From an uncultured Gammaproteobacteria bacterium (lineage in GTDB: Bacteria > Patescibacteriota > Patescibacteriia > Patescibacteriales > UBA12465): a stretch of 64,000 bases of DNA. Positions within the stretch are counted from its first letter, which is position 1. Each line of letters starts with the position of its first letter. Made by a program: the position numbers and the translations under genes. The notes under the pieces were generated by a model that was not told where the DNA came from, did not search any database, and worked only from the letters and a program-made list of their open reading frames with translations. Below, one piece after another: positions 1 to 64,000 of this stretch. Location of the stretch: contig CAZXZR010000001.1 in the NCBI GenBank assembly GCA_964645545.1, positions 27,526 through 91,525 of the forward strand. Reading direction: 5' to 3'.

Positions 1-589
1 TCAGCAAAGTAAAAATTATCTCTTGGAAGAGACGCGTTCTTCAGAAAAACAATTCCAGTCACTCTTGCAGCAGGCGGCCAGGGAACAGCAACAGGCGGAA
101 GCGGACATCGCCGCCACCGAACAATTATTGCGCCAGAAAATGTCGCAGAAAGATCAGAATCTTCTCAATAGCGGCAACAATACCATTGCCTGGCCGGTAC
201 CGAGAAACGTTATTGTCTGCGGCTTCCATGATCCGGATTATCCTTACCGCAACATTATCGGCGAACACCCAGCCGTAGACATCCGGGCCAAACAGGGAAC
301 TACTATTACTGCCGCCGCTGACGGCTATGTAGCTAAAGTTAAATTTGACGGCACGAAAAATTACGCCTACATTATGCTTATCCACGGCAACGGCCTGGCC
401 ACGGTTTACGGCCATGTTTCCGCCGTCTTTGTAAAAACGGACCAATACGTTACCCAAGGCCAACCCATAGGTAAAACCGGCGGCATTCCCGCTTCTATTG
501 GCGCCGGGCTCTTTTCCACCGGCCCGCATTTGCATTTCGAAGTCCGCCTGAACGGCCTGCCGGTCAATCCGCTCAATTATTTACCTTAA
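1..589 (+). CDS. Peptidase M23 (LytM-type) family protein. The 5' end is partial: the ORF is open to the window start and the annotated start is a TTG.
   Basis: C-terminal M23 signature (HPAVDIRAKQGT, AADGYV, HGNGLATVYGH, GPHLHFEVR). There is no in-frame stop upstream of position 23. Confidence 0.8.
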   Translation, partial: QQSKNYLLEETRSSEKQFQSLLQQAAREQQQAEADIAATEQLLRQKMSQKDQNLLNSGNNTIAWPVPRNVIVCGFHDPDYPYRNIIGEHPAVDIRAKQGTTITAAADGYVAKVKFDGTKNYAYIMLIHGNGLATVYGHVSAVFVKTDQYVTQGQPIGKTGGIPASIGAGLFSTGPHLHFEVRLNGLPVNPLNYLP

Positions 590-648
590 GATATGGGAAA
601 ATATTTTTTTAATCATTAAGTTCATTAAAAAATCCGGAGGGTAGAGCC

Positions 649-825
649 ATGAAAAAGTTAGTAAACGCCGTTAAACGCCATGTTAGGGACTGGATTCGAC
701 GCTTTAAGAGTCCTTATCTCCAACTAGGGTTCGGTTTTCGGGGCTTGTGGTTTATATTCATTTTAGAGCTTATCTTGCTAATAGATGCCCTGAACAAGTC
801 GCCGCATTTTTACTTTTGGTGGTAA
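649..825 (+). CDS. Hypothetical small (58 aa) protein with a hydrophobic C-terminal half.
   Basis: ATG preceded by GGAGGG at -8. The reading frame is absent from the ORF track because it is under 60 aa. An intrinsic terminator follows. Confidence 0.4.
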   Translation: MKKLVNAVKRHVRDWIRRFKSPYLQLGFGFRGLWFIFILELILLIDALNKSPHFYFWW

Positions 826-832
826 AGAGATT

Positions 833-864
833 AAAAAAAACCTGAAAAATATTCAGGTTTTTTT
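833..864. terminator. Bidirectional rho-independent terminator, between the small ORF (+) and xerC (-).
   Basis: A-run, then CCTGAA-aaata-TTCAGG hairpin, then T-run. Confidence 0.7.
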
Positions 865-890
865 ACTTATTATTAGCTAAATATTAATAA

Positions 891-1841
891 TCATTCCTTC
901 AAAGGATGGAATTTCTGCTGGGTTTTCCGGGCGTAAAGATCGGAGGCGTGGACGTAACGGGTAGTCGTATCCAAAGACTCGTGGCCCAAGAGTACCTGAA
1001 TGGCGGCCGGATTGGCGCCGGCCTCGGCCAAATAGGTGGCGAAACCGTGGCGCAAGGAATGGGCGGAAACGGGAACATTAATGCCTAAAAGCTCGCGGTA
1101 ACGCTTTATTTTCGCCTGCAAATAATTAGGCGAAATTTTTTTATTCCGGGCCTGCGGGGAATTAAGGCCGCGATAGGGAACAAAGGCGAAAGGGGAGTCA
1201 TCCGCGCGGCCGTCCAGATAGGCGTTCAGGATCTTGAAGGCCCGCGGGGTCAGATAGACGAAGCGCTCTTTCTTGCCCTTGCCGAGGATGAAGATGCGCC
1301 CGCCCTTGTCAATCCGATCCATTTTCAAATTCACCAGTTCGGAAATTCTCATGCCCGTGGAAAACAGGACTTCCAGCATGGCCCGGTTCCTTAGGGCCAC
1401 GCGTCTGTCTTTTTCTATTTTGGAAGGGAACTCGATAAGCTTTATCAACTCGCCCAACTCCGCCACCTGCGGCTTTTTCTTAATGGTTTTAATCATCTTA
1501 ATCACGTCCGGTGGGAGCGGGGCAGGGTAATCCATTTCAATCAAGTACTTGAAATAGCTCCGCAGGACCGAAAGCATGCGGTTGATGGAATAGGCGTTCA
1601 AGCGTTTAAGGCCCGGGTGCCGGGCGGCCGTCTGGCGGTCAATGGAGGTCAAAAAGGCTTTATAGTGCAAAATGTCGCGTTTATTCAGGCGGCTAAAGGT
1701 AATTTTGACCTCGCCTAAAAAGTCGGCGAAGACTTTGAGATCGCGTTCATAATTATAAATTGTTTCCGGTGAATAATTATTAACCTTTAAATTCAAGAGG
1801 AAATCTTCTGAGAGGGGCAGGGACGGGGCTTGAGAAGGCAT
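891..1841 (-). CDS. xerC: Tyrosine site-specific recombinase, XerC/XerD family.
   Basis: C-terminal catalytic region HSLRHGFATYLAEAGANPAAIQVLLGHESLDTTTRYVH. N-terminal SAM-like core-binding domain. Ends in TGA. Confidence 0.8.
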   Translation of the reverse strand: MPSQAPSLPLSEDFLLNLKVNNYSPETIYNYERDLKVFADFLGEVKITFSRLNKRDILHYKAFLTSIDRQTAARHPGLKRLNAYSINRMLSVLRSYFKYLIEMDYPAPLPPDVIKMIKTIKKKPQVAELGELIKLIEFPSKIEKDRRVALRNRAMLEVLFSTGMRISELVNLKMDRIDKGGRIFILGKGKKERFVYLTPRAFKILNAYLDGRADDSPFAFVPYRGLNSPQARNKKISPNYLQAKIKRYRELLGINVPVSAHSLRHGFATYLAEAGANPAAIQVLLGHESLDTTTRYVHASDLYARKTQQKFHPLKE

Positions 1842-1902
1842 AAATTTATTATTCCGCCCTGAAAAGGCTTTGGTTATAAGTGAGTATAATATCTCTTACA
1901 CT

Positions 1903-1917
1903 CCATTATAACACACC
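1903..1917 (-). promoter_or_regulatory. Extended -10 element (TGtTATAAT on the minus strand) upstream of xerC.
   Basis: The reverse complement reads GGTGTGTTATAATGG about 60 nt upstream of the xerC ATG. Confidence 0.35.
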
Positions 1918-2185
1918 TAAAAAGCCTGTCAAACCCCTTTAATGAAAAAGGAGCGTCTTTTAGGACGCTCCCCGGACTACTCCTTCCTTTAAAAAATAAG
2001 GTTTGAAAATATAACAGCTCTGATCAAGCGCCCCAGAGGCTCAACTCGCTTAACGCTACGGTTTTTCGCCTTCCTTCCCGCGTAATCGTCACCCGCTTGT
2101 CCGGGCGGCACTGCCGCAGGTCGTAAAACAAGCTGGACCTAAGCGTCAAATTTATTATACTCCAGGGTTCACCGTTAAACGTAAC

Positions 2186-2215
2186 TAAGATGTTATTGAC
2201 TAAGATGTTATTGTT
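2186..2215. repeat. Tandem 15-bp direct repeat (TAAGATGTTATTGAC / TAAGATGTTATTGTT) in the 460-bp non-coding gap beside xerC.
   Basis: Seen directly. The gap also contains a GAGCGTC-ttttag-GACGCTC hairpin at about 1951-1970. Confidence 0.5.
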
Positions 2216-2305
2216 CCTCCTTCCTTTTTTAAAGTTAAAAATTGTTTAAAAAGAACGGCTCGGCCCGTGATAAGTTCCTCCTTTCCTTGAGGCCGAAAAT
2301 TAAAC

Positions 2306-2448
2306 TTAGCTGATAACCAGGCCCATGATATGGACTTGGGGATAGAACAAAATGATTATCTTTATAATGACCAGGAATAGGCCGATGACGACCAGGCAAA
2401 AGACGATAATCGCCAGGAAGAAAAGGAATTTGAAAAAGCCCTCCATAT
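2306..2448 (-). CDS. Possible small hydrophobic membrane peptide (46 aa, MEGFFKFLFFLAIIVFCLVVIGLFLVIIKIIILFYPQVHIMGLVIS), downstream of ftsQ.
   Basis: ATG-to-TAA frame found by manual translation. Strongly hydrophobic. Only 19 nt separate it from the ftsQ stop on the same strand. Confidence 0.3.
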
Positions 2449-2467
2449 AATTTTAATGATTAAAGCG

Positions 2468-3325
2468 CTAAGGATTGAGCTGGAAAAATACACGGCTGCC
2501 GTAACGCAGGTCGATGTAATTGGTCCTGCTGAAATTATCCTTTATTTTTTCCCTTTTGACAAGGAGGAGATTGTCAAGCTGGCTGGCGGCATCGTCTTGG
2601 CTGTTGAAATAGACCAAGGGACCGCCATTGAATTTGACCTTGACAGCGTTGAATTCCTGGTCGATGAAAAAACGGTCCACGCTCAGTTCCGGATAAGCGC
2701 CCAACCGGTCGTAAAGGCCTAAAATAAAAGCCAGATAATCGCCGTTAAGCTCTAATTTATTCCTCTCACCGATTAAATTAAGGCCGTTTTGATTCTCCAA
2801 AAGCAGATATTTCCTGTCGGGACTAGTGGTCGCTACCGTTGCCTCGAGAATGAGATAGCCGTCACCACTGGCGTAATAAAGATCGCTTCCCTGCTGAAAA
2901 ATGAAAGCGTAGGGCTTTTCGCTGATTTCCACTTCTAGGCTGCGCGGCAGTTTTTTCCTGATTTCCAACTGAGAAAAATTATATTGGTCGAGGATATTGT
3001 TTTGGGCGGCTTCTTTATCAAATAAAAAGATATTGTTTTGCTTAAACAACCAATAACGCCGGCTTTGGCTCTGTTGCCAAATCAAATTCTCTATTTCCAT
3101 CGGCGCCAAGCGTGTTAAACCCTTGATATTAACGGTTTCTAAACGCCAAACCGGCGAAGCCAAAAAAAACCAAAGCAGAACGCCTAAAACTAAAATAATC
3201 ACCAAGGCTAACCATTTAAACCAACGCCGGCTCTTCCCTGCTCTTCGCCGGCCGAAAAAAGGATTGGGCGAATTGCGGCGCTGGTAATCCCGTTTGACTC
3301 TTTTTGAATAAAGATAAAGAGCCAT
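2468..3325 (-). CDS. ftsQ: Cell division protein FtsQ/DivIB-like (POTRA domain).
   Basis: Basic cytoplasmic N-terminus, one TM segment, POTRA-like VNIKGLTRLAPMEIENLI. Adjacent to alr. Confidence 0.65.
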   Translation of the reverse strand: MALYLYSKRVKRDYQRRNSPNPFFGRRRAGKSRRWFKWLALVIILVLGVLLWFFLASPVWRLETVNIKGLTRLAPMEIENLIWQQSQSRRYWLFKQNNIFLFDKEAAQNNILDQYNFSQLEIRKKLPRSLEVEISEKPYAFIFQQGSDLYYASGDGYLILEATVATTSPDRKYLLLENQNGLNLIGERNKLELNGDYLAFILGLYDRLGAYPELSVDRFFIDQEFNAVKVKFNGGPLVYFNSQDDAASQLDNLLLVKREKIKDNFSRTNYIDLRYGSRVFFQLNP

Positions 3326-3347
3326 TTTTATTTAATATTAGGTAATT

Positions 3348-4481
3348 TTATACTATCTCTCGTCTAATGTTAGCTTGAAATCTGATTAAAAACTCATAGG
3401 GAATCATGCCTATTTCCGCGGTCAAATTAAGCACGGAATTAACTTGCTCGTTTTGCGCGGAAATTAATTGGACGCTATCTCCGACTTTAGCCGACTGCCA
3501 ATTTAAATCCAAGCAAGTCAGATTCATGCAAATATTGCCGGCCACCCGCGCCCAGAAATCGCCGCCTTGAGCGCGCACCAAGAACTCGGCCCGGTTGGAC
3601 AAACGGCGATCTAAGCCCTCAAAATAGCCGAAAGGAATAACGGCGACGCGCGTCGGTTTTAGAGCGCGATAACCTTCATTATAGGAAACCACTTCCCCGG
3701 CGACCAATTCCTGCAGGCCGACGATATGGGAATAAATTTCCAAAGCCGGCTTCAAGGGCCGATCTTCACTGGCCTTGCCAAAGGGATCATAGCCGTAAAG
3801 AGCCAAACCGGGCCGATAAGCGGTAAAAAGTTTGTTTTTTAAAACAAAGAGGGCGGCAGAATTGCCCAAATGCACCCAGCGCGGGAGAAAACCGGCCGTT
3901 CTTAAGGCGTCCAGAGCCACCAAAAAATTGTTTTCCTGCAATTGGTTGAGAACGAAATTATCCTCGGCGGCGGCCAAATGCGAACACAGGCCGACCACGT
4001 CCAAACGCTTCAAATAGCGCCGGTTGACGGCGATGAAGGCAGCCATATCTTTAATGCCTTCACGGTTCATGCCGGAATTGGCGAAAAGATGGACTTTGGC
4101 GCGTTTGCCAAAACGGGACAAGTGCTTTAAAGTTTCCTCGTTATAGACGACGAATTCCGTCCTTTTAAAACGGCAATAATGATAAGCCCTTAAAGGCATT
4201 TCGCCCAAAATCAAAACCTTGCGCTTAAAATAGTGATAGACAATCTGCGCCTCCGGAAAAGAGTCCACCACCACTAAAGGAGCGTCGGTATGGTTTAAAA
4301 TCAAACAAAGCTCCTTAAGCCCGTGCCCATAAGCGTTGGCTTTTAAAACCGGGAAAATCTCGGCCGTTGGCTGCAGACTCTTTAAATAATTGTAATTGGC
4401 GATGACATTAGCCGCCTTAATTTCAATTTTATTCAGACTGGCGTATTTCGGTTTTATTAATTGGCGCAAAAAATTAAGCAT
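3348..4481 (-). CDS. alr: Alanine racemase.
   Basis: PLP-lysine motif VLKANAYGHG. Family-length protein. Confidence 0.85.
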   Translation of the reverse strand: MLNFLRQLIKPKYASLNKIEIKAANVIANYNYLKSLQPTAEIFPVLKANAYGHGLKELCLILNHTDAPLVVVDSFPEAQIVYHYFKRKVLILGEMPLRAYHYCRFKRTEFVVYNEETLKHLSRFGKRAKVHLFANSGMNREGIKDMAAFIAVNRRYLKRLDVVGLCSHLAAAEDNFVLNQLQENNFLVALDALRTAGFLPRWVHLGNSAALFVLKNKLFTAYRPGLALYGYDPFGKASEDRPLKPALEIYSHIVGLQELVAGEVVSYNEGYRALKPTRVAVIPFGYFEGLDRRLSNRAEFLVRAQGGDFWARVAGNICMNLTCLDLNWQSAKVGDSVQLISAQNEQVNSVLNLTAEIGMIPYEFLIRFQANIRREIV

Positions 4482-4493
4482 ACAATTTAGCCT

Positions 4494-5543
4494 TTACTCG
4501 CCGACCTGGCCCTGGCCGCGATTAATGCGGTCCGCGTCCAAATTAGTCGTCGGGTTAGCCAGTTCGTCTTCGCTCAATTCACCGCTTAAAGCGTCTTTGG
4601 TTGAGTATTTCGTGTCCGTTAACAAGGGCAAGACTCGGCCGACTTGACTTTTCGTGGGCACTAATTGGATCTCAAAACCGGCGCGGTAATTATCGCCGCC
4701 TTCATTAATCGTCGGCACTTGCCAGATTAATTGGCGCGAAACGGCATTATAGTTAAAAGTGCCGGCCAAAAGCGAGCGTTTACCCGTCAATTCCACGCTC
4801 ACGGGCAATTTGGCGCTCATGACAAAATCCTTAAAATCACCGCTGCTTTTTGCTTCCCAAAAAACCCAGTAATTAGTGGGCAAGCCGACTTCGGGCGGCA
4901 GGGGGCCGGCGCCTAATTGGTCGCCTTGCGGACTGTTATAAAAAAGGCTGGCGGTAACTTCTAAAGTTGCCGCTGTTTGTAGGGTCGGCAAGACCACGGT
5001 TTGCTTCAAAAGCTGGCCGGAAAACATGTATTCCACTTGCGCTTGCCAATTAAGGGCGCGCGCTTCTTTATTGAGCTGGGAAAAATAGACTTTAAAGGCT
5101 ACTTCCCCGCTGCTTCCGGCCGCGATCGGCGGTAAAAGCAGCGTCTGGCCGTTCAGAGAAGCGGTCGTCTTAGCGTCCAACTCCACCTGGCTAAGGGAAA
5201 AATTATTGTCGCTAAGAATGATATTAATTTTGGCCTTAGCCACCGGCCGCTCACCGGCGTTCTTAAAATTTATTTTCACGCTCATCGGCGCCTCGGGCTT
5301 GGCTGTCAAACTGCCTAAAGTGAAATTCAATTGCAAGGGCGGGTTATTCAAATCCACGACCGGCTTTTGACTGGGGCTAAAAAGGTCGCCCAAACCCGGC
5401 CGGTAAGCCCAAAGACCGATTATTACCGCCAAAAGAATAACGATGACTAGCGTCAAGGACAAGTCCAAAACCAAATGCCAGTGGCTTTTCCAGTAAAAGC
5501 GTTCACGTCGGCGTCGCCAGCAGCGACGAATAGCATTAAACAT
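4494..5543 (-). CDS. Membrane-anchored surface protein (paralog A). Its C-terminal domain is homologous to the C-terminus of the 47611..49608 protein.
   Basis: N-terminal TM segment. Segment GAGPLPPEVG...YWVFWEAK...LIWQVPTI... aligns with GSGPLPPAVG...FRVYWTVK...VVWNIGRL... of the other gene. Confidence 0.6.
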   Translation of the reverse strand: MFNAIRRCWRRRRERFYWKSHWHLVLDLSLTLVIVILLAVIIGLWAYRPGLGDLFSPSQKPVVDLNNPPLQLNFTLGSLTAKPEAPMSVKINFKNAGERPVAKAKINIILSDNNFSLSQVELDAKTTASLNGQTLLLPPIAAGSSGEVAFKVYFSQLNKEARALNWQAQVEYMFSGQLLKQTVVLPTLQTAATLEVTASLFYNSPQGDQLGAGPLPPEVGLPTNYWVFWEAKSSGDFKDFVMSAKLPVSVELTGKRSLLAGTFNYNAVSRQLIWQVPTINEGGDNYRAGFEIQLVPTKSQVGRVLPLLTDTKYSTKDALSGELSEDELANPTTNLDADRINRGQGQVGE

Positions 5544-5565
5544 ATGTTTATAATTAAATTTTATT

Positions 5566-7578
5566 TCAATAGAAATTCTTCAAACCGACCAAGATTTCCT
5601 CGTGGCCATCCGCGTTCATGTCCGCCGCCGTAACCTTAATGCCGCCGTGATAACTCTTATCATAGGCGAAAAAACTGCCTAAAACCCGACCCGCGGCGTC
5701 AAAAACACGCACTTGCGGTCCACCGCCCCGTCCCGGGCCGGTAATGATTTCATCTTGCCCATTGCCATTAAGGTCGCCCACCGTGACGTTAACTCCGCCT
5801 TTAAAATCCTGGCCGTAGGCGAGAAAACTAGTTTTTAAACGGCCGGCTAAAGAGAAAATTTTTATCATAGGTTCTTGGCCGGCGCCCGGAGCGGTAATGA
5901 TTTCGTTTTGACCGTCGCCGTCCACGTCACCTAAAGCGACGCTGACGCCGCCGCGCGAATTTTTGTCATAAGCGAAAAAAGTGCCGCGCCAACGGCCGTC
6001 GGGCGTAAAAATCATCACCTGCGGCCCACCGCCGGCCGAGGGGCCGACGATTATTTGGCGGAAATAACCGTCCTTAGCGGCGGCGGCGATATGCAAAGGA
6101 CCGGAAAACAAAGGGCCATAGGGCTTGAAATCAGAAACTAGTTGATCGTTTCTGTATAAACTTAAATGGCCGTTAGCAACAACTAAATTCACACTGTCGC
6201 CGTTAGCTAAAGTCGTGGAAATCAATTCCGCTTCCCCGGGAAAAGCGCTTAAATAGGAGAAAAAACCATTGGTCGTCTGCTGGCCGTTTAAGGAAAAAAC
6301 GCGGAAAAAATAACCGTTAGTAAAAGCGCTTTCTTTAATTACGGTATTCTTTTTTAACAAGACTACCCCGTCTTGAGGCACCAATTTAACGTAATTGACC
6401 GTTTCGCCGTTGTTAATGCTCGGCGCTTGCTCACCCTTGATTTTTTCCAGCTCTTCTTTATTAAAAATATAGCGTTGTTCCTGATTGGTGGTATTGACAA
6501 GGACAAGGCCGTTTTTAAAATCGCGCCGCCATAAACCGTCGCTAATCGTCTGACTGTTATTAGCCAAGAGATTATAGGCACGGGATGCGGCCAAACCGAG
6601 ATTAACGCTATATTCATCATACCACCACAATTGGCCGTGGTTAGTGATGTCGTAATCAAAACTGAAAAAACCGTCGCCCAAAAGAGCGCTCGTCAGGCCG
6701 AAACGTAAGTGCTGGTAATCGGCTTGATTTTTATCCAGGGCGTTGATAATTGAAGTTGGCGGATAACGATTTAAGTTCGGCAGGTTAAGATAAGTCGTCA
6801 TGGAACTGGTCCAAGTGCCGCCATTTTCCCAGCGGGAAGGAAAATTCTCCAGCATCATGCCGTTCATTAAATCCTGATAGCCGTTATAAACGCGGCCGTT
6901 GCCGACAATGAGAAAATCGTTGCCGACCAAACTTCTGGTTTTACTAAGCATTTTTCTGACGCCAGCAGACCATAAACGGTCAATTTCAGCGGCGCTTTCC
7001 GCCCGGCCGTCGTTATTCAAATCCAAATTGCCGTTATTTACCCAGCTGATATCGCCCCAAATATTATCCAAAAACACGCCGTCCCAAAGCCCGCTTCCCT
7101 TTATTTTCTCGGCGATAAATTCGGGCAAATAATCGTTAAAACGCTGGCCGCGATAATCCAAACTGGCGTCGTCGGTCAAATTTAATAAGGAAGTATAGAG
7201 CCAATTGGAAACTTTATGGCCGTTTTTGTCCTTCAGGTACCAGCCGTCAATTATCTGACTGGCCAAGCTTTGACGCAAATAAGCGCTATTATAGTCATTA
7301 ACGTCGTCTAAAATTTCCTGCGCCGTTAAATAGGCTAAAATAATGACTTGAGGATTGAGCTGACGGATTTTTAAAAGCTGCGGCCGACTATTTTCGGCCA
7401 CCTCCATGTCCAAGACCAATAAATCCCACTGCGCCAATTCTTTCGCTTCTTGATCAGTTATTTCCCATTTTAAAAAATAATTAGCCAAACGCGGATAGCC
7501 GGTCTTTAAAACCGCCGCCCGAAGGCCGAGCGGCCACAACAGAAACATAATTAGAAACAAAGACCAAAAACGCTTCAT
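5566..7578 (-). CDS. Secreted protein with a TIM-barrel glycoside-hydrolase-like N-terminal domain and C-terminal FG-GAP/VCBS-type repeats.
   Basis: Signal peptide. Repeats DVDGDGQNEIITAPG, DLNGNGQDEIITGPG and DMNADGHEEILVG. The start ATG overlaps the serS stop (ATGA). Confidence 0.6.
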   Translation of the reverse strand: MKRFWSLFLIMFLLWPLGLRAAVLKTGYPRLANYFLKWEITDQEAKELAQWDLLVLDMEVAENSRPQLLKIRQLNPQVIILAYLTAQEILDDVNDYNSAYLRQSLASQIIDGWYLKDKNGHKVSNWLYTSLLNLTDDASLDYRGQRFNDYLPEFIAEKIKGSGLWDGVFLDNIWGDISWVNNGNLDLNNDGRAESAAEIDRLWSAGVRKMLSKTRSLVGNDFLIVGNGRVYNGYQDLMNGMMLENFPSRWENGGTWTSSMTTYLNLPNLNRYPPTSIINALDKNQADYQHLRFGLTSALLGDGFFSFDYDITNHGQLWWYDEYSVNLGLAASRAYNLLANNSQTISDGLWRRDFKNGLVLVNTTNQEQRYIFNKEELEKIKGEQAPSINNGETVNYVKLVPQDGVVLLKKNTVIKESAFTNGYFFRVFSLNGQQTTNGFFSYLSAFPGEAELISTTLANGDSVNLVVANGHLSLYRNDQLVSDFKPYGPLFSGPLHIAAAAKDGYFRQIIVGPSAGGGPQVMIFTPDGRWRGTFFAYDKNSRGGVSVALGDVDGDGQNEIITAPGAGQEPMIKIFSLAGRLKTSFLAYGQDFKGGVNVTVGDLNGNGQDEIITGPGRGGGPQVRVFDAAGRVLGSFFAYDKSYHGGIKVTAADMNADGHEEILVGLKNFY

Positions 7579-8828
7579 GCCGATTTTTTTATGATTTTTA
7601 ATTTTTTCGGCAAATAGGGCCGTAAAACCTTGGGAATTATAACCGAACCATCCGCTTGCTGGTTTTGTTCCAAAATCGCCGGCAAAAGGCGGCTAGTGGC
7701 CAAACCGGAGGCGTTAAGAGTATACACCAATTCGTTTTTGCCCTCCGGGCTTTTATAGCGAATTTGGCCGCGGCGCGCCTGGTAATCCAGAGCGTTGGAA
7801 ACGCTGCTGACTTCTTTATAAACATCCATACTGGGTATGAAGACTTCCAAATCGCAGGTTTTGGCCATGGCGGCGCTGGCGTCGCCGGCGGCCAATTTAC
7901 TCACTTGGTAATGCAAATCCAAACCCTTTAACAAGGCTTGGCTATGAACCATTAACTCGTCAAACATCGCCCAGCTGTCTTCCGGCCGGCAAAGAATAAA
8001 CATTTCTATTTTATTAAACTGATGACCCCTAATCATGCCCCGTTCTTCCTGTCTATAACCGCCGCCTTCGCGCCGAAAACAAGGGGAATAGGCGAAATAT
8101 TTCAAGGGCAGATCTTCGGCTTTTAAAATTTCCTCGCGATGATAATTGCCCAACATCATTTCAGCGGTGGCATTGAGGCAAAGAGAGTTTTGCGTCCAAA
8201 ACAAATCCTCGCGGAATTTGGGCAAATGGCCGGAGACATAAGCTGATTTTTCCGTCAGTAAAAAGGGCGGGATTAAAAATTGATAGCCCTGACGGCGGTG
8301 ATAGTCAATAAAATAAGATAAGAGCGCCCATTCCAAATGCGCCCCCAAACCGCGGTAGCACCAAAAACCGTTACCCGACATCTTCACGGCGCGCTCATAA
8401 TCAATCAGATCCAAACTAGCGGCCAATTCCAAATGATCCTTGGCCAGAAAACGAAAACGTGGCTTTAAGCCGTAAGTGTAAATCACCTCGTTATTCTCCT
8501 TGCCGCCAGCGACAACGTCTTCGGCCGGCAAATTCGGCAGAACCGCCAAACGAACGTTTAACTCGCTTTCTAAAGCCTCTAATTTAAAGTCCATCTTCTT
8601 TAATTTATCGCCCAAGGCTTTCATCTCAACGATCACGGCCGGCGTCGGCTTGGTTTTGGAAGCTAAGTTGCGCCGCGCCTGCGCTTCTTCCACTTGCGCT
8701 CTTAAGGCTCGCCTATCATTATCTAAACTGATAATCTCCGCCAAATTAAAATCCTTAGCCGGCAATCTTTTTAATAAAGCGGCCTGAACGCGCGCCGTGT
8801 CTTCGCGAATTAATTTTATGTCCAACAT
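7575..8828 (-). CDS. serS: Seryl-tRNA synthetase.
   Basis: N-terminal coiled-coil arm. Class II motifs (FRREGGGY, GLATSRLLPAILEQNQ). Ends in TGA. Confidence 0.88.
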   Translation of the reverse strand: MLDIKLIREDTARVQAALLKRLPAKDFNLAEIISLDNDRRALRAQVEEAQARRNLASKTKPTPAVIVEMKALGDKLKKMDFKLEALESELNVRLAVLPNLPAEDVVAGGKENNEVIYTYGLKPRFRFLAKDHLELAASLDLIDYERAVKMSGNGFWCYRGLGAHLEWALLSYFIDYHRRQGYQFLIPPFLLTEKSAYVSGHLPKFREDLFWTQNSLCLNATAEMMLGNYHREEILKAEDLPLKYFAYSPCFRREGGGYRQEERGMIRGHQFNKIEMFILCRPEDSWAMFDELMVHSQALLKGLDLHYQVSKLAAGDASAAMAKTCDLEVFIPSMDVYKEVSSVSNALDYQARRGQIRYKSPEGKNELVYTLNASGLATSRLLPAILEQNQQADGSVIIPKVLRPYLPKKLKIIKKSA

Positions 8829-8835
8829 AATTTAT

Positions 8836-10503
8836 TTAATTAATTATTCGCCCGCCGAATGTCTCTAAAAGTTTATTCATCAGGCCGTCGTCGTTAAGGC
8901 CGTCTTTTTCCGGCTTTTTTTCCTCAGCGCCGGACGCGGCGGCCGTGGTCGCTTGGCTGGCGGTCGCGGCGCTGTTTTTTTCTTCTTGCCGGATTTCCAA
9001 ATTCTCGTCCAAGGAGGAAACTAAAACTAAAGGCGAGCCAAAAACTTCACTTATGGCCGTTTCCACCAAATTTTTTAAGCTCGGGTCATGCAAACGGTCC
9101 TGATGAAATTTATATTTAAATAACAAATACAAACGGCTATCTTTTATCATTTGCGGCCGGCAATTTTGCAAAACAAAAGCTAAGGAATGGTTATATTTTT
9201 TCAGGCGCAGTAAGAATTCCGGCCATTTGCCCAAAATTTCCTCATGGCTAAAATTAATGGGAGCGCCCGGGGGCGGCGTTTTTTCGGCACCAGGCGCCTC
9301 TTTGGCCTTGGCGGCCGGCCGGTTTTTAGCCATCGGCGAGAAAAAAGTCCGGGAAGACGGCGCCGGCTTTAAAGATGAATCTTCTAAAGAATCCGTATAC
9401 ATTTTTTGTACAGAAAAGCATAATTCGCCAATGGCCAGCTCCAAGGGTAATTGGGCAATCAAAGGATTTTTGTTGTCGTTATAAGTTTCCAGAAAACGGC
9501 GCGTGAAAGAAAAAAGCTGTTCCCAATTAAGCTCAGCGGCGATCTCGCTCAAGCGCATTTCCAGGTTTTCGCCCCAATCCAAGCCTAAATTTTGCGCCAA
9601 GCTGGGGCTTAATTTATTTAAAATTATTTGCCTTAAAAGGCTAATGACTTCGCCGGTGAAATTCTTAATGTTAACCCCGCTCTCGGCTAAATTATTGACC
9701 AAAGCCACGGCTTTGGCCGCGTCCTTACGGCGCAGGTATGCCAATAAATCCACGGCCTCGTGGCTGTTATAGTGCGGAATGACCAATTCCGCCTGGGCTA
9801 AGGATATTTGTTTGTCGCCCAAGGAAAAAATTTGACCCAAAAGGCTTTCGGCGTCGCGCAAATGTCCGCCCGAACGCAAAGCCACTGCTTCCAAAACTTC
9901 TTTGTCAATAGCCACCTTTTCTTGAGCGGCGATAAAAGTTAATTTTTTGACGATTTCCACGATGCTGATGCGCTTGAAATCAAAACGTTCACAGCGGGAA
10001 ACAATGGTCGCCGGCACTTTATGGACTTCGGTCGTGCAGAGAATGAAAATGACGTGGGCCGGCGGCTCCTCAATGATCTTTAAAAGGGCGTTAAAAGCCG
10101 ACAAAGACAGCATGTGGACTTCGTCAATAATAAAAACCTTATACTTAGTGCTTGCCGGCGCCAGGCGCGAGGAAGCGATAATGTTGTCGCGAACGTTATC
10201 CACGCCGGTATTGCTGGCGGCGTCAATTTCCAAAACGTCCAAGTTCTTGCCGGCGATGATGCTTAGACAGCTCGGGCAGGCGTTGCAGGGCTCGTATTCT
10301 CCAGACCGCCGCTTCTCGCAATTGACGGCTTTGGCCAAAACGCGGGCTAAGGTCGTCTTGCCCACCGCCCGCGGGCCGCAAAATAAATAGGCCTGGGCGA
10401 TTTTGCCGCCGGCGACTTCGTTCTGTAAAGTTATTTTGATGTGATTCTGCCCTAAAATTTCCGAGAAATTCTGGGGGCGGTAATCACGGTATAAAGTAGC
10501 CAT
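8836..10503 (-). CDS. dnaX: DNA polymerase III subunit gamma/tau.
   Basis: Walker A GPRAVGKTT and a Cys-rich zinc motif CEKRRSGEYEPCNACPSC. AAA+ clamp-loader layout. Confidence 0.88.
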   Translation of the reverse strand: MATLYRDYRPQNFSEILGQNHIKITLQNEVAGGKIAQAYLFCGPRAVGKTTLARVLAKAVNCEKRRSGEYEPCNACPSCLSIIAGKNLDVLEIDAASNTGVDNVRDNIIASSRLAPASTKYKVFIIDEVHMLSLSAFNALLKIIEEPPAHVIFILCTTEVHKVPATIVSRCERFDFKRISIVEIVKKLTFIAAQEKVAIDKEVLEAVALRSGGHLRDAESLLGQIFSLGDKQISLAQAELVIPHYNSHEAVDLLAYLRRKDAAKAVALVNNLAESGVNIKNFTGEVISLLRQIILNKLSPSLAQNLGLDWGENLEMRLSEIAAELNWEQLFSFTRRFLETYNDNKNPLIAQLPLELAIGELCFSVQKMYTDSLEDSSLKPAPSSRTFFSPMAKNRPAAKAKEAPGAEKTPPPGAPINFSHEEILGKWPEFLLRLKKYNHSLAFVLQNCRPQMIKDSRLYLLFKYKFHQDRLHDPSLKNLVETAISEVFGSPLVLVSSLDENLEIRQEEKNSAATASQATTAAASGAEEKKPEKDGLNDDGLMNKLLETFGGRIIN

Positions 10504-10512
10504 AGAAAAATT

Positions 10513-12978
10513 TTAAGCGCCCACGGCCGTGCGCCGGTTTATTTCCGCTTCCACCAAGTGGACGTTCTGGCCATATTTCAAGCGGCTCAAAGACCGCGTC
10601 TTCTCGGCGATGCCTTCCCGCTTGGTGCCTAAAATCGGCCAAATCGTCTTTAAGGAAAAGGGCCTTAAAGCACTATTGTCCACCAATAATTTGATATAGG
10701 CGATGCCTTTGTCAATATTTATTAAATCGTATTCGTTAAAAACCGGAGCGAACTCCTTGACTAAGAACTCGGCATCTTCCGAGCCGACTTTAAAGGCCAC
10801 GAACGTGCCGACGTTGCCGAAAATGGCGTCTTTGATTTCCGTATTTTGGTTCTTGACCAGTTGGCCAATGTACTGATGGGCGATAATCAGGTTTAAGGCG
10901 TATTTTCTGGCTTCGGAAAGAATTTGACAAACGGAATTGGTGGTGAAATTTTGAAACTCGTCAATATAGAGATAAAAATCTTTGCGCGCTTCCTTGGACA
11001 AATCTGTGCGCGACAAAGCCGCCATTAAAATTTTGCCGACCAAAATCATGCCCAGAAGATAAGCGTTCATTTCCCCCACTAGACCTTTAGGCAAATTAAT
11101 TAAAAGAATTTTTTGCTGGTCCATTATTTCGCGCACGTTGAAGGCGCTTTTCTGCTGGCCGATAATCGGCCGCATCATGTCATTAGAAATGAAGGAGGTC
11201 AGCTTGGAGGTGATATAAGGGACGATATTGGCCAGGGCCGCTTCCCCGCCCGCTTTCTCCGCTTCCTTCCGCCAGAAGTCAACGACCGTCTGGTTCTTGC
11301 AGCGGCTTAATTTCAGGCGCCGGAACTCCTCGTCGGCCAAGACTTTGGGAATTTCCATCAAAGTGGAACCGGTTTCCGGATCGTCCATGACCAGGAGCAT
11401 GGCGTTTCTCATATATTGCTCAAACATCGGCCCGCCGGTCTGCTTTAAGTCATATAACTTGTCAAAGATGCCGATCATTTCGTTAATGACAAAGCTTTTT
11501 TGCTCGGGATAGCGCGGATCATATTCCAAAAGGTTTAAGGCCATGGGCCGCTCCGTGTCGGCGGGCGAGAAAATGACCACGTCTTCCGCGCGCTCGGGCG
11601 GCATACGATCCAAGATATCGGAAATCAAATCGCCGTGCGGATCCAAAACGCAAACGCCTTCCCCGTTCTGGATGTCCTGAATGGCCAAATTGGTCAAAAA
11701 CACGGACTTACCGGTACCGGATTTGCCGATAACGTAGGTGTGGCGGCGGCGGTCGGCGCGCTTCATGCGAATTTCCTTCTTGACCCCGCGATAGACGTTC
11801 TCGCCCAAACTGATACCCTCGCTCGGCACTTCGGCCGGCGCCGGGGCGCTTTTGGCCGTCAGCCAGAGGATATTGGGCGTTTCCGTGGTCTTCAAGGGCA
11901 AATGGAAAAGGCTAGCCAATTCCTCGCTATTCAATAAGAAAGCATTTTTTTCGCGGAAACGGCGATAAATGAAATCCTTAATGATCTGCTCGCCGTTTTT
12001 CTTACGGGCGCGGGAAAAAGTATTGCCGTAACTGAAATTATTATATTCAGAGAAGGCACTGGCGACGTTGTCCAAATAGACGTTGGCCTGGGCTTTTGCC
12101 GGCGCCGAGGCAATCAAGCGCAAATTGACATCCAAGCCGGCTTTGAGATTTTTTTCTTCCACCTGTTTGACGATTTCCTCTTCCACAGCGCTTAAACGCG
12201 GCATTTCCTGGGGAGCGGCCGGATTTTTCGAGGCCGGCTTGCTCTTGAAGGCGGCTTTGAAAGCGGGAAATAAAGCGCCGGCCTTCAAGCCCGCGGCCAC
12301 GGAATTTTTCTTATGGATTTCCCTGACCACGCGCCGCACCCGGCCGTGCCAGGAACCGCGCGCGCTCCGAACCGTGTATTGTATGGCCAGACTTTCGTCC
12401 TTGTCCAATTTGGACAAGGCGTTGACCAAAGAATTCATAGGATCCACTTCCAATTGCCGGTAGGTTTTCAAGGGGAAAATATAACTTTTATTGGTTTTTA
12501 AATAGGCGGCCGCGATTTGGCTTTTCGCGTTGAAAACGTTATAATCCTCCACTTCTTCAATAACCGCTTCTGGATAATGGGCGTGAATCTGCTGTTCCAA
12601 ATAGCGGGAAGATGGCGTCGGGCAAACGACATAAAAAGCGATACGGTTATGACTGGCCACGATTTCCAAAGAAAAATGATCGTCACGTCCCAAAAGCCAG
12701 GCAACAAAGCCCTTTTGCGCCTTCAAACCGCCAATGGCGGCAAACAGGGTTTCACCCTTGGCCATTTCCTCTTTTAATTGCTGTTCCGAAGCCTGGCCTT
12801 TCTGGTCTTCCGGTTTTTCCTTGGGCAGGCGGACCAAAAAGACCTGCTGTGAAGTTAGATGCCGGTTTTTTAAAAAAAGCCGCAAGCGATAAAGAAGCGC
12901 GAAAACGACCAAAAGGGTCGCTACCGGCACCAGTAAGTAGGGCAAAAGCTGGACCGGGCTAAAATTTAAATTTTCCAT
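10513..12978 (-). CDS. Membrane-anchored P-loop ATPase of the DUF87/VirB4-VirD4/HerA-FtsK class (type IV secretion-like). It has an N-terminal extracytoplasmic domain. The start is probably the ATG at 12978; the ORF track alternative is 13077.
   Basis: Walker A VIGKSGTGKSV and Walker B LYIDEFQNF. N-terminal TM segment. The N-terminal domain (FSLEIVASHN...YPEAVIEEVEDYN...YIFPLKTY) is homologous to the 53508..54980 protein. Confidence 0.7.
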   Translation of the reverse strand: MENLNFSPVQLLPYLLVPVATLLVVFALLYRLRLFLKNRHLTSQQVFLVRLPKEKPEDQKGQASEQQLKEEMAKGETLFAAIGGLKAQKGFVAWLLGRDDHFSLEIVASHNRIAFYVVCPTPSSRYLEQQIHAHYPEAVIEEVEDYNVFNAKSQIAAAYLKTNKSYIFPLKTYRQLEVDPMNSLVNALSKLDKDESLAIQYTVRSARGSWHGRVRRVVREIHKKNSVAAGLKAGALFPAFKAAFKSKPASKNPAAPQEMPRLSAVEEEIVKQVEEKNLKAGLDVNLRLIASAPAKAQANVYLDNVASAFSEYNNFSYGNTFSRARKKNGEQIIKDFIYRRFREKNAFLLNSEELASLFHLPLKTTETPNILWLTAKSAPAPAEVPSEGISLGENVYRGVKKEIRMKRADRRRHTYVIGKSGTGKSVFLTNLAIQDIQNGEGVCVLDPHGDLISDILDRMPPERAEDVVIFSPADTERPMALNLLEYDPRYPEQKSFVINEMIGIFDKLYDLKQTGGPMFEQYMRNAMLLVMDDPETGSTLMEIPKVLADEEFRRLKLSRCKNQTVVDFWRKEAEKAGGEAALANIVPYITSKLTSFISNDMMRPIIGQQKSAFNVREIMDQQKILLINLPKGLVGEMNAYLLGMILVGKILMAALSRTDLSKEARKDFYLYIDEFQNFTTNSVCQILSEARKYALNLIIAHQYIGQLVKNQNTEIKDAIFGNVGTFVAFKVGSEDAEFLVKEFAPVFNEYDLINIDKGIAYIKLLVDNSALRPFSLKTIWPILGTKREGIAEKTRSLSRLKYGQNVHLVEAEINRRTAVGA

Positions 12979-12980
12979 AT

Positions 12981-13463
12981 CTAAACTTTGTCTCTTATCT
13001 TCATTATCCGGTCGGCCTTGATTTTCGCTTCCTGTTCTAAGAAAAAGCGGTTCACGCCTGGCAAAAGTCTTAACCATTTCTTGATTAGGTCAATAATTTT
13101 TTTCACTTTCACCTTGGCCTTGTTTAATAAAGCGTTAATCTTAGTCACCATTTCTTCGCCTTTGGCTTTGAAGACTTTTTGCTCTTCCGGTTTCAAGCGC
13201 AAAAAGACCTCGTTCAAACCTTCGGCCAAAATCGCGTCTATGGCCGCGGCTCGACGCTGTTGGAAAGTCTGGGTTTGGATTCCAGCTTTCACCCCGCCTT
13301 CCCCAGTCTTCTCCAAAGGCTGGGCCGTTTCCGCGGCCTTTTCCGGTATCGCTGCCTCCGGGCCTTCATTCCTGGCTTCCGGGAGTTCCGGCTTGGCTTC
13401 TTTTTCCGGCTGGCCGCCCTCTTCCGGGCGGGGCAATTTTTCTCCGATTTTTTCCGCGGGCAT
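12981..13463 (-). CDS. Hypothetical protein with a Pro/Glu/Lys-rich low-complexity N-terminus.
   Basis: Tightly packed: 5 nt after the ferredoxin gene and 2 nt before the ATPase start. Codon usage resembles neighbours. Confidence 0.5.
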   Translation of the reverse strand: MPAEKIGEKLPRPEEGGQPEKEAKPELPEARNEGPEAAIPEKAAETAQPLEKTGEGGVKAGIQTQTFQQRRAAAIDAILAEGLNEVFLRLKPEEQKVFKAKGEEMVTKINALLNKAKVKVKKIIDLIKKWLRLLPGVNRFFLEQEAKIKADRIMKIRDKV

Positions 13464-13467
13464 ATGG

Positions 13468-13653
13468 TTATTTTTTCTCTTTTTTCAGGCTGATCGCCCC
13501 TACCGGACAACTGGCTATGGCTTCCTTGACGCAAGGCAGGGCTTTGTCGTTAATGACCTGCGACTTGCCTTTGGCGTTAAGCCGAAAAACTCGGGGACAT
13601 AAGCTTTGACATAAGCCACAACCGATGCACTTGTTCTGGTCCACTTTTATCAT
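13468..13653 (-). CDS. Small 4Fe-4S ferredoxin.
   Basis: CIGCGLCQSLCP plus a second CP motif. 61 aa. Confidence 0.75.
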   Translation of the reverse strand: MIKVDQNKCIGCGLCQSLCPRVFRLNAKGKSQVINDKALPCVKEAIASCPVGAISLKKEKK

Positions 13654-13779
13654 AAAAGCTTTATTAATTTTCCCTTAATTTTTATGTTTTTATTATAGCA
13701 TATTTTAAAAAAAATGAAATCCGCATCCTTCTCCTAAAATCCGGTAATTATATGCTGACTAAAAACAGCTAAACAAATC

Positions 13780-13818
13780 TTGACAAGTCTTGACAAGTTA
13801 AAATTCTTTTGTTATATT
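13780..13818 (+). promoter_or_regulatory. Sigma70-type promoter for rpmA with a duplicated -35 (cTTGACAagt cTTGACAagt), a 17-nt spacer and TATATT as -10.
   Basis: TTGACA at 13780-13785 and 13790-13795. TATATT at 13813-13818. Confidence 0.6.
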
Positions 13819-13850
13819 TAAAAAATAAAAGTCAATAAAAGTAAAATAAA

Positions 13851-13876
13851 AATGCCAGTTCGCAAAGGCTGGCATT
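13851..13876 (+). promoter_or_regulatory. 8-bp stem-loop in the rpmA 5' leader (AATGCCAG-ttcgcaaagg-CTGGCATT).
   Basis: Seen directly. It lies between the predicted transcription start and the rpmA start codon. Confidence 0.4.
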
Positions 13877-13894
13877 TCTAAAAACGAAACCAAT

Positions 13895-14233
13895 ATGGCA
13901 CACAAGAAAGCGGCCGGTTCAACTTCGTTGGGCCGCGAATCGGAAAGCAAGCGCCTGGGCGTGAAATTGAGCGACGGCCAATGGGCCAAGGCTGGCGCCA
14001 TTATTATCCGCCAACGCGGCACCAAATACCATCCCGGCCAAAACGTGAAACGCGGCGGTGACGACACCCTTTTCGCCACCAGCAGCGGTTTCGTCAAATT
14101 TAACCAGAAACGCTTAAGAAAATATGACAACTCCCTGAAGGCGGCGACTATGGTCAGCGTGCTCGTAAAAACGGCGGAGAAAACGTTGGTGGCGGGAAAA
14201 ACGGCAACGGCGGGAACAAACAGGGAAAAATAA
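13895..14233 (+). CDS. rpmA: 50S ribosomal protein L27 with a C-terminal extension of about 25 aa.
   Basis: [24 protein letters not shown]...[16 protein letters not shown] matches the L27 consensus. 112 aa against the usual ~85. Confidence 0.88.
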
Positions 14234-14261
14234 AACCGGCAAGGATAAATTTAAAGATAGG

Positions 14262-14296
14262 AAAAAAGGCCTCGAAATAATCGCGGCCTTTTTGGG
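14262..14296. terminator. Bidirectional intrinsic terminator.
   Basis: AAAAAGGCC-13 nt-GGCCTTTTT. Confidence 0.6.
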
Positions 14297-14310
14297 AGTC
14301 TAGTGTGTGC

Positions 14311-14568
14311 TTAGTGATGGGAATTGGTGAAATCGTTTACGATACCTGCCAGAAAGGCAATGAATAATGAGAAGCATATAGCTCCACTAATGATCATTTT
14401 CCACATATCGTGGGAGCCTCTCGCCCATCCACTGGTGTAATTCGCAGCAAAGCCAGCGAATAGAAAGATGGATAAGACGAATGCAACCATCCCGATAAAA
14501 CGGATTATAGGGCTGATCACTTTGATCACTTCCCATACTTTCACTAAAGCAACTTTACACTTTGGCAT
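14311..14568 (-). CDS. Small (85 aa) two-TM membrane protein. The gene is low-GC and flanked by AT-rich DNA and terminators.
   Basis: Two hydrophobic helices. Noticeably lower GC than neighbouring genes. Confidence 0.45.
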   Translation of the reverse strand: MPKCKVALVKVWEVIKVISPIIRFIGMVAFVLSIFLFAGFAANYTSGWARGSHDMWKMIISGAICFSLFIAFLAGIVNDFTNSHH

Positions 14569-14663
14569 TTTTCCTCCTTTTTTAAATGAACTGTATATAT
14601 TATATCATATTTTTATTCTAATGTCAATAAAAAATTGATACTAAAAATTAGCCAAATTAGAGG

Positions 14664-14699
14664 ATAAAAAACCTACCTCCAGCTGGGGTAGATTTTTTA
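14664..14699. terminator. Intrinsic terminator downstream of pyrG; it forms on both strands.
   Basis: CTACCTCCAG-CTGGGGTAG hairpin flanked by an A-run and a T-run. Confidence 0.6.
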
Positions 14700-14729
14700 T
14701 ATCTTAATTCTATTTTACTAGCCCTCGTC

Positions 14730-16466
14730 CTATTTCTTTCCCCTTCTCTCCTTGCATACCCGGACAAATTCCACGAACAGGGGGTGGGGATTGAGCGGCC
14801 GGGAAATGTATTCCGGATGGAACTGGGTGCCGATGAAGAAAGGGTGGTCGGTGATTTCTATCGCTTCCACGATCTTGCCGTCCGGTGAAGTCCCGGCCAC
14901 GGTCAGACCTAATTTTTCAAACTTGGTCCGGTAATCGTTATTGAACTCATAGCGATGGCGGTGGCGCTCGGAAACGGTTTTGGGCGCGCCGAGTCTCTCA
15001 TAGGCGCGGGCCAGATGCGTGTTCGGCTTTATCTTGCAGGGCCAGCCGCCCAAACGAATGGTGCCACCGTAGCCTTTTTCTTTAATCAGCTTCTCCTGGC
15101 CGGGCATGATGTGGATGACCGGATGCTTAGTCTGGGAATTGACCTCCGAGGAATTGGCGTTCTTGAACCTGGCGACGTCGCGGGCGAACTCAATCACGGC
15201 CATTTGCATGCCGTAGCAAAGGCCGAAATACGGGACCTTATTCTCGCGGCAGTATTTGATGGTCTTGATCTTCCCTTCGGCCCCGCGACCGCCCCAGCCT
15301 TGGGGGACGATCAGGCCGTCCAAACCCTTCAGCATTTCCTGGCCTTTCTTATCCACTTCTTCAGCATTCAGCCAGTGGATTTTTGCCCGGCATTTATTAG
15401 AAGCGGCGGCGTGTTTGATCGCCTCGATGACGGAGATATATGAGTCGCCCAAAGAAAAGTCGCCGGTGGCGAAATACTTGCCGACAATACCGATGTTGAC
15501 CACGGGCTCTTTGGCTTTGGAGGCGGTCACCATTTTCTTCCAGGCACGATTATCGCCTTTTATAGTTAAAGGTAAATCGAATTTTTCCAGAAGGCGACGG
15601 CTTAAATGGCCTTTTTCAAAATTCAAAGGAATATCGTAAATAGAATCCACGTCCGGCGCGGAAATGACATTTTCAATGGGCACGTTACAGTTAACCGAGA
15701 GTTTTTCTTTGCGGCACATATCTATCGGCTTTTCGCTTCTGGCGACCATAAAGTCAGGCTGAATACCGGCGCCTTGCAAACTACGGACGGCGTGCTGGGT
15801 CGGTTTGGTTTTCATTTCTCCGATCTTGTTAGGAATGGGCAAATAGGAAACGATGACAAACAAGACGTCCTTGGGATGATAGAGTTTCATGACTCTGGCC
15901 GCTTCCAAGAAAAGCAGGTTTTCGTATTCGCCGACCGTGCCCCCGATTTCAATAATCATGATTTCCGCTTTGGTTTTCTTGACCGCCTTTTCTATTCGGT
16001 CCCTGATCTCCTGTGGTATGTGCGGCACGACTTGGACGCATTTGCCCTTGTAGCCTAAATTGCGCTCGCGTTCAATGACCGTCTGATAAACGCGGCCGGT
16101 GGTCAGATAATTTTCGCGGTAGATGTTCTTGCCCAAGAAACGTTCGTAATTGCCGATGTCCTGGTCGGTTTCGTCGCCATCTTCAGTGACGAAGACTTCC
16201 CCGTGCTCAATCGGGTTCATAGTGCCGGCGTCCACGTTGATGTAAGGGTCCATTTTAATGGCGCTGACATTATAGCCGCGAGCCTGGAGAATTTGGCCAA
16301 TGGAGGCGGTAGTCACACCTTTACCGACGCCACTCATCACGCCGCCGACGACGAATATGTATTTGGTGGGAAATTTTTTCTTCCTTAGAGGCGGCGCGGC
16401 GGCCGGAGTTCTTTTCGCCTCTTTTTTAAGGGCTTTCTGGCTGACGCGTTTGGATTTGGCGGGCAT
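14730..16466 (-). CDS. pyrG: CTP synthase with a Lys-rich N-terminal extension of about 40 aa. The start is probably MPAKSK at 16466; the ORF track extends to 16562 through AT-rich sequence.
   Basis: KYIFVVGGVMSGVGKGVTTASIG is the CTP synthase N-terminal signature. The C-terminal glutamine amidotransferase domain (GLCYGMQ) is present. Confidence 0.88.
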   Translation of the reverse strand: MPAKSKRVSQKALKKEAKRTPAAAPPLRKKKFPTKYIFVVGGVMSGVGKGVTTASIGQILQARGYNVSAIKMDPYINVDAGTMNPIEHGEVFVTEDGDETDQDIGNYERFLGKNIYRENYLTTGRVYQTVIERERNLGYKGKCVQVVPHIPQEIRDRIEKAVKKTKAEIMIIEIGGTVGEYENLLFLEAARVMKLYHPKDVLFVIVSYLPIPNKIGEMKTKPTQHAVRSLQGAGIQPDFMVARSEKPIDMCRKEKLSVNCNVPIENVISAPDVDSIYDIPLNFEKGHLSRRLLEKFDLPLTIKGDNRAWKKMVTASKAKEPVVNIGIVGKYFATGDFSLGDSYISVIEAIKHAAASNKCRAKIHWLNAEEVDKKGQEMLKGLDGLIVPQGWGGRGAEGKIKTIKYCRENKVPYFGLCYGMQMAVIEFARDVARFKNANSSEVNSQTKHPVIHIMPGQEKLIKEKGYGGTIRLGGWPCKIKPNTHLARAYERLGAPKTVSERHRHRYEFNNDYRTKFEKLGLTVAGTSPDGKIVEAIEITDHPFFIGTQFHPEYISRPLNPHPLFVEFVRVCKERRGKK

Positions 16467-16562
16467 AAATATTGACTTAAAAAATTTAATATGGTAATAT
16501 ATTAAAAGCTCTTTAATATTAGCCTTAATTAACAAAATTATTAACCAAAAAGGGAGGAACAA

Positions 16563-16895
16563 ATGGAATTTCAGTACATTATTGTTAAAAACAGTACACC
16601 AAAGCGTTACTGTTTGCTAGCTATAAGTGGAAACTTAGCAGAAACAATTATTCGCGAAGATGGCTTGACCAATTTAAAGAATGAGTGCCTAAGCCACGAT
16701 CGCGGCGGACAATTCTTGGCGGCGGCGCTAACGATAAAGCCGGAGGACCTGGCGCAACTGAAAATAGTGCTTAGCACCGGTGAAACGGTACCGGCGCCTT
16801 TTGCCCCGCTAACGCGAAAAGAAATTTATTGCCTGCGCTACTTAAAACACCAGGTCAAAAAAGAACTGGAACTCCGCCGGCAAGCGGCCGCCTAA
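16563..16895 (+). CDS. Hypothetical 110-aa protein.
   Basis: Strong SD AAAGGGAGG 6 nt upstream of the ATG. A clean intrinsic terminator follows. Confidence 0.55.
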   Translation: MEFQYIIVKNSTPKRYCLLAISGNLAETIIREDGLTNLKNECLSHDRGGQFLAAALTIKPEDLAQLKIVLSTGETVPAPFAPLTRKEIYCLRYLKHQVKKELELRRQAAA

Positions 16896-16916
16896 GCAAT
16901 CAGGAAAGGCGCAAGC

Positions 16917-16946
16917 GAGGGTATTTCCCCAATACCCTCTTTTTTA
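16917..16946 (+). terminator. Intrinsic terminator.
   Basis: GAGGGTAT-ttcccca-ATACCCTC followed by TTTTTTT. Confidence 0.7.
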
Positions 16947-16974
16947 TCTCTATATTCTCTATTCTCTCCACTTT

Positions 16975-18222
16975 TTATTTCTTCCCGGTCGTCAGGATCT
17001 TGACAGCCTCGTCCAGTTGCGGATCCAGATTCTTGTTTACGTCGTCGGCCGTCAAATTTACGGCCACATCCGGCTTAATGCCCTTATCGTTAATGTAATC
17101 ACCGGCCGGGGTTAACCAGCTAGCCACGGTAACTTTCAAGGCCGAGCCGTCGCTGAAGTCGTCCAAACTCTGCACCGTGCCCTTGCCGAAAGTCGTCTCG
17201 CCCACCAAAGTCGCTTTCTTGTAATCCCTTAAGGCGCCGGCCAAAATCTCCGCCGCGGAAGCACTGCCGCCGTTTATCAGGACCACGGTCGGGAAATCTT
17301 CCAGGCGCGCCCGGCCGTTGGCGGGATATTCGTTTCTGCGATTACCGGATAATTGTTCGGCCACCACCGGCCCGGCCGGAATCCATTCGCTGGCCATGGC
17401 CACGGCCGTGTCCAAATAACCGCCCGGGTTATTGCGCAAATCTAAAATGATGCTTTTGGCGTTTTTAGTCAAAGCCAAATTAACGGCCTGATTGAATAAA
17501 TCTTCGGTATCGTTATTGAAACCGCTTATTCTAATGACTAAAATCCCGTCGGCGCGCATTTCCGTGGTCAGGCTTTTAACCACAATGACGTCTCTGGTGA
17601 TCGTGTAATCTTTAGGTTTTTCCTGACCACGAACAATGCTTAAAGTCACGCTCGTGCCTTTATCGCCACGGATTAATTTCACGGCTTCATCCACACTCAT
17701 ACCGGCGGTGGATTGACCGTCAATGGCGTAAATTTGGTCGCCGGCCATCAGTCCGGCTTTTTGCGCCGGCGTGCCGTCCAAAGGCGCAATAATGGTGATG
17801 ATGTCATTTCTAATGCCGACTTCGGCGCCAATACCCTCAAAAGTGCCGTTCAAATCGCTGACGAATTGCTCGGCTTCACTAGGATCCATAAAAACCGTGT
17901 AGGGATCGCCGGTCGCTTCGGCCATACCCTTTAAGGAGCCATAAAACAGGGCGCTATCCGTCACTTGGCTCTTATTTAGATAATCAGTCTGCAAAGCGTC
18001 CCAAACCTGCCAATAAAGACTAGGATCCAGTTGGGCGCTGTCAGCCGCGTTCACCTGATTGGCGGCCGAATAGGCGATTTCTTTAGGATTGAAAGCGCCG
18101 GCCGCCTGACCCTTGCGGCCGGTAAAGAAACCGATTGTGAAAGTACCGGCCAAAACGAGGGCGATTAAGACAATAACACTGATTTTCTTAAATTTATTTA
18201 TCCGCATATATTTTATATTCAT
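16975..18222 (-). CDS. ctpA: Carboxy-terminal processing (S41) peptidase with a PDZ domain.
   Basis: PDZ region GDQIYAIDGQSTAGMSVDEAVKLIRG. S41 core LINGGSASAAEILAGAL and TFGKGTVQ. Confidence 0.85.
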   Translation of the reverse strand: MNIKYMRINKFKKISVIVLIALVLAGTFTIGFFTGRKGQAAGAFNPKEIAYSAANQVNAADSAQLDPSLYWQVWDALQTDYLNKSQVTDSALFYGSLKGMAEATGDPYTVFMDPSEAEQFVSDLNGTFEGIGAEVGIRNDIITIIAPLDGTPAQKAGLMAGDQIYAIDGQSTAGMSVDEAVKLIRGDKGTSVTLSIVRGQEKPKDYTITRDVIVVKSLTTEMRADGILVIRISGFNNDTEDLFNQAVNLALTKNAKSIILDLRNNPGGYLDTAVAMASEWIPAGPVVAEQLSGNRRNEYPANGRARLEDFPTVVLINGGSASAAEILAGALRDYKKATLVGETTFGKGTVQSLDDFSDGSALKVTVASWLTPAGDYINDKGIKPDVAVNLTADDVNKNLDPQLDEAVKILTTGKK

Positions 18223-18249
18223 TTAAATTATTTAAACATTCTCTTAGCT

Positions 18250-18855
18250 TCAAGCTCTGATTAAACGCGGCCGACTACCAGTGTAATCCCAGAGTCTTGA
18301 GGGCCGCCGGCGCGGCGCCGGGCCGGCATCAACAACTAAGTTCGGCTGTCCTAAGGCGACGGAAAAATATTTTTCCCAATTTTTTAAAGTGAGAAGCGGC
18401 TTATGACCGCTTAAATTCAAACTGGTGGAAATAAGCGGTTGTCCGACTGCCTTTATTATTTTAATTAAAAATTCACTTTTAGGCAAACGCAGGGCTAAGC
18501 CGCGAGCCGGCGGAAAAATCGCCTTGGGCAAAAGGCCGCGGGCAGGTAAAATAACCGTGGTCGGCCGCTTCTCCTCCCCCCAGATTTTTTTTAAAACCGC
18601 TTTTTTCTCTCCGCTAAGCATGGCGTATTTTGCCAATTGCTTAAAATCGCTTACTAAAACGATCGGCGCTTTGCTCGCTTGACGTTTTTTTAAAGAATAA
18701 ATTCTTTTTACCGCCCTTAAGTCATCGGCCCGGCAACTCAAGCCGTAAATCGTGTCCGTCGGCAAGATTAGCACCCGGCCCTTTTTTAAAGCGCCGGCGA
18801 TTAAACGAGTAAGGGCCGGCGGCACGCGTTTTAAATTTACTGACAAACGGCGCAT
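18250..18855 (-). CDS. tsaC: L-threonylcarbamoyladenylate synthase (TsaC/YrdC family).
   Basis: LILPTDTIYGLSC motif. YrdC-like length. Confidence 0.75.
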   Translation of the reverse strand: MRRLSVNLKRVPPALTRLIAGALKKGRVLILPTDTIYGLSCRADDLRAVKRIYSLKKRQASKAPIVLVSDFKQLAKYAMLSGEKKAVLKKIWGEEKRPTTVILPARGLLPKAIFPPARGLALRLPKSEFLIKIIKAVGQPLISTSLNLSGHKPLLTLKNWEKYFSVALGQPNLVVDAGPAPRRRPSRLWDYTGSRPRLIRA

Positions 18856-18859
18856 GGCT

Positions 18860-19411
18860 TTAAATTAAAGATTTCAAAGCTAACAAGGCCTGGGACAAAA
18901 ATGGCGTCGTCACTTCGGCGATTAAAACTAAGAATGGCGCCAGCTTGGAATTGACAACTTGATCGCCGAAAAAGTTGCCGAGCATGGAGTACTTAGCAAT
19001 CACCAAGAGAATGATACCCAAAAAAATGGCCCCGCTGATAAAACCGAAAATGGCGCCAAAAAGGTTGTCTAAATATTTACTGCCGGGAATAACGGCGATG
19101 AATTTAAAAACTTTTTTCAAAAAACGGAAAAGCAGATCCACCAGCCAGGCGACGACAAAGAAAAGGACCAAAAAACAAACAACTTTGGCTACATTCTCAT
19201 GACCGCCGGATAAACCTTGGGCGCGAGCGTATAAAAGCAAGTAATAATGGCTGGCGACGTAAGCCCCTAAAAATAGGCCGACGATTTGACCGACGGTGCG
19301 AATAAGTCCTTTAAACAGGCCGCTTAGAACAAAACCGCCTAAAATAATAATCAGGGAAATATCAAAAATAGACATATGATTATATAAATTATTGACTATT
19401 TTAGGGGACAA
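18860..19411 (-). CDS. cvpA: CvpA-family membrane protein.
   Basis: Four TM segments. The SHYY motif region resembles CvpA. Confidence 0.6.
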   Translation of the reverse strand: MSPKIVNNLYNHMSIFDISLIIILGGFVLSGLFKGLIRTVGQIVGLFLGAYVASHYYLLLYARAQGLSGGHENVAKVVCFLVLFFVVAWLVDLLFRFLKKVFKFIAVIPGSKYLDNLFGAIFGFISGAIFLGIILLVIAKYSMLGNFFGDQVVNSKLAPFLVLIAEVTTPFLSQALLALKSLI

Positions 19412-19414
19412 TCA

Positions 19415-20857
19415 TCAGAGCCGAGGAAAAAGAGGCTCACCTTTCTTAAAGCGCGGCGCGGAAAATTGCTCTTGTAATTTGGCAGCCGCTTCGGGCAAAA
19501 AAGGCTCTAAAAGATAAGCTAAATTCAAAAGTGTTTGCGCCAAGGGCAACAAAACCGCTTTTAGTTCTTTGGCCGCCGTCATTTTCCAGGGCGTTTTTCG
19601 GCTCAGCTCTTCATCACTGGCCCGTATTTTTTCCCACAAGACTTGTAAAGCTTCATTAAAGCGATAAGCGGCCATTTTGGCGTCAAAATCCTTAACGATG
19701 GCGAGAATATTTTTGTCTTTTAAATTAACTTTAAGTCCCCCGGGCAAATTATTCTTTTCCAGTAAATTGGCCAGGCGAGCGGCCAAATTGCCCAAGCCGT
19801 TGGCCAAATCGGCGTTATAGCGGGCCAAAAATTTTTCTTGGCTGTAATCGCCGTCCTCAAAAGGCGGTATTTCGGCCAATAAATAATAGCGCAGGGCATC
19901 GGCGCCGTATTTATCAGCCAGAACCAAGGGGTTGATAATATTGCCCAGGCTTTTGGAAATTTTCTGGCCATTGGTGGTTAAGAAGCCGAAAACCAAAACT
20001 TGGCGTTCCGGTTTTAGACCGGCTGACATCAGCATGGCCGGCCACATGGCCGCCTGCGGCCGCAAGTTATCCTTGCCGCAAACTTGAAGTCCGGGCCAAT
20101 AGCTTTTAAAATCGCCTCCTGTCTCGGGCCAGCCGAGGGTGGAGATATAGTTCACCAAAGCGTCAAACCAAACATACATTACCTGCTCGTCGTCGTCGGG
20201 CACACTGACGCCGTGCGGCATTTTATTTTTTAAACGGGAAATGCTGAAATCGGCCAAACCGGCGGCCACAAAAACCTTTATCTCTTTCAAGCGGCTTTCC
20301 GGCACGACGAAATCCGGCCGTTTTTCGTAAAGCCGCAATAATTTTTCCTGATAGCGGGAAAAGCGGAAAAAATAATTCTCCTCATTAATTATCTCTAGGG
20401 CCAAACTAGGATGCAAGGGACAACGGCCATTAACTAGTTCCGACTCTTTTTTTTCCATTTCGCAACCGACGCAATATTTGATTTGGTAATTCTTTTTATA
20501 AATGTCGCCGTTCTTTTGACAACGGCGCCAAAATTCTTGGGCGGCGGCGGCGTGGGCCGGATCGGTGGTGCGAATAAATTTGTTATAGGAAAGCTTTAAT
20601 TTTTCCTTTAGGGGCCGATATTTGGCCGAATACTGATCACAAAAGCTTTTCAGGTCCAAGCCCACTTCTTGGGCGCGTAAATAGATCTTAAGACCATGTT
20701 CATCCGTGCCCGTATTGAAAAAAACCTCTTCCCTGCGCTGGCGGGCTAAGCGCGCCAAAACGTCGGCCCGCACGATTTCGGCCGCGAAACCAAGATGCGG
20801 TTCGGAATTGATATAGGGCAAGGTGGTGGTGATGTAAAAATGTTTTTTGCTGGCCAT
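19415..20857 (-). CDS. metG: Methionyl-tRNA synthetase.
   Basis: HLGFAAEIVRADVLAR (HIGH region), KISKSLGN (KMSKS) and zinc knuckle cysteines. Confidence 0.9.
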   Translation of the reverse strand: MASKKHFYITTTLPYINSEPHLGFAAEIVRADVLARLARQRREEVFFNTGTDEHGLKIYLRAQEVGLDLKSFCDQYSAKYRPLKEKLKLSYNKFIRTTDPAHAAAAQEFWRRCQKNGDIYKKNYQIKYCVGCEMEKKESELVNGRCPLHPSLALEIINEENYFFRFSRYQEKLLRLYEKRPDFVVPESRLKEIKVFVAAGLADFSISRLKNKMPHGVSVPDDDEQVMYVWFDALVNYISTLGWPETGGDFKSYWPGLQVCGKDNLRPQAAMWPAMLMSAGLKPERQVLVFGFLTTNGQKISKSLGNIINPLVLADKYGADALRYYLLAEIPPFEDGDYSQEKFLARYNADLANGLGNLAARLANLLEKNNLPGGLKVNLKDKNILAIVKDFDAKMAAYRFNEALQVLWEKIRASDEELSRKTPWKMTAAKELKAVLLPLAQTLLNLAYLLEPFLPEAAAKLQEQFSAPRFKKGEPLFPRL

Positions 20858-20864
20858 AATTTTT

Positions 20865-21608
20865 TCAAATTTTCGACTTTTGCCGGCTGAATTTTCTTTT
20901 CTTAACTCCGGCCGGCTTTAGCAAAACTACGAACTCTCCCTTAAGCGCGCCCACTTCACTTTTGAGTGTTTTTAAGAGCTTAATTGGAGAACCGCTATAA
21001 AAACTTTCGTGCTTTTTGCTTAGTTCGCGCGCTAAAGCGACTTCTGGCGGCGCGCTCGCGCTTAACTTATCCAATTCGGCCAATAATTTCAAGACGCGGT
21101 GTTTGGATTCATATAAAACCGTGGGGTAAGAACTATTTAGAATTTCCTTTAGCCGGGTTTGTCGTCCCTTTTTATGGGGCAAGAAAGCGCCGAAGAAAAA
21201 ACGGTCAAAGCCGGGACCGGCCAAAGATAAAGCGGCTGTTAAGGCGCAAGGTCCGGGCAGACTAACGATTTCCACGCTGGCGCCCAATTTCTCCCGCACC
21301 ATTTTCACCAAGTTTGCGCCCGGATCGGAAATGCCCGGCGTGCCGGCGTCGCTTATCAAAGCTAAATGCTTGCCAGCTTTAAGCCAAGACAAAATTTGTT
21401 CAACTTTAAGATCGCCGGAATGCTGGTGATAGCTGAGAGTCGGCGTTTTAATCCCGTAATGAGTCAACAATTTCCGGCTGACACGCGTATCCTCGCATAA
21501 AATAAAATCGGCCTCTTCTAAGGTTTTTAGAGCCCGAAAGGTCAAATCGGCCAAATTGCCTATGGGCGTGGCCACTAAACTTAAAACGGCTTTAGCCATA
21601 AAACTCAC
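20865..21608 (-). CDS. rsmI: 16S rRNA (cytidine1402-2'-O)-methyltransferase RsmI.
   Basis: LSLVATPIGNLADLTFRALKTLEEADFILCEDTR is the N-terminal RsmI signature. Confidence 0.8.
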   Translation of the reverse strand: MSFMAKAVLSLVATPIGNLADLTFRALKTLEEADFILCEDTRVSRKLLTHYGIKTPTLSYHQHSGDLKVEQILSWLKAGKHLALISDAGTPGISDPGANLVKMVREKLGASVEIVSLPGPCALTAALSLAGPGFDRFFFGAFLPHKKGRQTRLKEILNSSYPTVLYESKHRVLKLLAELDKLSASAPPEVALARELSKKHESFYSGSPIKLLKTLKSEVGALKGEFVVLLKPAGVKKRKFSRQKSKI

Positions 21609-21613
21609 ACAAA

Positions 21614-23344
21614 TCAGCTCTCAATTCTCTCCCGGCGTTCGCGGACGTATTTAGTCCAGTCTTCGGCCACTTCAATAACGATCTTAAAGGGCGCTTCAAT
21701 AATAAAATCAAAGACGAAAATGAAAACATTGATTTTGGAAACGTTGTTGGATAGCCAACGGCCGACAAAAATAATCGGCATGTAGAAAAGATCAATCAAG
21801 AAAGTCAAAAGATTCTCATGGCGTTCTAGGACCATTAATTCCTTGACGCCCTTGGTGACAATGACGCTGAAAAAGCTGACCAAGGCGAGGAAGAAGAGAA
21901 AAATAATGATGCTCACCCAATTGAAATGGATAAAGGTCAAAACGCGGATGATGAAATAAATGGAAACGCAGAAAGCGGCCGCGTAAATAAGCTGGAAAAT
22001 GGCGGTTTTGATGAAATTACGGCGCGGCGGGCGACGCAAAATTAGCGGTTGTTTGCGGGCCGAACCGACGAAGGTGATTTCCTTGATGCCGGCGATGATC
22101 TTATTGGTATTGTCTTCTTGGGGCGTCGGCGTCAAGGCGACGATGAAAAATAAAAGAAGGGCGGGAAAGGAAACGTTAATGGCCAGAGATAAATAATTTA
22201 AATTTTGGTTGAACCATTGGATGGCCGGAATTTCTATTAAGACGGCGAAAATAGACTTGGTTAGAAAGATATAGATGATACTTCTCACCGCCGCCCGCCA
22301 GAGCCGGACCTTGGCCTTGCGGTAACGCGCCCGGCAAACGCTTTTGACCACCGCTGCGAAAGCACGTTCACCACTTTGTAAATCGTTATAGACTTTGACC
22401 GGATCGGTTTCCACCGTGTCGGCTAAAATCATGAAATAAAGGGAATAGAGACGAGTGATTTTATCTAATTGTTTCTTTAGGGGATGATTTAATTGCCGAT
22501 CTATTTCTCCTTTTAATTCTTCCAAATGACTACTTAACTCTTTTATTTTCCCCCGCTCAGCTTCTTTTAATCCCAAATGGCGGCTAAATTCCAGCCACTC
22601 GCCGTTATAGTATTTGAAGAGCACGAAACTTAACATATCCGGATCAAATTTCAAAAAAGTCCGGGCGATGCTCAAATAAATCTGGATGTCCAGGTCGCGC
22701 TCACGGGGTAAGTCTTCGGGTAATTTAATGTTCGCCGTCAAAACGGCAAACATGTTGTTGACAATAACTTGCTTAACGCGGTTGGGCGCTAAATTCTCTT
22801 CAATTTCGCAAGCGGCCAATTTAAAGAGCCAGCGGATAAGCTGATTTTTTCCTTTAATTAAATCCCGCACCCGATTAATGTCGGCTTTTAAATTCAGGTC
22901 GGCGTTAATCTTGGCGGCCAATTGATTTTTTAGATAAAGATATTTCTCTAAGATGGCGGCGATCTCACCGATTTTAGTTTCCGGCAATTTATTGTTGGGC
23001 AGATAACTGCCACGAATCAGTTCCTGCAAAAGCTGGCGGGCACTATCAACACTATGCGTTTCCTTGATCACGCCTTCAATCACCACTTGCCGCCGTAAAA
23101 TGCGGGCCATGGCGTTTTTACGCAACAAGTGCTCCTCTTCGTAATCAACGGCGTTACGCACTTTTTCATAGACAAAAGCCAAAGCCGAAACCAAAGAAGA
23201 AACCTTGATTTTCAGCCCCTCTTCCTCGCCTGTTTCTTTTTTATTTTTTTCGCTGTAAATCACCTGGAAAAGTTTTTTCGCGTTTTCGTTAAGCTCTAAG
23301 GGCGTCTCGCTCTCGTTTTTCCTGATTAAATTTGGGCTAACCAT
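21614..23344 (-). CDS. Hypothetical 576-aa protein with a soluble coiled-coil-rich N-terminal part and a polytopic C-terminal membrane domain.
   Basis: Long ORF, tightly spaced after rsmI, hydrophobic C-terminal third. No recognised motif. Confidence 0.55.
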   Translation of the reverse strand: MVSPNLIRKNESETPLELNENAKKLFQVIYSEKNKKETGEEEGLKIKVSSLVSALAFVYEKVRNAVDYEEEHLLRKNAMARILRRQVVIEGVIKETHSVDSARQLLQELIRGSYLPNNKLPETKIGEIAAILEKYLYLKNQLAAKINADLNLKADINRVRDLIKGKNQLIRWLFKLAACEIEENLAPNRVKQVIVNNMFAVLTANIKLPEDLPRERDLDIQIYLSIARTFLKFDPDMLSFVLFKYYNGEWLEFSRHLGLKEAERGKIKELSSHLEELKGEIDRQLNHPLKKQLDKITRLYSLYFMILADTVETDPVKVYNDLQSGERAFAAVVKSVCRARYRKAKVRLWRAAVRSIIYIFLTKSIFAVLIEIPAIQWFNQNLNYLSLAINVSFPALLLFFIVALTPTPQEDNTNKIIAGIKEITFVGSARKQPLILRRPPRRNFIKTAIFQLIYAAAFCVSIYFIIRVLTFIHFNWVSIIIFLFFLALVSFFSVIVTKGVKELMVLERHENLLTFLIDLFYMPIIFVGRWLSNNVSKINVFIFVFDFIIEAPFKIVIEVAEDWTKYVRERRERIES

Positions 23345-23418
23345 ATAAAAAATTGAACTAAAGTTTAGCTTAATATTATTTTAACCTCTTTAAGCCTAAA
23401 AAGCAAACGACCGTTCTC

Positions 23419-23447
23419 TTGACAGCGCTGCGGTTATTTTGTATCAT
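23419..23447 (+). promoter_or_regulatory. Sigma70-type promoter for the secE-nusG-rplK-rplA operon.
   Basis: TTGACA, 17-nt spacer, TATCAT. Confidence 0.55.
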
Positions 23448-23515
23448 TTATTTAGATAATAAAGTGGCCGCGAGGGCTATTTTTTAGATAGTTAGTTCGC
23501 GCCTCTTTCCTCCTT

Positions 23516-23701
23516 ATGAATAAATTGACCAAGTATATCAAGGAGTCGGTGGCGGAAATGAAAAAAGTCACTTGGCCGACGAAAAAAGAAACCTATAATT
23601 ACACGCTGTTAGTTATTGGCATTAGCTTGGCCGTGGCCCTGTTTTTAGGCGTTTTGGACTATATCTTCACTCAAGGTTTCCAATTTCTGGTCATTAAGTA
23701 A
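23516..23701 (+). CDS. secE: Preprotein translocase subunit SecE.
   Basis: 61 aa with a single TM segment. Conserved position upstream of nusG. KKVTWPTKKE motif. Confidence 0.85.
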   Translation: MNKLTKYIKESVAEMKKVTWPTKKETYNYTLLVIGISLAVALFLGVLDYIFTQGFQFLVIK

Positions 23702-23761
23702 AATAATAAAAATCAATTTTCCGCCGCTTTACTGCCGGCTTAAAATTAATTTTCCGCTTCT

Positions 23762-24307
23762 ATGGCCAAACAACTTTTAAATCAAGGCCGTCGCTGGTAC
23801 GTCATCCATACCTACTCCGGTTATGAAGAAAACGTCGCCCAAAACCTGAAGCAGAGGGTGGAATCTTTGGATATGGAAGACAAAATTTTTAACATTTTAA
23901 TTCCGACCGAGAAAAAGATAAAAATTAAAAACGGCAAACGCAAAGTCGTGGAGGAAAAAATTTTTCCCGGCTATATTCTCGTGGAAATGGAGGTCACGGA
24001 CGAATCTTGGTACATTGTCCGAAACACGCCCAACGTCACCGGCTTCATCGGCACCGGTACGATTCCCACGCCGATAAGCGAAGCCGAAGTCAAGGCTTTG
24101 CAAAAACGCATGGGCGTGGAAGAACCGAAATTTCAAATTGACGTCATCGTCGGCTCGCCAGTCAGGATAAACGAAGGTCCCTTCAAAAACATGGAGGGTA
24201 AGGTTACGGCCATTGACGAGGCTAAGGGTAAAGTCAAAGTTTCGGTGTCCATGTTCGGCCGGGAAACGCCGGTGGAGTTGGACTTTTTGCAAATCAAAAA
24301 AATCTAA
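23762..24307 (+). CDS. nusG: Transcription termination/antitermination factor NusG.
   Basis: NGN domain (WYVIHTYSGYE) and a C-terminal KOW motif. Confidence 0.9.
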   Translation: MAKQLLNQGRRWYVIHTYSGYEENVAQNLKQRVESLDMEDKIFNILIPTEKKIKIKNGKRKVVEEKIFPGYILVEMEVTDESWYIVRNTPNVTGFIGTGTIPTPISEAEVKALQKRMGVEEPKFQIDVIVGSPVRINEGPFKNMEGKVTAIDEAKGKVKVSVSMFGRETPVELDFLQIKKI

Positions 24308-24328
24308 AGGAAAGCGGCGCTTCTCCGC

Positions 24329-24763
24329 TTGTTTATTAATATGGCCAAAAAAATAAAAACTAAAATAAAATTGCAAATCGTCGGCGGCCAAGCGACGCCG
24401 GCGCCGCCTGTCGGTCCGGCCTTGGGCCAACACGGCTTAAACATTGCCGATTTCTGCAAGCAATTCAACGACCGCACAAAAACGAAAATCGGCGACGTCG
24501 TGCCCGCGGAAATCACGGTCTATGAAGACCGCAGCTTTGATTTTATCCTGAAAACGCCGCCGGCCGTGGAACTAATAAAAAAAGCGGCGAAAATCGCCAA
24601 AGGTTCGGGCAAGCCTTTAAGCGAAAAAATCGGTAACATCACTGACGCCCAACTGGAAGAAATCGCCCAGATAAAAATGCCCGATTTGAACGCCCATGAT
24701 TTAGAGGCGGCAAAAAAAATCATTGCCGGCACGGCCCGGCAAATGGGTATCGAGATAAAATAA
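24329..24763 (+). CDS. rplK: 50S ribosomal protein L11.
   Basis: [26 protein letters not shown]. Confidence 0.92.
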
Positions 24764-24772
24764 TTTAATTAA

Positions 24773-25588
24773 TTGTGGGAGCGACCGCCGGCCGCGTTAA
24801 GACCACGAAAAAATATGTCCAACGACAAAAACGAAGAGAAAAAAACGGAAACGGAAAAAGAAAAACTTCCGAAAAGCACGGCAAAAAAGGCCCCGCTTAA
24901 AGCGGAGGGAAAAAGGAGCAAGGCCAAAGCCGATTACGGCGCCATCTACGACCGCCAGCGCTCCTATCCGATCGCCGAGGCCCTGGCCATCGTCAAAAAA
25001 CTGACCAAGACCAAATTCGACGCCTCGGTGGAAGTCCATTTCCGCCTGGGCATTGACACGAAAAAAGGCGACCAGCAGGTCAGGGGCGCCGTCAGCCTGC
25101 CTTTCGGCACGGGCAAGGCCGTCAAGGTGGCGGCTTTCGTCAGCCCGAAAAACGAAGCGGCGGCCAAAGCGGCCGGCGCGGATTTCGTCGGTGGCGACGA
25201 CCTAATCAATCAAATAAAGAAAACGGGGAAGACGGATTTCCAGGTGGCCGTGGCCGAACCGGCCCTGATGAAGAACCTGGCCGTCATCGCCAAGATCCTG
25301 GGCACGCGCGGCCTGATGCCCTCGCCCAAGAACGAGACCGTCTCCCCCAACCCGGCCAAGACCGTGGCCGAGCTCAAGAAAGGCAAGATCAGCTTCAAGA
25401 ACGACGATACCGGCAACGTCCACACGGTCATCGGCAAAGTCAGCTTCGCTCCGGAAAATCTCCTGGAGAATTACCAGGCCCTTTTCCAGACCCTCGTCAA
25501 AAGCAAGCCGGCTTCCGCCAAGGGCGTCTTCATCAAGAACATCAGCCTTTCCTCGTCCATGAGCCCGGGAGTGAGAGTCAGCCTCTAA
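24773..25588 (+). CDS. rplA: 50S ribosomal protein L1 with a Lys-rich N-terminal extension. The ORF track gives a TTG start at 24773; an ATG at 24815 is an alternative.
   Basis: KFDASVEVHFRLGIDTKKGDQQVRGAVSLPFGTGK. Confidence 0.88.
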   Translation: MWERPPAALRPRKNMSNDKNEEKKTETEKEKLPKSTAKKAPLKAEGKRSKAKADYGAIYDRQRSYPIAEALAIVKKLTKTKFDASVEVHFRLGIDTKKGDQQVRGAVSLPFGTGKAVKVAAFVSPKNEAAAKAAGADFVGGDDLINQIKKTGKTDFQVAVAEPALMKNLAVIAKILGTRGLMPSPKNETVSPNPAKTVAELKKGKISFKNDDTGNVHTVIGKVSFAPENLLENYQALFQTLVKSKPASAKGVFIKNISLSSSMSPGVRVSL

Positions 25589-25607
25589 ATACTACCATTT
25601 CCATATC

Positions 25608-25636
25608 TCAAAACCGGCCCAGTAAGCCGGTTTTTG
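25608..25636 (+). terminator. Intrinsic terminator ending the L11 operon after rplA.
   Basis: AAACCGGC-ccagtaa-GCCGGTTT followed by TTT. Confidence 0.65.
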
Positions 25637-25637
25637 A

Positions 25638-25666
25638 TTGACAAAAGGCAAAATACCGACTAAGAT
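25638..25666 (+). promoter_or_regulatory. Promoter for purB.
   Basis: TTGACA, 17 nt, TAAGAT. SD AAGGAGGG lies before the ATG at 25726. Confidence 0.5.
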
Positions 25667-25725
25667 ACTATATTCTTTCAGAACCTTAACAAACCAAGTA
25701 TAAACCACAAAAGCAAGGAGGGATT

Positions 25726-27261
25726 ATGCACCCCAGATATCAAGATTCTACCATCACCGAACTTTTCGGCGATGAACATAAACTGAACCTTTGACAGACG
25801 GTCGAACGAGTCGTCTTGCAAGCCAAGTCAAACCTCGGCCTGATTCCCAAGGAAACCTATATCCAAATGAGGGATATACTCACGGAAAACAAGATTGACC
25901 TGGAATGGTGGAAAAATCGCGACCAGGAGATCGGCCATGATTTGAACGCCTTTTTGGATGAACGCTTGCGAATACTGCCGCCCCAATTCCACCAGTACTA
26001 TCACAAGAAGATGACTTCCTACGACACCGAAGAGTCGCCTTTCGCCATCACCTTGCAGGAAAGCCTGGAAAAAGTGGGAAAACTGAGCCAGGAACTCATG
26101 GATACTTTGAAGGCTTTGAGCCAGCGCTATCGCTATACCATAATGATCGGCCGGACCCATGGCCAGGCCGCCGAATTGCAAACTTTCGGCAAACGCGTCC
26201 TGACTTGGTTCAAGGACTGCCGGATAGCCTACGACGCCCTGATAGCTTCCATGGATATCCTGGAATTTTCCAAGTTGTCCGGCGCCATTGGCAACTACGG
26301 CAGTTTGTCCCCGGAAGTGGAGGCTGAAGCCTTGCGGATCTTGGGATTAAAGCCGTATTACGGCGCGACCCAAATCATGCCTCGCGTCCTCTACGCGCCC
26401 ATTGCCCAGAGTCTCTGCAACCTGGCGCTGGTAATCCACAAGATCGCCCTCGACATCAGGTTGAATTCCAGAAGCGGCCTGCCCCTGCTCCAGGAACCTT
26501 TCGGCAAGAAGCAGAAAGGCTCCTCGGCCATGCCCCAGAAGAAAAACCCGATTTTACTGGAACAGGCGGAGGGCCTGGCTCGGATGGCCAAGGGCTATAT
26601 GAACATGATTACCGACGACATCGTCACTTGGGAAGAACGGGCAATCGAGCAATCCGGCGTGGAACGCGTCGCTTGGCCCGATATCTTCCATGTCGTCATC
26701 CGGGCCTTGACCGTCATGAAAAAAGTCTTAAGCGGCCTGACGGTCTATCCGGACAATATGCTGCAGGAAGTCATTGAAGCCCGCGGCACTTATGCCGCCA
26801 GCGAAGTCACGGAATTCCTAAAAGCGAACTTGAGCGATTCCGGCTTAAGCTACGAGGACGTTTACCGTCTGGTCCAATTGGCCTGCTTCAATGTTTTTGA
26901 ATCTTCGCCGTTAAAGCTGTCCATTCGCGGTTGTCCCGCAGAATCCTTACTGGAAGCGGCTAACCAATTGAAAGCGCTGTCGCAACAGCGGGACGGAAGG
27001 TCGCGCTATAAGAAGGAGCCGATGATCAGTCTTGAGGACTTTATCCCTAAGGGGGAACTAAGGGTTTCGGAGGAATTGGATATTAGTCCAGAAAATGTGA
27101 CCCTGTATAACGGCTGCCTGAAGGATCTTTTCCCGGCGGCCGGCGATCCCGAAAGTGAAAGAGAGCGGCGGGAAATCCTGGCGGCGTGGCACCAAATTTT
27201 CACGCCCGAATTCCTGCTTAGGCATGAGGCCGTCCTTTACTGGCACATCTTGGCCGAGTAA
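25726..27261 (+). CDS. purB: Adenylosuccinate lyase. The frame is interrupted by an in-frame TGA (25792-25794) at the position of a conserved Trp. The downstream frame continues and the ORF track restarts at TTG 25816.
   Basis: N-terminus MHPRYQDSTITELFGDEHKLNL-stop-QTVERVVLQAKSNLGLIPKE aligns to the canonical PurB N-terminus. Lyase signature GSSAMPQKKNP. Confidence 0.75.
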
Positions 27262-27290
27262 AAAATTTCCTTGCGAACGCGAATTTTAAA

Positions 27291-27317
27291 GGCGTCGGCT
27301 AAACCCCGGCGCTTTTT
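27291..27317 (+). terminator. Intrinsic terminator after purB.
   Basis: CGTCGG-ctaaacc-CCGGCG followed by TTTTT. Confidence 0.5.
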
Positions 27318-27342
27318 AAAATAGCCGGCTCCGGCCCTGCCC

Positions 27343-27371
27343 TTGACTTTTTCCTGGGAATAATCTATAGT
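27343..27371 (+). promoter_or_regulatory. Promoter for the RRM protein gene.
   Basis: TTGACT, 17 nt, TATAGT. Confidence 0.55.
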
Positions 27372-27395
27372 TATATTCGGTAAGCAATTTTTAAG

Positions 27396-27422
27396 GAAAG
27401 AGCGGACCAAAGCCGCTCTTTC
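27396..27422 (+). promoter_or_regulatory. Stable hairpin in the 5' leader of the RRM gene (GAAAGAGCGG-accaaag-CCGCTCTTTC followed by TTT). It may be an attenuator or an autoregulatory structure.
   Basis: Seen directly, about 50 nt upstream of the ATG. Confidence 0.4.
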
Positions 27423-27471
27423 TTTACTAAAAAGGTCGTCTTACAATTTATAAACAGTTAGAACAAATCAG

Positions 27472-27729
27472 ATGAAAAAATTATTTGTTGGCGGTCTGTC
27501 TTTCAACACGACCGAGGAAGGCCTGGCGGAAGCTTTCGCCAAGGCCGGCCAGGTCGTCTCCGCCGTGATTATCACCGACCGCCTGACGCATCGCTCCAAA
27601 GGTTTCGGTTTCGTGGAAATGACCAATGACGAAGAAGCGGAAAAGGCCATCACCATGTACAACGGCCAGGAACTGGACGGACGCCGTATTGTCGTCAACG
27701 AAGCCCGTCCTTTGGAAAAGAGATTTTAA
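27472..27729 (+). CDS. RRM-type RNA-binding protein (glycine-poor).
   Basis: RNP-2 LFVGGL and RNP-1 KGFGFVEM. Confidence 0.88.
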   Translation: MKKLFVGGLSFNTTEEGLAEAFAKAGQVVSAVIITDRLTHRSKGFGFVEMTNDEEAEKAITMYNGQELDGRRIVVNEARPLEKRF

Positions 27730-27757
27730 AATCTTTCCTTCCAGGATAAGCGAAATC

Positions 27758-27787
27758 AAAAAAAACGCCCCGTTAGGGGCGTTTTTG
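27758..27787. terminator. Bidirectional intrinsic terminator.
   Basis: AAAAAACGCCCC-gtta-GGGGCGTTTTT. Confidence 0.75.
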
Positions 27788-27795
27788 TTGTATCT

Positions 27796-28254
27796 CTATT
27801 TTTTCCTTCCGGTTTTAAGCTTAGCTTTCCTTTTGGCCATGGCTTTTTTCTTTTTCCCGCGGCCGGCGACCTTCTTTTCCCCTTCCCTGGCCTCATAATC
27901 CGCGATTGCCCGCCTTAAACCTTGGATGGCCATAATGGAGCAATGAATTTTCTGCTGGGGCAGACCGCCCAGTTCGGCCACGATTTTCTGCCAGGGATAT
28001 TTCTTCGCCGCGGCCAGACTCAAGCCTTTAATTTTCTCCGTCAGCACCGAAGCGGTGGCGATATTGGAGGCGCAGCCGAAGGACAAGAACTTCACGTCCT
28101 TAATGCGTCTTTTTTCTACTTTGAGAAAAAAATCCAGCTGATCACCGCAAATGGGGTTGCCGATTTGGGCATAGCCATCGGGACGAGTAAGACGACCGAT
28201 GTTTTTCGGATACCGGAAATTATGCAAAGTTTTCTTGCTATAATTAAGCGCCAT
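27796..28254 (-). CDS. iscU: Fe-S cluster scaffold protein (NifU/IscU N-terminal type) with a Lys-rich C-terminal tail.
   Basis: Conserved Cys-containing motifs GNPICGDQL, FGCASNIA and HCSIMA. Confidence 0.85.
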   Translation of the reverse strand: MALNYSKKTLHNFRYPKNIGRLTRPDGYAQIGNPICGDQLDFFLKVEKRRIKDVKFLSFGCASNIATASVLTEKIKGLSLAAAKKYPWQKIVAELGGLPQQKIHCSIMAIQGLRRAIADYEAREGEKKVAGRGKKKKAMAKRKAKLKTGRKK

Positions 28255-28307
28255 ATGGTTAAATAATGATTAAATTTAATTGGCGGCGTCTAAGCGCCTT
28301 TTATTCT

Positions 28308-29459
28308 TTATTTTATGGGCGTGAAACTGCGTAAACGCGCGATGCTTTTCTTCAAACAATCGACGGTGTAAGCAATTTCCGCGCGCGTATTAAATCGTCC
28401 CAAAGAAAAACGGATATTACTGTTTAAATTATTTTTATCCAGACCAATCGCCTTTAAAACATAAGAGGCTTTCAGGTCACTGGCCGAACAGGCCGAGCCG
28501 GTGGAAACGTAAACCCCTTGGCTGGATAAATCCAATAAAATTGCTTCCCCTTCCACAGAATGAAACATTAGGTTCAAGTTAGCGGCTACGCGGACGCTAA
28601 GCGAGCCGTTAACTTTAACGCGCGGGATTTCTTTCTTGACGCGCCTCCATAAATGATCACGTAAAGCCCGCACTTTTTGCAAATAAGCCTTTCTTTCTTT
28701 ATAAGCCAAATCCAGGGCGTAAGCCAGACCAATGATGCCAGGCAGGTTATAGGTGCCGGCGCGACGGCCGTCTTCCTGACCGCCGCCGACCAAAAGCGGT
28801 TTTAATTTTATATTCCGGTCAAGATAAGCCAGGCCAACGCCCTTCGGCCCGTAAAATTTATGCGCTGACAAACTTAAAGCGTCTAAACCCATTTTCTTCA
28901 CGTCCAGCTTCAAATAGGGCACGGCCTGGACGGCGTCAGTATGGAAATGGGCGCCGTATTGATGAGCGATTTTGGCTAAAGCGGCGATGTCTTGAATGGT
29001 ACCAATTTCATTATTGACGGCCATAACGGAAACCAAAATCGTTTTTTTATCAATCAGACGCTTTAAAGCGGCCGGCTTTATCAGGCCGAACTTGTCGGGC
29101 GCTATGAATTTTACGTTAAAGCCCTCTTGAGCCAATTCTCGGGCCGATTCCAAAATACAAGGGTGTTCAATGGCGGAAACGATGATTTTAGAACCGCGCT
29201 CGCGATTGGCGCGAGCTATGCCCTTGATAATTAAATTATTGGCCTCGGTGGCGCCGGAAGTGAAAATGACATTATCCGCGGCGCCGTTTATATTCTTAGC
29301 CACGATCTTTTTCGCTTTCTTTAACGCTGAAAAGGCCTCCTGACCCAAGGCGTGAATGGAGGATGCGTTAGCGTAATGTTCGCTAAAATATGGCTTAATT
29401 CTCGCCATCACCCGCGGATCCAGGCGAGTAGTGGCAGCATTGTCCAAATACACCTTCAT
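28308..29459 (-). CDS. iscS: Cysteine desulfurase (NifS/IscS class).
   Basis: VYLDNAATT and PLP-lysine SLSAHKFYGPKGVG. Confidence 0.88.
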   Translation of the reverse strand: MKVYLDNAATTRLDPRVMARIKPYFSEHYANASSIHALGQEAFSALKKAKKIVAKNINGAADNVIFTSGATEANNLIIKGIARANRERGSKIIVSAIEHPCILESARELAQEGFNVKFIAPDKFGLIKPAALKRLIDKKTILVSVMAVNNEIGTIQDIAALAKIAHQYGAHFHTDAVQAVPYLKLDVKKMGLDALSLSAHKFYGPKGVGLAYLDRNIKLKPLLVGGGQEDGRRAGTYNLPGIIGLAYALDLAYKERKAYLQKVRALRDHLWRRVKKEIPRVKVNGSLSVRVAANLNLMFHSVEGEAILLDLSSQGVYVSTGSACSASDLKASYVLKAIGLDKNNLNSNIRFSLGRFNTRAEIAYTVDCLKKSIARLRSFTPIK

Positions 29460-29550
29460 AGCTATATAAATCCACCTTTAAGAAAAAACGGATTTAATTT
29501 TATTTTATTAAGTCTTAATTATACTCTTAAGCTTACTCCTTGTCCAGATC

Positions 29551-30270
29551 TTAAGGTAATAATTCTATGCCGGTAATCGTGACGTCGCTTAGAGGATGGT
29601 CGTTGGCGTTGGTCGGGGTGGCCTCAATTTTTTTAACCACGTCCAGACCGTCAATGACTTCCCCGAAATTAGTATGTTTACCGTCCAGCCAGGGGGTGGA
29701 AGTGGCCGTGACGATGAAAAATTGCGAACCGTTGGTGTTTGCTCCGGCATTGGCCATGGCCAAACTGCCTAAAACCAATTTATGGCTATTAATTTCGTCT
29801 TGAAAAGCATAACCCGGTCCGCCTAAACCATCGTTAGCCCAGTCGTCGTCTTTACTGTTGGGATCGCCGCCTTGGATCATGAAGTCGCGGATAACGCGGT
29901 GAAATTTAGTCCCGTCGTAAAAATCGGCTTGAGCCAAATTCAAAAAATTATTGACCGTTAGGGGTGCGTCGGCATTATAAAACTTAACCTTGATGTCGCC
30001 TAAATTGGTTTTAATCAGGGCTTGGGAATATTGCGACAAAAGATCAAGCTGTTTATCGGGCGCGGGCATAAGGTTTTGGTTTTTAACCGCGGGCGTTTGC
30101 GCAGCCGTGGTGGCGCTAGCAGTCGTCTCCGAAAGGGACGCTGAAGCGGCCGTCTGGCTGTTCTCGGAATTAAAATTATTGCTTAAGGGCGCCGGTGTGA
30201 TCTTAAAAGCGCAGGCGCTGACGCCCAAAGCCACTACTACGAGCGCCAAAACAAAAAAGATTTTTTTCAT
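29551..30270 (-). CDS. ppiB: Cyclophilin-type peptidyl-prolyl isomerase, likely a lipoprotein. The start is probably MKKIFF at 30270; the ORF track extends to 30396.
   Basis: FHRVIRDFMIQGGDP and NGSQFFIVT. The signal peptide ends with lipobox VSAC. A Ser/Thr/Ala-rich linker follows. Confidence 0.82.
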   Translation of the reverse strand: MKKIFFVLALVVVALGVSACAFKITPAPLSNNFNSENSQTAASASLSETTASATTAAQTPAVKNQNLMPAPDKQLDLLSQYSQALIKTNLGDIKVKFYNADAPLTVNNFLNLAQADFYDGTKFHRVIRDFMIQGGDPNSKDDDWANDGLGGPGYAFQDEINSHKLVLGSLAMANAGANTNGSQFFIVTATSTPWLDGKHTNFGEVIDGLDVVKKIEATPTNANDHPLSDVTITGIELLP

Positions 30271-30340
30271 AAGTAAAATCTTAGCGAGAGCGCCGGATTG
30301 CCGGCCTTGGCCGCCCCCCGGCGCTTTATATATTATTTTA

Positions 30341-31816
30341 TTAAACTTTATATCTTTTTTTGATTTCCTTATCCTCGGCCTCCCTTTTTTCAGCAATGAC
30401 TTCCTTGGCTTTTCGGCGCAAATCTGCCAAAGCCAATTCGTTTAATTTGCGGGCGCGCTTCATTAAATAGTTTTTCACGTTCAAATCCGGATTGATTATA
30501 ACTTCGCTTAATAATACGTCTAAAAGAGCGCCGATCTTTGGCCCGGCCGGAATTTTTAAACCGTTCATTAAGTCATGCCCGTTTATTTTCAGCATTTTGA
30601 CCGAAACGGGATCGTTTTGCACCTTGGCCATCATATACTCAAGATGCCGCAGTTTATAGGGTAAAGCCTTAGGCGTACCCGAGCCCAGACGGTCGGCGAT
30701 TCTTAAATTAATTAAATCTTTGAGGTTTTCCCGACCAACTTTGCTAATCAACCGGCGCACCGAAGCGGCCGTCACTTCCCCGACGTTATAATAGAACATG
30801 TGATTTTTCACCAAATTAACCACGCGCCAGCGGTCTTCGTTGGCGAATTTCAGGCGCGTCATAATACGATCCACCATTTTCGCCCCGACATATTCATGGT
30901 TATAGAAAGTGGCAATGCCCTTAATGATTTTATAGGTCTTGGGCTTGGCAATATCATGTAAAAGAGCGGCCAAGCGCACCGGCCAAGCTGAACTGGGGCA
31001 ATGTTTTAAGGATAAAAGATTGTGATTAAAAACCGAATAAATGTGGTGACGCGACTGATCAACGCCGACGCCCCGCTCCAATTCCGGCAAGATATACTGT
31101 AAAAGCTTGGTTTCTTTCAAAAGCATTATGCCTTCAGCCGGCCGCGGCGAAGCGAGAATTTTTATTAATTCATCGCGAATTCTCTCTTTAGCCACAAATT
31201 TTAAACCGCCGGCCATTTTCACCATCGCCCGCTGGGTTTTCGGCTCCAAGGTGAAACCCAATTGCACGCTTAAGCGCACGGCGCGCATAAGGCGCAAAGC
31301 GTCTTCTTTAAAACGGTCGGCCGGTTCGCCGACAGCGCGAATAATTTTCGCCTTAATGTCCTTTTGCCCGCCGAAAAGATCAATAATTTCCTGGCCTTTG
31401 TTAAGACTTAAAGCCAGGGCGTTAATGGTAAAATCGCGGCGCTCCAAATCCTTTTCCAAATTGTCTTCAAAGCGGATCTGGTCGGGGTGACGGCGGTCGG
31501 AATAGCCTTGCTCGCTACGGTAAGTGGTGATTTCCACCGCTTCCTTCTCGCTGCCCTGCAACTCTTTCGGACCGGCAATGGCGGCTACCGGCAAAAGCAC
31601 GGTGCCGAAAACGTTCTCGTATTTGGCCCGAGGGAAAAGTCTTAAAATTTCCGCCGGTCGGGCCTTGGTAGTCACGTCCCAATCCTGCGGTTGTTGTCCC
31701 CTTAGTAAATCGCGCACACAACCGCCGACCACGTAAGCCTCGTAATCGGCGGCCGTTAAGGTGGCGATAATTTCGCGGATATAATCAGGGATCATTTGAC
31801 TGTAATCAGTAGCCAT
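30341..31816 (-). CDS. cca: CCA-adding tRNA nucleotidyltransferase with an HD domain.
   Basis: Pol-beta nucleotidyltransferase head GGCVRDLLRG...DWDVTT. HD motif LLHDIAKP. Confidence 0.82.
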   Translation of the reverse strand: MATDYSQMIPDYIREIIATLTAADYEAYVVGGCVRDLLRGQQPQDWDVTTKARPAEILRLFPRAKYENVFGTVLLPVAAIAGPKELQGSEKEAVEITTYRSEQGYSDRRHPDQIRFEDNLEKDLERRDFTINALALSLNKGQEIIDLFGGQKDIKAKIIRAVGEPADRFKEDALRLMRAVRLSVQLGFTLEPKTQRAMVKMAGGLKFVAKERIRDELIKILASPRPAEGIMLLKETKLLQYILPELERGVGVDQSRHHIYSVFNHNLLSLKHCPSSAWPVRLAALLHDIAKPKTYKIIKGIATFYNHEYVGAKMVDRIMTRLKFANEDRWRVVNLVKNHMFYYNVGEVTAASVRRLISKVGRENLKDLINLRIADRLGSGTPKALPYKLRHLEYMMAKVQNDPVSVKMLKINGHDLMNGLKIPAGPKIGALLDVLLSEVIINPDLNVKNYLMKRARKLNELALADLRRKAKEVIAEKREAEDKEIKKRYKV

Positions 31817-31842
31817 AAACGTTAAAATAGCGCTAATTAGCT

Positions 31843-33627
31843 CTAACGCCGCTCACGAAAAAAACTGAAAACCGGCCGTGGTACTTTACTAACCATAGTT
31901 ACCCCGGGCGCGCTCCGGCCTTTGTATTTGGTTAATAAAAGTTTTTTCGCCAGGCCCTTCTTTTTCACCCAATTATAATAGCTCATCATGGCCTCGTTTT
32001 CATGGGCGCGGCGCACGGTTTTTTTGGCGTCAATGGCGTAAAGTCCGGCCGCTCTTTGCCGGCGTATGGCCGCGGTCGTCGGCGGTTGGCCGCCCCCGCC
32101 CAAACAGCCGCCCGGACAAGCCATGACTTCCAAATAATGGTAGTCTTTAAAACGTAAACGAATTTTTTTTAATTGACCCAAACCGTTAACCACCCCTAGT
32201 TTTAAACGCCGGCCAGCCAATTTAACCGTTGCTTCCTTTAGGCCGCTTAAACCGCGCACGGCTTTAAATTCCAAAGGCAAGGAAATGGCCGTTTGCTTCT
32301 TCTTTTTGCCTTGGCCACCTTTTCCTTCCTTCGCCAGTAAATAAGCGGCTGTGCGCAGGGCCGATTCCATAACCCCGCCGGAAGCGCCGTAAATGGCGGC
32401 CGCGCCTGAACCGGCGTTAAACAATTTTTCGCCGGCCGTGTCCGGCAAACTTTTAAAATCTATTTTTCGTTTTTTCAATAAATAGGCGAGTTCACGCGTG
32501 GTTAAAACGTAATCCACCAAGGGCCGCCCCTTATATTTCAATTCCGGCCGGCCGGCTTCATATTTCTTGGCCGTACAGGGGACAATGGAAACGACGGCTA
32601 AACGCCGGCTGTTCAGACCTTGTTTTTTTGCCCAATAACTTTTTATGGCGCCGGCCAAATGCATATGCGGCGAACGGGCCGTCGTCAAATGCGGCAATAA
32701 TTCCGGGTGGTAAAATTCAGCATAAGCGACCCAACTGGGACAACAGGAAGTTGTCAAAGGGAAAACCGCCTTTTTATCTTTTAAGCGCCGGACCAACTCT
32801 TCCGCTTCTGTTAGCGTCGTAATGTCGGCGCCAAAATTAATGTCAAAAACGTGCTGGAAACCTAATTTTTTTAAGGCCGTATAGCATTTGCCGGTCGCGT
32901 CTTCGCCCGGCGGCAGGCCAAACTCTTCGCCTAAGGAAACGCGCACCGCCGGCGCCAACTGAGCCAGGGCCACCAGTTTTTTCTCTTTTAATAATTTTTC
33001 CACCGCCGGCCACTGAGCCTGTTCTTGGGCGGCAGCCACCGGGCAATGCAAGACACATTGGCCGCAATAGACGCAAGCGGCGCCGACTTCACGCCGGGGT
33101 TTAACTTCTTGGTCGCTGCCCGTACCAACTAAACGCAAATAATCAATAGCCTGCAAATCGCGGCAAACCGCGAGGCAATTCTGGCAATCAATGCATTGAC
33201 TGCCGTCTATTTCCACGGCGTTGGCGAAGCGATAAGTCTTGCGCCGGCTCTTGCGGTCAGAAAAACGATTAATTTTAATCTTATACTCCTTGGCCAAGCG
33301 CAAAAGTTCGCAATCGTAAATTAAAGAGCAGCTGGTGCATTTTTCCGCGTGCTCGGCGAAAAGTAATTCCAAGTTTAAACGGCGCGCCTTTTGGACGCGG
33401 GGGCTGTTGGTTAAAATAACCATGGCCTCCCGTGCTAAGGTTGAGCACGCCGTTAGCAAGTGTTTTTCCCCTTTTACTTCCACGACGCAAACCCGGCAAG
33501 TGGCTTTATTAACTAAATCCGGGTGATCGCATAAAGTCGGAATTTTAAAACCATGATCTTTTAAAACCGCTAAAATCGTTTGCCCGGGTTTGACGCTTAG
33601 GGTTCGACCGTTAACGCTTAAATTCAT
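31843..33627 (-). CDS. hydA: [FeFe]-hydrogenase catalytic subunit, CpI-like (M3 architecture: 2Fe-2S, two 4Fe-4S domains, H-cluster).
   Basis: H-cluster motifs TSCCPSW (L1), VPCTAKKYE (L2) and EVMACPGGCLGGGGQP (L3). N-terminal 2Fe-2S fold and two CxxCxxCxxxCP motifs. Confidence 0.88.
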   Translation of the reverse strand: MNLSVNGRTLSVKPGQTILAVLKDHGFKIPTLCDHPDLVNKATCRVCVVEVKGEKHLLTACSTLAREAMVILTNSPRVQKARRLNLELLFAEHAEKCTSCSLIYDCELLRLAKEYKIKINRFSDRKSRRKTYRFANAVEIDGSQCIDCQNCLAVCRDLQAIDYLRLVGTGSDQEVKPRREVGAACVYCGQCVLHCPVAAAQEQAQWPAVEKLLKEKKLVALAQLAPAVRVSLGEEFGLPPGEDATGKCYTALKKLGFQHVFDINFGADITTLTEAEELVRRLKDKKAVFPLTTSCCPSWVAYAEFYHPELLPHLTTARSPHMHLAGAIKSYWAKKQGLNSRRLAVVSIVPCTAKKYEAGRPELKYKGRPLVDYVLTTRELAYLLKKRKIDFKSLPDTAGEKLFNAGSGAAAIYGASGGVMESALRTAAYLLAKEGKGGQGKKKKQTAISLPLEFKAVRGLSGLKEATVKLAGRRLKLGVVNGLGQLKKIRLRFKDYHYLEVMACPGGCLGGGGQPPTTAAIRRQRAAGLYAIDAKKTVRRAHENEAMMSYYNWVKKKGLAKKLLLTKYKGRSAPGVTMVSKVPRPVFSFFRERR

Positions 33628-34364
33628 GCTGGTTTTATCTTAGCTAAATCTTTATAGATACGATACATGAACAAAAGAATAATCGGACCGAGTAAAAAGT
33701 TAATTACCTGGATAAGGCCGTTCCAAATCTGGTAAAAAACCCCGTTATAGCTGGCAAAAGACAAAGGAATGGCAATGACAACCATGACCGCCCAAAAAAT
33801 CAGGCCAACGACGATAAGGCGACCAAAAACCGGCCACCAATAATCGTTCACCAATTTTATACTCCGGCGAATGGCTTTTAAGCCGTATTTACCCTCAAAA
33901 AAGAAAACGTAAACCGCCAGACTGTAGAAAATGGCGTAAATTATGCCGGGAATAATTAAGAGCAGGCTCCATAAGGCCACAAAAACCGCCGTCATTAAAA
34001 CCAAACCGAGATAGGGCCAGAAGAGCGGCGCTGTTTCCTTGTAGGTGGTGGCTTCGTTGCCTTCAAAATTTTTCTTGACCACCAAAAACAAAGCCATATA
34101 GGCGCGGATGAAAAAATAGAGGGCGAAAGCGAAACCGACGATACTTATCAAAACCAGCCATAAATGCCAAATAAAACCCGGATTAGGACCAAGCAGGCCG
34201 CCCAGGCCGTAGAAAAACAAAACCACTAAAAGCGGAATGAGAGTGAAAAAGAAGCCGATCAGATAGACCATGATGAATTTTTTTAAATTTTTCCACCAGA
34301 TTTTGATCGCCTCTTCCAAGATGTCAAAAACTGGTGTGATTTTTTGTTTTTGAGCTTCGCTCAT
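33624..34364 (-). CDS. Polytopic membrane protein of unknown function (about 6 TM segments). Its stop overlaps the hydA start by 4 nt.
   Basis: Hydrophobic throughout. Sits between the nuoF-like gene and hydA. Confidence 0.55.
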   Translation of the reverse strand: MSEAQKQKITPVFDILEEAIKIWWKNLKKFIMVYLIGFFFTLIPLLVVLFFYGLGGLLGPNPGFIWHLWLVLISIVGFAFALYFFIRAYMALFLVVKKNFEGNEATTYKETAPLFWPYLGLVLMTAVFVALWSLLLIIPGIIYAIFYSLAVYVFFFEGKYGLKAIRRSIKLVNDYWWPVFGRLIVVGLIFWAVMVVIAIPLSFASYNGVFYQIWNGLIQVINFLLGPIILLFMYRIYKDLAKIKPA

Positions 34365-34374
34365 AAATTTAAGC

Positions 34375-35403
34375 TTAGTTTTTCAAAATATTTTTAAAAT
34401 AGCTTTTAACGGGCAGGGCTAAACTGGCGCCTAAAGGACAAAAAGACGAGTCAAATAAATTGTCCACGAGAGCGTCAAACAAAGACTGGTCAAAAGTCGG
34501 AGCCTTAATTAATTCCCATAAGCGATAAGTGCCCTCGCGGCAACTAGTACAATAGCCACAACTTTGTTCATGATAAAAATTTAGCCAATATTTAACCAAT
34601 TTTTCTTTTTTAGTTTTTTCGGCCTTGTAAACAATGACTGCGCCGGTGCTCGTTATTGGCCGCTCTAGTTGCTGGGCATTTAAAAATTCGCCGCACGCTT
34701 CCCCGCCCACCTGTACAAAAAATTTATACGGCGGATAATTGCCGGTCCGACGCAAAATTTCATTAATCGTTAAATCGGCCGGCAGAGCGTAAACGCCACG
34801 ATGGCGAAGAGCGCCGCCTAAGGTATAGAAACGTTCGCCCTGATATTTTCCCCGCGCCGCCAAGCTGACATCATAAAAAGTTTCCACATTACTAATTAAA
34901 GTCGGCCGGCCAAAAAGTCCGTGCTCGGTCGGATAAGGCGGTTTTAAACGCGGCCTGACGCCTTCGCCTTGTAAAAAATTCAACAAGGCCGTCTCTTCCC
35001 CGCTTAAATAACTTAAACTTTTCGGCTTAAATTTAAATATAACTTTCGGCGCCAAAACCTTAAATCTTTTGCTGACTAAAGCTTGTTTTAAATCGGCGCC
35101 GTAGTTCTGGTAGCAGTCGCGGGAAAGAAAAAAATATACTTCTTTTATTTTCTCTGGACCAAAAAATTGTTCGGCCCGATAAACGCCGTCTATAACCGCG
35201 CTTGGATAATGCCTAAGTATGAAAGCGTCCTTTTTCACGCCTGGTTCGCCCTCGCCGGCGTTGACAATAATGTAACCAATTTTCTTGCCTTTTAAAGCCC
35301 CCTTAACCGCCGCCCATTTACTGGCGGTTGGATAGGCGGCTCCGCCGCGGCCAACTAGGCCGGCGGCGGCGATTTTTTTCAAAATGTCAGTCGCTTTTGG
35401 CAT
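34375..35403 (-). CDS. NuoF/HndC-like NAD(P)H-binding flavoprotein (51-kDa subunit homolog, shortened to 342 aa).
   Basis: FMN site GRGGAAYPTASKW. NADH site GEETALLNFLQGEGVRPRLKPPYP. 4Fe-4S motif ESCGYCTSCREG. Confidence 0.8.
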   Translation of the reverse strand: MPKATDILKKIAAAGLVGRGGAAYPTASKWAAVKGALKGKKIGYIIVNAGEGEPGVKKDAFILRHYPSAVIDGVYRAEQFFGPEKIKEVYFFLSRDCYQNYGADLKQALVSKRFKVLAPKVIFKFKPKSLSYLSGEETALLNFLQGEGVRPRLKPPYPTEHGLFGRPTLISNVETFYDVSLAARGKYQGERFYTLGGALRHRGVYALPADLTINEILRRTGNYPPYKFFVQVGGEACGEFLNAQQLERPITSTGAVIVYKAEKTKKEKLVKYWLNFYHEQSCGYCTSCREGTYRLWELIKAPTFDQSLFDALVDNLFDSSFCPLGASLALPVKSYFKNILKN

Positions 35404-35424
35404 GCCAAAAATTAAAACTCGCCT

Positions 35425-36153
35425 TTAGCGCGCCGTCCAACCACCGTCAACCGTCAAAATCGCGCCAGTAACGTAACGGGCGGCGTCGCTAGCCAAATAC
35501 AAAGCTGCTTGGGCGATATCTTTAGCTTCCCCGACCCGGCCCAGAGGCGTATTCTCCAAAACCATTTTCTTAAAATTAGCCTCATTTAAATAATCCTTAG
35601 TCATGTTGGTGGCGATAATTCCGGGGCAGATGGCGTTAATCCTGATTCTATGGGGGGCGAGGTCCAAAGCCGCCGCTTTTGTCAGTTGTATAACCGCGCC
35701 CTTGGCCGTGCCATAGGCTAAGGAACCGACAAAACCGACCAAACCGGCGATGGAGCTAATATTAACGATCGCACCTTCTATCTTTTTCTCTTTCATGGCC
35801 CGGGCGGCTAACTGCGCCCCGTAAAAAACACCATTTAAATCAACGGCCAAGGTCTTCTCCCAAATCTCCGCGGTCGTTTCCAAAAGGCCGCCAGAGGAAG
35901 CGATGCCGGCGTTATTAACCATAATGTCCAGACGGCCGAATTTATCTAAAGCCGTCTTTATTAGATTTTCCACTTCCGCCTTTTTACTAACGTCGGCTTT
36001 AACGAAAACGGCCTTATCCGCCGCCAAAGCTATGCCGGGTTTAAGGTCGGCGTAAACGACTTTAGCGCCTTCGGCCACGAATAAATCGGCGATCGCCTGA
36101 CCAATGCCGCTAGAAGCGCCGGTAACAATGGCTATCTTATCTTTTAATTGCAT
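35425..36153 (-). CDS. Short-chain dehydrogenase/reductase (FabG-like).
   Basis: TGASSGIG, NNAG and YxxxK (YGTAKGAV). Confidence 0.85.
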   Translation of the reverse strand: MQLKDKIAIVTGASSGIGQAIADLFVAEGAKVVYADLKPGIALAADKAVFVKADVSKKAEVENLIKTALDKFGRLDIMVNNAGIASSGGLLETTAEIWEKTLAVDLNGVFYGAQLAARAMKEKKIEGAIVNISSIAGLVGFVGSLAYGTAKGAVIQLTKAAALDLAPHRIRINAICPGIIATNMTKDYLNEANFKKMVLENTPLGRVGEAKDIAQAALYLASDAARYVTGAILTVDGGWTAR

Positions 36154-36158
36154 AAAAT

Positions 36159-37169
36159 TTAAGTTAGTTTTCTTACTCTATCGGCTAATTCCGCCAAACG
36201 GTTGGCGTAGCCCCATTCATTGTCATACCAGGAAATGACTTTGAGAAAATCGCCGCCGATGAGCCGCGTATTGTTCAAGTCAATAATGGCGCTCTTGGCG
36301 TTGCCGATAATGTCGGTGGAAACCAATTCTTCCTTGGAGGCTTCCAAAATATTTTTTAAGGGGCCGCGAGCCGCTTTAAGGAAGGCGTGATTAACAGCGG
36401 CCACGCTCGTCTTTTTCTTTAAGACATAAACCGTGTCGCATAAGGAACCGATTGGCGTCGGCACGCGCACGGCCAAGCCGTCAAACTTACCTTTTAAAGC
36501 CGGGATAGTCAAAGTCGTGGCCAAAGCGGCGCCGGTGGTGGTGGGAATAATGTTTATCGCCGCCGCGCGCGCGCGCCGGAAATCTTTATGCGGTCCGTCC
36601 ACCAAATTTTGGTCGGCGGTATAGGAATGAACCGTGCTCATGAGGGCTTTTTTAATGCCGAAATTGTCCTTAACGACTTTCGTCACCGGCGCCAAACAAT
36701 TGGTCGTGCAGGAAGCGCAGGACAAAAGCCGATCGCTCTTTCTTAATTGCTTATCATTGACGCCCAAAACGATGGTTTTTACCCCTCCATCTTTGGCCGG
36801 CGCCGATAAAATGACTTTTTTCGCGCCCGCTTTTAAATGCGCCTTCAGCTCAATTTTAGTCCGAAAACGACCCGTACATTCCAAAACTAAGTCCACTTTT
36901 AAGGGCTGCCAAGGCAAGGCCAAGGGGTCTTTAATGGCTAAGACTGGCAAACGACGGCCGTTTATAATCAAAGCGTCTTTAGCGGCCGTGATTTTCTGGC
37001 GCGAAGCGCCGTAGCAGGAATCATGTTTTAATAAATAGGCTAAAGTGGCCGGATCCGTTAAATCGTTAATAGCCACGACTCTTATTTGCGGAAACTTAAG
37101 CCACATAGCCTTAAAGACGGCCCGGCCGATACGGCCAAAACCGTTAATGGCTAAATTAATTTTTTTCAT
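36159..37169 (-). CDS. gap: Glyceraldehyde-3-phosphate dehydrogenase.
   Basis: NGFGRIGR and active site ASCTTNCLAP. Confidence 0.9.
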   Translation of the reverse strand: MKKINLAINGFGRIGRAVFKAMWLKFPQIRVVAINDLTDPATLAYLLKHDSCYGASRQKITAAKDALIINGRRLPVLAIKDPLALPWQPLKVDLVLECTGRFRTKIELKAHLKAGAKKVILSAPAKDGGVKTIVLGVNDKQLRKSDRLLSCASCTTNCLAPVTKVVKDNFGIKKALMSTVHSYTADQNLVDGPHKDFRRARAAAINIIPTTTGAALATTLTIPALKGKFDGLAVRVPTPIGSLCDTVYVLKKKTSVAAVNHAFLKAARGPLKNILEASKEELVSTDIIGNAKSAIIDLNNTRLIGGDFLKVISWYDNEWGYANRLAELADRVRKLT

Positions 37170-37261
37170 AAAAAGTTTAAGAAATCTTAATTATTACCCT
37201 GACATTATATCATAATTTAAAGAAATATAAAAAAACCGCCCCCTAAGGAGCGGCCCGGCTT

Positions 37262-38182
37262 TTATTTTCTCTTTCTTTCTCTTTTTCTGTCTCGCCCCGG
37301 TTTGCTTTGGCCTTTTTCCTTCTTTTTCTCAATTTTTTTCTCGGCTTCTTTCTTCGGCCGCCGCTTAGGATCCACTTCTATAACTACGTCTTCCTCGCCC
37401 TCTTTTTCCCCCGCGATCTTAACGTCCAAAGTTTGCTTTAAAATATGGTGGCCAACAACGACGCCGCTGACGCCGTTAATATTCACGCGCGTACCCGGAG
37501 GCGCCAATTGGCCAGCCAATTCCTTGTAGCCTTCATACTCAAAGGAAAGACAACACATCAAACGACCGCACATGCCGGAGATGCGCTCGTTGCCGCGGTG
37601 GACAACCTGCTGGGCCTCGGCCATTTCCGAAGTGATGGAAGAGAATTCGCCTAAAAATTCCTGGCAACAGAGCCGGCGGCCGCAGGGCCCGCAATCGCCG
37701 GACAACTTGGCTTCGTCTCTGGTGCCAATCTGCGTCAAACGGATATTGGCGTTGAAATGGGCGACTAAATCTTTGACCAACTCGCGGAAATCAACCCGGC
37801 TGGCGGCGATAAAAGCGAAATTTAAACGGTTGCCGGCGAAAGAAAAATGCACGTCCACCAGCTTCATAGGTAAAGCATGCTTGGCGATTAATTGCCGGCA
37901 AACGGCCAGAGCCTTAGCCTTCCTTTGCCGGTCGGGTAATTTGGCGACATCTTCGTAATCGGCTTTTTTCAAAATCGGTTTCAATTCCCGCGTTTCCAAG
38001 CCGCTCATATCTGTAGTCAGGCTCTTCACGCACCCCAATTCCCGGCCCAATTCTGTTTCCACCAAAACATAATCACCGGCTTTTATGTCTAAATCGCCCA
38101 CGGAAAAGCTGTAGGCTTTATCCCAAGGAGCGAATTGTACCTTAGCAATAAACATGAAATTATAGCTTAGCCAACGATCCAA
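37262..38182 (-). CDS. PSP1-domain protein (RicT/YaaT-like) with a Lys-rich C-terminal tail. The start may be 38155.
   Basis: Cys motifs CGPCGRRLCCQ and CGRLMCC typical of the PSP1/YaaT family. Confidence 0.75.
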   Translation of the reverse strand: MDRWLSYNFMFIAKVQFAPWDKAYSFSVGDLDIKAGDYVLVETELGRELGCVKSLTTDMSGLETRELKPILKKADYEDVAKLPDRQRKAKALAVCRQLIAKHALPMKLVDVHFSFAGNRLNFAFIAASRVDFRELVKDLVAHFNANIRLTQIGTRDEAKLSGDCGPCGRRLCCQEFLGEFSSITSEMAEAQQVVHRGNERISGMCGRLMCCLSFEYEGYKELAGQLAPPGTRVNINGVSGVVVGHHILKQTLDVKIAGEKEGEEDVVIEVDPKRRPKKEAEKKIEKKKEKGQSKPGRDRKRERKRK

Positions 38183-38211
38183 AAGCCAGCCGCGCCAACC
38201 GGCGTGAAAAA

Positions 38212-39006
38212 TTACAAAGCGAAACGGACGAAAACGGAAACTTTAACGCCAGCCAAAACATCTTTGACTTTCTTTTTTTCATCCTTAATGTATTCCTGCT
38301 CCTCCAGACAAACGTCGGCGTAAAATTTACCCATTTTGCCCATAATGATTTTCTCGGCGATTTCCACCGGCTTGCCCTCTTTAACCAACTGCTCTTTATA
38401 GATTTCTTTTTCTTTGGCTAGTTCGCCCGGGTCAACTTCACTGGGCGTGATGTATTTCGGGTTGGCGGCCGCAACCTGCATGGTGATTTCTTGGGCCAAT
38501 GCCTCCTTGCCGGCCTGATCTAAAGCTACCAAAACCCCGATTTTTCCGCCCAAATGCGAATAGGCGGCCACGGTGGCACCCTTAATTATGGCCAAGCGTT
38601 TAATCGCCATTTTTTCGCCGGTCGTGCCGCTTAAGGCGTCTAAACTGTCGCTGACGGTCGCGTCGGCCATTTTTAAGGTTAAAAGCTCTTCCACGTTGGC
38701 CGGCTGGGCTTGTTTTATTAACTCCAAAACCGCGGCGGCGAAAGCCTGAAATTTTTCGTTTCTGGCCACAAAATCAGTTTCGGAATTGACTTCCACCATA
38801 TAGCCTTCGGTTTTATTGGCGTTTAGGGCCACTTTAATCACGCCATCGCGGACTTCCCGACCGCTTCTTTTGGCGGCTTTGGCAATGCCGCTTTTCCGCA
38901 AAATCTCCACGGCTTTCTCTAGGTCGTTATTGGCTTCTTTTAAGGCTTTTTGACAATCAACCATGCCGGCGCCGGTCAATTCCCGCAATTGTTTGATGAG
39001 TTCCAT
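38212..39006 (-). CDS. tsf: Elongation factor Ts.
   Basis: LRELTGAGMVDCQKAL UBA-like N-terminus. Follows rpsB. Confidence 0.9.
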   Translation of the reverse strand: MELIKQLRELTGAGMVDCQKALKEANNDLEKAVEILRKSGIAKAAKRSGREVRDGVIKVALNANKTEGYMVEVNSETDFVARNEKFQAFAAAVLELIKQAQPANVEELLTLKMADATVSDSLDALSGTTGEKMAIKRLAIIKGATVAAYSHLGGKIGVLVALDQAGKEALAQEITMQVAAANPKYITPSEVDPGELAKEKEIYKEQLVKEGKPVEIAEKIIMGKMGKFYADVCLEEQEYIKDEKKKVKDVLAGVKVSVFVRFAL

Positions 39007-39050
39007 AAACTTATCTTAAATTTAATTATTACCATTTAAGGGCAAACAAT

Positions 39051-39743
39051 TTATTCTTTTCTGTTCTTCGCCTCTAACATCGCCGCCTCGAGGCAATCCA
39101 AGATGAGGCGAATGGTTTTGGTGGAATCGTCGTTGGCCGGAATGGGATAATTAACCTCCTCCGGATTGACGTTGGTGTCGCAAACTGCGACAATCGGGAT
39201 ATGTTTTTGTTTGGCCTCTTTTAAAGCCGTTTCTTCTTCCCTAATGTCCCAAATGAACAGGGCATCGGGCAATTTATTCAAAGCCGTTAGGCCGCCAACG
39301 CTCAATTCCAGTTTCTTAATCTCCCGCTCAAAATTAAGGCGTTCTTTCTTCGTGTATTTTTCCAGCTTGCCCGCTTCCCGTCTTTCCAAAAGATCCAGAT
39401 ATTTCTTAACTGATTTTTTAACCACGGCAAAATTAGTCAAATAGCCGCCCAGCCATTTGCCGACGATATAGGGTTGGCCAATGGCCAAAGCCATTTTCTT
39501 AAGCGATTCCGCGACTTGGTTTTTCGTACCGACGAAAAGAATGTTTTTATTTTCCGCCGCCAGCTTGGTCATAAACTCCAAAGCTTCCCGCAATTTCTCT
39601 TGGGATTTTTTCAAGTTGATGATGTAAACGCCATTCTTGGCGGTGAAGATATAGGGCGCCATTTTCGGGTGCCAACGGTTGGTCCGATGGCCGAAGTGCA
39701 TGCCCGCTTTAAGCATCTCTTCCAGACTGGGAAGGTTTACCAT
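39051..39743 (-). CDS. rpsB: 30S ribosomal protein S2. The start is probably MVNLPS at 39743; the ORF track extends to 39854.
   Basis: GMHFGHRTNRWHPKMAPYIF. Confidence 0.9.
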   Translation of the reverse strand: MVNLPSLEEMLKAGMHFGHRTNRWHPKMAPYIFTAKNGVYIINLKKSQEKLREALEFMTKLAAENKNILFVGTKNQVAESLKKMALAIGQPYIVGKWLGGYLTNFAVVKKSVKKYLDLLERREAGKLEKYTKKERLNFEREIKKLELSVGGLTALNKLPDALFIWDIREEETALKEAKQKHIPIVAVCDTNVNPEEVNYPIPANDDSTKTIRLILDCLEAAMLEAKNRKE

Positions 39744-39987
39744 ATTTTTCTTTTTAAGCTTGGAGAAAAATCTCGGCAGCGCGTCTGTTCCCTTCGCCTC
39801 GTGAAACGAGGAAGAAAAAGGCGGTCCGATTTTAATCGCCGGCCGCGGGAACATGATGGTTTATTAAACTTTTATTAAAAATAGAGGCAGCTAAACGAGG
39901 CTGAACCTCATATATAAAAGATAGGGCAAAAACGGGCTTCTGTCAACAACGGCACTCCCGGAGCGGACTGGAATTTTAAAAAAAAGG

Positions 39988-40030
39988 AAGATTTTTCCAA
40001 AAACTTGAAAGAAATCTTCCTCTTGTGTTT
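39988..40030 (-). terminator. Intrinsic terminator (minus-strand orientation) after the 40042..40738 gene and upstream of rpsB.
   Basis: 9-bp stem GGAAGATTT/AAATCTTCC followed by a U8 tract on the minus strand. Confidence 0.65.
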
Positions 40031-40041
40031 CCGGCCGCGTC

Positions 40042-40738
40042 CTAGAAGGCCAAGCGGCAATTCAAATGCAGTCCCAGGCCGGAATTGAAACCGTCGCCCA
40101 GAGCGAAAAATTCATAATGACCGACGAGGAAGACGATTATCTTGCCGGCCAAAATTCCCTTGCCTATCTCCAGATCGGCCTGCCAACTGGGACGGACGGC
40201 CTCTTGCCGCGTCAAGACTTCGTTTTCGCCCTTTAGAGAGAAAGACTCTTCATAGGCGTAGCCTTGCAGGCCAACGCGAGTCCGGGCGGCCAGGCGTAAA
40301 TCCGATTGCGGCTTGAACTTGCCGCGCGAGGAATGGGCCAAAAAAGCCAGAGGAGAAGCAAAAACGGCGAAAGCCATTTTCTCGCCGGCCAGACTCAAGC
40401 CCAAAGCGCCGTCGTATTGGACGCCGTTATAGCCGTCCTTGACAAAGGCGTAACCGACAAAATCGGCTCCCGTTTTTTCCGGGTTAACGTCTTTAAAAAG
40501 ACCGGCGGTGACGAATTCATAGGCGTCGCCGGCGTGAAAAAAATCAAAGAAATCACTGCCGTAGCCGGTGGCAAAAAGCCAGTAGGGTTCAGACGGCGCC
40601 TTTTCCGCCTGCCAATGAAAAGGGCGGACGGATGCTGATTCTTGTCTAAAGGTTTGCGCCTGCAATGAAAAGGCAAGGATCAAAAAAAAGGAAAAGGCGA
40701 AAAGCAAATAAATAATAATTGTTTTCACGGCATAGGTT
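40042..40738 (-). CDS. Secreted hypothetical protein with a probable GTG start and signal peptide. It has a beta-rich composition and ends in an aromatic residue.
   Basis: Signal peptide MKTIIIYLLFAFSFFLILAFSLQA after the GTG start. Gly/aromatic-rich mature part. The ORF track has a longer N-terminus through AT-rich DNA. Confidence 0.5.
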
Positions 40739-40887
40739 TTGGTTAATATTAATTTTAAAAAACAAAAAATATTCCTATTACTATAACATATCAATTATTA
40801 TTTGTCAAGAGGTGGTACTGTTGCAGAATTGAAGTTACCTTCTGGGGATAAATATAAAGGAAAAAGCTCTATGCAAGTAGAACTTTT

Positions 40888-41478
40888 TTATAAATTCCTG
40901 GCCGCGAAGTCCCAATTCCAGAGATGGCGCATGACCGCGTCCACGAAGTCGCCGCGCCGGTTCTGGTAGTCAAGGTAATAGGCGTGCTCCCAAACGTCTA
41001 CGGTCAATAAAGGTTTTTCTTCTGGGGAGAAGGGGCTGTCGGCATTGGCCGTTTTAATGATTTTCAAACCGGCCGTGGTTTTGACCAGCCAGGCCCAGCC
41101 GCTACCGAATTGAGACAGGGCGGCGCTTTTAAATTCGGCGTAAAATTTTTCCAGGTCGCCGAAATCTTTCTTGATCATTTCCAAAAATTCCGGCGCCGGG
41201 GCCGAGGGATTTTTTGCCGGCCTTAGGCTGTTCCAGAAAAAATTATGATTGAAGGTCTGGGCGGCGTTATTGAAAATCGCCGCCTGCTCCGGTCGGTCCT
41301 TGGTCTGGGTAATAATTTCCTCTAAGCTCTTATTCTCCCACTCAAGGCCGCTAGTCAATTTATTCAAATTATCTACGTAAGCTTGATGGTGTTTGCCGTA
41401 ATGGAACTCTAAAGTGCGCGCGGAAATATGAGGGCTAAGCGCGTCTAAAGCAAAGGGTAAAGGTGAAAGAGTAAACAT
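40888..41478 (-). CDS. sodA: Fe/Mn superoxide dismutase.
   Basis: LEFHYGKHHQAYV and DVWEHAYYLDYQNRR. Confidence 0.9.
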   Translation of the reverse strand: MFTLSPLPFALDALSPHISARTLEFHYGKHHQAYVDNLNKLTSGLEWENKSLEEIITQTKDRPEQAAIFNNAAQTFNHNFFWNSLRPAKNPSAPAPEFLEMIKKDFGDLEKFYAEFKSAALSQFGSGWAWLVKTTAGLKIIKTANADSPFSPEEKPLLTVDVWEHAYYLDYQNRRGDFVDAVMRHLWNWDFAARNL

Positions 41479-41518
41479 AGGCGTAAAGTTAATTTTTAAA
41501 TAAGGTTAATTTTATCTA

Positions 41519-41593
41519 GACGGCCCTAATAGCTTCGGGCGAGCTCTAAATTTATTAAAGCCGGCCCGAAGTTAAATTAGGGTCGTGGCCTAT
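41519..41593. promoter_or_regulatory. Nested imperfect palindrome upstream of sodA. The outer arms are GGCCCTAAT/ATTAGGGTC and the inner arms CTTCGGGC/GCCCGAAG.
   Basis: Seen directly. Either a structured leader or a regulator binding site. Confidence 0.3.
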
Positions 41594-41665
41594 ATTATAA
41601 CAGAAAATATCTTTCTTAACCAGCCCTTTAAAAAAGATAAATTGAGCCTGGAAAGATCAATTTAA

Positions 41666-41694
41666 TTGACATTTTCAACCACTGGTGATAAAAT
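41666..41694 (+). promoter_or_regulatory. Near-consensus sigma70 promoter of small transcription unit 1.
   Basis: TTGACA, 17 nt, TAAAAT. Confidence 0.55.
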
Positions 41695-41700
41695 TAAAAC

Positions 41701-41916
41701 AGACTTTCTTTAAAATATTAAAATATCCGTCCGGAGTTTCTTTTCTCCTTTTTGGGTTAATATAATAAGTTGTATTCAAATTTTTCATTTTACCCCTTTT
41801 CTCCGGACGGACCTTATTATCATCCTGATCGTGAAGGCTCGGTATAGTTCTTTTCCGGGTCTTCCCGGCAGGCCCTTTCCTATAAGCCCCCGACGTTTAA
41901 TGAAGGGGGTTTTTCC
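41701..41916 (+). ncRNA. Candidate structured small RNA, unit 1 (about 215 nt). It has a conserved 5' motif, an 11-bp long-range helix (41726-41736 with 41800-41810) and an intrinsic terminator (CCCCC-loop-GGGGG followed by TTTTT).
   Basis: Promoter and terminator bracket the unit. There is no conserved ORF. It is a paralog of unit 2, with compensatory base changes in the helix. Confidence 0.5.
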
Positions 41917-41919
41917 TTT

Positions 41920-41948
41920 TTGACATTTTTTTGTTAAGGAGATATAAT
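41920..41948 (+). promoter_or_regulatory. Consensus sigma70 promoter of small transcription unit 2.
   Basis: TTGACA, 17 nt, TATAAT (perfect consensus). Confidence 0.6.
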
Positions 41949-41954
41949 AAAAAT

Positions 41955-42169
41955 AAGCTTAGTTCCTTTAAAATATTTAAAATATCCGCCTGGGGTTTCT
42001 TTTCAAAGTTAATAATATGGAATATAATTTGGGAAATATTAAGGTTAACCTGCATTTCTCCCCGGGCGGACCCCATGCCCGTCTGGAGCGTTGTATCTCC
42101 GGACTTGTTCCCTCTTGTTAGCTCCTACGGGTATTCGCCCCCGTCTCGCTCATCGACGGGGGCTTTTTA
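41955..42169 (+). ncRNA. Candidate structured small RNA, unit 2 (about 215 nt). It has the same 5' motif as unit 1, an 11-bp helix (41985-41995 with 42060-42070) and an intrinsic terminator (GCCCCCGTC-loop-GACGGGGGC followed by TTTTT).
   Basis: As for unit 1. The 79-aa ORF in the track (41931..42170) starts upstream of the -10 element and is probably not coding. Confidence 0.5.
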
Positions 42170-42233
42170 AAAAAGTCACCACTAATCCTTATCTTTAAAT
42201 TGACTAATTGGCCACCCGATCGGCATCGACGCT

Positions 42234-42261
42234 TGACTTTAATAAAAAAATTTAGTAATTT
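42234..42261 (+). promoter_or_regulatory. Putative promoter for the 372-aa gene.
   Basis: TTGACT, 16 nt, TAATTT. Confidence 0.35.
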
Positions 42262-42326
42262 TAAGACAGAACTTTAAATTATAAAAGCGATCGTTAACAA
42301 AAAAATAAATTAAACTTCATAAAACC

Positions 42327-43445
42327 ATGGAACCGAATATTTACTGCGATCTGGACAGGCCGGAATCGATTTACGCTATTGCCTCTATCCTGACCAGCCT
42401 GATAAATGGTGGGGATAAAAAAAATTCACTAAGAGAGGCGATAGAAAGCGGCACTTACTATGAGGAGTTTGACGAATATTATGAGGATCAAGATTTTGAC
42501 GAGGAAGATCCGGAGAAGACGGGAAGTGAAGAGCAAAAACATTTTTTCTATTGTTATTCCAGCGGCCTTAAACAGCTCTTGAAAAATCCACCGACCCGAC
42601 CGGCTTTCCTCTTAAATATCGGCCCGAAAAATAAAAAAGAAGCTGAATTGCTGGCTGAATTCGCCTACCGCTACGGCCATCGGATTATCCTCTGGCTGGA
42701 TAATCATCAATGGCCAAAAAAATTTTTAGCGTTCGCGCAAAAATGCTTACGGGATCATGGTCACGACCTGGAAATTTATTCCGAAGCTTCCTGTTTGCCA
42801 AAAATGGAAAAGTTGGGCTATCTAATCTTACCCCGTTGGTTAGTGGAAGCGGAACAAATGGCCTTAAAGCGCATGAAGGCGGCTGTACTCTATTATTATC
42901 GCGCTTATCGCGTCTGCAAAGTCGGCGATCAAATTGATCCGCAAGCCTATTTGGTCACAAAATTTTTCATCCACGCTGGTATAAGCGTTTGTCTGGATAG
43001 CCCCGATAAATTTATAGATGATAATTATATGGCCTATACCCACATGAAAGCGACGAGCAAGCGCGCGGCGGAAAAAATTCGTCATAAAAGTTTGGTTTTT
43101 CAAAACAGCCCTCGCGACCCCAAAATCGCTTACGTGAATTTAGGGCGCATCGGGCGCTTCCTTGATTTCCAAGTTTTAACCCGGGAAGCGCGCCGGAAAT
43201 ATCCCTATCTCTACATTATTCAATATCTGTATAATAAAAGGTCTTACACTAAAATCTGTTCCAAGGCCTTTGATCCCGAACTTGTCTTAAAAGTTTTGGG
43301 AAAAGACCAACTTAAATTCATTCGGGAAAATAATGCCAAGGGCCTAAAACTCATTTGGGAAAACCTGAAATTTGTTTCCCCTCCTCGTTCCCGAAACGAA
43401 CGAGGATGTTTCACGGAACCATTAAAAAGGCCTGTTCGCATATGA
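42327..43445 (+). CDS. Hypothetical 372-aa protein with a strongly acidic N-terminal segment (YYEEFDEYYEDQDFDEEDPE). No recognised domain.
   Basis: Long ORF ending in TGA, followed by an intrinsic terminator. It lies in the AT-rich island. Confidence 0.5.
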   Translation: MEPNIYCDLDRPESIYAIASILTSLINGGDKKNSLREAIESGTYYEEFDEYYEDQDFDEEDPEKTGSEEQKHFFYCYSSGLKQLLKNPPTRPAFLLNIGPKNKKEAELLAEFAYRYGHRIILWLDNHQWPKKFLAFAQKCLRDHGHDLEIYSEASCLPKMEKLGYLILPRWLVEAEQMALKRMKAAVLYYYRAYRVCKVGDQIDPQAYLVTKFFIHAGISVCLDSPDKFIDDNYMAYTHMKATSKRAAEKIRHKSLVFQNSPRDPKIAYVNLGRIGRFLDFQVLTREARRKYPYLYIIQYLYNKRSYTKICSKAFDPELVLKVLGKDQLKFIRENNAKGLKLIWENLKFVSPPRSRNERGCFTEPLKRPVRI

Positions 43446-43462
43446 ACAGGCTCTTTTTTTTA
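43425..43462. terminator. Bidirectional intrinsic terminator between the convergent 372-aa gene and the nuclease gene.
   Basis: AAAAAG-GCCTGTTC-gcatat-GAACAGGC followed by TCTTTTTTTT. Confidence 0.7.
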
Positions 43463-43491
43463 AATAATTCCCGCCTATCTAGATCATGCTC

Positions 43492-44280
43492 TCAAAAAGA
43501 AAAATGACTCTGCCTGGATTTCCCGCCCTCTTTCTCTGTCTTCTCCCGAGCGAAGGCATAGGCGCAATAATCACAATCTGGAGCAGCGGCGGGAATTTTA
43601 TCCGCCACTAAAGAACGCCGGGCTTTAAGAAGCGCCCCTTCCACCCAGCGGTCGTTGCCTCTATAAGGAATAATCTTGACGTCAAATTCCAATTTGGCAT
43701 CAAAGGCTTCTTTGTCGGCGTCGCCGTTACAATAAACGAAATAGCCGGTGTCAGAAATTTTTAACCCATTACGGCGCAAAAGCCACTGATAAATTTCCAT
43801 TTGCCGCTTATACCCGATCTGCCAATCGGCGTCCAAATTAACTTCTTCGCTTTTGCTCGTCGCTTTGTAATCCACCACATAAACCGTGCCCTGACCGTCC
43901 GTCCAAAGATCATCTACGGCGCCGGTAACCAGAAAATTGGAGGCCGGGTGCAAAAATTGCACGCCTTGAAAATTATCGCGCCATTCATTTAAACGCGGAT
44001 CGGCTAAAGGCACGAGCTTAAGACCGTAAGCTTTCATTAAGGGATGGGCGCTGTTTTTGGCGCGATGGCGGTCAAATTCTTTTTTTAATAATTTATCCAC
44101 GGCCGAATTCAAGGTGAAAGGAAAACCCGGCGGCCTTTCTACGCCTAAGCGACGATCAAGATAAAAACAGCGCGGGCAATTCAAAAATAGATCCAATTTG
44201 GAGCGACTAAGTTTAAAAGGCAGGCGACTTTTGGGGTTAAAAAGGTTGTGCCGGCGATTGGAGTTATAGTAAACAGACAT
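43492..44280 (-). CDS. PD-(D/E)XK nuclease, Cas4/RecB-like (DUF83-type), with a probable Fe-S cysteine cluster.
   Basis: Motif II/III VYVVDYKATSK. QhxxY motif QMEIYQWL. Four Cys: N-terminal CPRC and C-terminal CDYC. Confidence 0.7.
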   Translation of the reverse strand: MSVYYNSNRRHNLFNPKSRLPFKLSRSKLDLFLNCPRCFYLDRRLGVERPPGFPFTLNSAVDKLLKKEFDRHRAKNSAHPLMKAYGLKLVPLADPRLNEWRDNFQGVQFLHPASNFLVTGAVDDLWTDGQGTVYVVDYKATSKSEEVNLDADWQIGYKRQMEIYQWLLRRNGLKISDTGYFVYCNGDADKEAFDAKLEFDVKIIPYRGNDRWVEGALLKARRSLVADKIPAAAPDCDYCAYAFAREKTEKEGGKSRQSHFSF

Positions 44281-44370
44281 ATTTTTAGAAATTATTTAGT
44301 TAATTTTAGCTAATAATATACTTGTGGATAAATTGTGTTAAAATTGGGAATAAATCATAAGAAAAAAGCC

Positions 44371-44398
44371 TTGTCAAAATAGAAAGAAGTGCTAATAT
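44371..44398 (+). promoter_or_regulatory. Promoter of the large RNA candidate.
   Basis: TTGTCA, 16 nt, TAATAT. Confidence 0.45.
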
Positions 44399-44404
44399 AT
44401 AGTC

Positions 44405-44787
44405 ATGTACGTTTGGTACGTAATCCCGATCAAGTGCAAAGGGTGTCCTTGCGCAAGCAAGGACTCTTGATCGGGCCGTTGCACTTCAAACTAGAATTCA
44501 AACGGCATCCGACCCCCCGTAGAGTTTATCCTATATCCTTGGGAGAAGCGCGAAAGCCTCGGGTAAGGCTCGGCGACTCAAACAGAGCCTTAAAACCGTA
44601 CGTTGTCACGGTGGGGTGGACCGGGCACAATGACAATGTCCGAAGGGTATGAAGATTTGCAAGTCTTCATAAACTCTCGGGGCCGGAAAAGCCGAAAAAA
44701 GAAACTCTCCATTGTGTATTGTGTATCTATTTCGATTCTGGGACACTTCGGAGATAGAGCTTGCGCGCCAGTGCAAGCTCTTTTTTT
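44405..44787 (+). ncRNA. Candidate large (~385 nt) highly structured RNA of unknown family, ending in a strong intrinsic terminator (GAGCTTGC-gcgccagt-GCAAGCTC followed by TTTTTTT).
   Basis: Multiple perfect helices: a 9-bp CCGATCAAG/CTTGATCGG helix enclosing TCCTTGC-GCAA-GCAAGGA, plus GCCGTT/AACGGC and TATGAAGA/TCTTCATA. Only Arg-rich, implausible ORFs. Flanked by a promoter and a terminator. Confidence 0.45.
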
Positions 44788-44821
44788 ATATACGCTTTTC
44801 TTTAGGCTCCAAACCTTATTA

Positions 44822-45290
44822 TTACTTCATTATTACTTCCTTCACGCTTTTATAATACCGCAATAAAAGGCTGGTTAAAGCACCGCCGCCATCACAACGA
44901 TAACCGTAAGGTTCACGGAAAGCGACAATGGTCATGCCCGGTTTGATGTTGGCCGGGTGTAAAAGCAAGCGCATGTCGGTCAAGCCGACACAAGTCGCTC
45001 CCCAAATCAGAATAAGTTGGTCGCCATTACCGGTGTCGCAGAAGGCGGTAATGCCATTTTTCATATAACCTTTTTAATCTGAACTTCGTTGGCCATTATA
45101 CAAGCTAAACAACCGGTACGGGCGAGATCATTGGCTGTCATAGTAATTGGTTCCCAGCCCAGATGATAGAAAACCTCTGGCGTACCAATGAGACTGAAGA
45201 ATTATGGCTTCCCACCGGCGCCGTCATTTTCCATTTCTTCCATCACGATCGGCGGAGTGTTGATGTCCCGTTCGGGATAAAAAAAGTTAA
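44822..45290 (-). pseudogene. Frameshifted or stop-interrupted remnants of a gene of unidentified family (three minus-strand frame segments).
   Basis: Manual translation gives contiguous fragments in different frames (...YPERDINTPPIVMEEMENDGAGGKP*, ...PEVFYHLGWEPITMTANDLARTGCLACIMANEVQIKKVI*, then the 80-aa MKNGITAFCDTGNGD... ORF). Confidence 0.4.
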
Positions 45291-45324
45291 TCTAACTTAA
45301 TTTCCCTAAACTCTTAACCATTCC

Positions 45325-45356
45325 GAGCTTGTCTTACTAAAGGCAAGCTTTTTTAT
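45325..45356. terminator. Hairpin with a T-run on the plus strand, overlapping the 3' end of the metallophosphoesterase gene.
   Basis: GAGCTTG-tcttactaaag-CAAGCTT followed by TTTTT. Confidence 0.3.
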
Positions 45357-46462
45357 TTCCCCTCCAACCTTATGGCCACGATTTCACTGCGGCCGCTGGT
45401 GCGCAAAGGCGGCCCCCAGGAGCCGACGCCCGAGGAAACGACCAAATTGAAATCGCCCTTTTTAAAAAGGCCGTAATCATAGCCGCGGTAGGCCAGTTTG
45501 GTTAAAAAATTAAGGGGAAATAACTGGCCGCGATGCGTATGACCGGATAGCTGAAGGCCAATGCCGATGTCTTTGGCCTGTTTAACATGAATGGGCTCAT
45601 GATTCATTAACAAGCTCGGCCGCTTGGGATTGTAGCCGACTTGACGCAAAACCTCTTCCGTCGCGGAAAAATCACGGTTGAAGGCGTAATTGAGGCCGAT
45701 TATCTGCAGGCCATCCACAATAGCCATTTTGTTATCCAATAAGGTAATCGGATTGCCGCTAATCAATTCCTGGGCGCGCTTAAAACCTAAATAAAGCTCA
45801 TGATTGCCGAAACAATAATAAATGCCTTGGGGCAAGTTTAAACTATTAAAAGGATGGTTAAGCCAGGAAAAATCCGAGTCCAAACCGTCAAACAGGTCGC
45901 CGGTAATGAACAAGGCCGCCGGTTTGAGAGCGGCGACTCGCTCTAAAAGGCGGGCGAGAAAATGCCGGCGGTAAATCGGCCCGAGATGAAGGTCGGAAAT
46001 TTGCACGACTGTTTTTCCTCTCCAGGCCGGCGGCAAATCCATAATGGCGACCGTGTATTTTTTTACCCGCGTCCTAAAAGCGTTAAAAAATCCGTAAGCC
46101 GACCAGAGAATAACGCCGGCGAAAAAAGCTATTTTTGAAAAGCAGTCCGGGAAAATAAAATTAAAAGAGCGGCCGCCCCAGCGTAAAAGCGCGACTAAAA
46201 GCCAAGCTAAATAGAAATGCAATAACAGGCCCAACCAAGAAACGGCGAGAAAATAATAGGCGCGGGTGAAACGCCTGTCAATTTTATGAATAAGCCAGAA
46301 AACAAAGATGAAGCTGAAAAATAGAAAAGCTAAAACTACCGCCAAAATGAAGCGGCCGGAACTTGCGCCTATCCCTAAAAATTTAACTAAAAAAAACCAA
46401 AGATCAATATGGCCAAGCGCAAGCACGGCTACAGCGGAAGCGAAAAAAAATAATTGCAACAT
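45353..46462 (-). CDS. Membrane-bound metallophosphoesterase (calcineurin-like, YkuE-type).
   Basis: Four N-terminal TM segments. GDLFDG, GNHE and GHTHRG motifs. Confidence 0.8.
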   Translation of the reverse strand: MLQLFFFASAVAVLALGHIDLWFFLVKFLGIGASSGRFILAVVLAFLFFSFIFVFWLIHKIDRRFTRAYYFLAVSWLGLLLHFYLAWLLVALLRWGGRSFNFIFPDCFSKIAFFAGVILWSAYGFFNAFRTRVKKYTVAIMDLPPAWRGKTVVQISDLHLGPIYRRHFLARLLERVAALKPAALFITGDLFDGLDSDFSWLNHPFNSLNLPQGIYYCFGNHELYLGFKRAQELISGNPITLLDNKMAIVDGLQIIGLNYAFNRDFSATEEVLRQVGYNPKRPSLLMNHEPIHVKQAKDIGIGLQLSGHTHRGQLFPLNFLTKLAYRGYDYGLFKKGDFNLVVSSGVGSWGPPLRTSGRSEIVAIRLEGK

Positions 46463-46468
46463 AGATTT

Positions 46469-47578
46469 CTATCTTAGGGCGACAAATTTCTTCAACCACT
46501 TCTGATAAAACTCCAGATTATTCAGCTCGGCGAGACGCCGACCCAGGCCTTCGTCCACTTTGAAAAGATGGTGTAAATAAGCCTTGGAAGGGCGACGGAG
46601 TTCGGCAAGTGCGCTTTTTTTATTAAGCGCGGAAAAATCGCGGGCAAAGCGAGCGTTATTGATATTTATGGTTTCATAATCCCGAGCGCTCTTCCCTTCC
46701 TCGGCCAAAAACAAGCGGCCATGCCGGCCTTCGCGCGTGGGAATAACACAATCAAATAGGTCCCAGCCCATGTGAAGACAACATTTAATGTCTTCGGGGG
46801 TACCGATGCCAAGAGCGAAGCGAATGGCTTTTTCCGGAATAAAAGCGGCCGTGCGGCGCAAAACTTTTTCCAAAAATCGTCCCTCTTTATCCACGGGCCG
46901 GGCGCCGAAACCGTAGCCGTCAAAGCCGATTTCCACCAGTTCGCGGGCGCAATATGCGCGCAACTCCATATCCGCCCCGCCTTGAATGACAGCGAAAAGA
47001 AGCGGGCGGCGACGGCCCTTTAAACCGCGCCGCTTTAGCTGTTTTTCGTATTCTTTTTTAGAGCGTTTCGCCCAAGCGATGGTGCGCTCGACGGCTTGTG
47101 ACAATTCAACGCGGGAAAAGTCATTGGGCGGACAATCATCCAAACAAACCATTAGATCTGTCCCCAAGTCAAATTGAATTTGCATTGATTTCTCCGGCGT
47201 CAGTTCTTGTCGTGAACCGTCTAAAGGCGAAGAAAAAACAACTTTCTCGTCCGAAATCCGGCCGCGGCCGGGAGTTTTATGGATAAGGGAAAAAACCTGG
47301 TAACCGCCGGAGTCGGATAAAAGCGGTCCGGGCCAATTCATAAACTTATGCAGACCGCCGGCCGCCCTGATGACTTTTAGGCCGGGCTGGAGATATAAAT
47401 GCAAAGTATTAACGACTAAAGCCTCAGTGCCGCTGGTTTGGACTTCGGCCGGACTTAAGAATTTAACAAAACCGCGGGTGGCGTCGGGCAGAAAGGCAGG
47501 CGTTTTTAAAAAGCCGTGGGCGGTTTTTAAGACGCCCAAACGCGCCCCCGATTTAGTTTGTCGTTCTATTTGGAACAT
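46469..47578 (-). CDS. tgt: Queuine tRNA-ribosyltransferase lacking the canonical zinc-binding Cys triad. The start is probably MFQIERQ at 47578; the ORF track extends to 47611.
   Basis: LSDSGGYQVFSL and DLFDCVIPTREGRHG catalytic motifs. The CxCxxC positions are replaced by S/A/E, while the AYLHHL histidine region is kept. Confidence 0.82.
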   Translation of the reverse strand: MFQIERQTKSGARLGVLKTAHGFLKTPAFLPDATRGFVKFLSPAEVQTSGTEALVVNTLHLYLQPGLKVIRAAGGLHKFMNWPGPLLSDSGGYQVFSLIHKTPGRGRISDEKVVFSSPLDGSRQELTPEKSMQIQFDLGTDLMVCLDDCPPNDFSRVELSQAVERTIAWAKRSKKEYEKQLKRRGLKGRRRPLLFAVIQGGADMELRAYCARELVEIGFDGYGFGARPVDKEGRFLEKVLRRTAAFIPEKAIRFALGIGTPEDIKCCLHMGWDLFDCVIPTREGRHGRLFLAEEGKSARDYETININNARFARDFSALNKKSALAELRRPSKAYLHHLFKVDEGLGRRLAELNNLEFYQKWLKKFVALR

Positions 47579-47610
47579 AAATAATCTCCGGCGACGGCAA
47601 ACCCAAGACA

Positions 47611-49608
47611 CTATTGCACGCGGCCGGAATTGCTCAAACCGGCAATATCATCGTCTTCCAATTTGCTTGTTTTCGCTCCGGTTTTCTGGGTAATGAGGGC
47701 TTTGGTTTCCGTGTCCATGGCCGTGATCGTTGAACCCGGCGACAAAACCAAAATTTTATCGCGGTCGTCTTCGCCGGGCGTCAAGCTGATGTTGAAGGCG
47801 GCCGTGGTCTCATAAACGGAAAGCGGCAAGCGACCGATGTTCCAAACCACTTGGCGGGCGCTTTCGTTATAGTTTAAAGTGCCAACTTGGGTTTCGGCGC
47901 TGTCATCCCAATTGACTTCGGCCGGCAAACTAAAGACTACTTGGGCATCAGAAAGCTCGTGCAAATCGTTTTTAACCGTCCAATAGACGCGGAAACTACT
48001 TTTTTGGCCAACGGCCGGGGGCAAAGGTCCGGAACCGACGGGAATATTATTCTCGTCAAAATAACGGATCTGTTCGTTCAAAAACAAGTCGCTGTTAATG
48101 TTATTGGCCACGGTATTACTTTTATTGCTGTCACCTTTTATATCCTGGCCGTTAACGCTGTATTGAGCGTAAGAAACCACGGCCGTGTTTTTACCTAAAT
48201 CAGTGGCGCTAAAGGATTTCAGTCTTAGAAAAAAATCTATTTCCCCTTCTTGACCCGGCTTAATTTCCGCCAAGGCCGGAATCTCCTCTTTGGTCCAAAT
48301 AATGGCGCCATTTTCCGTCACTCCGCCCGCGGCATCGCTTAAGGAATTCCAGTCCAAAAAGTCGCCAGTCAAAGAGGCTAAAATGGCCACATTGGCAAAA
48401 GTATTGTCGCCTTGGTTGCTATAGGAGAGTAGGTAGTTTAGGGTCTGGCCGAAATTGACCGCCTGGTCGTTCTGCGAGCCGTTGACGAATAAAGTCAGGT
48501 TCAGGCCGCTGGTTACCAAAGTCGGCGTAATCGCCTTTTCCCAAAAAACATCGGCCTGGCCGTTAGCCAATTTTTTCTCCAAACGCACGGTCACCGTGGA
48601 GGAAGCGCTCTTCTGGTTAATGATGAAGAAAAGGGGGATTTCCTGACGGCCTGACTCCGGCCCCAAACCGCTCACCTGCCAGCTGGAACCGCCGCTTTTA
48701 GTTATCGTCACCGGGCCGGAGGAAGTAGCCGTAGTGGTCGTCGTCGTCGTCACGGGCGGACTGGTCGTAGCCACGCCGGCGTTGGCCTCCGGCGGCAAAG
48801 CGAAGGTGATGTTAAAATCGCCCAAATAATTATTTTCTACTGCGGATAAAATTAAAGTCATGGCATTTTCCTGCTGCAAAAAAGCGGTCTGGTTATATTG
48901 CAAATCGGCCGTAAAACCCGGACCGGAAACTAGGGTGGAAACGGAGGCTTCTTTTTTAAATTGACTGGACAAGCCGTCGGGAGCGTAGCTTAAACGGGCG
49001 AAGGCGATATTGACCGAACCGGGTTGATTAATGAGTTGGCCGGTAATGGTTAAGCTAGCATTGGCGCCGCGGGCCATATCCTCTAAATCCCAGCCGTAAT
49101 CATCAGTCGTCGGCGGCAAAGAAGCGTTAAGGAAGACGAAATTATTCGGATACTGCATTTCCAAATGGACTTGCGTCAAGCTAAAGCGGGTGGCGTTATG
49201 GTAATTGATGGTATAGGAAAATTCCTGGCCGGCAATGACGTTTTCTGGCGCACTAAGTTTAAGTTCCACGGCGCTAAGGTCGTTATTGGCCCGAAAGAAA
49301 AAAATGTAAGCGCCGTAAAGCAGGGCGGCTAAAAGAACCAAACCCAATAAGCGGCCAAAAAAACGCCGCCAAACGTGGCGCTGCCTGACGTTCATTTTTC
49401 TCACGTTTATCAAGCGGCCGTTCTTATCGCGATAAATTTCCGACAAGTGGGAATCAATTTCCTGCTGGCGCGCCTCTTTTCTCACTACCCGTTCAAAGCT
49501 GGCCACTTCTTTAGGGCTCGGCATCGGCCGCTCCACGAAGGAAGACAGACCGCTCCGGCGCTGGCGTTCAATTTTAAACTTTTGCCTGGATTTTTTAAAA
49601 TCACTCAT
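47611..49608 (-). CDS. Large membrane-anchored surface protein (paralog B). It has Thr/Ser-rich linkers and repeat/Ig-like domains. Its C-terminal domain is homologous to that of 4494..5543.
   Basis: N-terminal TM segment, a PPVTTTTTTTATSS linker, and a C-terminal match to paralog A. Confidence 0.6.
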   Translation of the reverse strand: MSDFKKSRQKFKIERQRRSGLSSFVERPMPSPKEVASFERVVRKEARQQEIDSHLSEIYRDKNGRLINVRKMNVRQRHVWRRFFGRLLGLVLLAALLYGAYIFFFRANNDLSAVELKLSAPENVIAGQEFSYTINYHNATRFSLTQVHLEMQYPNNFVFLNASLPPTTDDYGWDLEDMARGANASLTITGQLINQPGSVNIAFARLSYAPDGLSSQFKKEASVSTLVSGPGFTADLQYNQTAFLQQENAMTLILSAVENNYLGDFNITFALPPEANAGVATTSPPVTTTTTTTATSSGPVTITKSGGSSWQVSGLGPESGRQEIPLFFIINQKSASSTVTVRLEKKLANGQADVFWEKAITPTLVTSGLNLTLFVNGSQNDQAVNFGQTLNYLLSYSNQGDNTFANVAILASLTGDFLDWNSLSDAAGGVTENGAIIWTKEEIPALAEIKPGQEGEIDFFLRLKSFSATDLGKNTAVVSYAQYSVNGQDIKGDSNKSNTVANNINSDLFLNEQIRYFDENNIPVGSGPLPPAVGQKSSFRVYWTVKNDLHELSDAQVVFSLPAEVNWDDSAETQVGTLNYNESARQVVWNIGRLPLSVYETTAAFNISLTPGEDDRDKILVLSPGSTITAMDTETKALITQKTGAKTSKLEDDDIAGLSNSGRVQ

Positions 49609-49625
49609 AAATATTTTAACTTATT

Positions 49626-52169
49626 TTATCGCTTAATTTGAGCTAAAATCGCCCAATACTGGTCGCTATCGAGAGGGACGGCCACCTGCCAACCCTTATC
49701 ATCCGCCGGGGTCTCTTTGGAGCGCCAGAAAACGTTTAGGTTGTCGGGCAAAATTAAGCGGCTGGAAAAATCGTCGGCCGAAACGCCCGGTTGTTTTTGA
49801 ACTAACAAGGAATAAGGGATAAGCTCGGCGCTGTTCGGATTCAACCAGTCATTTATTTTCTTCAGCCAACTCTCGTCCGGAGCGGCCGCCAAAAAATTAA
49901 AAGGCAGGCGGTAGGTCAAAGTAACGGTAGCGCTTTCGCCGGGATCAACCATTAACCAATTGGCGAAAACGGTTTTGCCGTTTTCCGCATAGATTTTCGT
50001 GCCCGTCTCCGGCTCAAGAGCGGCCGCGTTCTCGGCGGCTAAAAGCGGGTCTTGGAGCCAAGTCGGGTCGGGCCGCTCGGTTAAATATTTAGGATCAGGT
50101 TTAATCCAGCCGGAAGAGGCGATCAGTTCGCTGCCTAAAGGCACGTAAATACGCAGCCAATCAACGTTACGCGCGCCGGTCAAAGCTTCATTCTTTAAAC
50201 CGGTGTGGGTGCGAGTGATCTTGACCGTGTCAATAATGCCGCCGTCAGAAGCCACCCGGCTTTCCTGCTCGATTTCTTCTTTCATTTTTTGGTCTGATTT
50301 TTGGCCGGCGATATTAGTGTTAACGACTAATAAGTAGTCGGCGGGCGCGGCTTTGATTTCCCCGCCCCAATTACGGCTGGCGACTTCGGTTTCTAAATAG
50401 GAATCGTTAAAATAGAAAAGCAATTGCTTTTCCGCCAAGCTGTCGCTAAAAGCGCTGATTAGATTTACAAGGTTGTCTGGAGTTAATTTCTGCGGCAAAA
50501 TCTCCAATATCTTGGCGGTCAAATCGCCGATAATTTTTTTCGGTTTATTATCGCTATTATTGTCCAAATCTTGTTCTAGAGGCAAAGAGGAAACGACGGG
50601 CACGGTCGTGGCAGCAAAACCAGCTAAGACTTCCGGATTAGTTTTAGCCAAATTATTAGCCTCCACTATCGTTTCCACGCTCGGCCAGAAATTGTCGGCG
50701 TCAATCGTCAGGCCGTATTCGCGGCTTAAATCTATCGGCCCGGTAATTTTTAACAGGCGCTCCACCACCGTCGGCGTCAAACTAATGACTCCGTCCACGC
50801 TCGGCCCCCCGCTTTTACTATAAAACCACATCAAGTTTTTCGCCGTCGTCGGCCAGTCCGGCCACCAATTAGCGTCCCAAAAATGCCACAAAGGATTGAC
50901 CAGCCACAAGGGTTCGGGCGCCGCCACCAAGACTTTTAAACCGGCCTCGGTGTCGTAAGAACCGCCGCCCGGCACCTCTAAATTACTAATTTCTCCTTGG
51001 CTAACGTCCATTAAAGCGTAACTGCCCAAGAAACCGCCGGAGGCGCGCAGTTCGCTATTGTTTTGAAAAACCAAAAGGTAACGTTTATCGCGGCTTAGGC
51101 CTAAAACTTCTTGTAATTTGTCGACGCCAGCGATAAAATTAGCCAAGCCCGTGGCCAAAAGGCCGGCTTCTTGGTTTAAAGTCTTAAATTGCTCGCGGTA
51201 AGCCAAAGGTAAATTATCCAGATTGATTTTATCCAATTCCGTTTTTAAATCTTTGGCGTTAGCGGCGGCCAAATGCCCGGAAGCAAGAAAATTTTCCAGC
51301 TTAGCGGCCAACTTTTCCTGACTATCATTAAACAGGCTGTCGGTGGCCTTAACTAAATTACTGCCCAAAGAAGCGGCCAAAGCGCCGGCGGCCATAATCT
51401 TCTTGCTCTCGGCCGCCATTTTTATTTCCGGATCGCGCGCCAAGGAAGCGAAAGTGAAGAGGGCGCTATTGATGTCGTTTAAACTGCTTTGCGCCGCCAA
51501 AAAATTGGCCCCGGCCGCCTGGAATTCAGAGCCAGCCGCCTGCAAATCCAATCTCGTCGCCGAATCCGTGGCCGCCAAGAGATTATTCAGGGCCAAATGG
51601 GCATGGGATAAAATTCTTTCTTCCCAAGCCTTTAAATGGAAAATTTTGGCGCTAGATAATAATTTTAAAGGCAAAATGATGATTAATAAGACAATGACAA
51701 AAGACAATAAAGAGCGATACCAATAAACGCGTCTTTCCGAGCGCGCCAAACGTTTTTCCAAATCGCCGCACCGCGGGCGCCGCGCCTGCGGCCGGGCGCT
51801 GAAAATTTTCTTTTCGCGGGCGATAATTTTCTGCCAATAAGATTGGCGGCGAGACCGAGGTTTTAAACGGCTGAAAAAACGGCGAAGCGCGAGAAAAATT
51901 GCCGGCCGCCGGCTTTTTGTCCGCCAAAGACGCCCCGGCTTAGCGGCGAGATTGGGCTGAATTTTTTTAAACGCCGTTTCCAGTCCGCGCCAGCCGGCGT
52001 TGATTTTTTCACTCCAATTCTGACCGGTTTTTCCCCTTTTTCCCCAAGTCTCTTTGGCGGCGCGGCGGGCCTTAAGAGCTAGAGGACGTAGGTCCACGAC
52101 GAAATTGGAAAAGCGCTCGCGTTCATTAGCGCGCTCGCGGCCGTTTAAATTTTCCGGTTTCTCGCCCAT
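49626..52169 (-). CDS. DUF4012-like envelope protein (847 aa) with a basic N-terminus and one TM segment.
   Basis: Motif NNSELRASGGFLGSYA recalled as characteristic of DUF4012. The assignment is from memory and not verified. Confidence 0.55.
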   Translation of the reverse strand: MGEKPENLNGRERANERERFSNFVVDLRPLALKARRAAKETWGKRGKTGQNWSEKINAGWRGLETAFKKIQPNLAAKPGRLWRTKSRRPAIFLALRRFFSRLKPRSRRQSYWQKIIAREKKIFSARPQARRPRCGDLEKRLARSERRVYWYRSLLSFVIVLLIIILPLKLLSSAKIFHLKAWEERILSHAHLALNNLLAATDSATRLDLQAAGSEFQAAGANFLAAQSSLNDINSALFTFASLARDPEIKMAAESKKIMAAGALAASLGSNLVKATDSLFNDSQEKLAAKLENFLASGHLAAANAKDLKTELDKINLDNLPLAYREQFKTLNQEAGLLATGLANFIAGVDKLQEVLGLSRDKRYLLVFQNNSELRASGGFLGSYALMDVSQGEISNLEVPGGGSYDTEAGLKVLVAAPEPLWLVNPLWHFWDANWWPDWPTTAKNLMWFYSKSGGPSVDGVISLTPTVVERLLKITGPIDLSREYGLTIDADNFWPSVETIVEANNLAKTNPEVLAGFAATTVPVVSSLPLEQDLDNNSDNKPKKIIGDLTAKILEILPQKLTPDNLVNLISAFSDSLAEKQLLFYFNDSYLETEVASRNWGGEIKAAPADYLLVVNTNIAGQKSDQKMKEEIEQESRVASDGGIIDTVKITRTHTGLKNEALTGARNVDWLRIYVPLGSELIASSGWIKPDPKYLTERPDPTWLQDPLLAAENAAALEPETGTKIYAENGKTVFANWLMVDPGESATVTLTYRLPFNFLAAAPDESWLKKINDWLNPNSAELIPYSLLVQKQPGVSADDFSSRLILPDNLNVFWRSKETPADDKGWQVAVPLDSDQYWAILAQIKR

Positions 52170-52231
52170 AATTATTTTCCGGCTTCCCGCCCCAATTAAA
52201 ATATTAAATCTTAAAAATCTAATTTAAGGCT

Positions 52232-53458
52232 TTAGCGGGCCGACAGCGGCCTTGGCGGCGCCAGAATTTGCCGGTAAATTTCTTCGGTCTGGCGCGCGCA
52301 TTCCCACCAATTATATTTTTTCGCCTGCCTATAACCCCGCCCTATAAGCTCACGGCGCAAATTTTCGTTGGCCAAAACCGAGTTAATCTTATTAAACATA
52401 TCCTCTTCATCAACGGGATTAAAGTATAAAGCGGCGTCGCCCAAGACTTCCGGCAGACTGGAACTGGCGGCACAAACGACCGGACAGCCTTGAACCATGG
52501 CTTCCAAGGGCGGCAAGCCGAAACCCTCATAAAGCGAAGGAAAAACATAGACCCGGGCCGATTGATAAAGGATTTCTAATTCGGCGTCGGGCACGTAATC
52601 AGGAAAGACGACCGGGCTGTTAATGTTTCCCGGCTGGAAGAGATTGAGACGGCGAGCCTCCGCCTCAAGCCCTTTGTAAAAATAGTCGCTTTTACCCACC
52701 AAGACCAAGCGCAGGTTCGGCCACAAAGCGCGCAAACGGACGAAAACTTGCAAAAGCCTTTCCAAATTCTTATGGGGATAAGCGTTGCCGACGTAAAGGA
52801 GAAAATTTTGGCCGCTATGACAATTAGCCAAGGTTTCCTCGCTGTCCAATTTGGCGACAAAAAGCGAGTCGCGACCCTTGGCTAAATTGGCCACGCCTTC
52901 GTAAGTAACAAGGATTTTCCCCGGAGGCAACTTAAATTTCTTGAGTAAATCGTTTTTAGTGAACTGGGAGACGGCGATAATGCGCCGGGCGCGGCTGACG
53001 GCCGCGAAAATGACTAAGCGGTAAGCCAAATTTTTCAGGCGGTAAAGCCAGGGGCTTAGGGTGGTCGCTCTTAGGGTCGGGAAATGGGTCAAGATAAGGT
53101 CGTGAATGGTAACAACGAATTTAGTCGGCGTCAAAATGGGCACGTTAAAATGGGGAAAATGCATCAAATTTACTTTTGCCCGCCAAATGTAAAAGGGGAA
53201 AAGCCATTGCTCCTTAAAGCTGTACCAAGGGATGTTAAGCCGCACTTTCCTGACCTTAGGGCCAGTGGCCGTGAATTCGTCGTAATTTTCCGGGCTTAAA
53301 AAAATTACGTAATTAAAACCGGTGCCGTCGCCGGTCGACGAATCGGCGCTAGTCAGCCTAATCAGGTTGTCCACCACTTCTTGCGTGTAACGGCCCAGGC
53401 CTTTGCCTACGGGTCCGTAGAAGCGGGCGTCAATACCGATAGTCATGAAGGTAGTCAA
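52232..53458 (-). CDS. Glycosyltransferase family 4 (GT-B, group 1).
   Basis: EGFGLPPLEAMVQGCPVV motif. Confidence 0.8.
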   Translation of the reverse strand: MTTFMTIGIDARFYGPVGKGLGRYTQEVVDNLIRLTSADSSTGDGTGFNYVIFLSPENYDEFTATGPKVRKVRLNIPWYSFKEQWLFPFYIWRAKVNLMHFPHFNVPILTPTKFVVTIHDLILTHFPTLRATTLSPWLYRLKNLAYRLVIFAAVSRARRIIAVSQFTKNDLLKKFKLPPGKILVTYEGVANLAKGRDSLFVAKLDSEETLANCHSGQNFLLYVGNAYPHKNLERLLQVFVRLRALWPNLRLVLVGKSDYFYKGLEAEARRLNLFQPGNINSPVVFPDYVPDAELEILYQSARVYVFPSLYEGFGLPPLEAMVQGCPVVCAASSSLPEVLGDAALYFNPVDEEDMFNKINSVLANENLRRELIGRGYRQAKKYNWWECARQTEEIYRQILAPPRPLSAR

Positions 53459-53507
53459 CCGGCCGCCGTCTTTTTTTACTTGGACTTAATATTCGGCCGG
53501 TAATAAT

Positions 53508-54980
53508 TTAGGTCGGCAAATTGGACGGCGGGGCCGCCTCTTTATGGCCTAAATCCGCTTCCGCTTGGAAAAGATCGGGCGGGTTGGCCGTGGCCGGCGT
53601 TTCTTCGGGAAGGGACGGCGGGACGGGGCGATTGTTAGTTTTAAAAATATCGGGCAGTTCTTGCGTTTTTTCTTCAGCTGCCAAAGGCAAGGAATAGGGA
53701 GCGTCGGCCTTTTTACCCGGCGCCCTTTGAATGAGCGGCGATTTTACGTTCGCTTCCACGGGAAAATGCCAAAGCGTGGCTAATTCTTCAATGTTCATCA
53801 GACCAGCCTGGCGGCCGCCGGTATTGGAGCGCTTCACGTAATTACGGAAAATCCGACGCTTTTTTTCCAACAAACGCATTTCTTTAAAAAAATAAGCGGT
53901 GCGGGTGGCTGTTTTATCCAAATCCGGCTTCAAAGCGTTTAAATCCATGGCCGTAAACTGTTTGATATAACCAATAAAGCCATTGACGACTTTCTTGACG
54001 TTCATAACTTCTTTTTTAGCCACGTAAACCATGCGCGTTTTAATGTCAAAACCCAATTTGGAAGCTTTGAACTGCAAGCCTTCCAACTGCCGTTTTTCTT
54101 TGGGGGAAAGTTCCATCATTGATTTCGGTTTCTCTTCTTTTTTAGGCGAACGATCAACGTCCTGCCAAATCGGATAAACGACTTCGCTTAATTCGCCTAA
54201 AGCCTCTAAGCCGACGCCGAATAAATCCCGGCGCGGTTTCTTGCGCCGCTCTAAAATTTTATCGGCCAGCCTATCCGCCTCTTTTATCCAGTCAAAACCG
54301 ATGGGGGTAATAATCATCTGCATCCATAGTTGCTCGCCTTGGCGCAAAGAACCGCAAAGATCCATTAAGGAAGCCATGGGATCCTTAAATTGCAGCTCGC
54401 TCGGACCGATGGGGTGTTCAAATTCCAAATAAGATTTAATCGGGTAATATTTGCTGGCGCTCTGTATGAATTCGCAACCCCAGAGGTCGTACTCTTCATT
54501 CGGCCAATGTTGCGGCATGGTCTGCGTGTAGTCGTCTACTTCCGTGATTTCCGCGTCCGGATACTGCGAGTAGACAGAGGATTCTATCAGGTTTCTGAAC
54601 TCCACCGGCGTCCAAATCAAAAACTGCGTGTAGCCCTCCTGGCTCACGATTTCATAGCTAAAAGATTTCTGAAATTCGCCGATAAACCACTTCTCAAAGA
54701 AATTTTGGGTGGCGTGCGCCCCGCCCAAATAGGTGAACATATTCTCCACCGCTTTAGGCGTCTGCTCATTGCCTTTGGGAATGTCAATGGCCAAAAGCAA
54801 ATGTTGATGGCTTTTCTTCCAATGCAACTGGCGCCAAAAAAGATAGACGCGGCGCATGCCGATAAGGAAGGTGATGGCGATCATCAGCCAGCCCAAATTA
54901 GCCATAAAAACCCAAAACATCCGTTCGGACGGCAAATTGAAAAACTGATTAATACCGGCGGTATTAATAACAAGGTCCAT
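53508..54980 (-). CDS. Membrane-anchored protein whose extracytoplasmic domain is a paralog of the N-terminal domain of the 10513..12978 ATPase. It has no P-loop and a Pro-rich C-terminal tail.
   Basis: Alignable blocks FSYEIVSQEG...YPDAEITEVDDYT...YYPIKSY against FSLEIVASHN...YPEAVIEEVEDYN...YIFPLKTY. Confidence 0.55.
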   Translation of the reverse strand: MDLVINTAGINQFFNLPSERMFWVFMANLGWLMIAITFLIGMRRVYLFWRQLHWKKSHQHLLLAIDIPKGNEQTPKAVENMFTYLGGAHATQNFFEKWFIGEFQKSFSYEIVSQEGYTQFLIWTPVEFRNLIESSVYSQYPDAEITEVDDYTQTMPQHWPNEEYDLWGCEFIQSASKYYPIKSYLEFEHPIGPSELQFKDPMASLMDLCGSLRQGEQLWMQMIITPIGFDWIKEADRLADKILERRKKPRRDLFGVGLEALGELSEVVYPIWQDVDRSPKKEEKPKSMMELSPKEKRQLEGLQFKASKLGFDIKTRMVYVAKKEVMNVKKVVNGFIGYIKQFTAMDLNALKPDLDKTATRTAYFFKEMRLLEKKRRIFRNYVKRSNTGGRQAGLMNIEELATLWHFPVEANVKSPLIQRAPGKKADAPYSLPLAAEEKTQELPDIFKTNNRPVPPSLPEETPATANPPDLFQAEADLGHKEAAPPSNLPT

Positions 54981-55140
54981 AATCTTAATTTACTTATATT
55001 TTAGCATATTGACGACAGGGGAACAAATACCCCCTCCGAAAAGAAGGCAAACAAAAACCCGGCCTTAAGGGCTGGATTTTTTATGAATTTAAGAAAAATT
55101 TAATTTTATACCTTATTTCTCGCTTACTTTATTGCTGCCA

Positions 55141-56181
55141 TTATTTCTGCCATTCCTTCAAGCCATAGGTGCCGCGGCTGGTCAGGACGTAGCGGTTGTC
55201 CAGAATAAGTTCGTTATGGACGGTGGCGGCGTTGGCCGTTTTCTTGTCAAATCTCATCTCATTTATTTTTTTGGTGATTTCCGTGAAATGCAGGGGAGCG
55301 CCCTCGTGCTTCAAAATCAGATAGATCTTGTCGTTGACCGTCTTCGGCTTGATTTCCTCCCAGTCGGCGAGGCCCCATTCCCCGTACTTATTCTGCTCTA
55401 AATTTTTAATGGCCTGCACCAAGGAATAGAGAATCTTGTTGTTGTTGATGATTTCCCCTTTGTCCGGGAAAAGCTGGCTTTTAAACACTTTCGTGATGTC
55501 GGCCGAATTCTCGTGCTGCAATTTTTCCTGATTTTTGTTATAGGCATCGAGTTTCTTCAAGAGATCTAAAAGTTCTTCGGTCGTGAAAGTCTTTTTCAGG
55601 GTTTCCACTTTCTTTAATAAGTCGCTGGCCAATTCTTCCAAATGCGTCACCGGCTCGTTTCTAAGTTTGAAGGAGGGATTGAAATAATCTTCGTCCTGGA
55701 CCAACTCCAAATCCTCGTTCAGCAGCCGTGAAATCAGGAAATTGAAATGATTGCGGTAAATCTGGCGGTTTTTTTCATAATCTGGATCATTGATATTGGC
55801 TTCATTATTAATTTCCAAAGTCATGACCGTCAAAATGTCCAAAAGATAATCGCGCCGTATCAGGCCGCCGTGTTCAAGCAAAAGATTTTGCACCGTTTCT
55901 TTTAAGGTGGCGATATAGCTTTGCAAATTTTCCAGCTTCTTGATTTTCTTGATGCTGGCCGCTTCAATTTGACGCACGCGTTCACGCGTCAACTTATGCA
56001 GGCTGCCTATTTTTTCCAAAGTTTCGCCTTTTTCGCCTTTCAAGCCGAAACGCCGCGACAAGATGTCTTTTTCGCGGTCCAAAAGTTCGGAAAACAAATT
56101 ATTGACGATTTTAATGGCATCCAGACGCGCCAGTTCTTCGGACTTTTCGTCGCGAATCATTTTTTCTAATAAATTTTCCAT
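55141..56181 (-). CDS. Putative transcription factor with an N-terminal sigma-70 region-4-like HTH and a C-terminal HARE-HTH-like domain.
   Basis: Region-4-like segment ETLEKIGSLHKLTRERVRQIEAASIKKIKK at residues about 50-80. C-terminus APLHFTEITKKINE...LILDNRYVLTSRGTYGLKEW matches the HARE-HTH pattern of RpoE-delta. Confidence 0.55.
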   Translation of the reverse strand: MENLLEKMIRDEKSEELARLDAIKIVNNLFSELLDREKDILSRRFGLKGEKGETLEKIGSLHKLTRERVRQIEAASIKKIKKLENLQSYIATLKETVQNLLLEHGGLIRRDYLLDILTVMTLEINNEANINDPDYEKNRQIYRNHFNFLISRLLNEDLELVQDEDYFNPSFKLRNEPVTHLEELASDLLKKVETLKKTFTTEELLDLLKKLDAYNKNQEKLQHENSADITKVFKSQLFPDKGEIINNNKILYSLVQAIKNLEQNKYGEWGLADWEEIKPKTVNDKIYLILKHEGAPLHFTEITKKINEMRFDKKTANAATVHNELILDNRYVLTSRGTYGLKEWQK

Positions 56182-56242
56182 ATAAAAAATAAGCTATTAA
56201 CTATTCAAGTCTTCCTTACTTTATCACATTATTTTACATTAG

Positions 56243-57232
56243 TCAATACTCTTTAGAGAACAAAATATAACGATACTCTTTTAGAAGAAATTGTGCTAAT
56301 ATGAGAGAAAAAATAAAGAAGAAAAAAAAACGAAAAGCAATGATTATTTTATTGACAAAATTTTGCTTTTGCCAATGTTTGACAAAAAGAAAATTTTGAT
56401 TACGGAAAGACCAGGCGCGTATTTGTCGATTTTTTTGGCGCCAATCTTTCAGGCGGCGTAAAAAACCGGCGCCGGAACTAGCGGCAGTACGATCATGATA
56501 AATAACTGCCGCGGGGACCAGACGGCATTTATAGCCGGCCGAATAAAGACGATAGGCTAAATCACAATCTTCTTTATACATAAAAAAGCGTTCGTCAAAA
56601 TATTGGTTTCGGTTTTCGCCAAGGACACGCTTCTCCTTTATTTTCTCCAAAATGCTTAAACGGAAGAGACCGGCAGCGCCAGAGGGGCCGATAATCGGCT
56701 GCCGATCAAATTGACCACGGTCCTCTTCACCCTGGCCCAAATCAAGAAAACGCAAACCCGGTTTTAAAATCAAACCGCAAGAATCAATCAAGCTTGTCCT
56801 TTCTCGTTTGCTGAAATCCCAACGCCGAAGTTTCGGACTGACAGCAACCAAGTCCTCTTCGCTGTCCAAGGCGGCCACGAGATAACGCAAAGAATCGGGT
56901 TCCAAAAGGGTATCGGGATTAATGATCAAAAAATATTCGGCCTCGGCCTCCCAAGCTTTTTGCAGAAGGAAATTATAGGCCCGGGCAAAACCTAAATTAA
57001 AACCGCGGCTAAAATAAGTCACGGTTTTTATTCCCTGTCGACTGCTTTCACGGTTAAAAAATTCCAAAGCCAGACGATTGGCGTTATCGTCAGCCTCGCT
57101 GTTGTCAAAAGCGTAAATCTGAAATTGCCTCGCCGGCAAAAATTTCAGGGCGGCGTAAAGACTGGGTAAAAACTCGGCCAAATACTTGGCGCTGCTTTGC
57201 TCGTAAGTAAGAAAGCCAACAGCTAATTTCAT
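56243..57232 (-). CDS. Glycosyltransferase family 2.
   Basis: GT-A N-terminus with DxD-like FDNSEADD. YKEDCDLAYRL motif. Confidence 0.75.
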   Translation of the reverse strand: MKLAVGFLTYEQSSAKYLAEFLPSLYAALKFLPARQFQIYAFDNSEADDNANRLALEFFNRESSRQGIKTVTYFSRGFNLGFARAYNFLLQKAWEAEAEYFLIINPDTLLEPDSLRYLVAALDSEEDLVAVSPKLRRWDFSKRERTSLIDSCGLILKPGLRFLDLGQGEEDRGQFDRQPIIGPSGAAGLFRLSILEKIKEKRVLGENRNQYFDERFFMYKEDCDLAYRLYSAGYKCRLVPAAVIYHDRTAASSGAGFLRRLKDWRQKNRQIRAWSFRNQNFLFVKHWQKQNFVNKIIIAFRFFFFFIFSLILAQFLLKEYRYILFSKEY

Positions 57233-57253
57233 AAACGGTTATATAGGCAGCTC

Positions 57254-57979
57254 TTAAATCGTCAGCTTATCGGCCAATTTTTCCTTAACGAAATTCTGGG
57301 CCTTTAAGAGGCTGTCAAAAGTGCCGGCGTCCAGCCATTCGCCCTTGACGAGGGAGACTTCTAGTTCGCCGCGCTGTAAATACCAGTTATTGATGTCCAC
57401 GATTTCCAGTTCCCCGCGCTCGCTGGCTTTAATGGTTTTGGCGATATCCACCACCCGCTGGTCGTAAACGTAGAGACCGGTAACGGCGTAATCGCTTAAA
57501 TATTTCTTGGGCTTTTCCTCGATCTTTTCTGCCTTGTTCTCGGCATTGAATTTGACCACCCCGAACCTTTCTGGATCCGGCACTTTTTTGGCGAAAATCT
57601 TGGCCCCGCTTTGGAAAGCCTTGATTTCGGAGGCGAAATCGTCTTCAAAGATGTTATCGCCCAAAATCATAGTCACGTTTTCCTGATCAATAAAATTCTC
57701 GCCAATAATGAAGGCCTGGGCCAAACCCTCGGGCTTATCCTGAATTTCATAGGTAAATTTGACGCCAAACTGCTTGCCTGAACCGAGAAGATTAAGGTAA
57801 TCACCGGCTCTATCCGGCGCGACGATGATTAAAATTTCCTTAATGCCGGCTTTGATAAGGGTGTTTAAAGGGTAATAAATCATCGGCCGGTTATAGACCG
57901 GCAATAATTGCTTGGACGTGATTTTGGTCAGCGGCCGGAGCCTGGTGCCCGAACCGCCGGAAAGAATTATGCCGCGCAT
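57254..57979 (-). CDS. rmlA: Sugar-1-phosphate nucleotidylyltransferase (RmlA-like short form).
   Basis: GIILSGGSGTRLRPLTKITSKQLLPVYNRPMIYYPL. Confidence 0.82.
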   Translation of the reverse strand: MRGIILSGGSGTRLRPLTKITSKQLLPVYNRPMIYYPLNTLIKAGIKEILIIVAPDRAGDYLNLLGSGKQFGVKFTYEIQDKPEGLAQAFIIGENFIDQENVTMILGDNIFEDDFASEIKAFQSGAKIFAKKVPDPERFGVVKFNAENKAEKIEEKPKKYLSDYAVTGLYVYDQRVVDIAKTIKASERGELEIVDINNWYLQRGELEVSLVKGEWLDAGTFDSLLKAQNFVKEKLADKLTI

Positions 57980-58036
57980 AGAAAGTAAATTTTAAAATAG
58001 AAATTAGCTTTATGAAATTAATTTTTAAGAATTAAA

Positions 58037-58924
58037 TCAATTTTTTGTTTTCGCTCCCGGTCCGACCGCGCTTTGCAAATATTCCTCCAGGGCGATCTTC
58101 CAGGGGCGCAAATGCCGCAGTTTGGTATTTTTTAAAACCGAATATTTTGGCCGCCGGGCCGGCCGGGCCAAATTTTCGCTGCGCACCGCCTTGATTTGGG
58201 GCTTGATTTTTTTTAAACGGAAAAGTTCTAAGGCACCCTCATACCAAGTGCAAGGACCTTCGTTAATTAAATGATAAATGCCGTAGGGCGCTTCCAGTTC
58301 CCAGAGACGCCGGGTGGCCTGGGCCAAATCAGGGGTATAGGTGAAACAGCTTAATTCTTCGTTAACAAGCGTCAGCTCCTTTTTATTCTGCGCCAATTCC
58401 AGCATAATGTCAAAAAAACTGGGCTTGACTAAAGGACTCCCGCCTTTGGGACCGAAAAGCTTGGAGGAACGAATTAAATAGCAAGCCGTGCCGCGCTCCG
58501 CCTGACGCAAAATTTCACGCTCGCCCAGAAATTTGCTTTCCCCGTATTTATTGATCGGATTGGGCGTGTCGTCTTCGCTAAACTCCGGTTTTTCCACCGT
58601 GCCGTTGAAGACGTAATCGGAAGAATAGTGAATGAAAAGCGCTTCCAAATTGCGGGCCAGCTCGGCCAAAACCGCCGGCAAATCGCGATTCAATTTCAAG
58701 GCCAGTTCATAATTCTCGCTATTCTCACATTTGTCCACGGCGTTATAGGCAACGGTGTTGATGATTATAGAGGGCTCCAGCTCCCTGACTTTTTTTGAAA
58801 GTAAAGGAAAATCAAGGGCGTCAAAATCGTCCTTGTCCCAGCCGACGACCTCGTATTCTTCCATCAAAATCCGCTGTAACTGGGTGCCTAAATTGCCTTT
58901 CGCGCCCAAAATAAGAATGGTCAT
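58037..58924 (-). CDS. rmlD: dTDP-4-dehydrorhamnose reductase.
   Basis: ILGAKGNLG Rossmann motif, SSDYVFNG, and the YGESK catalytic Tyr/Lys region. Confidence 0.8.
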   Translation of the reverse strand: MTILILGAKGNLGTQLQRILMEEYEVVGWDKDDFDALDFPLLSKKVRELEPSIIINTVAYNAVDKCENSENYELALKLNRDLPAVLAELARNLEALFIHYSSDYVFNGTVEKPEFSEDDTPNPINKYGESKFLGEREILRQAERGTACYLIRSSKLFGPKGGSPLVKPSFFDIMLELAQNKKELTLVNEELSCFTYTPDLAQATRRLWELEAPYGIYHLINEGPCTWYEGALELFRLKKIKPQIKAVRSENLARPARRPKYSVLKNTKLRHLRPWKIALEEYLQSAVGPGAKTKN

Positions 58925-58938
58925 AAGCTTATGTTTTA

Positions 58939-58967
58939 AGTATAGTCATAAAAGCGGAAATTGACAA
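58939..58967 (-). promoter_or_regulatory. Promoter for rmlD in minus-strand orientation.
   Basis: TTGTCA, 17 nt, TATACT, read from the reverse complement. Confidence 0.45.
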
Positions 58968-59314
58968 ATTGAGGGGAAAATAATAAGAGTAAGTAATTCT
59001 TTGACAAAAATAATACGAGCCCTTAATCGGCTTATTATCTCTATAAATAAACGAAGTATAAACCCTAAAAATACAGGAGCAAAGGAAAAAGAGGAGTCTT
59101 GGAGGGCTTGACTTTTGTAAAAAAGTACGTCCAACTTTTCCGGAAGAAACCATTCATCTGGGAATCTTGCTCTTGGAGAGATTAAAACAATTACGAATGG
59201 CGGACGGTGGCGGTCTGCCGGAAAAATAATACCTTAAAATTTAACGCTTTAAAAAACAAACAAAAAAGACTTCTTTTTCAGGAGTCTTTTTTATTTTTAA
59301 CCCTCAAAATTCCC

Positions 59315-60607
59315 TTATTTCCCTTCCCATTCTTGCCCTTGCCGGACTAAAAGCTCACCGGCCCGCTCCGGTTCGGCCATTAATTCCTTGACGACTTTTT
59401 CCAGCCGCATTTTTTGTGAAGCTTTGACCAAGAGAACGTCGCCGGCCTTTATTCTGTCTTGGAGGAATTTGCCCGCCTCCTCGGCAGTGTCGAAATGGAA
59501 AATAAAATCATCTTCCATGCCCGCTTCCTTGGCCCCGCGAATAAAATCGCGCGCCTTTTCGCCCACGGCAATGAGATATTTAATGCCGCTGGCCGCCACC
59601 TTGGCGCCCACCAGCCGGTGGCCTTCCTCGGTATAGTGTCCGATTTCCAGCATATCGCCCAAAACTGCGAATTTGTCCGCCTTCTCGTCAATTTTTATAG
59701 CCGCCAGAGTGTTAACGGCCGCCAAGGCCGCTTCCGGCGAAGAATTATAGCTGTCGTCAATGATAAAGGTCTGTTTGACGCCCGGAAGAAGATTCATCCG
59801 CCCCGGCGGCAAAGAAAAATCTTTTAAGGCGCTGGCGATTTCCAAAAGATTGAAATTAAAATAGGTAGCCACGGCGGCGGCGGCTAAAGCGGCATAAAGA
59901 GCCGGCGCGCAAAAAACATTGGGCATTATGACCGGCACGATGGCTCCGTTATAGTTCAATTTAAAACGCACACCGCTTAACTCATAATCACCTTTGCCAT
60001 AATTATAACTAATATCTTGGGCGCGCAAATTGGCGCCTTCACCGAAACCATAGCTTAGAACTCGGGCCGGGCTGGCGCTAGTCATGGCGCGCGTGACTTC
60101 GTTGTCGTAGTTCAAAACGGCCAAGCCCTTTTTATCCAATTTATCAATTAAGGCCTGCTTCTCTTTTTTGATGTTGACGACAGTGCCGAAATATTCCAAG
60201 TGCGAATGGCTGACGGCGGTAATAACGCCCACTTTGGCCGGAGCGATACTTAAAAGGTAGGCCATATCGCCGGGCCTGTCCACACCCATTTCCAAAACCA
60301 AAACTTGGGGATAATTCCGGTCGCGGCTCAATATCAGGCGGGCGGCGCGAGCAAAAACTTTAAGCCAACCCCAAAAATCGCGGCCGGGTGAAGCAACGCC
60401 AATAATCGTCAAGGGCAAACCGATTTCATTATTATAATTCTTGTGGCTGGTGCGCACTCTCAACTTCCTTTGTAAAACCAAAGTCGTTGCTTCTTTGGCG
60501 CTCGTCTTGCCGACCGAGCCGGTAATGCCGACAATCACCGGTCGGTATTTTTTTATAAGCAGTCGGGCGAAAATTTTCAATTTTAGAAACAAGATTTTTT
60601 TCAGCAT
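59315..60607 (-). CDS. murF: UDP-N-acetylmuramoyl-tripeptide--D-alanyl-D-alanine ligase.
   Basis: GITGSVGKTS P-loop and DDSYNSSP motif (MurF-type rather than MurE). Confidence 0.8.
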   Translation of the reverse strand: MLKKILFLKLKIFARLLIKKYRPVIVGITGSVGKTSAKEATTLVLQRKLRVRTSHKNYNNEIGLPLTIIGVASPGRDFWGWLKVFARAARLILSRDRNYPQVLVLEMGVDRPGDMAYLLSIAPAKVGVITAVSHSHLEYFGTVVNIKKEKQALIDKLDKKGLAVLNYDNEVTRAMTSASPARVLSYGFGEGANLRAQDISYNYGKGDYELSGVRFKLNYNGAIVPVIMPNVFCAPALYAALAAAAVATYFNFNLLEIASALKDFSLPPGRMNLLPGVKQTFIIDDSYNSSPEAALAAVNTLAAIKIDEKADKFAVLGDMLEIGHYTEEGHRLVGAKVAASGIKYLIAVGEKARDFIRGAKEAGMEDDFIFHFDTAEEAGKFLQDRIKAGDVLLVKASQKMRLEKVVKELMAEPERAGELLVRQGQEWEGK

Positions 60608-60634
60608 AAATAAAAAGACTATTTCCCCGAAATT

Positions 60635-62614
60635 TTAAGTCCGCGTTTTCGGCACCTGATAATATTTAAGGATGAAATCGGCGATCTCCTTACACAAGGG
60701 CACAACCGTGCTTTCGGCGAATTGAACGCCTTTAGGGTTATCTAACTTGGCGATCATAACCGCCACGGGATTGTCTATCGGGGCAATGGCCACGAAGGTA
60801 TGGGTGAAATCAGTCTCGCTGTAGCCACTGGGCGTGGCCACTTGGGCGGTGCCGGTTTTACCGCCGATGTAATAACCGCTAATACGCACGCCTTTGGCGT
60901 GGCCTTCTTCCACAACATTAACCAGCATGGCGGCCATGGTATCGGCCGTCTTCTCGCTGATGACGCGGTGCACTTGCTGGGGCAAAATGTCTTCCCGCTG
61001 GCCGTCGGGGTGCACTATCACTTTGACGACATAAGGTTTCATCAAAATGCCGCGATTGGCGATTACTTGATAGGGCATAAGCATTTGCAAAGCGGTCACG
61101 GCAATACCCTGGCCGAAAGAAGCGGTGGCGGCGTCAATTTCTTTGACTTTGTCGCTTAGTAAACTACCGATATTGCCTGAACTCTCCGCCCCCAATTCAA
61201 TGCCGGTCGTTTCTCCAAAGCCGTAATTTTTCACGTAATCGGCAAAGACTTTCGGCCCGATTTGGCGCAGGGCGAAAATCGCCCCGGTATTCAAAGAATT
61301 TTCTAAGACGGCGTTCATATCCACGACGCCATGGGGGCCGTGGCTGGCGAAATCGGAATTTTTAATCGGTTTCGGCCAGCCGGGAATGAGAACTTCGCCC
61401 TTGTCCTCATAAGTCGTGGTCGGCGTGACCTTCCCTTGCTCAATGGCCGCCGACATGGTCACGGCTTTAAAAACCGAGCCGGGTTCGTATTGGTTGAAAA
61501 TGGCGGGATTGTTGAAAACCGAAATATCCTTGACGTCCTGATAAGCGTTGGGATCAAAATCCGGCACCGAACACATGGCCAAAATGGCGCCGGTCCTAGG
61601 ATCCATAACGATGACACTGCCGCTATCGGCGTCATATTTTCCCGCCGCCGCTTTCAACTTTTCGCAGGCGACGTATTCAATGTTTCTATCCACGGTTAAA
61701 ATCAAATCGCTGCCGTTTAGTGGTTTTACGTATTCGCGGTCGTTGACGATAATGACGTTGTCCCCGGCGCCCTTTTCGCTCTTTAAGGAGCCGTATTGGC
61801 CGAAAAGTTCATCGTTAAAAAATTCTTCCAAGCCGTATTTACCTTCGCCCTCATTATCGGCGTAGCTGACAAAGCCGACCAATTGCGCGGCGAGATTATT
61901 CTCTGGGTAATAACGCCTGTTTTTAATGGTAAAACCTAAACCCGGGATTGTCACTTCTTCGCTGGAGGAGGCGCGGTCAATAATTTTGTCCACTTGCAAT
62001 TCTAAATCGGTGGCGGCCACCGGCGTGGAAGTACTGCTTAAAAGAAAAGCATAAAATTTCAATAAGTCATCGGTCGTCAATTTGTTTTCCAAAGGTTCGT
62101 AAAGATCGCCCGGTTTGTCCAGACGCGTTAAACGTGTGGCGATCATTTCCTCTTTGGTGGCGGTGGCGATTTCTGGCGGCGTGGAGCTGGCGCTTCTATT
62201 AGCGGCCAGCCAGCGCGGATAATCAAAAAATTCGTAAATTTTTTCCGCCAGCGCCGGCGGATTCTCGACGTCTTTGGGCACGGCGTACAAAACGGCAAAA
62301 TCTTTGTTGGTCGCCAAAGGATAAAGCTTTTCTTGACCGTTAAGGCTTTCAGTTAAATAAATTTCCCCTCGCTCCGGCGTCAATTGGCTGGAAACCTGCT
62401 GTTGGGAAGAAGCCAGGGCCGTGTACAAGTCGCATTCTTTTATCTGGACGCTAAATAATTTATACAATAAGGCGCCAGCCAATAAAAAAATAACCGCCAC
62501 GGCTAAACGCCAACGATTATTATTGCGAAGCCCGGGAGACGGGCGCAAATTATTTTTATCCTCACGCCACATAAAAAATAATGGGGACGGCGGACTAAAG
62601 CCGGCGACCGACAC
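60635..62614 (-). CDS. ftsI: Penicillin-binding protein transpeptidase (FtsI/PBP2 class). The start may be 62572.
   Basis: SVFK (SxxK), SLN (SxN) and KTGTA (KTG) motifs. N-terminal TM segment. Confidence 0.88.
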   Translation of the reverse strand: MSVAGFSPPSPLFFMWREDKNNLRPSPGLRNNNRWRLAVAVIFLLAGALLYKLFSVQIKECDLYTALASSQQQVSSQLTPERGEIYLTESLNGQEKLYPLATNKDFAVLYAVPKDVENPPALAEKIYEFFDYPRWLAANRSASSTPPEIATATKEEMIATRLTRLDKPGDLYEPLENKLTTDDLLKFYAFLLSSTSTPVAATDLELQVDKIIDRASSSEEVTIPGLGFTIKNRRYYPENNLAAQLVGFVSYADNEGEGKYGLEEFFNDELFGQYGSLKSEKGAGDNVIIVNDREYVKPLNGSDLILTVDRNIEYVACEKLKAAAGKYDADSGSVIVMDPRTGAILAMCSVPDFDPNAYQDVKDISVFNNPAIFNQYEPGSVFKAVTMSAAIEQGKVTPTTTYEDKGEVLIPGWPKPIKNSDFASHGPHGVVDMNAVLENSLNTGAIFALRQIGPKVFADYVKNYGFGETTGIELGAESSGNIGSLLSDKVKEIDAATASFGQGIAVTALQMLMPYQVIANRGILMKPYVVKVIVHPDGQREDILPQQVHRVISEKTADTMAAMLVNVVEEGHAKGVRISGYYIGGKTGTAQVATPSGYSETDFTHTFVAIAPIDNPVAVMIAKLDNPKGVQFAESTVVPLCKEIADFILKYYQVPKTRT

Positions 62615-62638
62615 TAATTAGCGGCTGGCCGGCGCCGT

Positions 62639-63004
62639 CTATTTCTTCGCCACCGCCGCCGGATTTAAAGTCAAATAGTCAACTTCCCCGACCGCCACCA
62701 TATCCAATTTCTGCGTCCGGCTGGCCAAGGCATAATAGGATTGTAAAGTATTAACTTGCTCTTGCGCGGCCAAATTCTCGCTGGCCAAAGTCGCCGCCTG
62801 GGCTTTTAACTCGCTTAAAGAGAAACCTCTGACTGTCAAAGCGCTGATGTTTAAAAGATAAAAAATGCCCAAGGCGCTTAAAAGTAAAACTAAAGCGATA
62901 TTAAAATATTTGAGACTAAAGCGACCTCTGGCCGCCTCCCCCGCCCTTAGTTGCGCGTAAGAGCATTTCACGTTTCTAATCATAAAGAAAAAATTAGGCG
63001 TCAA
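62639..63004 (-). CDS. ftsL: FtsL/DivIC-like septum formation protein (single TM segment plus coiled coil).
   Basis: Size, topology, and position between rsmH and ftsI. Confidence 0.6.
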   Translation of the reverse strand: MTPNFFFMIRNVKCSYAQLRAGEAARGRFSLKYFNIALVLLLSALGIFYLLNISALTVRGFSLSELKAQAATLASENLAAQEQVNTLQSYYALASRTQKLDMVAVGEVDYLTLNPAAVAKK

Positions 63005-63064
63005 AACGCAAAAATGGACTATATGTTAATTTAAAAATTATCGCTATTGGGGACGGCCGCCTCT

Positions 63065-63970
63065 TTAGAGTTTAAAGGCGGCGCGCAATTTGGCGCTACG
63101 CGCCCGGAAATTGGCGGTGATTTCGGCGACGGTCGGCGGCAAAGGTTTCTTGGTCAAAATTTTTAAGGCGCCCGCCGCTTGCGCCTCGCGGAAAAAATTT
63201 TTTACAATCCGGTCTTCGCCGCTGTGGAAAGAAACAACTACTAAGCGCCCGCCGGATTTAAGCAGTTTCAAGGCCGCCGGCAAAGCCAAGGCCAGATTGG
63301 CTAATTCGCCGTTGGTTTCCATTCTCAAAGCTTGGAAAACTTTAGTAGCCGGATGCAAACGCTTGGGGAAACGATAGGGCACGACGCTCGTTATTATCGC
63401 CACCAGTTCGGCCGTGCTTTTTAGGCGGTGAGAAGCGCGGGCCTTAACCAGAGCGCGAGCGATGGGATAGGCATAGCGCTCTTGGCCGTAGTCGCGGAAA
63501 ATTCTCGTCAATTCTAACAACGAATAACGATTGACGATGTCCAAGGTTGAACGCGGGCTCTTAGCGCCGAAGGCCATGTCCAAAGGCCGATCCCCGGAGA
63601 AAGAAAAACCGCGTTTGCTATCAGCCAATTGCGCCGAAGACAGGCCGAGATCAAAAACAAGGCCGTCAAACTTAAGATTTTTCTGAAAAGCCTCTTTAAC
63701 GGCGAGAGCCGGGTTTTTAAAATTTTTAGGAACGAGAATTATATTACTTAACTTTTTTTTCTTAATGAGGCGAGCGGCATTTTTTATAGCCTCTTCGTCC
63801 AAGTCCAAGGCCAGAATTTGCCCCTTTGGACCGACGGCTTCAGCCAAAGCCAATGTGTAGCCGCCGGCGCCCAAAGTGGCGTCTAAGAAGCGGCCGCCGG
63901 CGCGGGGTGATAAATAAGTCATGACCTCCTTAAGCATAACCGGCACATGGGAATAAGCGGCCGCTGACAT
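63065..63970 (-). CDS. rsmH: 16S rRNA (cytosine1402-N4)-methyltransferase RsmH (MraW).
   Basis: HVPVMLKEV...FLDATLGAGGY SAM-binding N-terminus. Confidence 0.88.
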   Translation of the reverse strand: MSAAAYSHVPVMLKEVMTYLSPRAGGRFLDATLGAGGYTLALAEAVGPKGQILALDLDEEAIKNAARLIKKKKLSNIILVPKNFKNPALAVKEAFQKNLKFDGLVFDLGLSSAQLADSKRGFSFSGDRPLDMAFGAKSPRSTLDIVNRYSLLELTRIFRDYGQERYAYPIARALVKARASHRLKSTAELVAIITSVVPYRFPKRLHPATKVFQALRMETNGELANLALALPAALKLLKSGGRLVVVSFHSGEDRIVKNFFREAQAAGALKILTKKPLPPTVAEITANFRARSAKLRAAFKL

Positions 63971-64000
63971 ATTGCTTTTTTAAACGCCCAGCTCTCCTAA

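What the first reader, a model, noticed from the sequence alone, without database searches (positions are those of the whole stretch)
10513..13653. Ferredoxin, hypothetical and T4SS-like ATPase operon, with the ATPase N-terminal domain also present as a standalone protein at 53508-54980
The 854-aa (or 822-aa) P-loop ATPase has Walker A VIGKSGTGKSV and Walker B LYIDEFQNF. It carries an N-terminal TM segment and a ~200-aa extracytoplasmic domain. That domain aligns block by block (FSLEIVASHN/FSYEIVSQEG, YPEAVIEEVEDYN/YPDAEITEVDDYT, YIFPLKTY/YYPIKSY) with the 490-aa membrane protein 43 kb away, which has no ATPase. Both loci lie upstream of a paralogous DUF11-like surface protein (4494-5543 and 47611-49608). 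This points to two related envelope or secretion modules, one motorised and one not. A 61-aa ferredoxin and a Pro/Glu-rich protein are translationally packed ahead of the ATPase, which is an unusual operon lead for a secretion-type ATPase.
Basis: partly seen in the sequence, partly recalled or inferred. Interest (0 to 1): 0.6.

Follow-up and report, generated by a model that had tools for sequence, protein, structure and literature searches.

The report
Orphan conjugation-type coupling ATPase in Patescibacteria
A candidate-phyla-radiation (Patescibacteria) chromosome carries a membrane-anchored ATPase of the kind that feeds DNA into conjugation machines, and its large N-terminal domain (Pfam DUF8128) also occurs as a separate membrane protein; that separate protein is the membrane half of a split version of the same motor found across the phylum, and what the motor does there is unknown.

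Summary
The three ORFs, the Walker motifs and the shared domain are real. BLASTP of the ATPase N-terminus against the 490-aa protein gives E 4e-20 over about 375 aa.

Several details need correcting:
- The shared domain is the catalogued but uncharacterised Pfam DUF8128.
- It is about 350-375 aa, not about 200 aa.
- It follows a single N-out/C-in membrane helix, so it is cytoplasmic, not extracytoplasmic.

The ATPase core is of the type IV coupling protein kind (T4CP; TrwB/VirD4/TraD) by sequence. AlphaFold models of both paralogues hit only VirB4 (TrwK) at the top of the PDB fold search, so the architecture is VirB4-like.

Full-length collinear homologues sit in the T4CP position, next to the relaxase, on Bacillaceae conjugative plasmids. 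A haloarchaeal plasmid carries the same unit split into two genes.

Across diverse Patescibacteria, a DUF8128 gene is followed at once by a separate ATPase gene in 55 of 57 loci. It is preceded by a sigma-region-4/HARE-HTH gene in 45 of 57. The window keeps this HTH-DUF8128 pair but lacks the adjacent ATPase.

The 160-aa protein is a strict partner of the fused ATPase (66 of 68 loci). The ferredoxin only tracks local synteny. The DUF11 link is not supported.

The family is known and its function unknown, so interest is moderate.

The parts
10513..12978 (-). Fused DUF8128 + T4CP-like ATPase, 821 aa counted from the ATG at 12978. The longest ORF starts at 13077 and gives 854 aa.
   Evidence: ORF. 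Start context. Pfam TrwB_AAD_bind 4.6e-9, T4SS-DNA_transf 1.5e-6, TraG-D_C and DUF87, all above gathering score. Homologues carry PF26449 plus T4CP domains.
12889..12948 (-). Single N-terminal transmembrane helix of the ATPase, about residues 11-30 of the 821-aa form.
   Evidence: Kyte-Doolittle scan gives a maximum of 2.55. Net charge is -1 before the helix and +4 after it, which implies N-out/C-in.
11824..12861 (-). DUF8128 domain of the ATPase, about residues 40-385. Cytoplasmic, with a VirB4-N-terminal-domain-like fold.
   Evidence: BLASTP to the standalone protein, E 4e-20. PF26449 in homologues. Foldseek aligns the full-length model to TrwK/VirB4 over 780-800 columns at E 9e-10.
10516..11823 (-). 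T4CP-type nucleotide-binding domain. Walker A GKSGTGKS is at 11704-11727. Walker B DFYLYIDEFQ is at 10951-10980.
   Evidence: Motifs invariant in alignment A2. Best PDB sequence match is TrwB at 3.8e-6, with no VirB4 match. hhalign gives 94.9% to TrwB and 20.5% to TrwK.
12981..13463 (-). 160-aa partner protein ('h160') with no known family. It has a low-complexity Lys/Glu/Ala/Pro N-terminal half, a conserved C-terminal half of about 95 aa, and no transmembrane helix.
   Evidence: Immediately upstream of the fused ATPase in 66 of 68 loci, including 15 of 15 at below 62% identity. It has 617 homologues, all hypothetical and without Pfam domains. No paralogue in the window or on the plasmids examined.
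13468..13653 (-). 61-aa single-cluster 4Fe-4S ferredoxin. Probably co-transcribed here, but a syntenic passenger rather than part of the system.
   Evidence: Fer4_13 1e-14. There is a 4-nt gap to the next gene. Present only where the L27 synteny persists. A [FeFe]-hydrogenase and a NuoF-like gene in the window are plausible clients.
53508..54980 (-). Standalone DUF8128 membrane protein, 490 aa. One transmembrane helix at about residues 22-42 (54855-54917). Disordered Pro-rich tail ending in PPSNLPT (53511-53531).
   Evidence: ORF. PF26449 in all 120 listed homologues except two. AF2 model has pLDDT 78 and pTM 0.71. The top 13 PDB fold hits are all TrwK/VirB4. A C-terminal [AP]Px(1-3)LP motif is present in 87 of 91 family members.
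55141..56181 (-). 346-aa protein with a sigma-70 region 4 HTH at the N-terminus and a HARE-HTH (RNA polymerase delta-like) domain at the C-terminus. It is the conserved upstream neighbour of DUF8128 genes.
   Evidence: Sigma70_r4 1.2e-10 and HARE-HTH 1.3e-6. RNAP delta TIGR04567 scores 35 bits, below its cut-off of 42. A homologue lies directly upstream of DUF8128 in 45 of 57 diverse loci, with a median gap of 46 nt.

Best explanation
The 821-aa protein is a chromosomal coupling-protein-type (T4CP; VirD4/TrwB/TraD family) ATPase of Patescibacteria. No relaxase and no T4SS channel genes lie near it.

Its layout is one N-out/C-in membrane helix, then a cytoplasmic domain of about 350 aa (DUF8128) whose predicted fold matches the N-terminal domain of VirB4, then a T4CP nucleotide-binding domain with intact Walker A and B motifs.

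By analogy with T4CPs and VirB4, it most likely assembles as a membrane-bound ring. In that ring DUF8128 would form the membrane-proximal scaffold, and the ATPase ring would use ATP to move a polymer, most likely DNA, at the membrane. This step is inferred, not shown.

The same unit exists in two forms:
- Fused, as here. This form always has a lineage-specific 160-aa auxiliary protein encoded 2 nt upstream.
- Split, as in most other Patescibacteria sampled. There a DUF8128 membrane subunit is followed directly by a soluble ATPase subunit, and usually preceded by a two-HTH (sigma region 4 + HARE-HTH) DNA-binding protein.

The 490-aa 'standalone' protein at 53508-54980 is the DUF8128 subunit of that split module. 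It keeps its upstream HTH partner and its conserved C-terminal PPxNLP tail, but in this lineage the adjacent ATPase gene has been replaced by a glycosyltransferase gene. It probably still docks to an ATPase in trans, either the fused paralogue or an unlinked gene outside the window. This is also inferred.

The ferredoxin is a tightly packed neighbour, not a component.
For: Family and anatomy (shown):
- T4CP Pfam models score above gathering cut-offs.
- The best NCBIfam matches are T4CPs, TraD and CD1115 VirD4-like.
- The best PDB sequence match is TrwB, then DotL, with no VirB4 match. hhalign gives TrwB 94.9% and TrwK 20.5%.
- There is a single transmembrane helix with positive charge after it.

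Fold (shown, with caveats): two independent AF2 models give only TrwK/VirB4 as top PDB hits.
- Standalone model: 13 of the top 13 hits, E 1.2e-4.
- Full-length model: 11 of the top 11 hits, E 9e-10, over 780-800 aligned columns. The T4CPs Cag-beta and DotL follow at 6.6e-4 over the nucleotide-binding domain only.

T4CP role of relatives (shown):
- Collinear 833-913-aa homologues (E 1e-39 to 1e-53) lie on pBM69 and on Shouchella clausii and B. subtilis plasmids.
- They sit between a primase gene and a Replic_Relax relaxase gene, and upstream of a Tcp-like transfer operon that has its own VirB4 (AAA_10, 2e-119).

Separability of the two domains (shown):
- On a Halorussus plasmid a 376-aa DUF8128 gene overlaps the start of the ATPase gene.
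- In 55 of 57 diverse Patescibacteria loci a DUF8128 gene is followed by a separate ATPase gene, with a median gap of 12 nt.

Orthology of the standalone protein to the split-type subunit (shown):
- It is 34% (maximum 48%) identical to the split-type subunits, against 24% for the fused N-terminal domain.
- It shares their upstream sigma4/HARE-HTH neighbour.
- Its nearest relatives with enough downstream DNA to judge (L164, L136, L148) still have the adjacent ATPase.
- It shares their C-terminal motif.

Partner h160: present in 66 of 68 loci.

Literature: 5,713 VirD4-like homologues were reported in 2,918 Patescibacteria genomes, only 148 of them near virB4, and the function was described as possibly exapted (PMC12102498).
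Against: - No substrate, partner channel or relaxase was found in the window or in about 160 related loci, so DNA translocation is inferred from family membership only.
- The VirB4-NTD likeness rests on Foldseek alone. TM-scores are low (0.2-0.34). The ATPase half of the full-length model is poor (pLDDT 61).
- Profile comparisons of DUF8128 with VirB4 N-terminal domains and with TrsD found nothing.
- I could not check whether this genome encodes a separate split-type ATPase outside the 64-kb window.
- The reported T4CP homologue of Southlakia epibionticum was not essential (PMC12102498). That argues against a core housekeeping role, although I did not verify that it is a DUF8128-type protein.
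Confidence: 0.62

Rival explanations
1. There are two related envelope or secretion modules, one with a motor and one without. Each serves a DUF11-like surface protein, with an extracytoplasmic shared domain and a ferredoxin-led operon.
For: Both loci do have a DUF11/CARDB-like gene a few genes downstream, and those two proteins share a 130-aa domain at E 1e-13. The standalone protein sits beside GT4, DUF4012 and DUF11 envelope genes in this lineage.
Against: - The topology is cytoplasmic.
- dnaX, serS and a GHL15 gene separate the ATPase from the first DUF11-like gene.
- DUF11, DUF4012 and ferredoxin homologues are neighbours of DUF8128 in 0 of 80 diverse loci.
- The ferredoxin is lost together with the L27 synteny.
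Confidence: 0.04
2. It is a highly divergent VirB4, the signature motor of the T4SS channel, fused to a VirB3-like membrane helix. The standalone protein would be a TrsD-like N-terminal-domain-only paralogue. Both would serve the Patescibacteria T4SS encoded elsewhere in the genome.
For: - Fold searches rank VirB4 first for both proteins, and over the whole length of the ATPase.
- Split VirB4 exists elsewhere, as TrsD+TrsE on pSK41.
- TrsD-like proteins are abundant in Patescibacteria (PMC12102498).
Against: - VirB4 profiles match only the P-loop (TIGR00929 at 5e-5 against a cut-off of 643 bits).
- There is no hit to CagE_TrbE_VirB or AAA_10.
- TrwK and TrsE score far below TrwB, and TrsD gives no match.
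- On Bacillaceae plasmids the homologue coexists with a bona fide VirB4 and sits beside the relaxase.
- No VirB3, VirB6 or VirB8 genes lie nearby.
Confidence: 0.15
3. It is a housekeeping FtsK/HerA-like DNA pump for chromosome segregation, repair or replication-linked DNA handling, unrelated to any secretion.
For: - The family is phylum-wide, with 4,283 clusters at 50% identity.
- It is always chromosomal and lies among housekeeping genes such as dnaX, serS, secDF and EF-P.
- dnaX stays downstream even at 55% identity.
- An HTH DNA-binding partner is conserved.
Against: - FtsK_SpoIIIE and HerA_C Pfam matches are below threshold (0.02 and 0.018).
- The closest non-Patescibacteria relatives are plasmid T4CP-position genes.
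- Gene packing and long-range synteny in these small genomes make housekeeping neighbours weak evidence.
Confidence: 0.15

Closest known systems
Type IV coupling proteins (T4CP): TrwB of R388, VirD4, TraD, TrsK/CD1115 family
   Same: - P-loop nucleotide-binding domain with T4CP Pfam signatures above threshold.
- TrwB is the best PDB sequence match, with 40% identity over the Walker A block.
- N-terminal membrane anchor.
- A helical insertion between Walker A and Walker B in the model.
   Different: - One transmembrane helix rather than two.
- A 350-aa DUF8128 domain lies between the membrane helix and the ATPase.
- No relaxase or mating-pair genes nearby.
- Chromosomal and vertically conserved.
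- All specific NCBIfam T4CP models score far below their cut-offs.
VirB4 (TrwK of R388; PDB 8RTB, 8RTD, 7O42, 7O43)
   Same: Two-domain layout of an N-terminal alpha/beta domain plus a C-terminal ATPase. It is the top and exclusive fold match for both proteins.
   Different: - No detectable sequence or profile similarity outside the P-loop.
- The window protein has its own transmembrane helix.
- It is not encoded with VirB3, VirB6 or VirB8.
- TM-scores are only 0.2-0.34.
Bacillaceae plasmid 'DUF87 domain-containing proteins': pBM69 BMMGA3_RS16220, Shouchella clausii DB29_RS21110, B. subtilis KJP60_RS23015
   Same: Full-length collinear homologues with DUF8128 followed by the ATPase. They score E 1e-39 to 1e-53 against the family HMM, and their N-terminal parts score 1e-17 to 1e-25 against the DUF8128 HMM.
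   Different: They are plasmid-borne. They sit next to a Replic_Relax relaxase gene and a Tcp-like transfer operon with a separate VirB4. They have no h160 homologue.
Haloarchaeal plasmid pair (Halorussus limi M0R89_RS23095 + RS23090)
   Same: DUF8128 (376 aa, E 2.5e-22) and a T4CP-like ATPase (E 1.3e-28) are encoded as two overlapping genes. They are split exactly at the domain boundary, as in most Patescibacteria sampled.
   Different: The host is archaeal and the genes are plasmid-borne. The ATPase is 1007 aa, and the pair lies within a pilin-containing transfer cluster.
TrsD + TrsE of pSK41/pGO1 (split VirB4)
   Same: An N-terminal-domain-only protein is encoded directly upstream of its ATPase. 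This is the same logic as the DUF8128 and ATPase pair (PMC12102498).
   Different: TrsD (227 aa) has no sequence match to the DUF8128 HMMs, and TrsE is a VirB4, not a T4CP.
'Orphan' VirD4-like T4CP homologues of Patescibacteria (Quinonero-Coronel et al. 2025, PMC12102498)
   Same: Almost certainly the same proteins. The paper reports 5,713 homologues in 2,918 genomes, nearly all far from virB4, with the function left open.
   Different: As far as the terms I searched in it show, the paper does not describe the DUF8128 domain, the split and fused forms, or the HTH and h160 partners. 'DUF8128' occurs in no paper of the searched library.

Membership tests
T4CP (VirD4/TrwB/TraG/TraD) | Nucleotide-binding domain matching T4CP profiles, with intact Walker A and B motifs | tested here: met
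   TrwB_AAD_bind scores 36.1 bits (cut-off 20.5), T4SS-DNA_transf 27.8 (20.1) and TraG-D_C 25.9 (22). The Walker motifs are invariant in 76 sequences.
T4CP (VirD4/TrwB/TraG/TraD) | N-terminal membrane anchor with a cytoplasmic ATPase | tested here: met
   One helix with positive charge on its C-terminal side. Canonical T4CPs have two helices.
T4CP (VirD4/TrwB/TraG/TraD) | Encoded with a relaxase and/or a mating-pair formation system that it serves | tested here: not met
   No relaxase, VirB4 or VirB6 in the 64-kb window. None appeared among the recurrent neighbour gene clusters of the 80 metagenome loci. The 80 fused-type loci were probed only for seven window proteins. Plasmid homologues do meet this feature.
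T4CP (VirD4/TrwB/TraG/TraD) | Hexameric, DNA-stimulated ATPase that recruits substrates | not testable with these tools
   Needs biochemistry or a multimer structure.
VirB4 | N-terminal domain plus C-terminal ATPase architecture | tested here: met
   Foldseek of the full-length model hits TrwK at E 9e-10 over 780-800 columns. The standalone model hits TrwK at E 1.2e-4. TM-scores are low.
VirB4 | Sequence match to VirB4 profiles (CagE_TrbE_VirB, AAA_10, TIGR00929) | tested here: not met
   Only the P-loop matches TIGR00929, at 21.7 bits against a cut-off of 643. There is no Pfam VirB4 family hit. hhalign to TrwK gives 20.5%.
VirB4 | Encoded with VirB3, VirB6 and VirB8-type channel genes | tested here: not met
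   None in the window or among the recurrent neighbour clusters of the metagenome loci.
DUF8128 (Pfam PF26449) | Match to the family profile | tested here: met
   PF26449 is precomputed for all 120 listed ATPase homologues, including the 100%-identical P0001. It is also precomputed for the 100%-identical standalone P0121 and 117 of its 119 other listed homologues. The local Pfam copy lacks this model. My own DUF8128 HMM scores 2e-173 and 5e-81 on the two window proteins.
HerA / FtsK-SpoIIIE | Match to HerA or FtsK profiles above threshold | tested here: not met
   HerA_C scores 14.1 bits (cut-off 22) and FtsK_SpoIIIE 14.8 (cut-off 24). The generic DUF87 model just passes, at 24.7 against 23.2. 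HerA structures rank below VirB4 and T4CPs.
TrsD | Sequence similarity to TrsD of pSK41/pGO1 | tested here: not met
   The DUF8128 HMMs against TrsD give E of 10 or more.
4Fe-4S ferredoxin (for the 61-aa ORF) | Single-cluster ferredoxin profile and cysteine motif | tested here: met
   Fer4_13 scores 55.3 bits (cut-off 24.5). The sequence has CIGCGLC near the N-terminus and a distal CP.

The most novel reading that the evidence does not exclude
Patescibacteria carry a phylum-wide, domesticated three-part DNA-handling machine. Its parts are a two-HTH (sigma region 4 + RNA-polymerase-delta-like) DNA-binding protein, a DUF8128 membrane subunit and a T4CP ATPase. It would work without a relaxase or a T4SS channel, for example in DNA uptake or export, or in chromosome handling, in organisms that must scavenge nucleotides. 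DUF8128 would then be the counterpart of the VirB4 N-terminal domain, meaning that coupling proteins and VirB4 descend from one two-domain ancestor and that canonical VirD4 lost this domain.
Probability: 0.3. Interest if true: 0.7.

Novelty: new variant of a known kind. Interest (0 to 1): 0.48.

Why it matters
Patescibacteria make up a large share of bacterial diversity. Their T4SS genes are essential for epibiotic growth in the one species tested, but their many VirD4-like 'orphan' ATPases have no assigned role.

This analysis gives those ATPases a defined anatomy:
- a membrane helix, a VirB4-like scaffold domain and a coupling-protein motor;
- interchangeable fused and split forms;
- two conserved partners, a 160-aa protein and a sigma4/HARE-HTH DNA-binding protein;
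- a conserved C-terminal docking-type motif.

It also ties them to real coupling-protein genes on Gram-positive and archaeal plasmids. Together these points turn a vague annotation into testable hypotheses about who binds whom and whether DNA is the substrate. If the fold match holds, it also bears on how the two T4SS motor families are related.

For the finding as written, the main value is corrective. The ferredoxin and the DUF11 proteins are bystanders, and the shared domain is inside the cell.

Tried and rejected
- **Profile comparison of DUF8128 with VirB4 N-terminal domains.** I used TrwK alone, and TrwK plus three Tcp-type VirB4s. No signal appeared (probability at most 5%, and only at the P-loop). 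The VirB4 alignment was small, so this is inconclusive rather than negative.
- **DUF8128 HMMs against TrsD, TrsE and TrsK of pSK41.** No match.
- **Full-length AF2 model of the ATPase.** The N-terminal half is usable but the ATPase half is poor (pLDDT 61, pTM 0.46). I did not use it to judge the all-alpha domain or the ring interfaces.
- **Pfam and NCBIfam on h160.** Only sub-threshold noise, BrnA_antitoxin at 0.036 and MobP3 at 0.094. The h160 HMM found no relative in the window, in plasmid loci or in split-type loci.
- **Rfam and tRNA scans of the window.** Nothing found.
- **Promoter and terminator scan around the operon.** Nothing decisive.
- **Neighbourhoods of close homologues**. Synteny is conserved genome-wide at 58-76% identity, so these were uninformative. 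The more distant GTDB and metagenome loci were needed.
- **Ferredoxin as a redox partner of the ATPase.** Rejected on the co-occurrence counts.

Full report
**1. What is in the sequence**

The window is a gene-dense chromosome piece with almost all genes on the minus strand. Its closest relatives are Patescibacteria (Falkowbacteria-like) metagenome-assembled genomes.

The three ORFs of the finding are present:
- a 61-aa ferredoxin at 13468-13653, matching Fer4_13 at 1e-14;
- a 160-aa Lys/Glu/Ala/Pro-rich protein at 12981-13463;
- a long ORF at 10513-13077.

The ferredoxin stop and the next ATG are 4 nt apart. The 160-aa ORF ends in a TAG that lies 2 nt before an in-frame ATG at 12978. Homologues are 820-830 aa, so the ATPase is most likely 821 aa, starting at 12978. 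The Walker A (GKSGTGKS) and Walker B (DFYLYIDEFQ) motifs are invariant across 76 homologues.

The 490-aa protein at 53508-54980 exists. It aligns with residues 45-418 of the ATPase ORF at E 4e-20 and 24% identity.

**2. Topology**

Each protein has a single strongly hydrophobic segment near the N-terminus. The net charge is -1 before it and +4 or +5 after it. A second hydrophobic stretch in the ATPase lies inside the nucleotide-binding fold, just before Walker B.

With one membrane helix and an ATPase that must face the cytoplasm, the shared domain is cytoplasmic. It is an inference from the positive-inside rule and from domain order.

**3. Family assignment**

The ATPase half passes the Pfam gathering scores of TrwB_AAD_bind, T4SS-DNA_transf, TraG-D_C and the generic DUF87 model. 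FtsK and HerA_C are sub-threshold.

NCBIfam ranks coupling proteins first, SXT TraD and CD1115 VirD4-like. All are far below their equivalog cut-offs, and VirB4 matches only at the P-loop.

Against PDB sequences, the family profile finds TrwB (3.8e-6) and then DotL, with no VirB4 match. hhalign gives 94.9% to TrwB and 20.5% to TrwK.

Public annotations of close homologues read 'type IV secretory system conjugative DNA transfer family protein' or 'TraM recognition domain-containing protein'.

The shared N-terminal domain is the catalogued Pfam family PF26449, DUF8128. The name occurs in no paper of the searchable library.

A profile of both paralogue families finds 4,283 clusters at 50% identity. 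The best hits are mostly 420-600 aa proteins, with a minority of about 850 aa fusions to the same ATPase.

**4. Fold**

An AF2 model of the standalone protein has pLDDT 78 and pTM 0.71. In the PDB its top 13 Foldseek matches are all TrwK/VirB4 of plasmid R388, with a best E of 1.2e-4 and probability 1.0. Lower hits are unrelated ferredoxin-like folds with low probability.

The full-length ATPase model is good in the N-terminal half and poor in the ATPase half (pLDDT 61). It matches TrwK/VirB4 in its top 11 hits at E 9e-10, over 780-800 aligned columns. The T4CPs Cag-beta and DotL follow at 6.6e-4 over the ATPase domain only, and HerA comes after them. Foldseek alignments are sequential, so an 800-column alignment implies that N-terminal domain aligns with N-terminal domain.

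Caveats:
- TM-scores are only 0.2-0.34.
- Profile comparisons see no sequence similarity between DUF8128 and VirB4 N-terminal domains or TrsD.

The motor is VirD4-like by sequence, and the architecture is VirB4-like by predicted fold.

**5. Relatives outside Patescibacteria**

A tblastn search against plasmids finds 401 records.

Full-length collinear homologues of 833-913 aa, annotated 'DUF87 domain-containing protein', occur on Bacillus methanolicus pBM69, a Shouchella clausii plasmid and a B. subtilis plasmid. In each case the gene lies between a primase gene and a Replic_Relax relaxase gene. It is upstream of a Tcp-like transfer operon that has its own VirB4 (AAA_10, 2e-119). That is the coupling-protein position.

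My HMMs confirm that both halves are homologous. The whole-family HMM gives 1e-39 to 1e-53, and the DUF8128 HMM gives 1e-17 to 1e-25 on the N-terminal parts.

On a Halorussus limi plasmid the unit is split. A 376-aa DUF8128 protein (2.5e-22) overlaps the start of a 1007-aa T4CP-like ATPase (1.3e-28), with the break exactly at the domain boundary.

**6. Which neighbours are real partners**

Close homologues at 58-76% identity share genome-wide synteny, so their neighbourhoods are uninformative.

I examined 80 species-representative loci of the fused gene, at 55-79% identity and reaching Uhrbacteria and Magasanikbacteria. Among the 68 with at least 1 kb of upstream sequence:
- The 160-aa protein is immediately upstream in 66 of 68 loci, including 15 of 15 at below 62% identity.
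- The ferredoxin is present in 50 of 68 loci, in 49 of them together with the adjacent L27 gene. It is present in only 3 of 15 of the most divergent loci.

The 160-aa protein is therefore a dedicated partner and the ferredoxin is a syntenic passenger. The window also encodes a [FeFe]-hydrogenase and a NuoF-like protein, which are more plausible clients for a small ferredoxin.

The 160-aa protein has 617 homologues. All are hypothetical and none has a Pfam domain. It has no relative in the plasmid loci, elsewhere in the window or in split-type loci.

**7. What the 'standalone' protein is**

A metagenome scan seeded with diverse DUF8128 representatives returned 80 loci, at 36-47% identity to the seed. 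I called genes in these loci and scored them with HMMs.
- The DUF8128 gene has a median length of 435 aa and one transmembrane helix.
- It is followed at once by a separate ATPase gene in 55 of 57 loci that have at least 1.5 kb downstream. The median gap is 12 nt.
- That ATPase is 480-780 aa and scores E 1e-100 to 1e-128 against the window ATPase's C-terminal HMM. The examples I read begin at the P-loop region. One example, L125_2, carries a C-terminal CxxC-x17-CxxC domain.
- A homologue of window gene 55141-56181 lies directly upstream in 45 of 57 loci with room. The median gap is 46 nt.

That upstream gene encodes a protein with a sigma-70 region 4 HTH at the N-terminus and a HARE-HTH (RNA-polymerase-delta-like) domain at the C-terminus.

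In the window this HTH gene directly precedes the standalone DUF8128 gene, but a GT4 glycosyltransferase gene follows where the ATPase gene would be.

Several observations link the standalone protein to the split-type subunits:
- It is closer to them (median 34%, maximum 48% identity) than the fused N-terminal domain is (24%).
- Its nearest relatives with enough downstream DNA to judge (L164, L136, L148, 43-45%) still have the adjacent ATPase.
- A C-terminal [AP]Px(1-3)LP motif (PPSNLPT here) lies in the last 14 residues of 66 of 75 split-type subunits and 87 of 91 members of the standalone family.

The 'non-motorised module' is thus the membrane subunit of a split coupling ATPase that lost its adjacent motor gene in this lineage. 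DUF11, DUF4012, ferredoxin and dnaX homologues are neighbours in 0 of 80 of these loci. The two DUF11-like proteins of the window share only a 130-aa C-terminal domain.

**8. How it most likely works**

Shown:
- the domain order;
- intact catalytic motifs;
- T4CP-type sequence;
- fused and split interchangeability;
- strict partners.

Inferred from what is established for T4CPs and VirB4 (reviewed in PMC12857230):
- The protein forms a membrane-bound ring.
- DUF8128 makes the membrane-proximal layer. In R388, the VirB4 N-terminal domain plays this part by binding VirB3 and VirB8 (from my own knowledge of the published R388 structure, not tested here).
- The ATPase ring drives a polymer, most likely DNA.
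- Small partners act as auxiliary or substrate-recruiting factors, as TraM, TrwA or CagZ do for canonical T4CPs. Here these would be h160 for the fused form and the two-HTH protein for the split form.

No relaxase or channel gene is nearby. [quoted passage not shown] Whether the substrate is imported DNA, exported DNA, the chromosome or a protein cannot be decided here.

**9. Novelty and score**

The ATPase family, its T4CP-like nature and the DUF8128 domain are already catalogued, so the finding as stated is not new in kind.

The following points did not turn up in the paper library. 'DUF8128' occurs in no paper, and the two T4SS papers that mention Patescibacteria and VirD4 did not describe them in the passages I retrieved:
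- the cytoplasmic VirB4-like reading of DUF8128;
- the split and fused forms;
- the conserved HTH-DUF8128-ATPase module;
- the h160 partner;
- the C-terminal motif;
- the link to plasmid T4CP-position genes.

I rate it a new variant of a known kind, with moderate interest (0.48). The more novel reading, a phylum-wide domesticated DNA-handling machine and a shared two-domain ancestor of VirB4 and T4CPs, gets a probability of about 0.3.

Noticed in passing
window 55141-56181 (-) and L090-L169: A 346-aa protein combines a sigma-70 region 4 HTH with an RNA-polymerase-delta-like HARE-HTH and lacks sigma region 2. It is the conserved upstream neighbour of DUF8128 genes across diverse Patescibacteria (45 of 57 loci). 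Its own function is unknown: DNA adaptor, RNA polymerase-associated factor or regulator.
   Followed up: partly
L125 and other split-type loci (for example L125 2013-3725): The split-type ATPase subunit I examined in detail (L125_2) ends in a CxxC-x17-CxxC zinc-ribbon-like domain (TIGR04272, 45 bits against a cut-off of 36). The fused window ATPase lacks it. Other split-type ATPases were not scanned for it.
   Followed up: partly
window 53511-53531 (-) and A1, L090-L169: A conserved extreme C-terminal motif, PPxNLP followed by a hydrophobic residue, ends almost all DUF8128 subunits. A second copy (ADAPYSLP) lies just after the domain in the window protein. It looks like a docking peptide, but the partner was not identified.
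   Followed up: partly
window 8836-10503 (-) and L003-L082: dnaX stays directly or closely downstream of the fused ATPase even in the most divergent loci (55-56% identity, Uhrbacteria and Magasanikbacteria). This could be plain synteny or a hint of a replication link.
   Followed up: no
window 31843-33627 and 34375-35403 (-): A [FeFe]-hydrogenase large subunit with 2Fe-2S and 4Fe-4S domains, and a NuoF-like flavoprotein. This is fermentative hydrogen metabolism that could use the small ferredoxin at 13468-13653.
   Followed up: no
window 45353-53458 (-): An envelope gene cluster follows the standalone DUF8128 gene: a GT4 glycosyltransferase, an 847-aa DUF4012 protein and a 665-aa DUF11/DUF7619 protein. 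The order is conserved at 58% identity (L088), but these genes are absent from DUF8128 neighbourhoods in other lineages.
   Followed up: partly
L090-L169: secD and secF genes lie two to three genes upstream of the DUF8128 gene, just before the HTH gene, in 36 of 80 loci. This is probably synteny, but it is recurrent.
   Followed up: no
window 21614-23344 (-), 40042-40794 (-), 42327-43445 (+): Three sizeable ORFs (576, 250 and 372 aa) have no Pfam match at E 1e-3.
   Followed up: no
window 1-64000: No tRNA gene and no Rfam family at gathering score in 64 kb. Genes on the plus strand around 23.8-27.3 kb (L1 and neighbours) account for the local AT-skew spike.
   Followed up: partly
L006, L010, L035, L040, L047, L059 (record titles): Several GTDB records carrying near-identical Falkowbacteria-type genes are titled 'uncultured Gammaproteobacteria', 'Bacillota', 'Planctomycetota', 'Saccharimonadales' or 'Nanoarchaeia'. 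These are probably mislabelled or contaminated bins.
   Followed up: no

What the first reader, a model, noticed from the sequence alone, without database searches (positions are those of the whole stretch)
41660..42175. Two tandem paralogous small RNA-like transcription units, each with a consensus promoter, a covarying helix and an intrinsic terminator
Two adjacent units of about 215 nt each begin with a near-perfect sigma70 promoter: TTGACA-17-TAAAAT for unit 1 and TTGACA-17-TATAAT for unit 2. Each ends with a GC-rich hairpin followed by a U-tract. They share a 5' motif (TTTAAAATATT(T)AAAATATCCG...GTTTCTTTTC). An 11-nt 5' arm pairs with a 3' arm about 65 nt downstream. In unit 1 the arms are UCCGUCCGGAG/CUCCGGACGGA; in unit 2 they are UCCGCCUGGGG/CCCCGGGCGGA. 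Two base pairs differ between the copies and the changes are compensatory, and a third difference leaves a wobble. That pattern is the signature of selection on RNA secondary structure rather than on protein coding. No ORF is conserved between the units; the 79-aa ORF in the track starts upstream of the -10 element. The pair sits in an AT-rich, gene-poor island next to a Cas4-like nuclease, so it could be a duplicated regulatory sRNA, the RNA half of a type I or type III toxin-antitoxin-like pair, or a cis-leader.
Basis: seen in the sequence. Interest (0 to 1): 0.75.

Follow-up and report, generated by a model that had tools for sequence, protein, structure and literature searches.

The report
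Lineage-specific tandem pair of small RNA genes
Two adjacent ~214-nt units in an uncultivated Patescibacteria genome look like a duplicated pair of non-coding small RNA genes found only in this species; this is a familiar kind of element whose function is unknown.

Summary
The described anatomy is real. There are two head-to-tail ~254-nt modules. Each has a near-consensus sigma-70 promoter, a shared 5' motif, an 11-bp long-range helix closing a 64-nt AU-rich loop, a second GC-rich hairpin and an intrinsic terminator. No ORF is shared and nothing in Rfam matches.

Context changes the story. The organism is a Patescibacterium. The "orphan" downstream gene belongs to a fast-evolving family with a DHH/RecJ-like fold, and in relatives that gene sits directly opposite sod with only 130-250 nt between them. 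The Cas4-like nuclease is a conserved core gene of these bacteria, not island cargo. The two units are therefore a species-specific insertion. They probably arose by tandem duplication of the neighbouring gene's promoter and leader, because a third, weaker copy of that promoter-leader still drives the gene.

Promoter hexamers, the 5' motif and the helix are conserved, while the rest has drifted to about 45-50% identity. This argues for selection on both copies. The covariation itself rests on two sequences and is only suggestive (p about 0.003-0.09).

Best reading: a pair of paralogous trans-acting small RNAs, arranged like OmrA/OmrB, with unknown targets. The toxin-antitoxin reading is not supported and the cis-leader reading finds little support. 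Interest is modest.

The parts
41666..41694 (+). Promoter of unit 1 (TTGACA-17-TAAAAT, with an upstream TG)
   Evidence: one of only 10 sites in the window scoring 11/12 or better. It sits where relatives have the single promoter of the gene divergent from sod.
41701..41914 (+). Predicted unit 1 RNA (~214 nt; ends inferred from the -10 element and the U-tract)
   Evidence: z-score -4.2
41708..41745 (+). Conserved 5' block of unit 1: CUUUAAAAUAUUAAAAUAU, then the 5' arm, then UUUCUUUUC
   Evidence: D2
41726..41736 (+). Unit 1 helix P1, 5' arm UCCGUCCGGAG
41801..41811 (+). Unit 1 helix P1, 3' arm CUCCGGACGGA
41824..41872 (+). Unit 1 second hairpin. It carries the only two strain polymorphisms of the intergenic region: 41840 C>T turns a C-G pair into U-G, and 41854 T>C lies in the loop.
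41884..41919 (+). Unit 1 terminator (8-pair stem, 13-nt loop, U5CCU4). It abuts the -35 element of unit 2.
41920..41948 (+). Promoter of unit 2 (TTGACA-17-TATAAT, 12/12)
41955..42168 (+). Predicted unit 2 RNA (~214 nt)
   Evidence: z-score -3.8
41966..42004 (+). Conserved 5' block of unit 2
41985..41995 (+). Unit 2 helix P1, 5' arm UCCGCCUGGGG
42060..42070 (+). Unit 2 helix P1, 3' arm CCCCGGGCGGA
42075..42134 (+). Unit 2 second hairpin
42137..42168 (+). Unit 2 terminator (9-bp GC stem plus U5)
   Evidence: -20 kcal/mol, z -5.0
42233..42326 (+). Third, diverged copy of the promoter and leader (TTGACT-17-TAATTT, then uaagacagaaCUUUAAAUUAUAAAAG). It is the own promoter and 5' UTR of the DHH-like gene and lacks the helix.
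   Evidence: alignment; (CTTTAAAWWA at 42272); comparable promoters in relatives
42327..43445 (+). Downstream gene: a fast-evolving protein with a DHH/DHHA1 (RecJ/NrnA/Cdc45-like) fold. It is context and the probable source of the duplicated promoter-leader.

Best explanation
Units 1 and 2 are two paralogous, independently transcribed, non-coding RNA genes of about 214 nt, each ended by an intrinsic terminator. They are specific to this Patescibacteria species. They arose when a ~254-nt module (promoter, leader, structured body and terminator) was duplicated head to tail in the intergenic region between sod and a DHH-fold gene; its promoter and leader derive from that gene's own. Each RNA has four parts: a single-stranded AU-rich 5' leader; an 11-bp helix P1 closing a 64-nt AU-rich loop that begins with the invariant UUUCUUUUC; a GC-rich hairpin; and a terminator. 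Shown here: the anatomy, the absence of a shared ORF, the lineage-specific insertion, and the selective retention of promoter hexamers, 5' block and helix in both copies. Inferred: that both are transcribed and stable, and that they act in trans by base pairing through the invariant unpaired segments, in the way adjacent paralogous pairs such as OmrA/OmrB use their conserved ends. Targets are unknown.
For: Both promoters are consensus-grade in a genome where such matches are 12-fold enriched over shuffles. Terminators and hairpins fold significantly better than shuffles. Identity between the units is 37/40 in the 5' block and 9/11 in the 3' arm, against about 45-50% in the promoter spacer, loop and 3' half. 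Both -35 hexamers remain perfect and loop length is identical. All arm differences keep pairing, and the U-G pair is legal only for a plus-strand RNA. A population SNP turns C-G into U-G in hairpin 2. No ORF is shared and the minus-strand frame is broken. Relatives have only 130-250 nt and one promoter at this position. P3 is a third diverged copy of the promoter-leader.
Against: There is no expression data. There are no homologues outside one species-level population: pattern scans of the genome, metagenome and viral collections, and a covariance model run on relatives' loci, found none. Structure conservation therefore rests on two paralogues, with p about 0.003-0.09. No target was identified; sod and the downstream gene score below average as duplex partners. 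The conserved 5' block lies at +8 to +45 of the promoters and could be a DNA operator rather than an RNA seed. The candidate seeds are AU-rich and would pair weakly.
Confidence: 0.5

Rival explanations
1. The units are cis-acting control modules for the downstream DHH-like gene. The tandem promoters P1 and P2 fire into terminators T1 and T2, and conditional read-through or promoter interference tunes transcription reaching the gene. In this reading the conserved CTTTAAAATATT(T)AAAATAT block is a DNA operator shared by P1, P2 and, in diverged form, P3.
For: All three promoters are co-directional with the gene. P1 occupies the ancestral promoter position. The promoter-leader is triplicated. Four of the 16 CTTTAAAWWA sites in the window cluster here on one strand, three of them at +11 to +18 of a -10 element. 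T1 is a sub-optimal terminator that abuts P2.
Against: T2 is a strong terminator. P3 lies between T2 and the ORF and lacks the helix, so the gene does not need the units. I found no anti-terminator pairing shared by the two units when inspecting the folds. An operator does not explain conservation of the 3' arm 64 nt away, nor its compensatory changes.
Confidence: 0.2
2. The units are non-functional by-products of a tandem duplication. They may be spuriously transcribed, and the apparent covariation is chance or the result of quasi-palindrome (template-switch) correction of inverted repeats.
For: There are only two sequences. All five arm changes are transitions, and under a transition-only null the helix survives 9% of the time. 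No homologues exist elsewhere.
Against: Neutral parts have drifted to about 45-50% identity, while both -35 hexamers, 5/6 of the -10, the 40-nt 5' block, the helix, the loop length and functional terminators are retained in both copies. The U-G pair argues against DNA-level palindrome correction.
Confidence: 0.15
3. The units are RNA partners, scaffolds or decoys for the neighbouring proteins (the DHH-fold protein or the Cas4-like nuclease) or for a factor that binds the DHH-gene leader, which they resemble.
For: The units are adjacent to both genes. Their 5' leader resembles the 5' UTR of the DHH-like mRNA. Many proteins with a DHH fold act on nucleic acids.
Against: Relatives carry both proteins without the units, so there is no obligate partnership. 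The DHH catalytic motifs are poorly conserved in the family.
Confidence: 0.07
4. The units are the RNA component of a type I or type III toxin-antitoxin system, or they are small-protein genes.
For: Tandem repetition upstream of a protein gene is superficially like ToxI. Unit 2 contains a 34-aa ORF that the JGI gene caller annotated.
Against: No hydrophobic small ORF is present and no ORF is shared between the units. The repeat unit is 254 nt with its own promoter and terminator, not a 34-36-nt processed repeat. The downstream protein gives no match to any toxin family in Pfam or PADLOC (only a 0.065 SoFic hit).
Confidence: 0.04

Closest known systems
OmrA/OmrB of enterobacteria (Rfam RF00079; comparison from my own knowledge)
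   Same: Two adjacent, co-oriented paralogous small RNAs. Each has its own promoter and intrinsic terminator. The ends are conserved and the middle is divergent, and the conserved unpaired 5' end serves as the seed.
   Different: No sequence or covariance-model similarity. The units here are ~214 nt rather than ~85 nt and contain a long-range helix. The organism is a Patescibacterium, and whether it has an Hfq-type chaperone was not examined. Regulators and targets are unknown.
PrrF1/PrrF2 of Pseudomonas aeruginosa (tandem Fur-regulated sRNAs that repress sodB; from my own knowledge)
   Same: A tandem duplicated sRNA pair. Here the pair lies next to an Fe/Mn superoxide dismutase gene.
   Different: No Rfam match. 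No convincing complementarity to the sod 5' UTR or start region. No Fur box was looked for or seen. The proximity to sod is inherited from the ancestral position of the DHH-like gene's promoter.
Tandem riboswitch or attenuator leaders
   Same: Repeated structured elements, each ending in a terminator, upstream of and co-directional with a gene.
   Different: Each unit has its own consensus promoter. A further promoter sits between the last terminator and the ORF. No aptamer family matches, and no conserved anti-terminator was seen.
ToxI-type antitoxin RNA arrays (type III toxin-antitoxin systems)
   Same: Tandem RNA-coding repeats upstream of a protein gene.
   Different: The repeat is 254 nt, not ~36 nt, and is transcribed independently. 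The downstream protein has a DHH-like fold, not a ToxN/AbiQ fold.

Membership tests
Any Rfam 15 family (4227 covariance models) | Covariance-model score at or above the family's gathering threshold | tested here: not met
   0 hits in the whole window at gathering thresholds. At E<=10 the region gives only terminator-driven sub-threshold matches, the best being 23 bits against a 49.5-bit cutoff.
OmrA-B / PrrF families | Sequence and structure match to the family model | tested here: not met
   Neither family appears even at E<=10.
Generic bacterial sRNA gene (stand-alone promoter, non-coding body, intrinsic terminator) | Own sigma-70 promoter and Rho-independent terminator bracketing 50-400 nt | tested here: met
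Generic bacterial sRNA gene | No conserved ORF | tested here: met
   Six-frame comparison of the two units
Generic bacterial sRNA gene | A discrete transcript detected | not testable with these tools
Generic bacterial sRNA gene | Secondary structure supported by covariation across homologues | tested here: inconclusive
   Only two paralogues exist. 2 compensatory pairs plus 1 wobble change in 11 pairs; p 0.0026-0.094. No homologues in relatives.
Type I toxin-antitoxin | Small, usually hydrophobic toxin ORF overlapped by or adjacent to an antisense RNA | tested here: not met
   No such ORF. The 34-aa ORF is hydrophilic and has no counterpart in unit 1.
Type III toxin-antitoxin (ToxIN-like) | Array of short (~36 nt) repeats followed by a ToxN/AbiQ-type endoribonuclease | tested here: not met
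   254-nt modules with their own promoters. The downstream protein has no ToxN/AbiQ-type Pfam or PADLOC match and has a DHH-like fold.
Riboswitch / transcription-attenuation leader | Terminator directly precedes the regulated ORF, with a mutually exclusive anti-terminator | tested here: inconclusive
   155 nt and a separate promoter lie between T2 and the ATG. No anti-terminator shared by the two units was found by inspecting the folds.

The most novel reading that the evidence does not exclude
The two RNAs could be regulators of other RNAs rather than of mRNA translation. One possibility is that their invariant unpaired UUUCUUUU pairs with the A-rich single-stranded linker (44695-44705) of the neighbouring, unclassified ~385-nt structured RNA. 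That is the only plus-strand complement of the motif in the 64-kb window. The other possibility is that they mimic the 5' leader of the DHH-like mRNA and titrate a shared factor. Either would be a first example of an RNA-RNA or decoy regulatory circuit in candidate-phyla-radiation bacteria.
Probability: 0.08. Interest if true: 0.6.

Novelty: new member of a known kind. Interest (0 to 1): 0.3.

Why it matters
Regulatory RNAs of Patescibacteria (the candidate phyla radiation) appear little studied: one literature search here turned up no paper focused on them. These organisms have very small genomes. A clean case of an sRNA pair born by duplication of a gene's own promoter-leader would show how new regulatory RNAs originate in such genomes, and it would give a concrete target for metatranscriptomic validation. 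The element is nevertheless confined to one species, belongs to a familiar architectural class and has no known target, so its wider importance is limited unless expression and a target are demonstrated.

Tried and rejected
1. Rfam at gathering and permissive thresholds gave nothing.
2. Exact-pattern scans of the genome, metagenome and viral collections returned only the same strain plus chance hits. L020 and L117 looked promising because their arm is identical, but the match lies inside what reads, by eye from the sequence, as a TrmH/SpoU-type methyltransferase CDS.
3. The covariance model built from the two units found no homologue in ten related loci, with filters on or off.
4. Duplex prediction against all start regions in the window showed that sod and the downstream gene are not favoured. 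The method was too crude to nominate targets.
5. The coding hypotheses were rejected.
6. The 'foreign island / defence locus' idea was rejected because the nuclease and the DHH-like gene are syntenic core genes. PADLOC gives only Cas4-like similarity for the nuclease.
7. A weak tblastn hit of a deoxynucleoside kinase to unit 1 (E 0.067, wrong strand for synteny) was dismissed.
8. An apparent strain variant downstream of unit 2 (L005/L154) proved to be an abrupt join into an isoleucyl-tRNA-synthetase-like CDS, probably an assembly chimera.
9. Single-sequence AlphaFold of the downstream protein was useless (pLDDT 37). The MSA-based model worked.

Full report
OBSERVATION. The sequence between sod (40888-41478, minus strand) and the 372-aa ORF (42327-43445, plus strand) is an 848-nt intergenic region. 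It holds two head-to-tail modules.

Unit 1 starts with TTGACA-17-TAAAAT (41666-41694, with an upstream TG) and unit 2 with TTGACA-17-TATAAT (41920-41948). Only ten sites in the 64-kb window match the consensus at 11/12 or better, against 0.8 in dinucleotide shuffles. Such matches therefore mark real promoters in this genome, and two of the ten are these.

The motif AAAATATCCGYCYGGRGTTTCTTTTC occurs only at 41720 and 41979. Each predicted ~214-nt RNA folds into four parts: an unpaired AU-rich leader; an 11-bp helix (41726-36/41801-11 and 41985-95/42060-70) that closes a loop of exactly 64 nt; a GC-rich hairpin; and a terminator (z -4.2 and -3.8). T2 is canonical (-20 kcal/mol). T1 is weaker and its U-tract runs straight into the -35 element of unit 2.

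The two helices differ at three pairs: U-A to C-G, A-U to G-C, and C-G to U-G. The U-G pair would be an A-C mismatch on the other strand, which agrees with the orientation given by the promoters and terminators.

STRENGTH OF THE COVARIATION. With only two sequences the shuffle control is uninformative. By enumeration, three random changes in one arm plus two in the other keep all 11 pairs with probability 0.0026. If only transitions are allowed, as is true of all five observed changes, the probability is 0.094.

The better argument is differential conservation. The -35 hexamers are identical, the -10 elements match at 5/6, the 5' block at 37/40 and the 3' arm at 9/11. The promoter spacer, the rest of the loop and the 3' half are only about 45-50% identical, yet they keep the same architecture and loop length.

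Near-identical strains from several metagenomes differ from the window at only two positions of the intergenic region. Both lie in hairpin 2 of unit 1: one turns C-G into U-G and one is in the loop.

CODING. No frame is open in both units over a common stretch. The 1-nt indel inside the shared motif shifts the minus-strand frame. The 34-aa ORF called by JGI in unit 2 has no start and no counterpart in unit 1. The 79-aa ORF begins inside the spacer of promoter 2.

KNOWN FAMILIES. Rfam gives no hit in the whole window at gathering thresholds. At E<=10 it gives only terminator-driven noise.

DISTRIBUTION. The source is a Patescibacterium: the best EF-Ts relatives are 73% identical, and several are named Patescibacteria or Falkowbacteria. 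Exact look-ups recover the same locus at 99.9% identity or better from several samples. Pattern scans of the genome, metagenome and viral collections gave only this strain plus chance matches, including a deceptive 24/24 match inside what reads by eye as a TrmH-like CDS. A covariance model built from the two units finds nothing in the loci of relatives.

CONTEXT. Synteny with relatives is strong: CLIPPER-TGT-Metallophos-...-sod-...-rpsB-tsf.

The PD-(D/E)XK 'Cas4-like' nuclease has thousands of ~70%-identical Patescibacteria homologues and is syntenic. The neighbourhood is therefore not a foreign island.

In relatives, the region between sod and the divergent gene is 130-250 nt and holds one promoter of the form TTGACAttt-17-TAnnnT. 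Here the region is 848 nt. The two units are a lineage-specific addition.

ORIGIN. P1 occupies the ancestral promoter position. A third promoter (TTGACT-17-TAATTT, 42233-42261) lies 65 nt upstream of the ATG. Its initial transcribed sequence (uaagacagaaCUUUAAAUUAUAAAAG) aligns with that of unit 1 (uaaaacagac...CUUUAAAAUAUUAAAAU). Four of the sixteen CTTTAAAWWA sites in the window lie in this region on the plus strand. Other strong promoters in the window lack the motif. The simplest history is tandem duplication of the gene's promoter-leader, with gain of a structured body and a terminator.

MECHANISM. I favour two stand-alone small RNAs acting in trans through the invariant unpaired segments, namely the leader and UUUCUUUUC (confidence about 0.5). 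The arrangement parallels OmrA/OmrB or PrrF1/PrrF2.

Target prediction within the window was uninformative, and sod and the downstream gene are not favoured. One post-hoc lead exists. The only plus-strand complement of G(A/G)GUUUCUUUU in 64 kb lies at 44697-44707, in a predicted single-stranded A-rich linker of a neighbouring ~385-nt structured RNA. One hit against 0.37 expected is not significant on its own.

RIVALS. (1) Cis-acting tandem promoter/terminator modules, with the 5' block acting as a DNA operator (0.2). This is weakened by the strong T2, by P3, and by the conserved distal arm. (2) Neutral duplication debris (0.15). This is weakened by the selective retention pattern. (3) A protein-partner or decoy RNA (0.07). 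(4) A toxin-antitoxin RNA or a small protein gene (0.04). This last reading finds no support from the lack of a toxin ORF, of a ToxN-like protein and of short repeats.

VERDICT. The feature is real, and most probably a young, species-restricted pair of sRNA genes. It is a new member of a known kind, of modest interest, and needs transcript evidence.

Noticed in passing
window 44371-44790 (+): A further non-coding transcription unit. It has promoter TTGTCA-16-TAATAT with an extended -10 (gTGcTAATATAT) and a strong terminator at 44756-44781. The ~385-nt body is highly structured (MFE -148 kcal/mol, z -6.2). There is no Rfam match, even at a permissive threshold. Relatives carry RNA-like units with the same promoter style near sod or the nuclease (L206 ~6160-5840, L207, L208 and L212 ~5860-5410, all minus strand). 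L206, L207 and L208 share conserved blocks and compensatory changes in a long-range helix (the latter read by eye from the alignment). Homology of the window copy to those is uncertain beyond the promoter.
   Followed up: partly
L212 5395-5290 and 5245-5075 (-): Two more small units, each with a consensus promoter and a terminator, lie in tandem directly downstream of the large RNA in a relative. Tandem sRNA-like units may be common in these intergenic hot spots of this lineage.
   Followed up: no
window 41479-41605 (-): The sod gene appears to have an extended -10 promoter (TGTTATAAT, about 41602-41594) and a ~105-nt 5' UTR. The UTR contains a long imperfect hairpin (about 41521-41590). A hairpin in the same position but with different sequence is visible upstream of sod in L212. 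It may be a cis-regulatory element.
   Followed up: no
window 42327-43445 (+): The apparently orphan 372-aa protein belongs to a very fast-evolving Patescibacteria family (20-31% identity among members). It has a DHH/DHHA1 (RecJ/NrnA/Cdc45-like) fold and usually sits divergently next to sod. Catalytic DHH motifs are weakly conserved.
   Followed up: partly
window 44831-45246 (-): A pseudogene remnant of an AIRS_C-domain protein. Two tblastn segments show 69% and 53% identity to the intact gene that precedes the nuclease in L213. The 80-aa ORF annotated here is part of this remnant.
   Followed up: partly
L005 / L154 positions 1-283 (equivalent to the region downstream of window 42252): A short metagenome contig switches abruptly from the intergenic sequence into the middle of an isoleucyl-tRNA-synthetase-like CDS at an A-rich run. 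This is probably an assembly chimera rather than a structural variant.
   Followed up: partly
window 1-64000: The whole 64-kb window has no tRNA gene and no Rfam family hit.
   Followed up: no

What the first reader, a model, noticed from the sequence alone, without database searches (positions are those of the whole stretch)
44371..44790. A ~385-nt highly structured RNA candidate with its own promoter and terminator, divergent from a Cas4-like nuclease gene
The region carries a TTGTCA-16-TAATAT promoter and a strong terminator (GAGCTTGC...GCAAGCTC followed by T7). The sequence between them folds into many perfect helices. A 9-bp helix encloses a 7-bp GCAA-tetraloop hairpin, and there are further helices capped by GNRA-like loops. 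Its only ORFs are Arg-rich and implausible as proteins. It lacks the RNase P P4 motif (GGAAAGUCCGG) and the tRNA-like ends of tmRNA. I therefore cannot assign it to a known family, and it may be an undescribed large non-coding RNA. Its neighbours are a PD-(D/E)XK nuclease and decayed gene fragments, which suggests a mobile or defence context.
Basis: seen in the sequence. Interest (0 to 1): 0.7.

Follow-up and report, generated by a model that had tools for sequence, protein, structure and literature searches.

The report
Orphan structured RNA gene, family unknown
A roughly 383-base stretch in a Patescibacteria genome looks like a self-contained gene for a tightly folded non-coding RNA, but it matches no known RNA family and no relative was found, so what it does cannot yet be tested.

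Summary
There is an extended -10 promoter (TTGTCA, 16-nt spacer, TGcTAATAT; 44371-44398) and a strong terminator (44756-44781 followed by seven T). The ~383 nt between them fold far better than shuffles (z -5.9) and have a G+C peak of 0.49-0.55 against 0.26-0.33 in the flanks.

It matches none of the 4227 Rfam families, even at E<=10. It has no RNase P P4 motif and no tmRNA features.

The context reading is not supported. The "Cas4-like" neighbour is a conserved Patescibacteria protein in a conserved SOD/S2/EF-Ts neighbourhood. About 70 of 87 related loci have under 200 nt upstream of it, leaving no room for such an RNA.

The "decayed fragments" are remnants of a PurM-like gene that is intact in the nearest relatives. 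The RNA unit sits where that gene's last ~164 codons should be, with no residual similarity. It is therefore a lineage-specific replacement.

No homolog was found in phage, plasmid, viral, metagenome or protein collections, or in about 0.69 Mb of related loci searched with a covariance model. The only other copies are 100% identical. Covariation cannot be tested.

Best reading: a recently acquired, stand-alone structured ncRNA of unknown function, most likely acting in trans (confidence about 0.45). Interest is moderate.

The parts
44371..44398 (+). Sigma-70-type promoter: -35 TTGTCA (44371-44376), 16-nt spacer, extended -10 TGcTAATAT (44390-44398). Predicted start is near A44405.
   Evidence: The start site is inferred from spacing only.
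44405..44787 (+). Predicted ~383-nt structured RNA transcript.
   Evidence: MFE -147.9 kcal/mol, z -5.9. 120 predicted pairs, 7 of them G-U, mostly with probability above 0.9. G+C 0.49-0.55 against 0.26-0.33 in the flanks.
44411..44491 (+). 5' domain: a long irregular hairpin. Helices are 44411-16/44486-91, 44420-24/44478-82, a perfect 10-bp helix 44425-34/44466-75, a 10-nt asymmetric loop UGCAAAGGGU, and an 8-bp GCAA-tetraloop hairpin at 44445-44464.
   Evidence: A mutually exclusive pairing of 44432-44442 with 44476-44486 (11 nt, 91% complementary) is listed (pair I11).
44503..44694 (+). Core multi-helix domain. It is closed by 44503-06/44691-94, 44508-11/44684-87, 44515-19/44678-82 and 44521-29/44669-77. 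Inside are helix 44533-40/44643-50 and hairpins 44564-71/44585-92, 44601-08/44631-38 and 44651-57/44662-68. A GAAA-capped hairpin at 44550-57 is predicted only weakly (probability 0.56).
   Evidence: Covariance model R1 was built from 44514-44684.
44695..44755 (+). A/U-rich, weakly structured 3' segment with the tandem heptamer AUUGUGU AUUGUGU (44711-44724). ACACUUCGGA (44743-44752) can pair either locally or with UCCGAAGGGU (44639-44648).
   Evidence: (repeat D2, inverted pair I1).
44756..44787 (+). Intrinsic terminator: an 11-bp stem with a 4-nt loop (44756-44781) whose last T begins a run of seven T (44781-44787).
   Evidence: mean pair probability 0.97.
44831..45246 (-). Remnants of a PurM-like (AIRS_C) gene. 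Residues 166-242 lie at 45064-44831 and residues 73-131 at 45246-45070 of the 406-411-aa proteins of relatives. The C-terminal ~164 codons are missing, and the RNA unit lies where they would be.
   Evidence: tblastn at 52-76% identity, E 1e-41 to 1e-46. The intact gene in relatives matches the purM model.

Best explanation
Window 44405-44787 (+) is most likely a stand-alone gene for a ~383-nt, densely folded non-coding RNA. It would be transcribed from its own extended -10 promoter and released at a strong intrinsic terminator.

It is a recent, lineage-specific acquisition. It occupies the position of the last ~164 codons of a PurM-like gene that is intact in the nearest sampled relatives and is a broken remnant here.

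It is not a partner of the neighbouring Cas4-like gene. The two merely share a divergent intergenic region.

My working mechanism is a stable RNA acting in trans. A rigid 5' hairpin domain and a multi-helix core would present short repeated single-stranded motifs (UUCAAAC twice, AUUGUGU twice, AAACUCUC twice) to a protein or to target RNAs.

Shown: the promoter and terminator signals, the fold statistics, the lack of coding capacity and family match, and the replacement of the gene's 3' part. Inferred: transcription, the strand, action in trans, and any function.
For: - Signals: the promoter has TG-extended -10, and the terminator heads the site list for the region.
- Fold: z -5.9 with a well-defined ensemble. 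Structure and G+C peak are confined to the unit.
- Coding: neither ORF has a Pfam match, and the 44389-44652 ORF has no protein relative.
- Assembly: the unit is 100% identical in the three other contigs that cover it, from two ENA samples and one JGI sample, so it is not an assembly artefact.
- Replacement: PurM-like remnants end at 44831, and there is no residual similarity across 44281-44830, although the surviving fragments keep 52-76% identity.
- Precedent nearby: the same genome carries two further promoter/terminator RNA-like units at 41650-42172. Their shared long stem differs at three of ten pairs yet stays paired (two changes on both sides, one G-C to G-U), so such cassettes do exist in this lineage.
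Against: - No homolog was found anywhere, so there is no covariation and no evidence of selection on the structure.
- It is absent from the closest relatives. It is therefore dispensable or very young.
- The minus strand folds as well as the plus strand.
- Promoter-like sites are not enriched locally.
- The two similar internal modules are a post hoc pattern. An unbiased self-alignment is not significant (z 0.7).
- There are no expression data.
Confidence: 0.45

Rival explanations
1. It is non-functional filler DNA. A piece of foreign or scrambled DNA replaced the 3' end of a dying gene and happens to carry promoter-like and terminator-like signals and stable hairpins.
For: It is an orphan, absent from relatives, and sits inside a decaying locus. 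Promoter-like hexamers occur at the chance rate here. Both strands fold equally well.
Against: A z of -5.9 was reached by none of 100 shuffles. A G+C island of 0.5 in 0.3 flanks coincides exactly with the promoter-to-terminator interval. Several perfect 8-10-bp helices with GNRA caps are not expected from random or decayed coding DNA. The surviving PurM-like fragments of the same gap score only z -1.3 to -2.6.
Confidence: 0.2
2. It is a remnant or cargo RNA of a mobile element, for example an orphaned guide-type RNA, an intron fragment or a MITE-like cassette that inserted into the PurM-like gene.
For: It replaces gene sequence with unrelated DNA. An imperfect 17-nt inverted repeat brackets the transcribed part (44383-44399 and 44787-44803, 76% complementary). 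An unrelated ~410-nt unit sits at the same position in the relative L084.
Against: There is no second copy in 64 kb and no copy in viral, plasmid or phage collections. There is no transposase, reverse transcriptase, TnpB or IscB nearby. No intron or omega-RNA family matches in Rfam. The inverted repeat is A/T-rich and weak.
Confidence: 0.13
3. It is an orphaned cis-regulatory leader (riboswitch or attenuator type) whose regulated gene was lost, now ending at its own terminator.
For: There are mutually exclusive pairings: 44432-42 with 44476-86, and 44625-48 with 44743-66. The second overlaps the 5' half of the terminator stem, as an antiterminator would (pairs I11 and I1). Two similar stem-loop modules resemble tandem aptamers.
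Against: No riboswitch, T-box or leader family scores, even at E<=10. No plus-strand gene lies downstream, only antisense pseudogene remnants. The putative switching strands are about 95 nt apart. The module pattern is post hoc.
Confidence: 0.1
4. It is a highly divergent housekeeping RNA (RNase P RNA, tmRNA, 6S or SRP RNA) that Rfam fails to recognise in this phylum.
For: The size fits RNase P or tmRNA. Rfam demonstrably under-scores a Patescibacteria RNase P-like RNA: L059 carries a canonical P4 motif but scores only 11.5 bits.
Against: There is no P4 motif within 3 mismatches. There is no tRNA-like domain and no recognisable tag reading frame. There are no local hits to any of these models. 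It is absent at this locus in the closest relatives and lies in a recent replacement, which is unlike an essential gene.
Confidence: 0.04
5. It is an mRNA for a tiny leaderless peptide (AUG at 44405, 21 codons, MYVWYVIPIKCKGCPCASKDS) with a long structured 3' region.
For: The AUG coincides with the predicted transcription start, and the peptide has a hydrophobic N-terminus and a Cys-rich C-terminus.
Against: There is no ribosome-binding site. The ORF is buried in the most stable helix. About 320 nt of structured RNA would be left unexplained. There is no homolog.
Confidence: 0.05

Closest known systems
Large structured bacterial ncRNAs of unknown or recently emerging function (OLE, GOLLD, ROOL, HEARO, raiA)
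   Same: A size of several hundred nucleotides, many helices with GNRA caps, its own promoter and terminator, no coding capacity, and a location in variable genomic regions.
   Different: No score against any of their Rfam models. Those classes are defined by wide conservation and covariation. This RNA is so far known from one organism only.
Bacterial RNase P RNA (Rfam RF00010/RF00011)
   Same: The length (~380 nt), a multi-domain fold and GNRA-capped helices.
   Different: It lacks the universally conserved P4 strands. Its 5' and 3' ends do not pair into a P1 helix in the predicted fold. There is no model hit.
tmRNA (SsrA)
   Same: The length, its own promoter and terminator, and the possibility of pseudoknot-like pairings.
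   Different: There is no tRNA-like acceptor/T-arm domain and no recognisable tag ORF.
Riboswitch and T-box leaders with terminator expression platforms
   Same: Alternative, mutually exclusive helices, one of which overlaps the terminator stem. A GGGUGGACCGGG stretch loosely recalls the T-box sequence; that resemblance is from memory only.
   Different: No family match, no downstream gene, and no leader of this type is recorded here for the phylum.
Protein-sequestering or base-pairing sRNAs (6S, CsrB/RsmZ type)
   Same: A stand-alone transcript ending in an intrinsic terminator, with short repeated single-stranded motifs.
   Different: It is about twice as long as 6S and is not rod-shaped. 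Its repeats are not GGA motifs. No partner protein or target has been identified.

Membership tests
Bacterial RNase P RNA | Conserved P4 helix strands (GAGGAAAGUCCGG ... ACAGAAnnnGGCUUA) | tested here: not met
   No match to GAGGAAAGTCCGG with up to 3 mismatches inside 44400-44790. The only ACAGA..CCUUA element forms a local 8-bp hairpin (44564-44592), not a long-range P4.
Bacterial RNase P RNA | Score against the Rfam covariance models RF00010/RF00011 | tested here: not met
   No hit at gathering score or at E<=10. Caveat: the model also under-scores an RNase P-like RNA of a related organism.
tmRNA | tRNA-like domain (acceptor stem, T arm, CCA-proximal 3' end) | tested here: not met
   ARAGORN finds no tmRNA, standard or permuted, in the window. 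There is no Rfam hit.
tmRNA | Tag-peptide reading frame ending in hydrophobic or Ala-rich residues | tested here: not met
   Three-frame translation shows no such frame.
Riboswitch / T-box / leader RNAs | Match to a curated aptamer or leader model, and a regulated gene downstream on the same strand | tested here: not met
   No Rfam match. Downstream there are only antisense pseudogene remnants.
6S, SRP, OLE, GOLLD, ROOL, HEARO, raiA and other Rfam 15 families | Covariance-model score at or near the gathering threshold | tested here: not met
   Zero hits at gathering score in the whole window. Only chance-level hairpin matches at E<=10.
CRISPR-Cas-associated RNA (tracrRNA, crRNA, leader) | A bona fide cas gene and a repeat-spacer array nearby | tested here: not met
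   The neighbour scores 28.5 bits against the 65-bit cutoff of TIGR00372 cas4. There are no interspaced or tandem arrays in 64 kb. The protein is conserved across Patescibacteria, mostly without room for an RNA beside it.
Conserved structured ncRNA (generic criterion) | Homologs in other genomes with compensatory base changes | not testable with these tools
   No homolog was retrieved. The only other copies are 100% identical.

The most novel reading that the evidence does not exclude
The unit is the first sampled representative of a new class of large structured RNA in Patescibacteria. It would belong to a wider, unrecognised phenomenon in which self-contained 'promoter - structured RNA - terminator' cassettes colonise decaying or variable intergenic space around the conserved Cas4-like gene. 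The cassettes seen so far are this RNA, the paralogous pair at 41650-42172, and an unrelated ~410-nt unit at the same site in the relative L084. This could be a form of RNA-gene mobility or rapid de novo birth of RNA genes in reduced genomes.
Probability: 0.15. Interest if true: 0.65.

Novelty: new member of a known kind. Interest (0 to 1): 0.4.

Why it matters
Patescibacteria have tiny genomes and poorly charted RNA biology. A 383-nt RNA with its own strong promoter and terminator and no relation to any catalogued family would be a new RNA gene in a lineage where non-coding DNA is scarce.

Its position, replacing part of a dying housekeeping-type gene, gives a datable example of how such genes are gained. 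Its practical value is limited until expression is shown and homologs are found, because a single-lineage orphan cannot yet be tested for conserved structure.

A side result also matters for annotation. Rfam models can miss RNase P-like RNAs in this phylum, so 'no Rfam hit' is weaker evidence here than usual.

Tried and rejected
1. Known family. Rfam at gathering score over the whole window and at E<=10 on the region, ARAGORN, a P4 motif search and tag-frame inspection were all negative.

2. Conserved partner of the Cas4-like gene. In 80 GTDB loci and 7 metagenome loci around homologs, blastn and nhmmer found nothing. Most loci have no upstream gap. Rejected.

3. Orthology with the ~410-nt unit upstream of the Cas4-like gene in L084. 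The two share only the extended -10 box, which also occurs before a protein-coding gene in L052. Local alignment gives z -0.5. The covariance model of the core with filters off scores at most 5.7 bits there. Rejected.

4. Decayed remainder of the PurM-like gene. No tblastn similarity at E<=10 across 44281-44830, although neighbouring fragments keep 52-76% identity. Rejected in favour of replacement.

5. Multi-copy or mobile element. There is no second copy in the window and none in phages, plasmids or IMG/VR.

6. Family-level motif scan of JGI metagenomes. I used positions shared by the two internal modules. The 17 hits were all chance matches, mostly in coding DNA and without the expected hairpin.

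7. Spurious-ORF trick. Searching the 87-aa translation against 5.8 billion proteins gave no candidate.

8. Internal duplication as built-in covariation. The module pattern occurs twice against 0.06 expected, but it was derived from the data, and an unbiased alignment is not significant. I keep it only as a hint.

9. Defence context. PADLOC found only weak Cas4 hits on the one protein, and there are no arrays.

Full report
**Observation**

- Promoter: a -35 TTGTCA (44371-44376) lies 16 nt upstream of TAATAT (44393-44398), preceded by TG (44390-44391). This gives an extended -10 promoter.
- Terminator: an 11-bp stem with a 4-nt loop at 44756-44781 runs into seven T. It heads the list of terminator-like sites in a 3-kb scan.
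- Fold: the ~383 nt between them fold to -147.9 kcal/mol, against -114 +/- 5.8 for dinucleotide-preserving shuffles (z -5.9, none of 100 shuffles as good).
- Ensemble: 120 pairs are predicted, most with probability above 0.9.
- Helices: there is a perfect 10-bp helix around a perfect 8-bp GCAA hairpin, a 9-bp plus 5-bp helix closing a multi-branched core, and several 7-8-bp hairpins.
- Localisation: in 150-nt sliding windows the structure signal is confined to about 44350-44800. It coincides with a G+C island of 0.49-0.55 in flanks of 0.26-0.33.

Two cautions apply. The minus strand folds nearly as well (z -6.1), so the strand assignment rests on the promoter and the T run. Promoter-like hexamers as a class occur at the chance rate in this region.

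**Not a known RNA**

Rfam 15 (4227 families) gives no hit at gathering score anywhere in the 64-kb window. On the region alone at E<=10 it gives only chance hairpin matches. ARAGORN finds no tRNA or tmRNA. The RNase P P4 motif is absent even with three mismatches, and no tmRNA-like tag frame exists.

Neither 87-aa ORF has a Pfam match. The one at 44389-44652 has no relative among 5.8 billion predicted proteins.

One caveat emerged. In a related organism (L059) an RNA with a canonical P4 5' strand scores only 11.5 bits against the RNase P model. Rfam is therefore less reliable in this phylum. For this RNA the absence of the P4 motif itself is the stronger argument.

**Context**

The window is ordinary chromosomal DNA of a Patescibacteria (Parcubacteria-type) bacterium. 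It carries EF-Ts, ribosomal protein S2, superoxide dismutase and tRNA-guanine transglycosylase.

The divergent 'Cas4-like' gene (43492-44280, minus strand) belongs to a family with more than 8000 members at 60-76% identity across the phylum. It scores below the cas4 equivalog cutoff. It sits in a conserved Cas4-like / SOD / S2 / EF-Ts arrangement in the three closest relatives.

Of 87 loci around homologs from other genomes, about 70 have less than 200 nt upstream of that gene, too little to hold a ~380-nt RNA. None shows any similarity to the RNA. No repeat arrays occur in the window. The 'mobile or defence context' is therefore not supported.

**What the 'decayed fragments' are**

In relatives L081 and L087, a 406-411-aa PurM-like (AIRS_C) gene ends 75-125 nt upstream of the Cas4-like gene. 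In the window only two pieces survive on the minus strand. Residues 73-131 lie at 45246-45070 and residues 166-242 at 45064-44831, at 52-76% identity.

The missing C-terminal ~164 codons (about 490 nt) would occupy exactly the interval now holding the promoter, RNA and terminator. Yet 44281-44830 shows no residual similarity even at E<=10. The RNA unit therefore replaced the 3' part of a gene that was being lost. It is a lineage-specific, evolutionarily recent acquisition and not an ancestral neighbour.

**Search for relatives**

All of the following were negative:
- blastn and nhmmer against 87 related loci;
- phage and plasmid collections;
- five IMG/VR pattern scans, whose two matches were chance matches in coding DNA;
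- a JGI metagenome scan with a degenerate motif, which returned 17 chance hits;
- a search with the translated ORF;
- a covariance model of the 171-nt core over about 0.69 Mb of Patescibacteria loci.

The only other copies come from the same organism in other samples and are 100% identical. The organism's Cas4-like protein is 70-76% identical to all others, so no close relative has been sampled. Covariation, the decisive test, cannot be run.

A ~410-nt promoter/terminator unit lies at the same relative position in L084 (z -4.5). It is unrelated by sequence and by structure model. The shared 14-nt AGTGCTAATATATA is largely a generic strong -10 element, most of which (GTGCTAATAT) is also seen before a protein-coding gene in L052.

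**Internal features**

Two stem-loop modules share the layout GU(G/C)C(A/G)AAGGGU, an 8-bp hairpin with GCAA in the loop, then 13 nt, then UCGGG(G)CCG (44439-44478 and 44643-44685). Their helices differ in sequence. This would be paralogous covariation, but the pattern was derived from the data. An unbiased self-alignment is not significant (z 0.7). I treat it as a hint only.

Each module's AAGGG motif has a complementary partner downstream:
- 44432-42 pairs with 44476-86;
- 44639-48 pairs with 44743-52, within a longer 24-nt complementarity (pair I1) that extends into the 5' half of the terminator stem.

So alternative conformations are possible. Short direct repeats lie mostly in linker segments: UUCAAAC twice, AUUGUGU twice and AAACUCUC twice.

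**Explanations**

Best supported (about 0.45): a stand-alone, recently acquired structured ncRNA that acts in trans as a folded scaffold presenting repeated single-stranded motifs. Only the signals, the fold and the replacement event are shown. Transcription and function are inferred.

Rivals:
- non-functional inserted DNA (0.2);
- RNA cargo or remnant of a mobile element (0.13);
- an orphaned riboswitch or attenuator leader (0.1);
- a leaderless 21-codon peptide mRNA (0.05);
- a divergent housekeeping RNA (0.04).

**Comparison and novelty**

In size and architecture it resembles the large orphan RNAs found by comparative genomics (OLE, GOLLD, ROOL, HEARO, raiA) and is in the size range of RNase P RNA and tmRNA. 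It fails every tested membership feature of these.

If real, it is a new RNA family within the familiar kind 'stand-alone structured bacterial ncRNA'. Interest is moderate (0.4). The candidate is clean and sits in a phylum with little known RNA biology, but it is a single-lineage orphan without expression or conservation evidence.

Noticed in passing
window 41650-42172 (+): Two tandem paralogous RNA-like units of about 230-250 nt. Each has a TTGACA-17-TA(A/T)AAT promoter and an intrinsic terminator (z -4.0 and -3.5; the whole gap scores z -7.6). Their long stem differs at three of ten pairs yet stays paired, two of them by changes on both sides (CCGUCCGGAG/CUCCGGACGG against CCGCCUGGGG/CCCCGGGCGG). 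No Rfam family matches. The units are absent from relatives, whose equivalent gap is only 140-250 nt. The source annotation calls a 34-aa ORF inside the second unit.
   Followed up: partly
L084 5405-5815 (-), also L085 and L086: In a relative whose Cas4-like protein is 74% identical, a different ~410-nt promoter/terminator unit (z -4.5) occupies the same position upstream of that gene. Two more small promoter/terminator units follow it. It is unrelated to the window RNA by sequence and by covariance model, and no Rfam family matches.
   Followed up: partly
L059 about 1340-1745 (-): An RNase P-like RNA with a canonical P4 5' strand (GAGGAAAGUCCGG) and an AGAUGAAACGGCUAAAUCC 3' element. It has no obvious P1-P3 upstream. 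The Rfam RNaseP_bact_a model scores it at only 11.5 bits, so standard models may miss rnpB in some Patescibacteria.
   Followed up: partly
window 44831-45246 (-): A PurM-like (AIRS_C) pseudogene. Two in-frame fragments survive, with an internal 34-residue deletion and loss of both the N-terminal ~72 and the C-terminal ~164 codons. The 80-aa ORF at 44822-45064 is its remnant.
   Followed up: yes
window 45247-45352, compared with L087 1-5875: Between the metallophosphoesterase gene and the PurM-like gene, relative L087 carries four further genes (a radical SAM protein, DUF3850, a 778-aa protein and a bPH_2 protein). They are missing at this position in the window. The junction holds a plus-strand-only terminator-like hairpin (45325-45350).
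   Followed up: no
window 42327-43445 (+): A 372-aa protein with an acidic N-terminal stretch. It has no Pfam, NCBIfam or PADLOC match. It is only 25% identical to the protein at the same position in the closest relative, so it is a fast-evolving gene convergent with the Cas4-like gene.
   Followed up: partly
window 14310-14567 (-): A small membrane-protein ORF with a perfect TTGACA-17-TATAAT promoter (with TG), a ribosome-binding site and a terminator. It accounts for the structured 'gap' at 14234-14729.
   Followed up: partly
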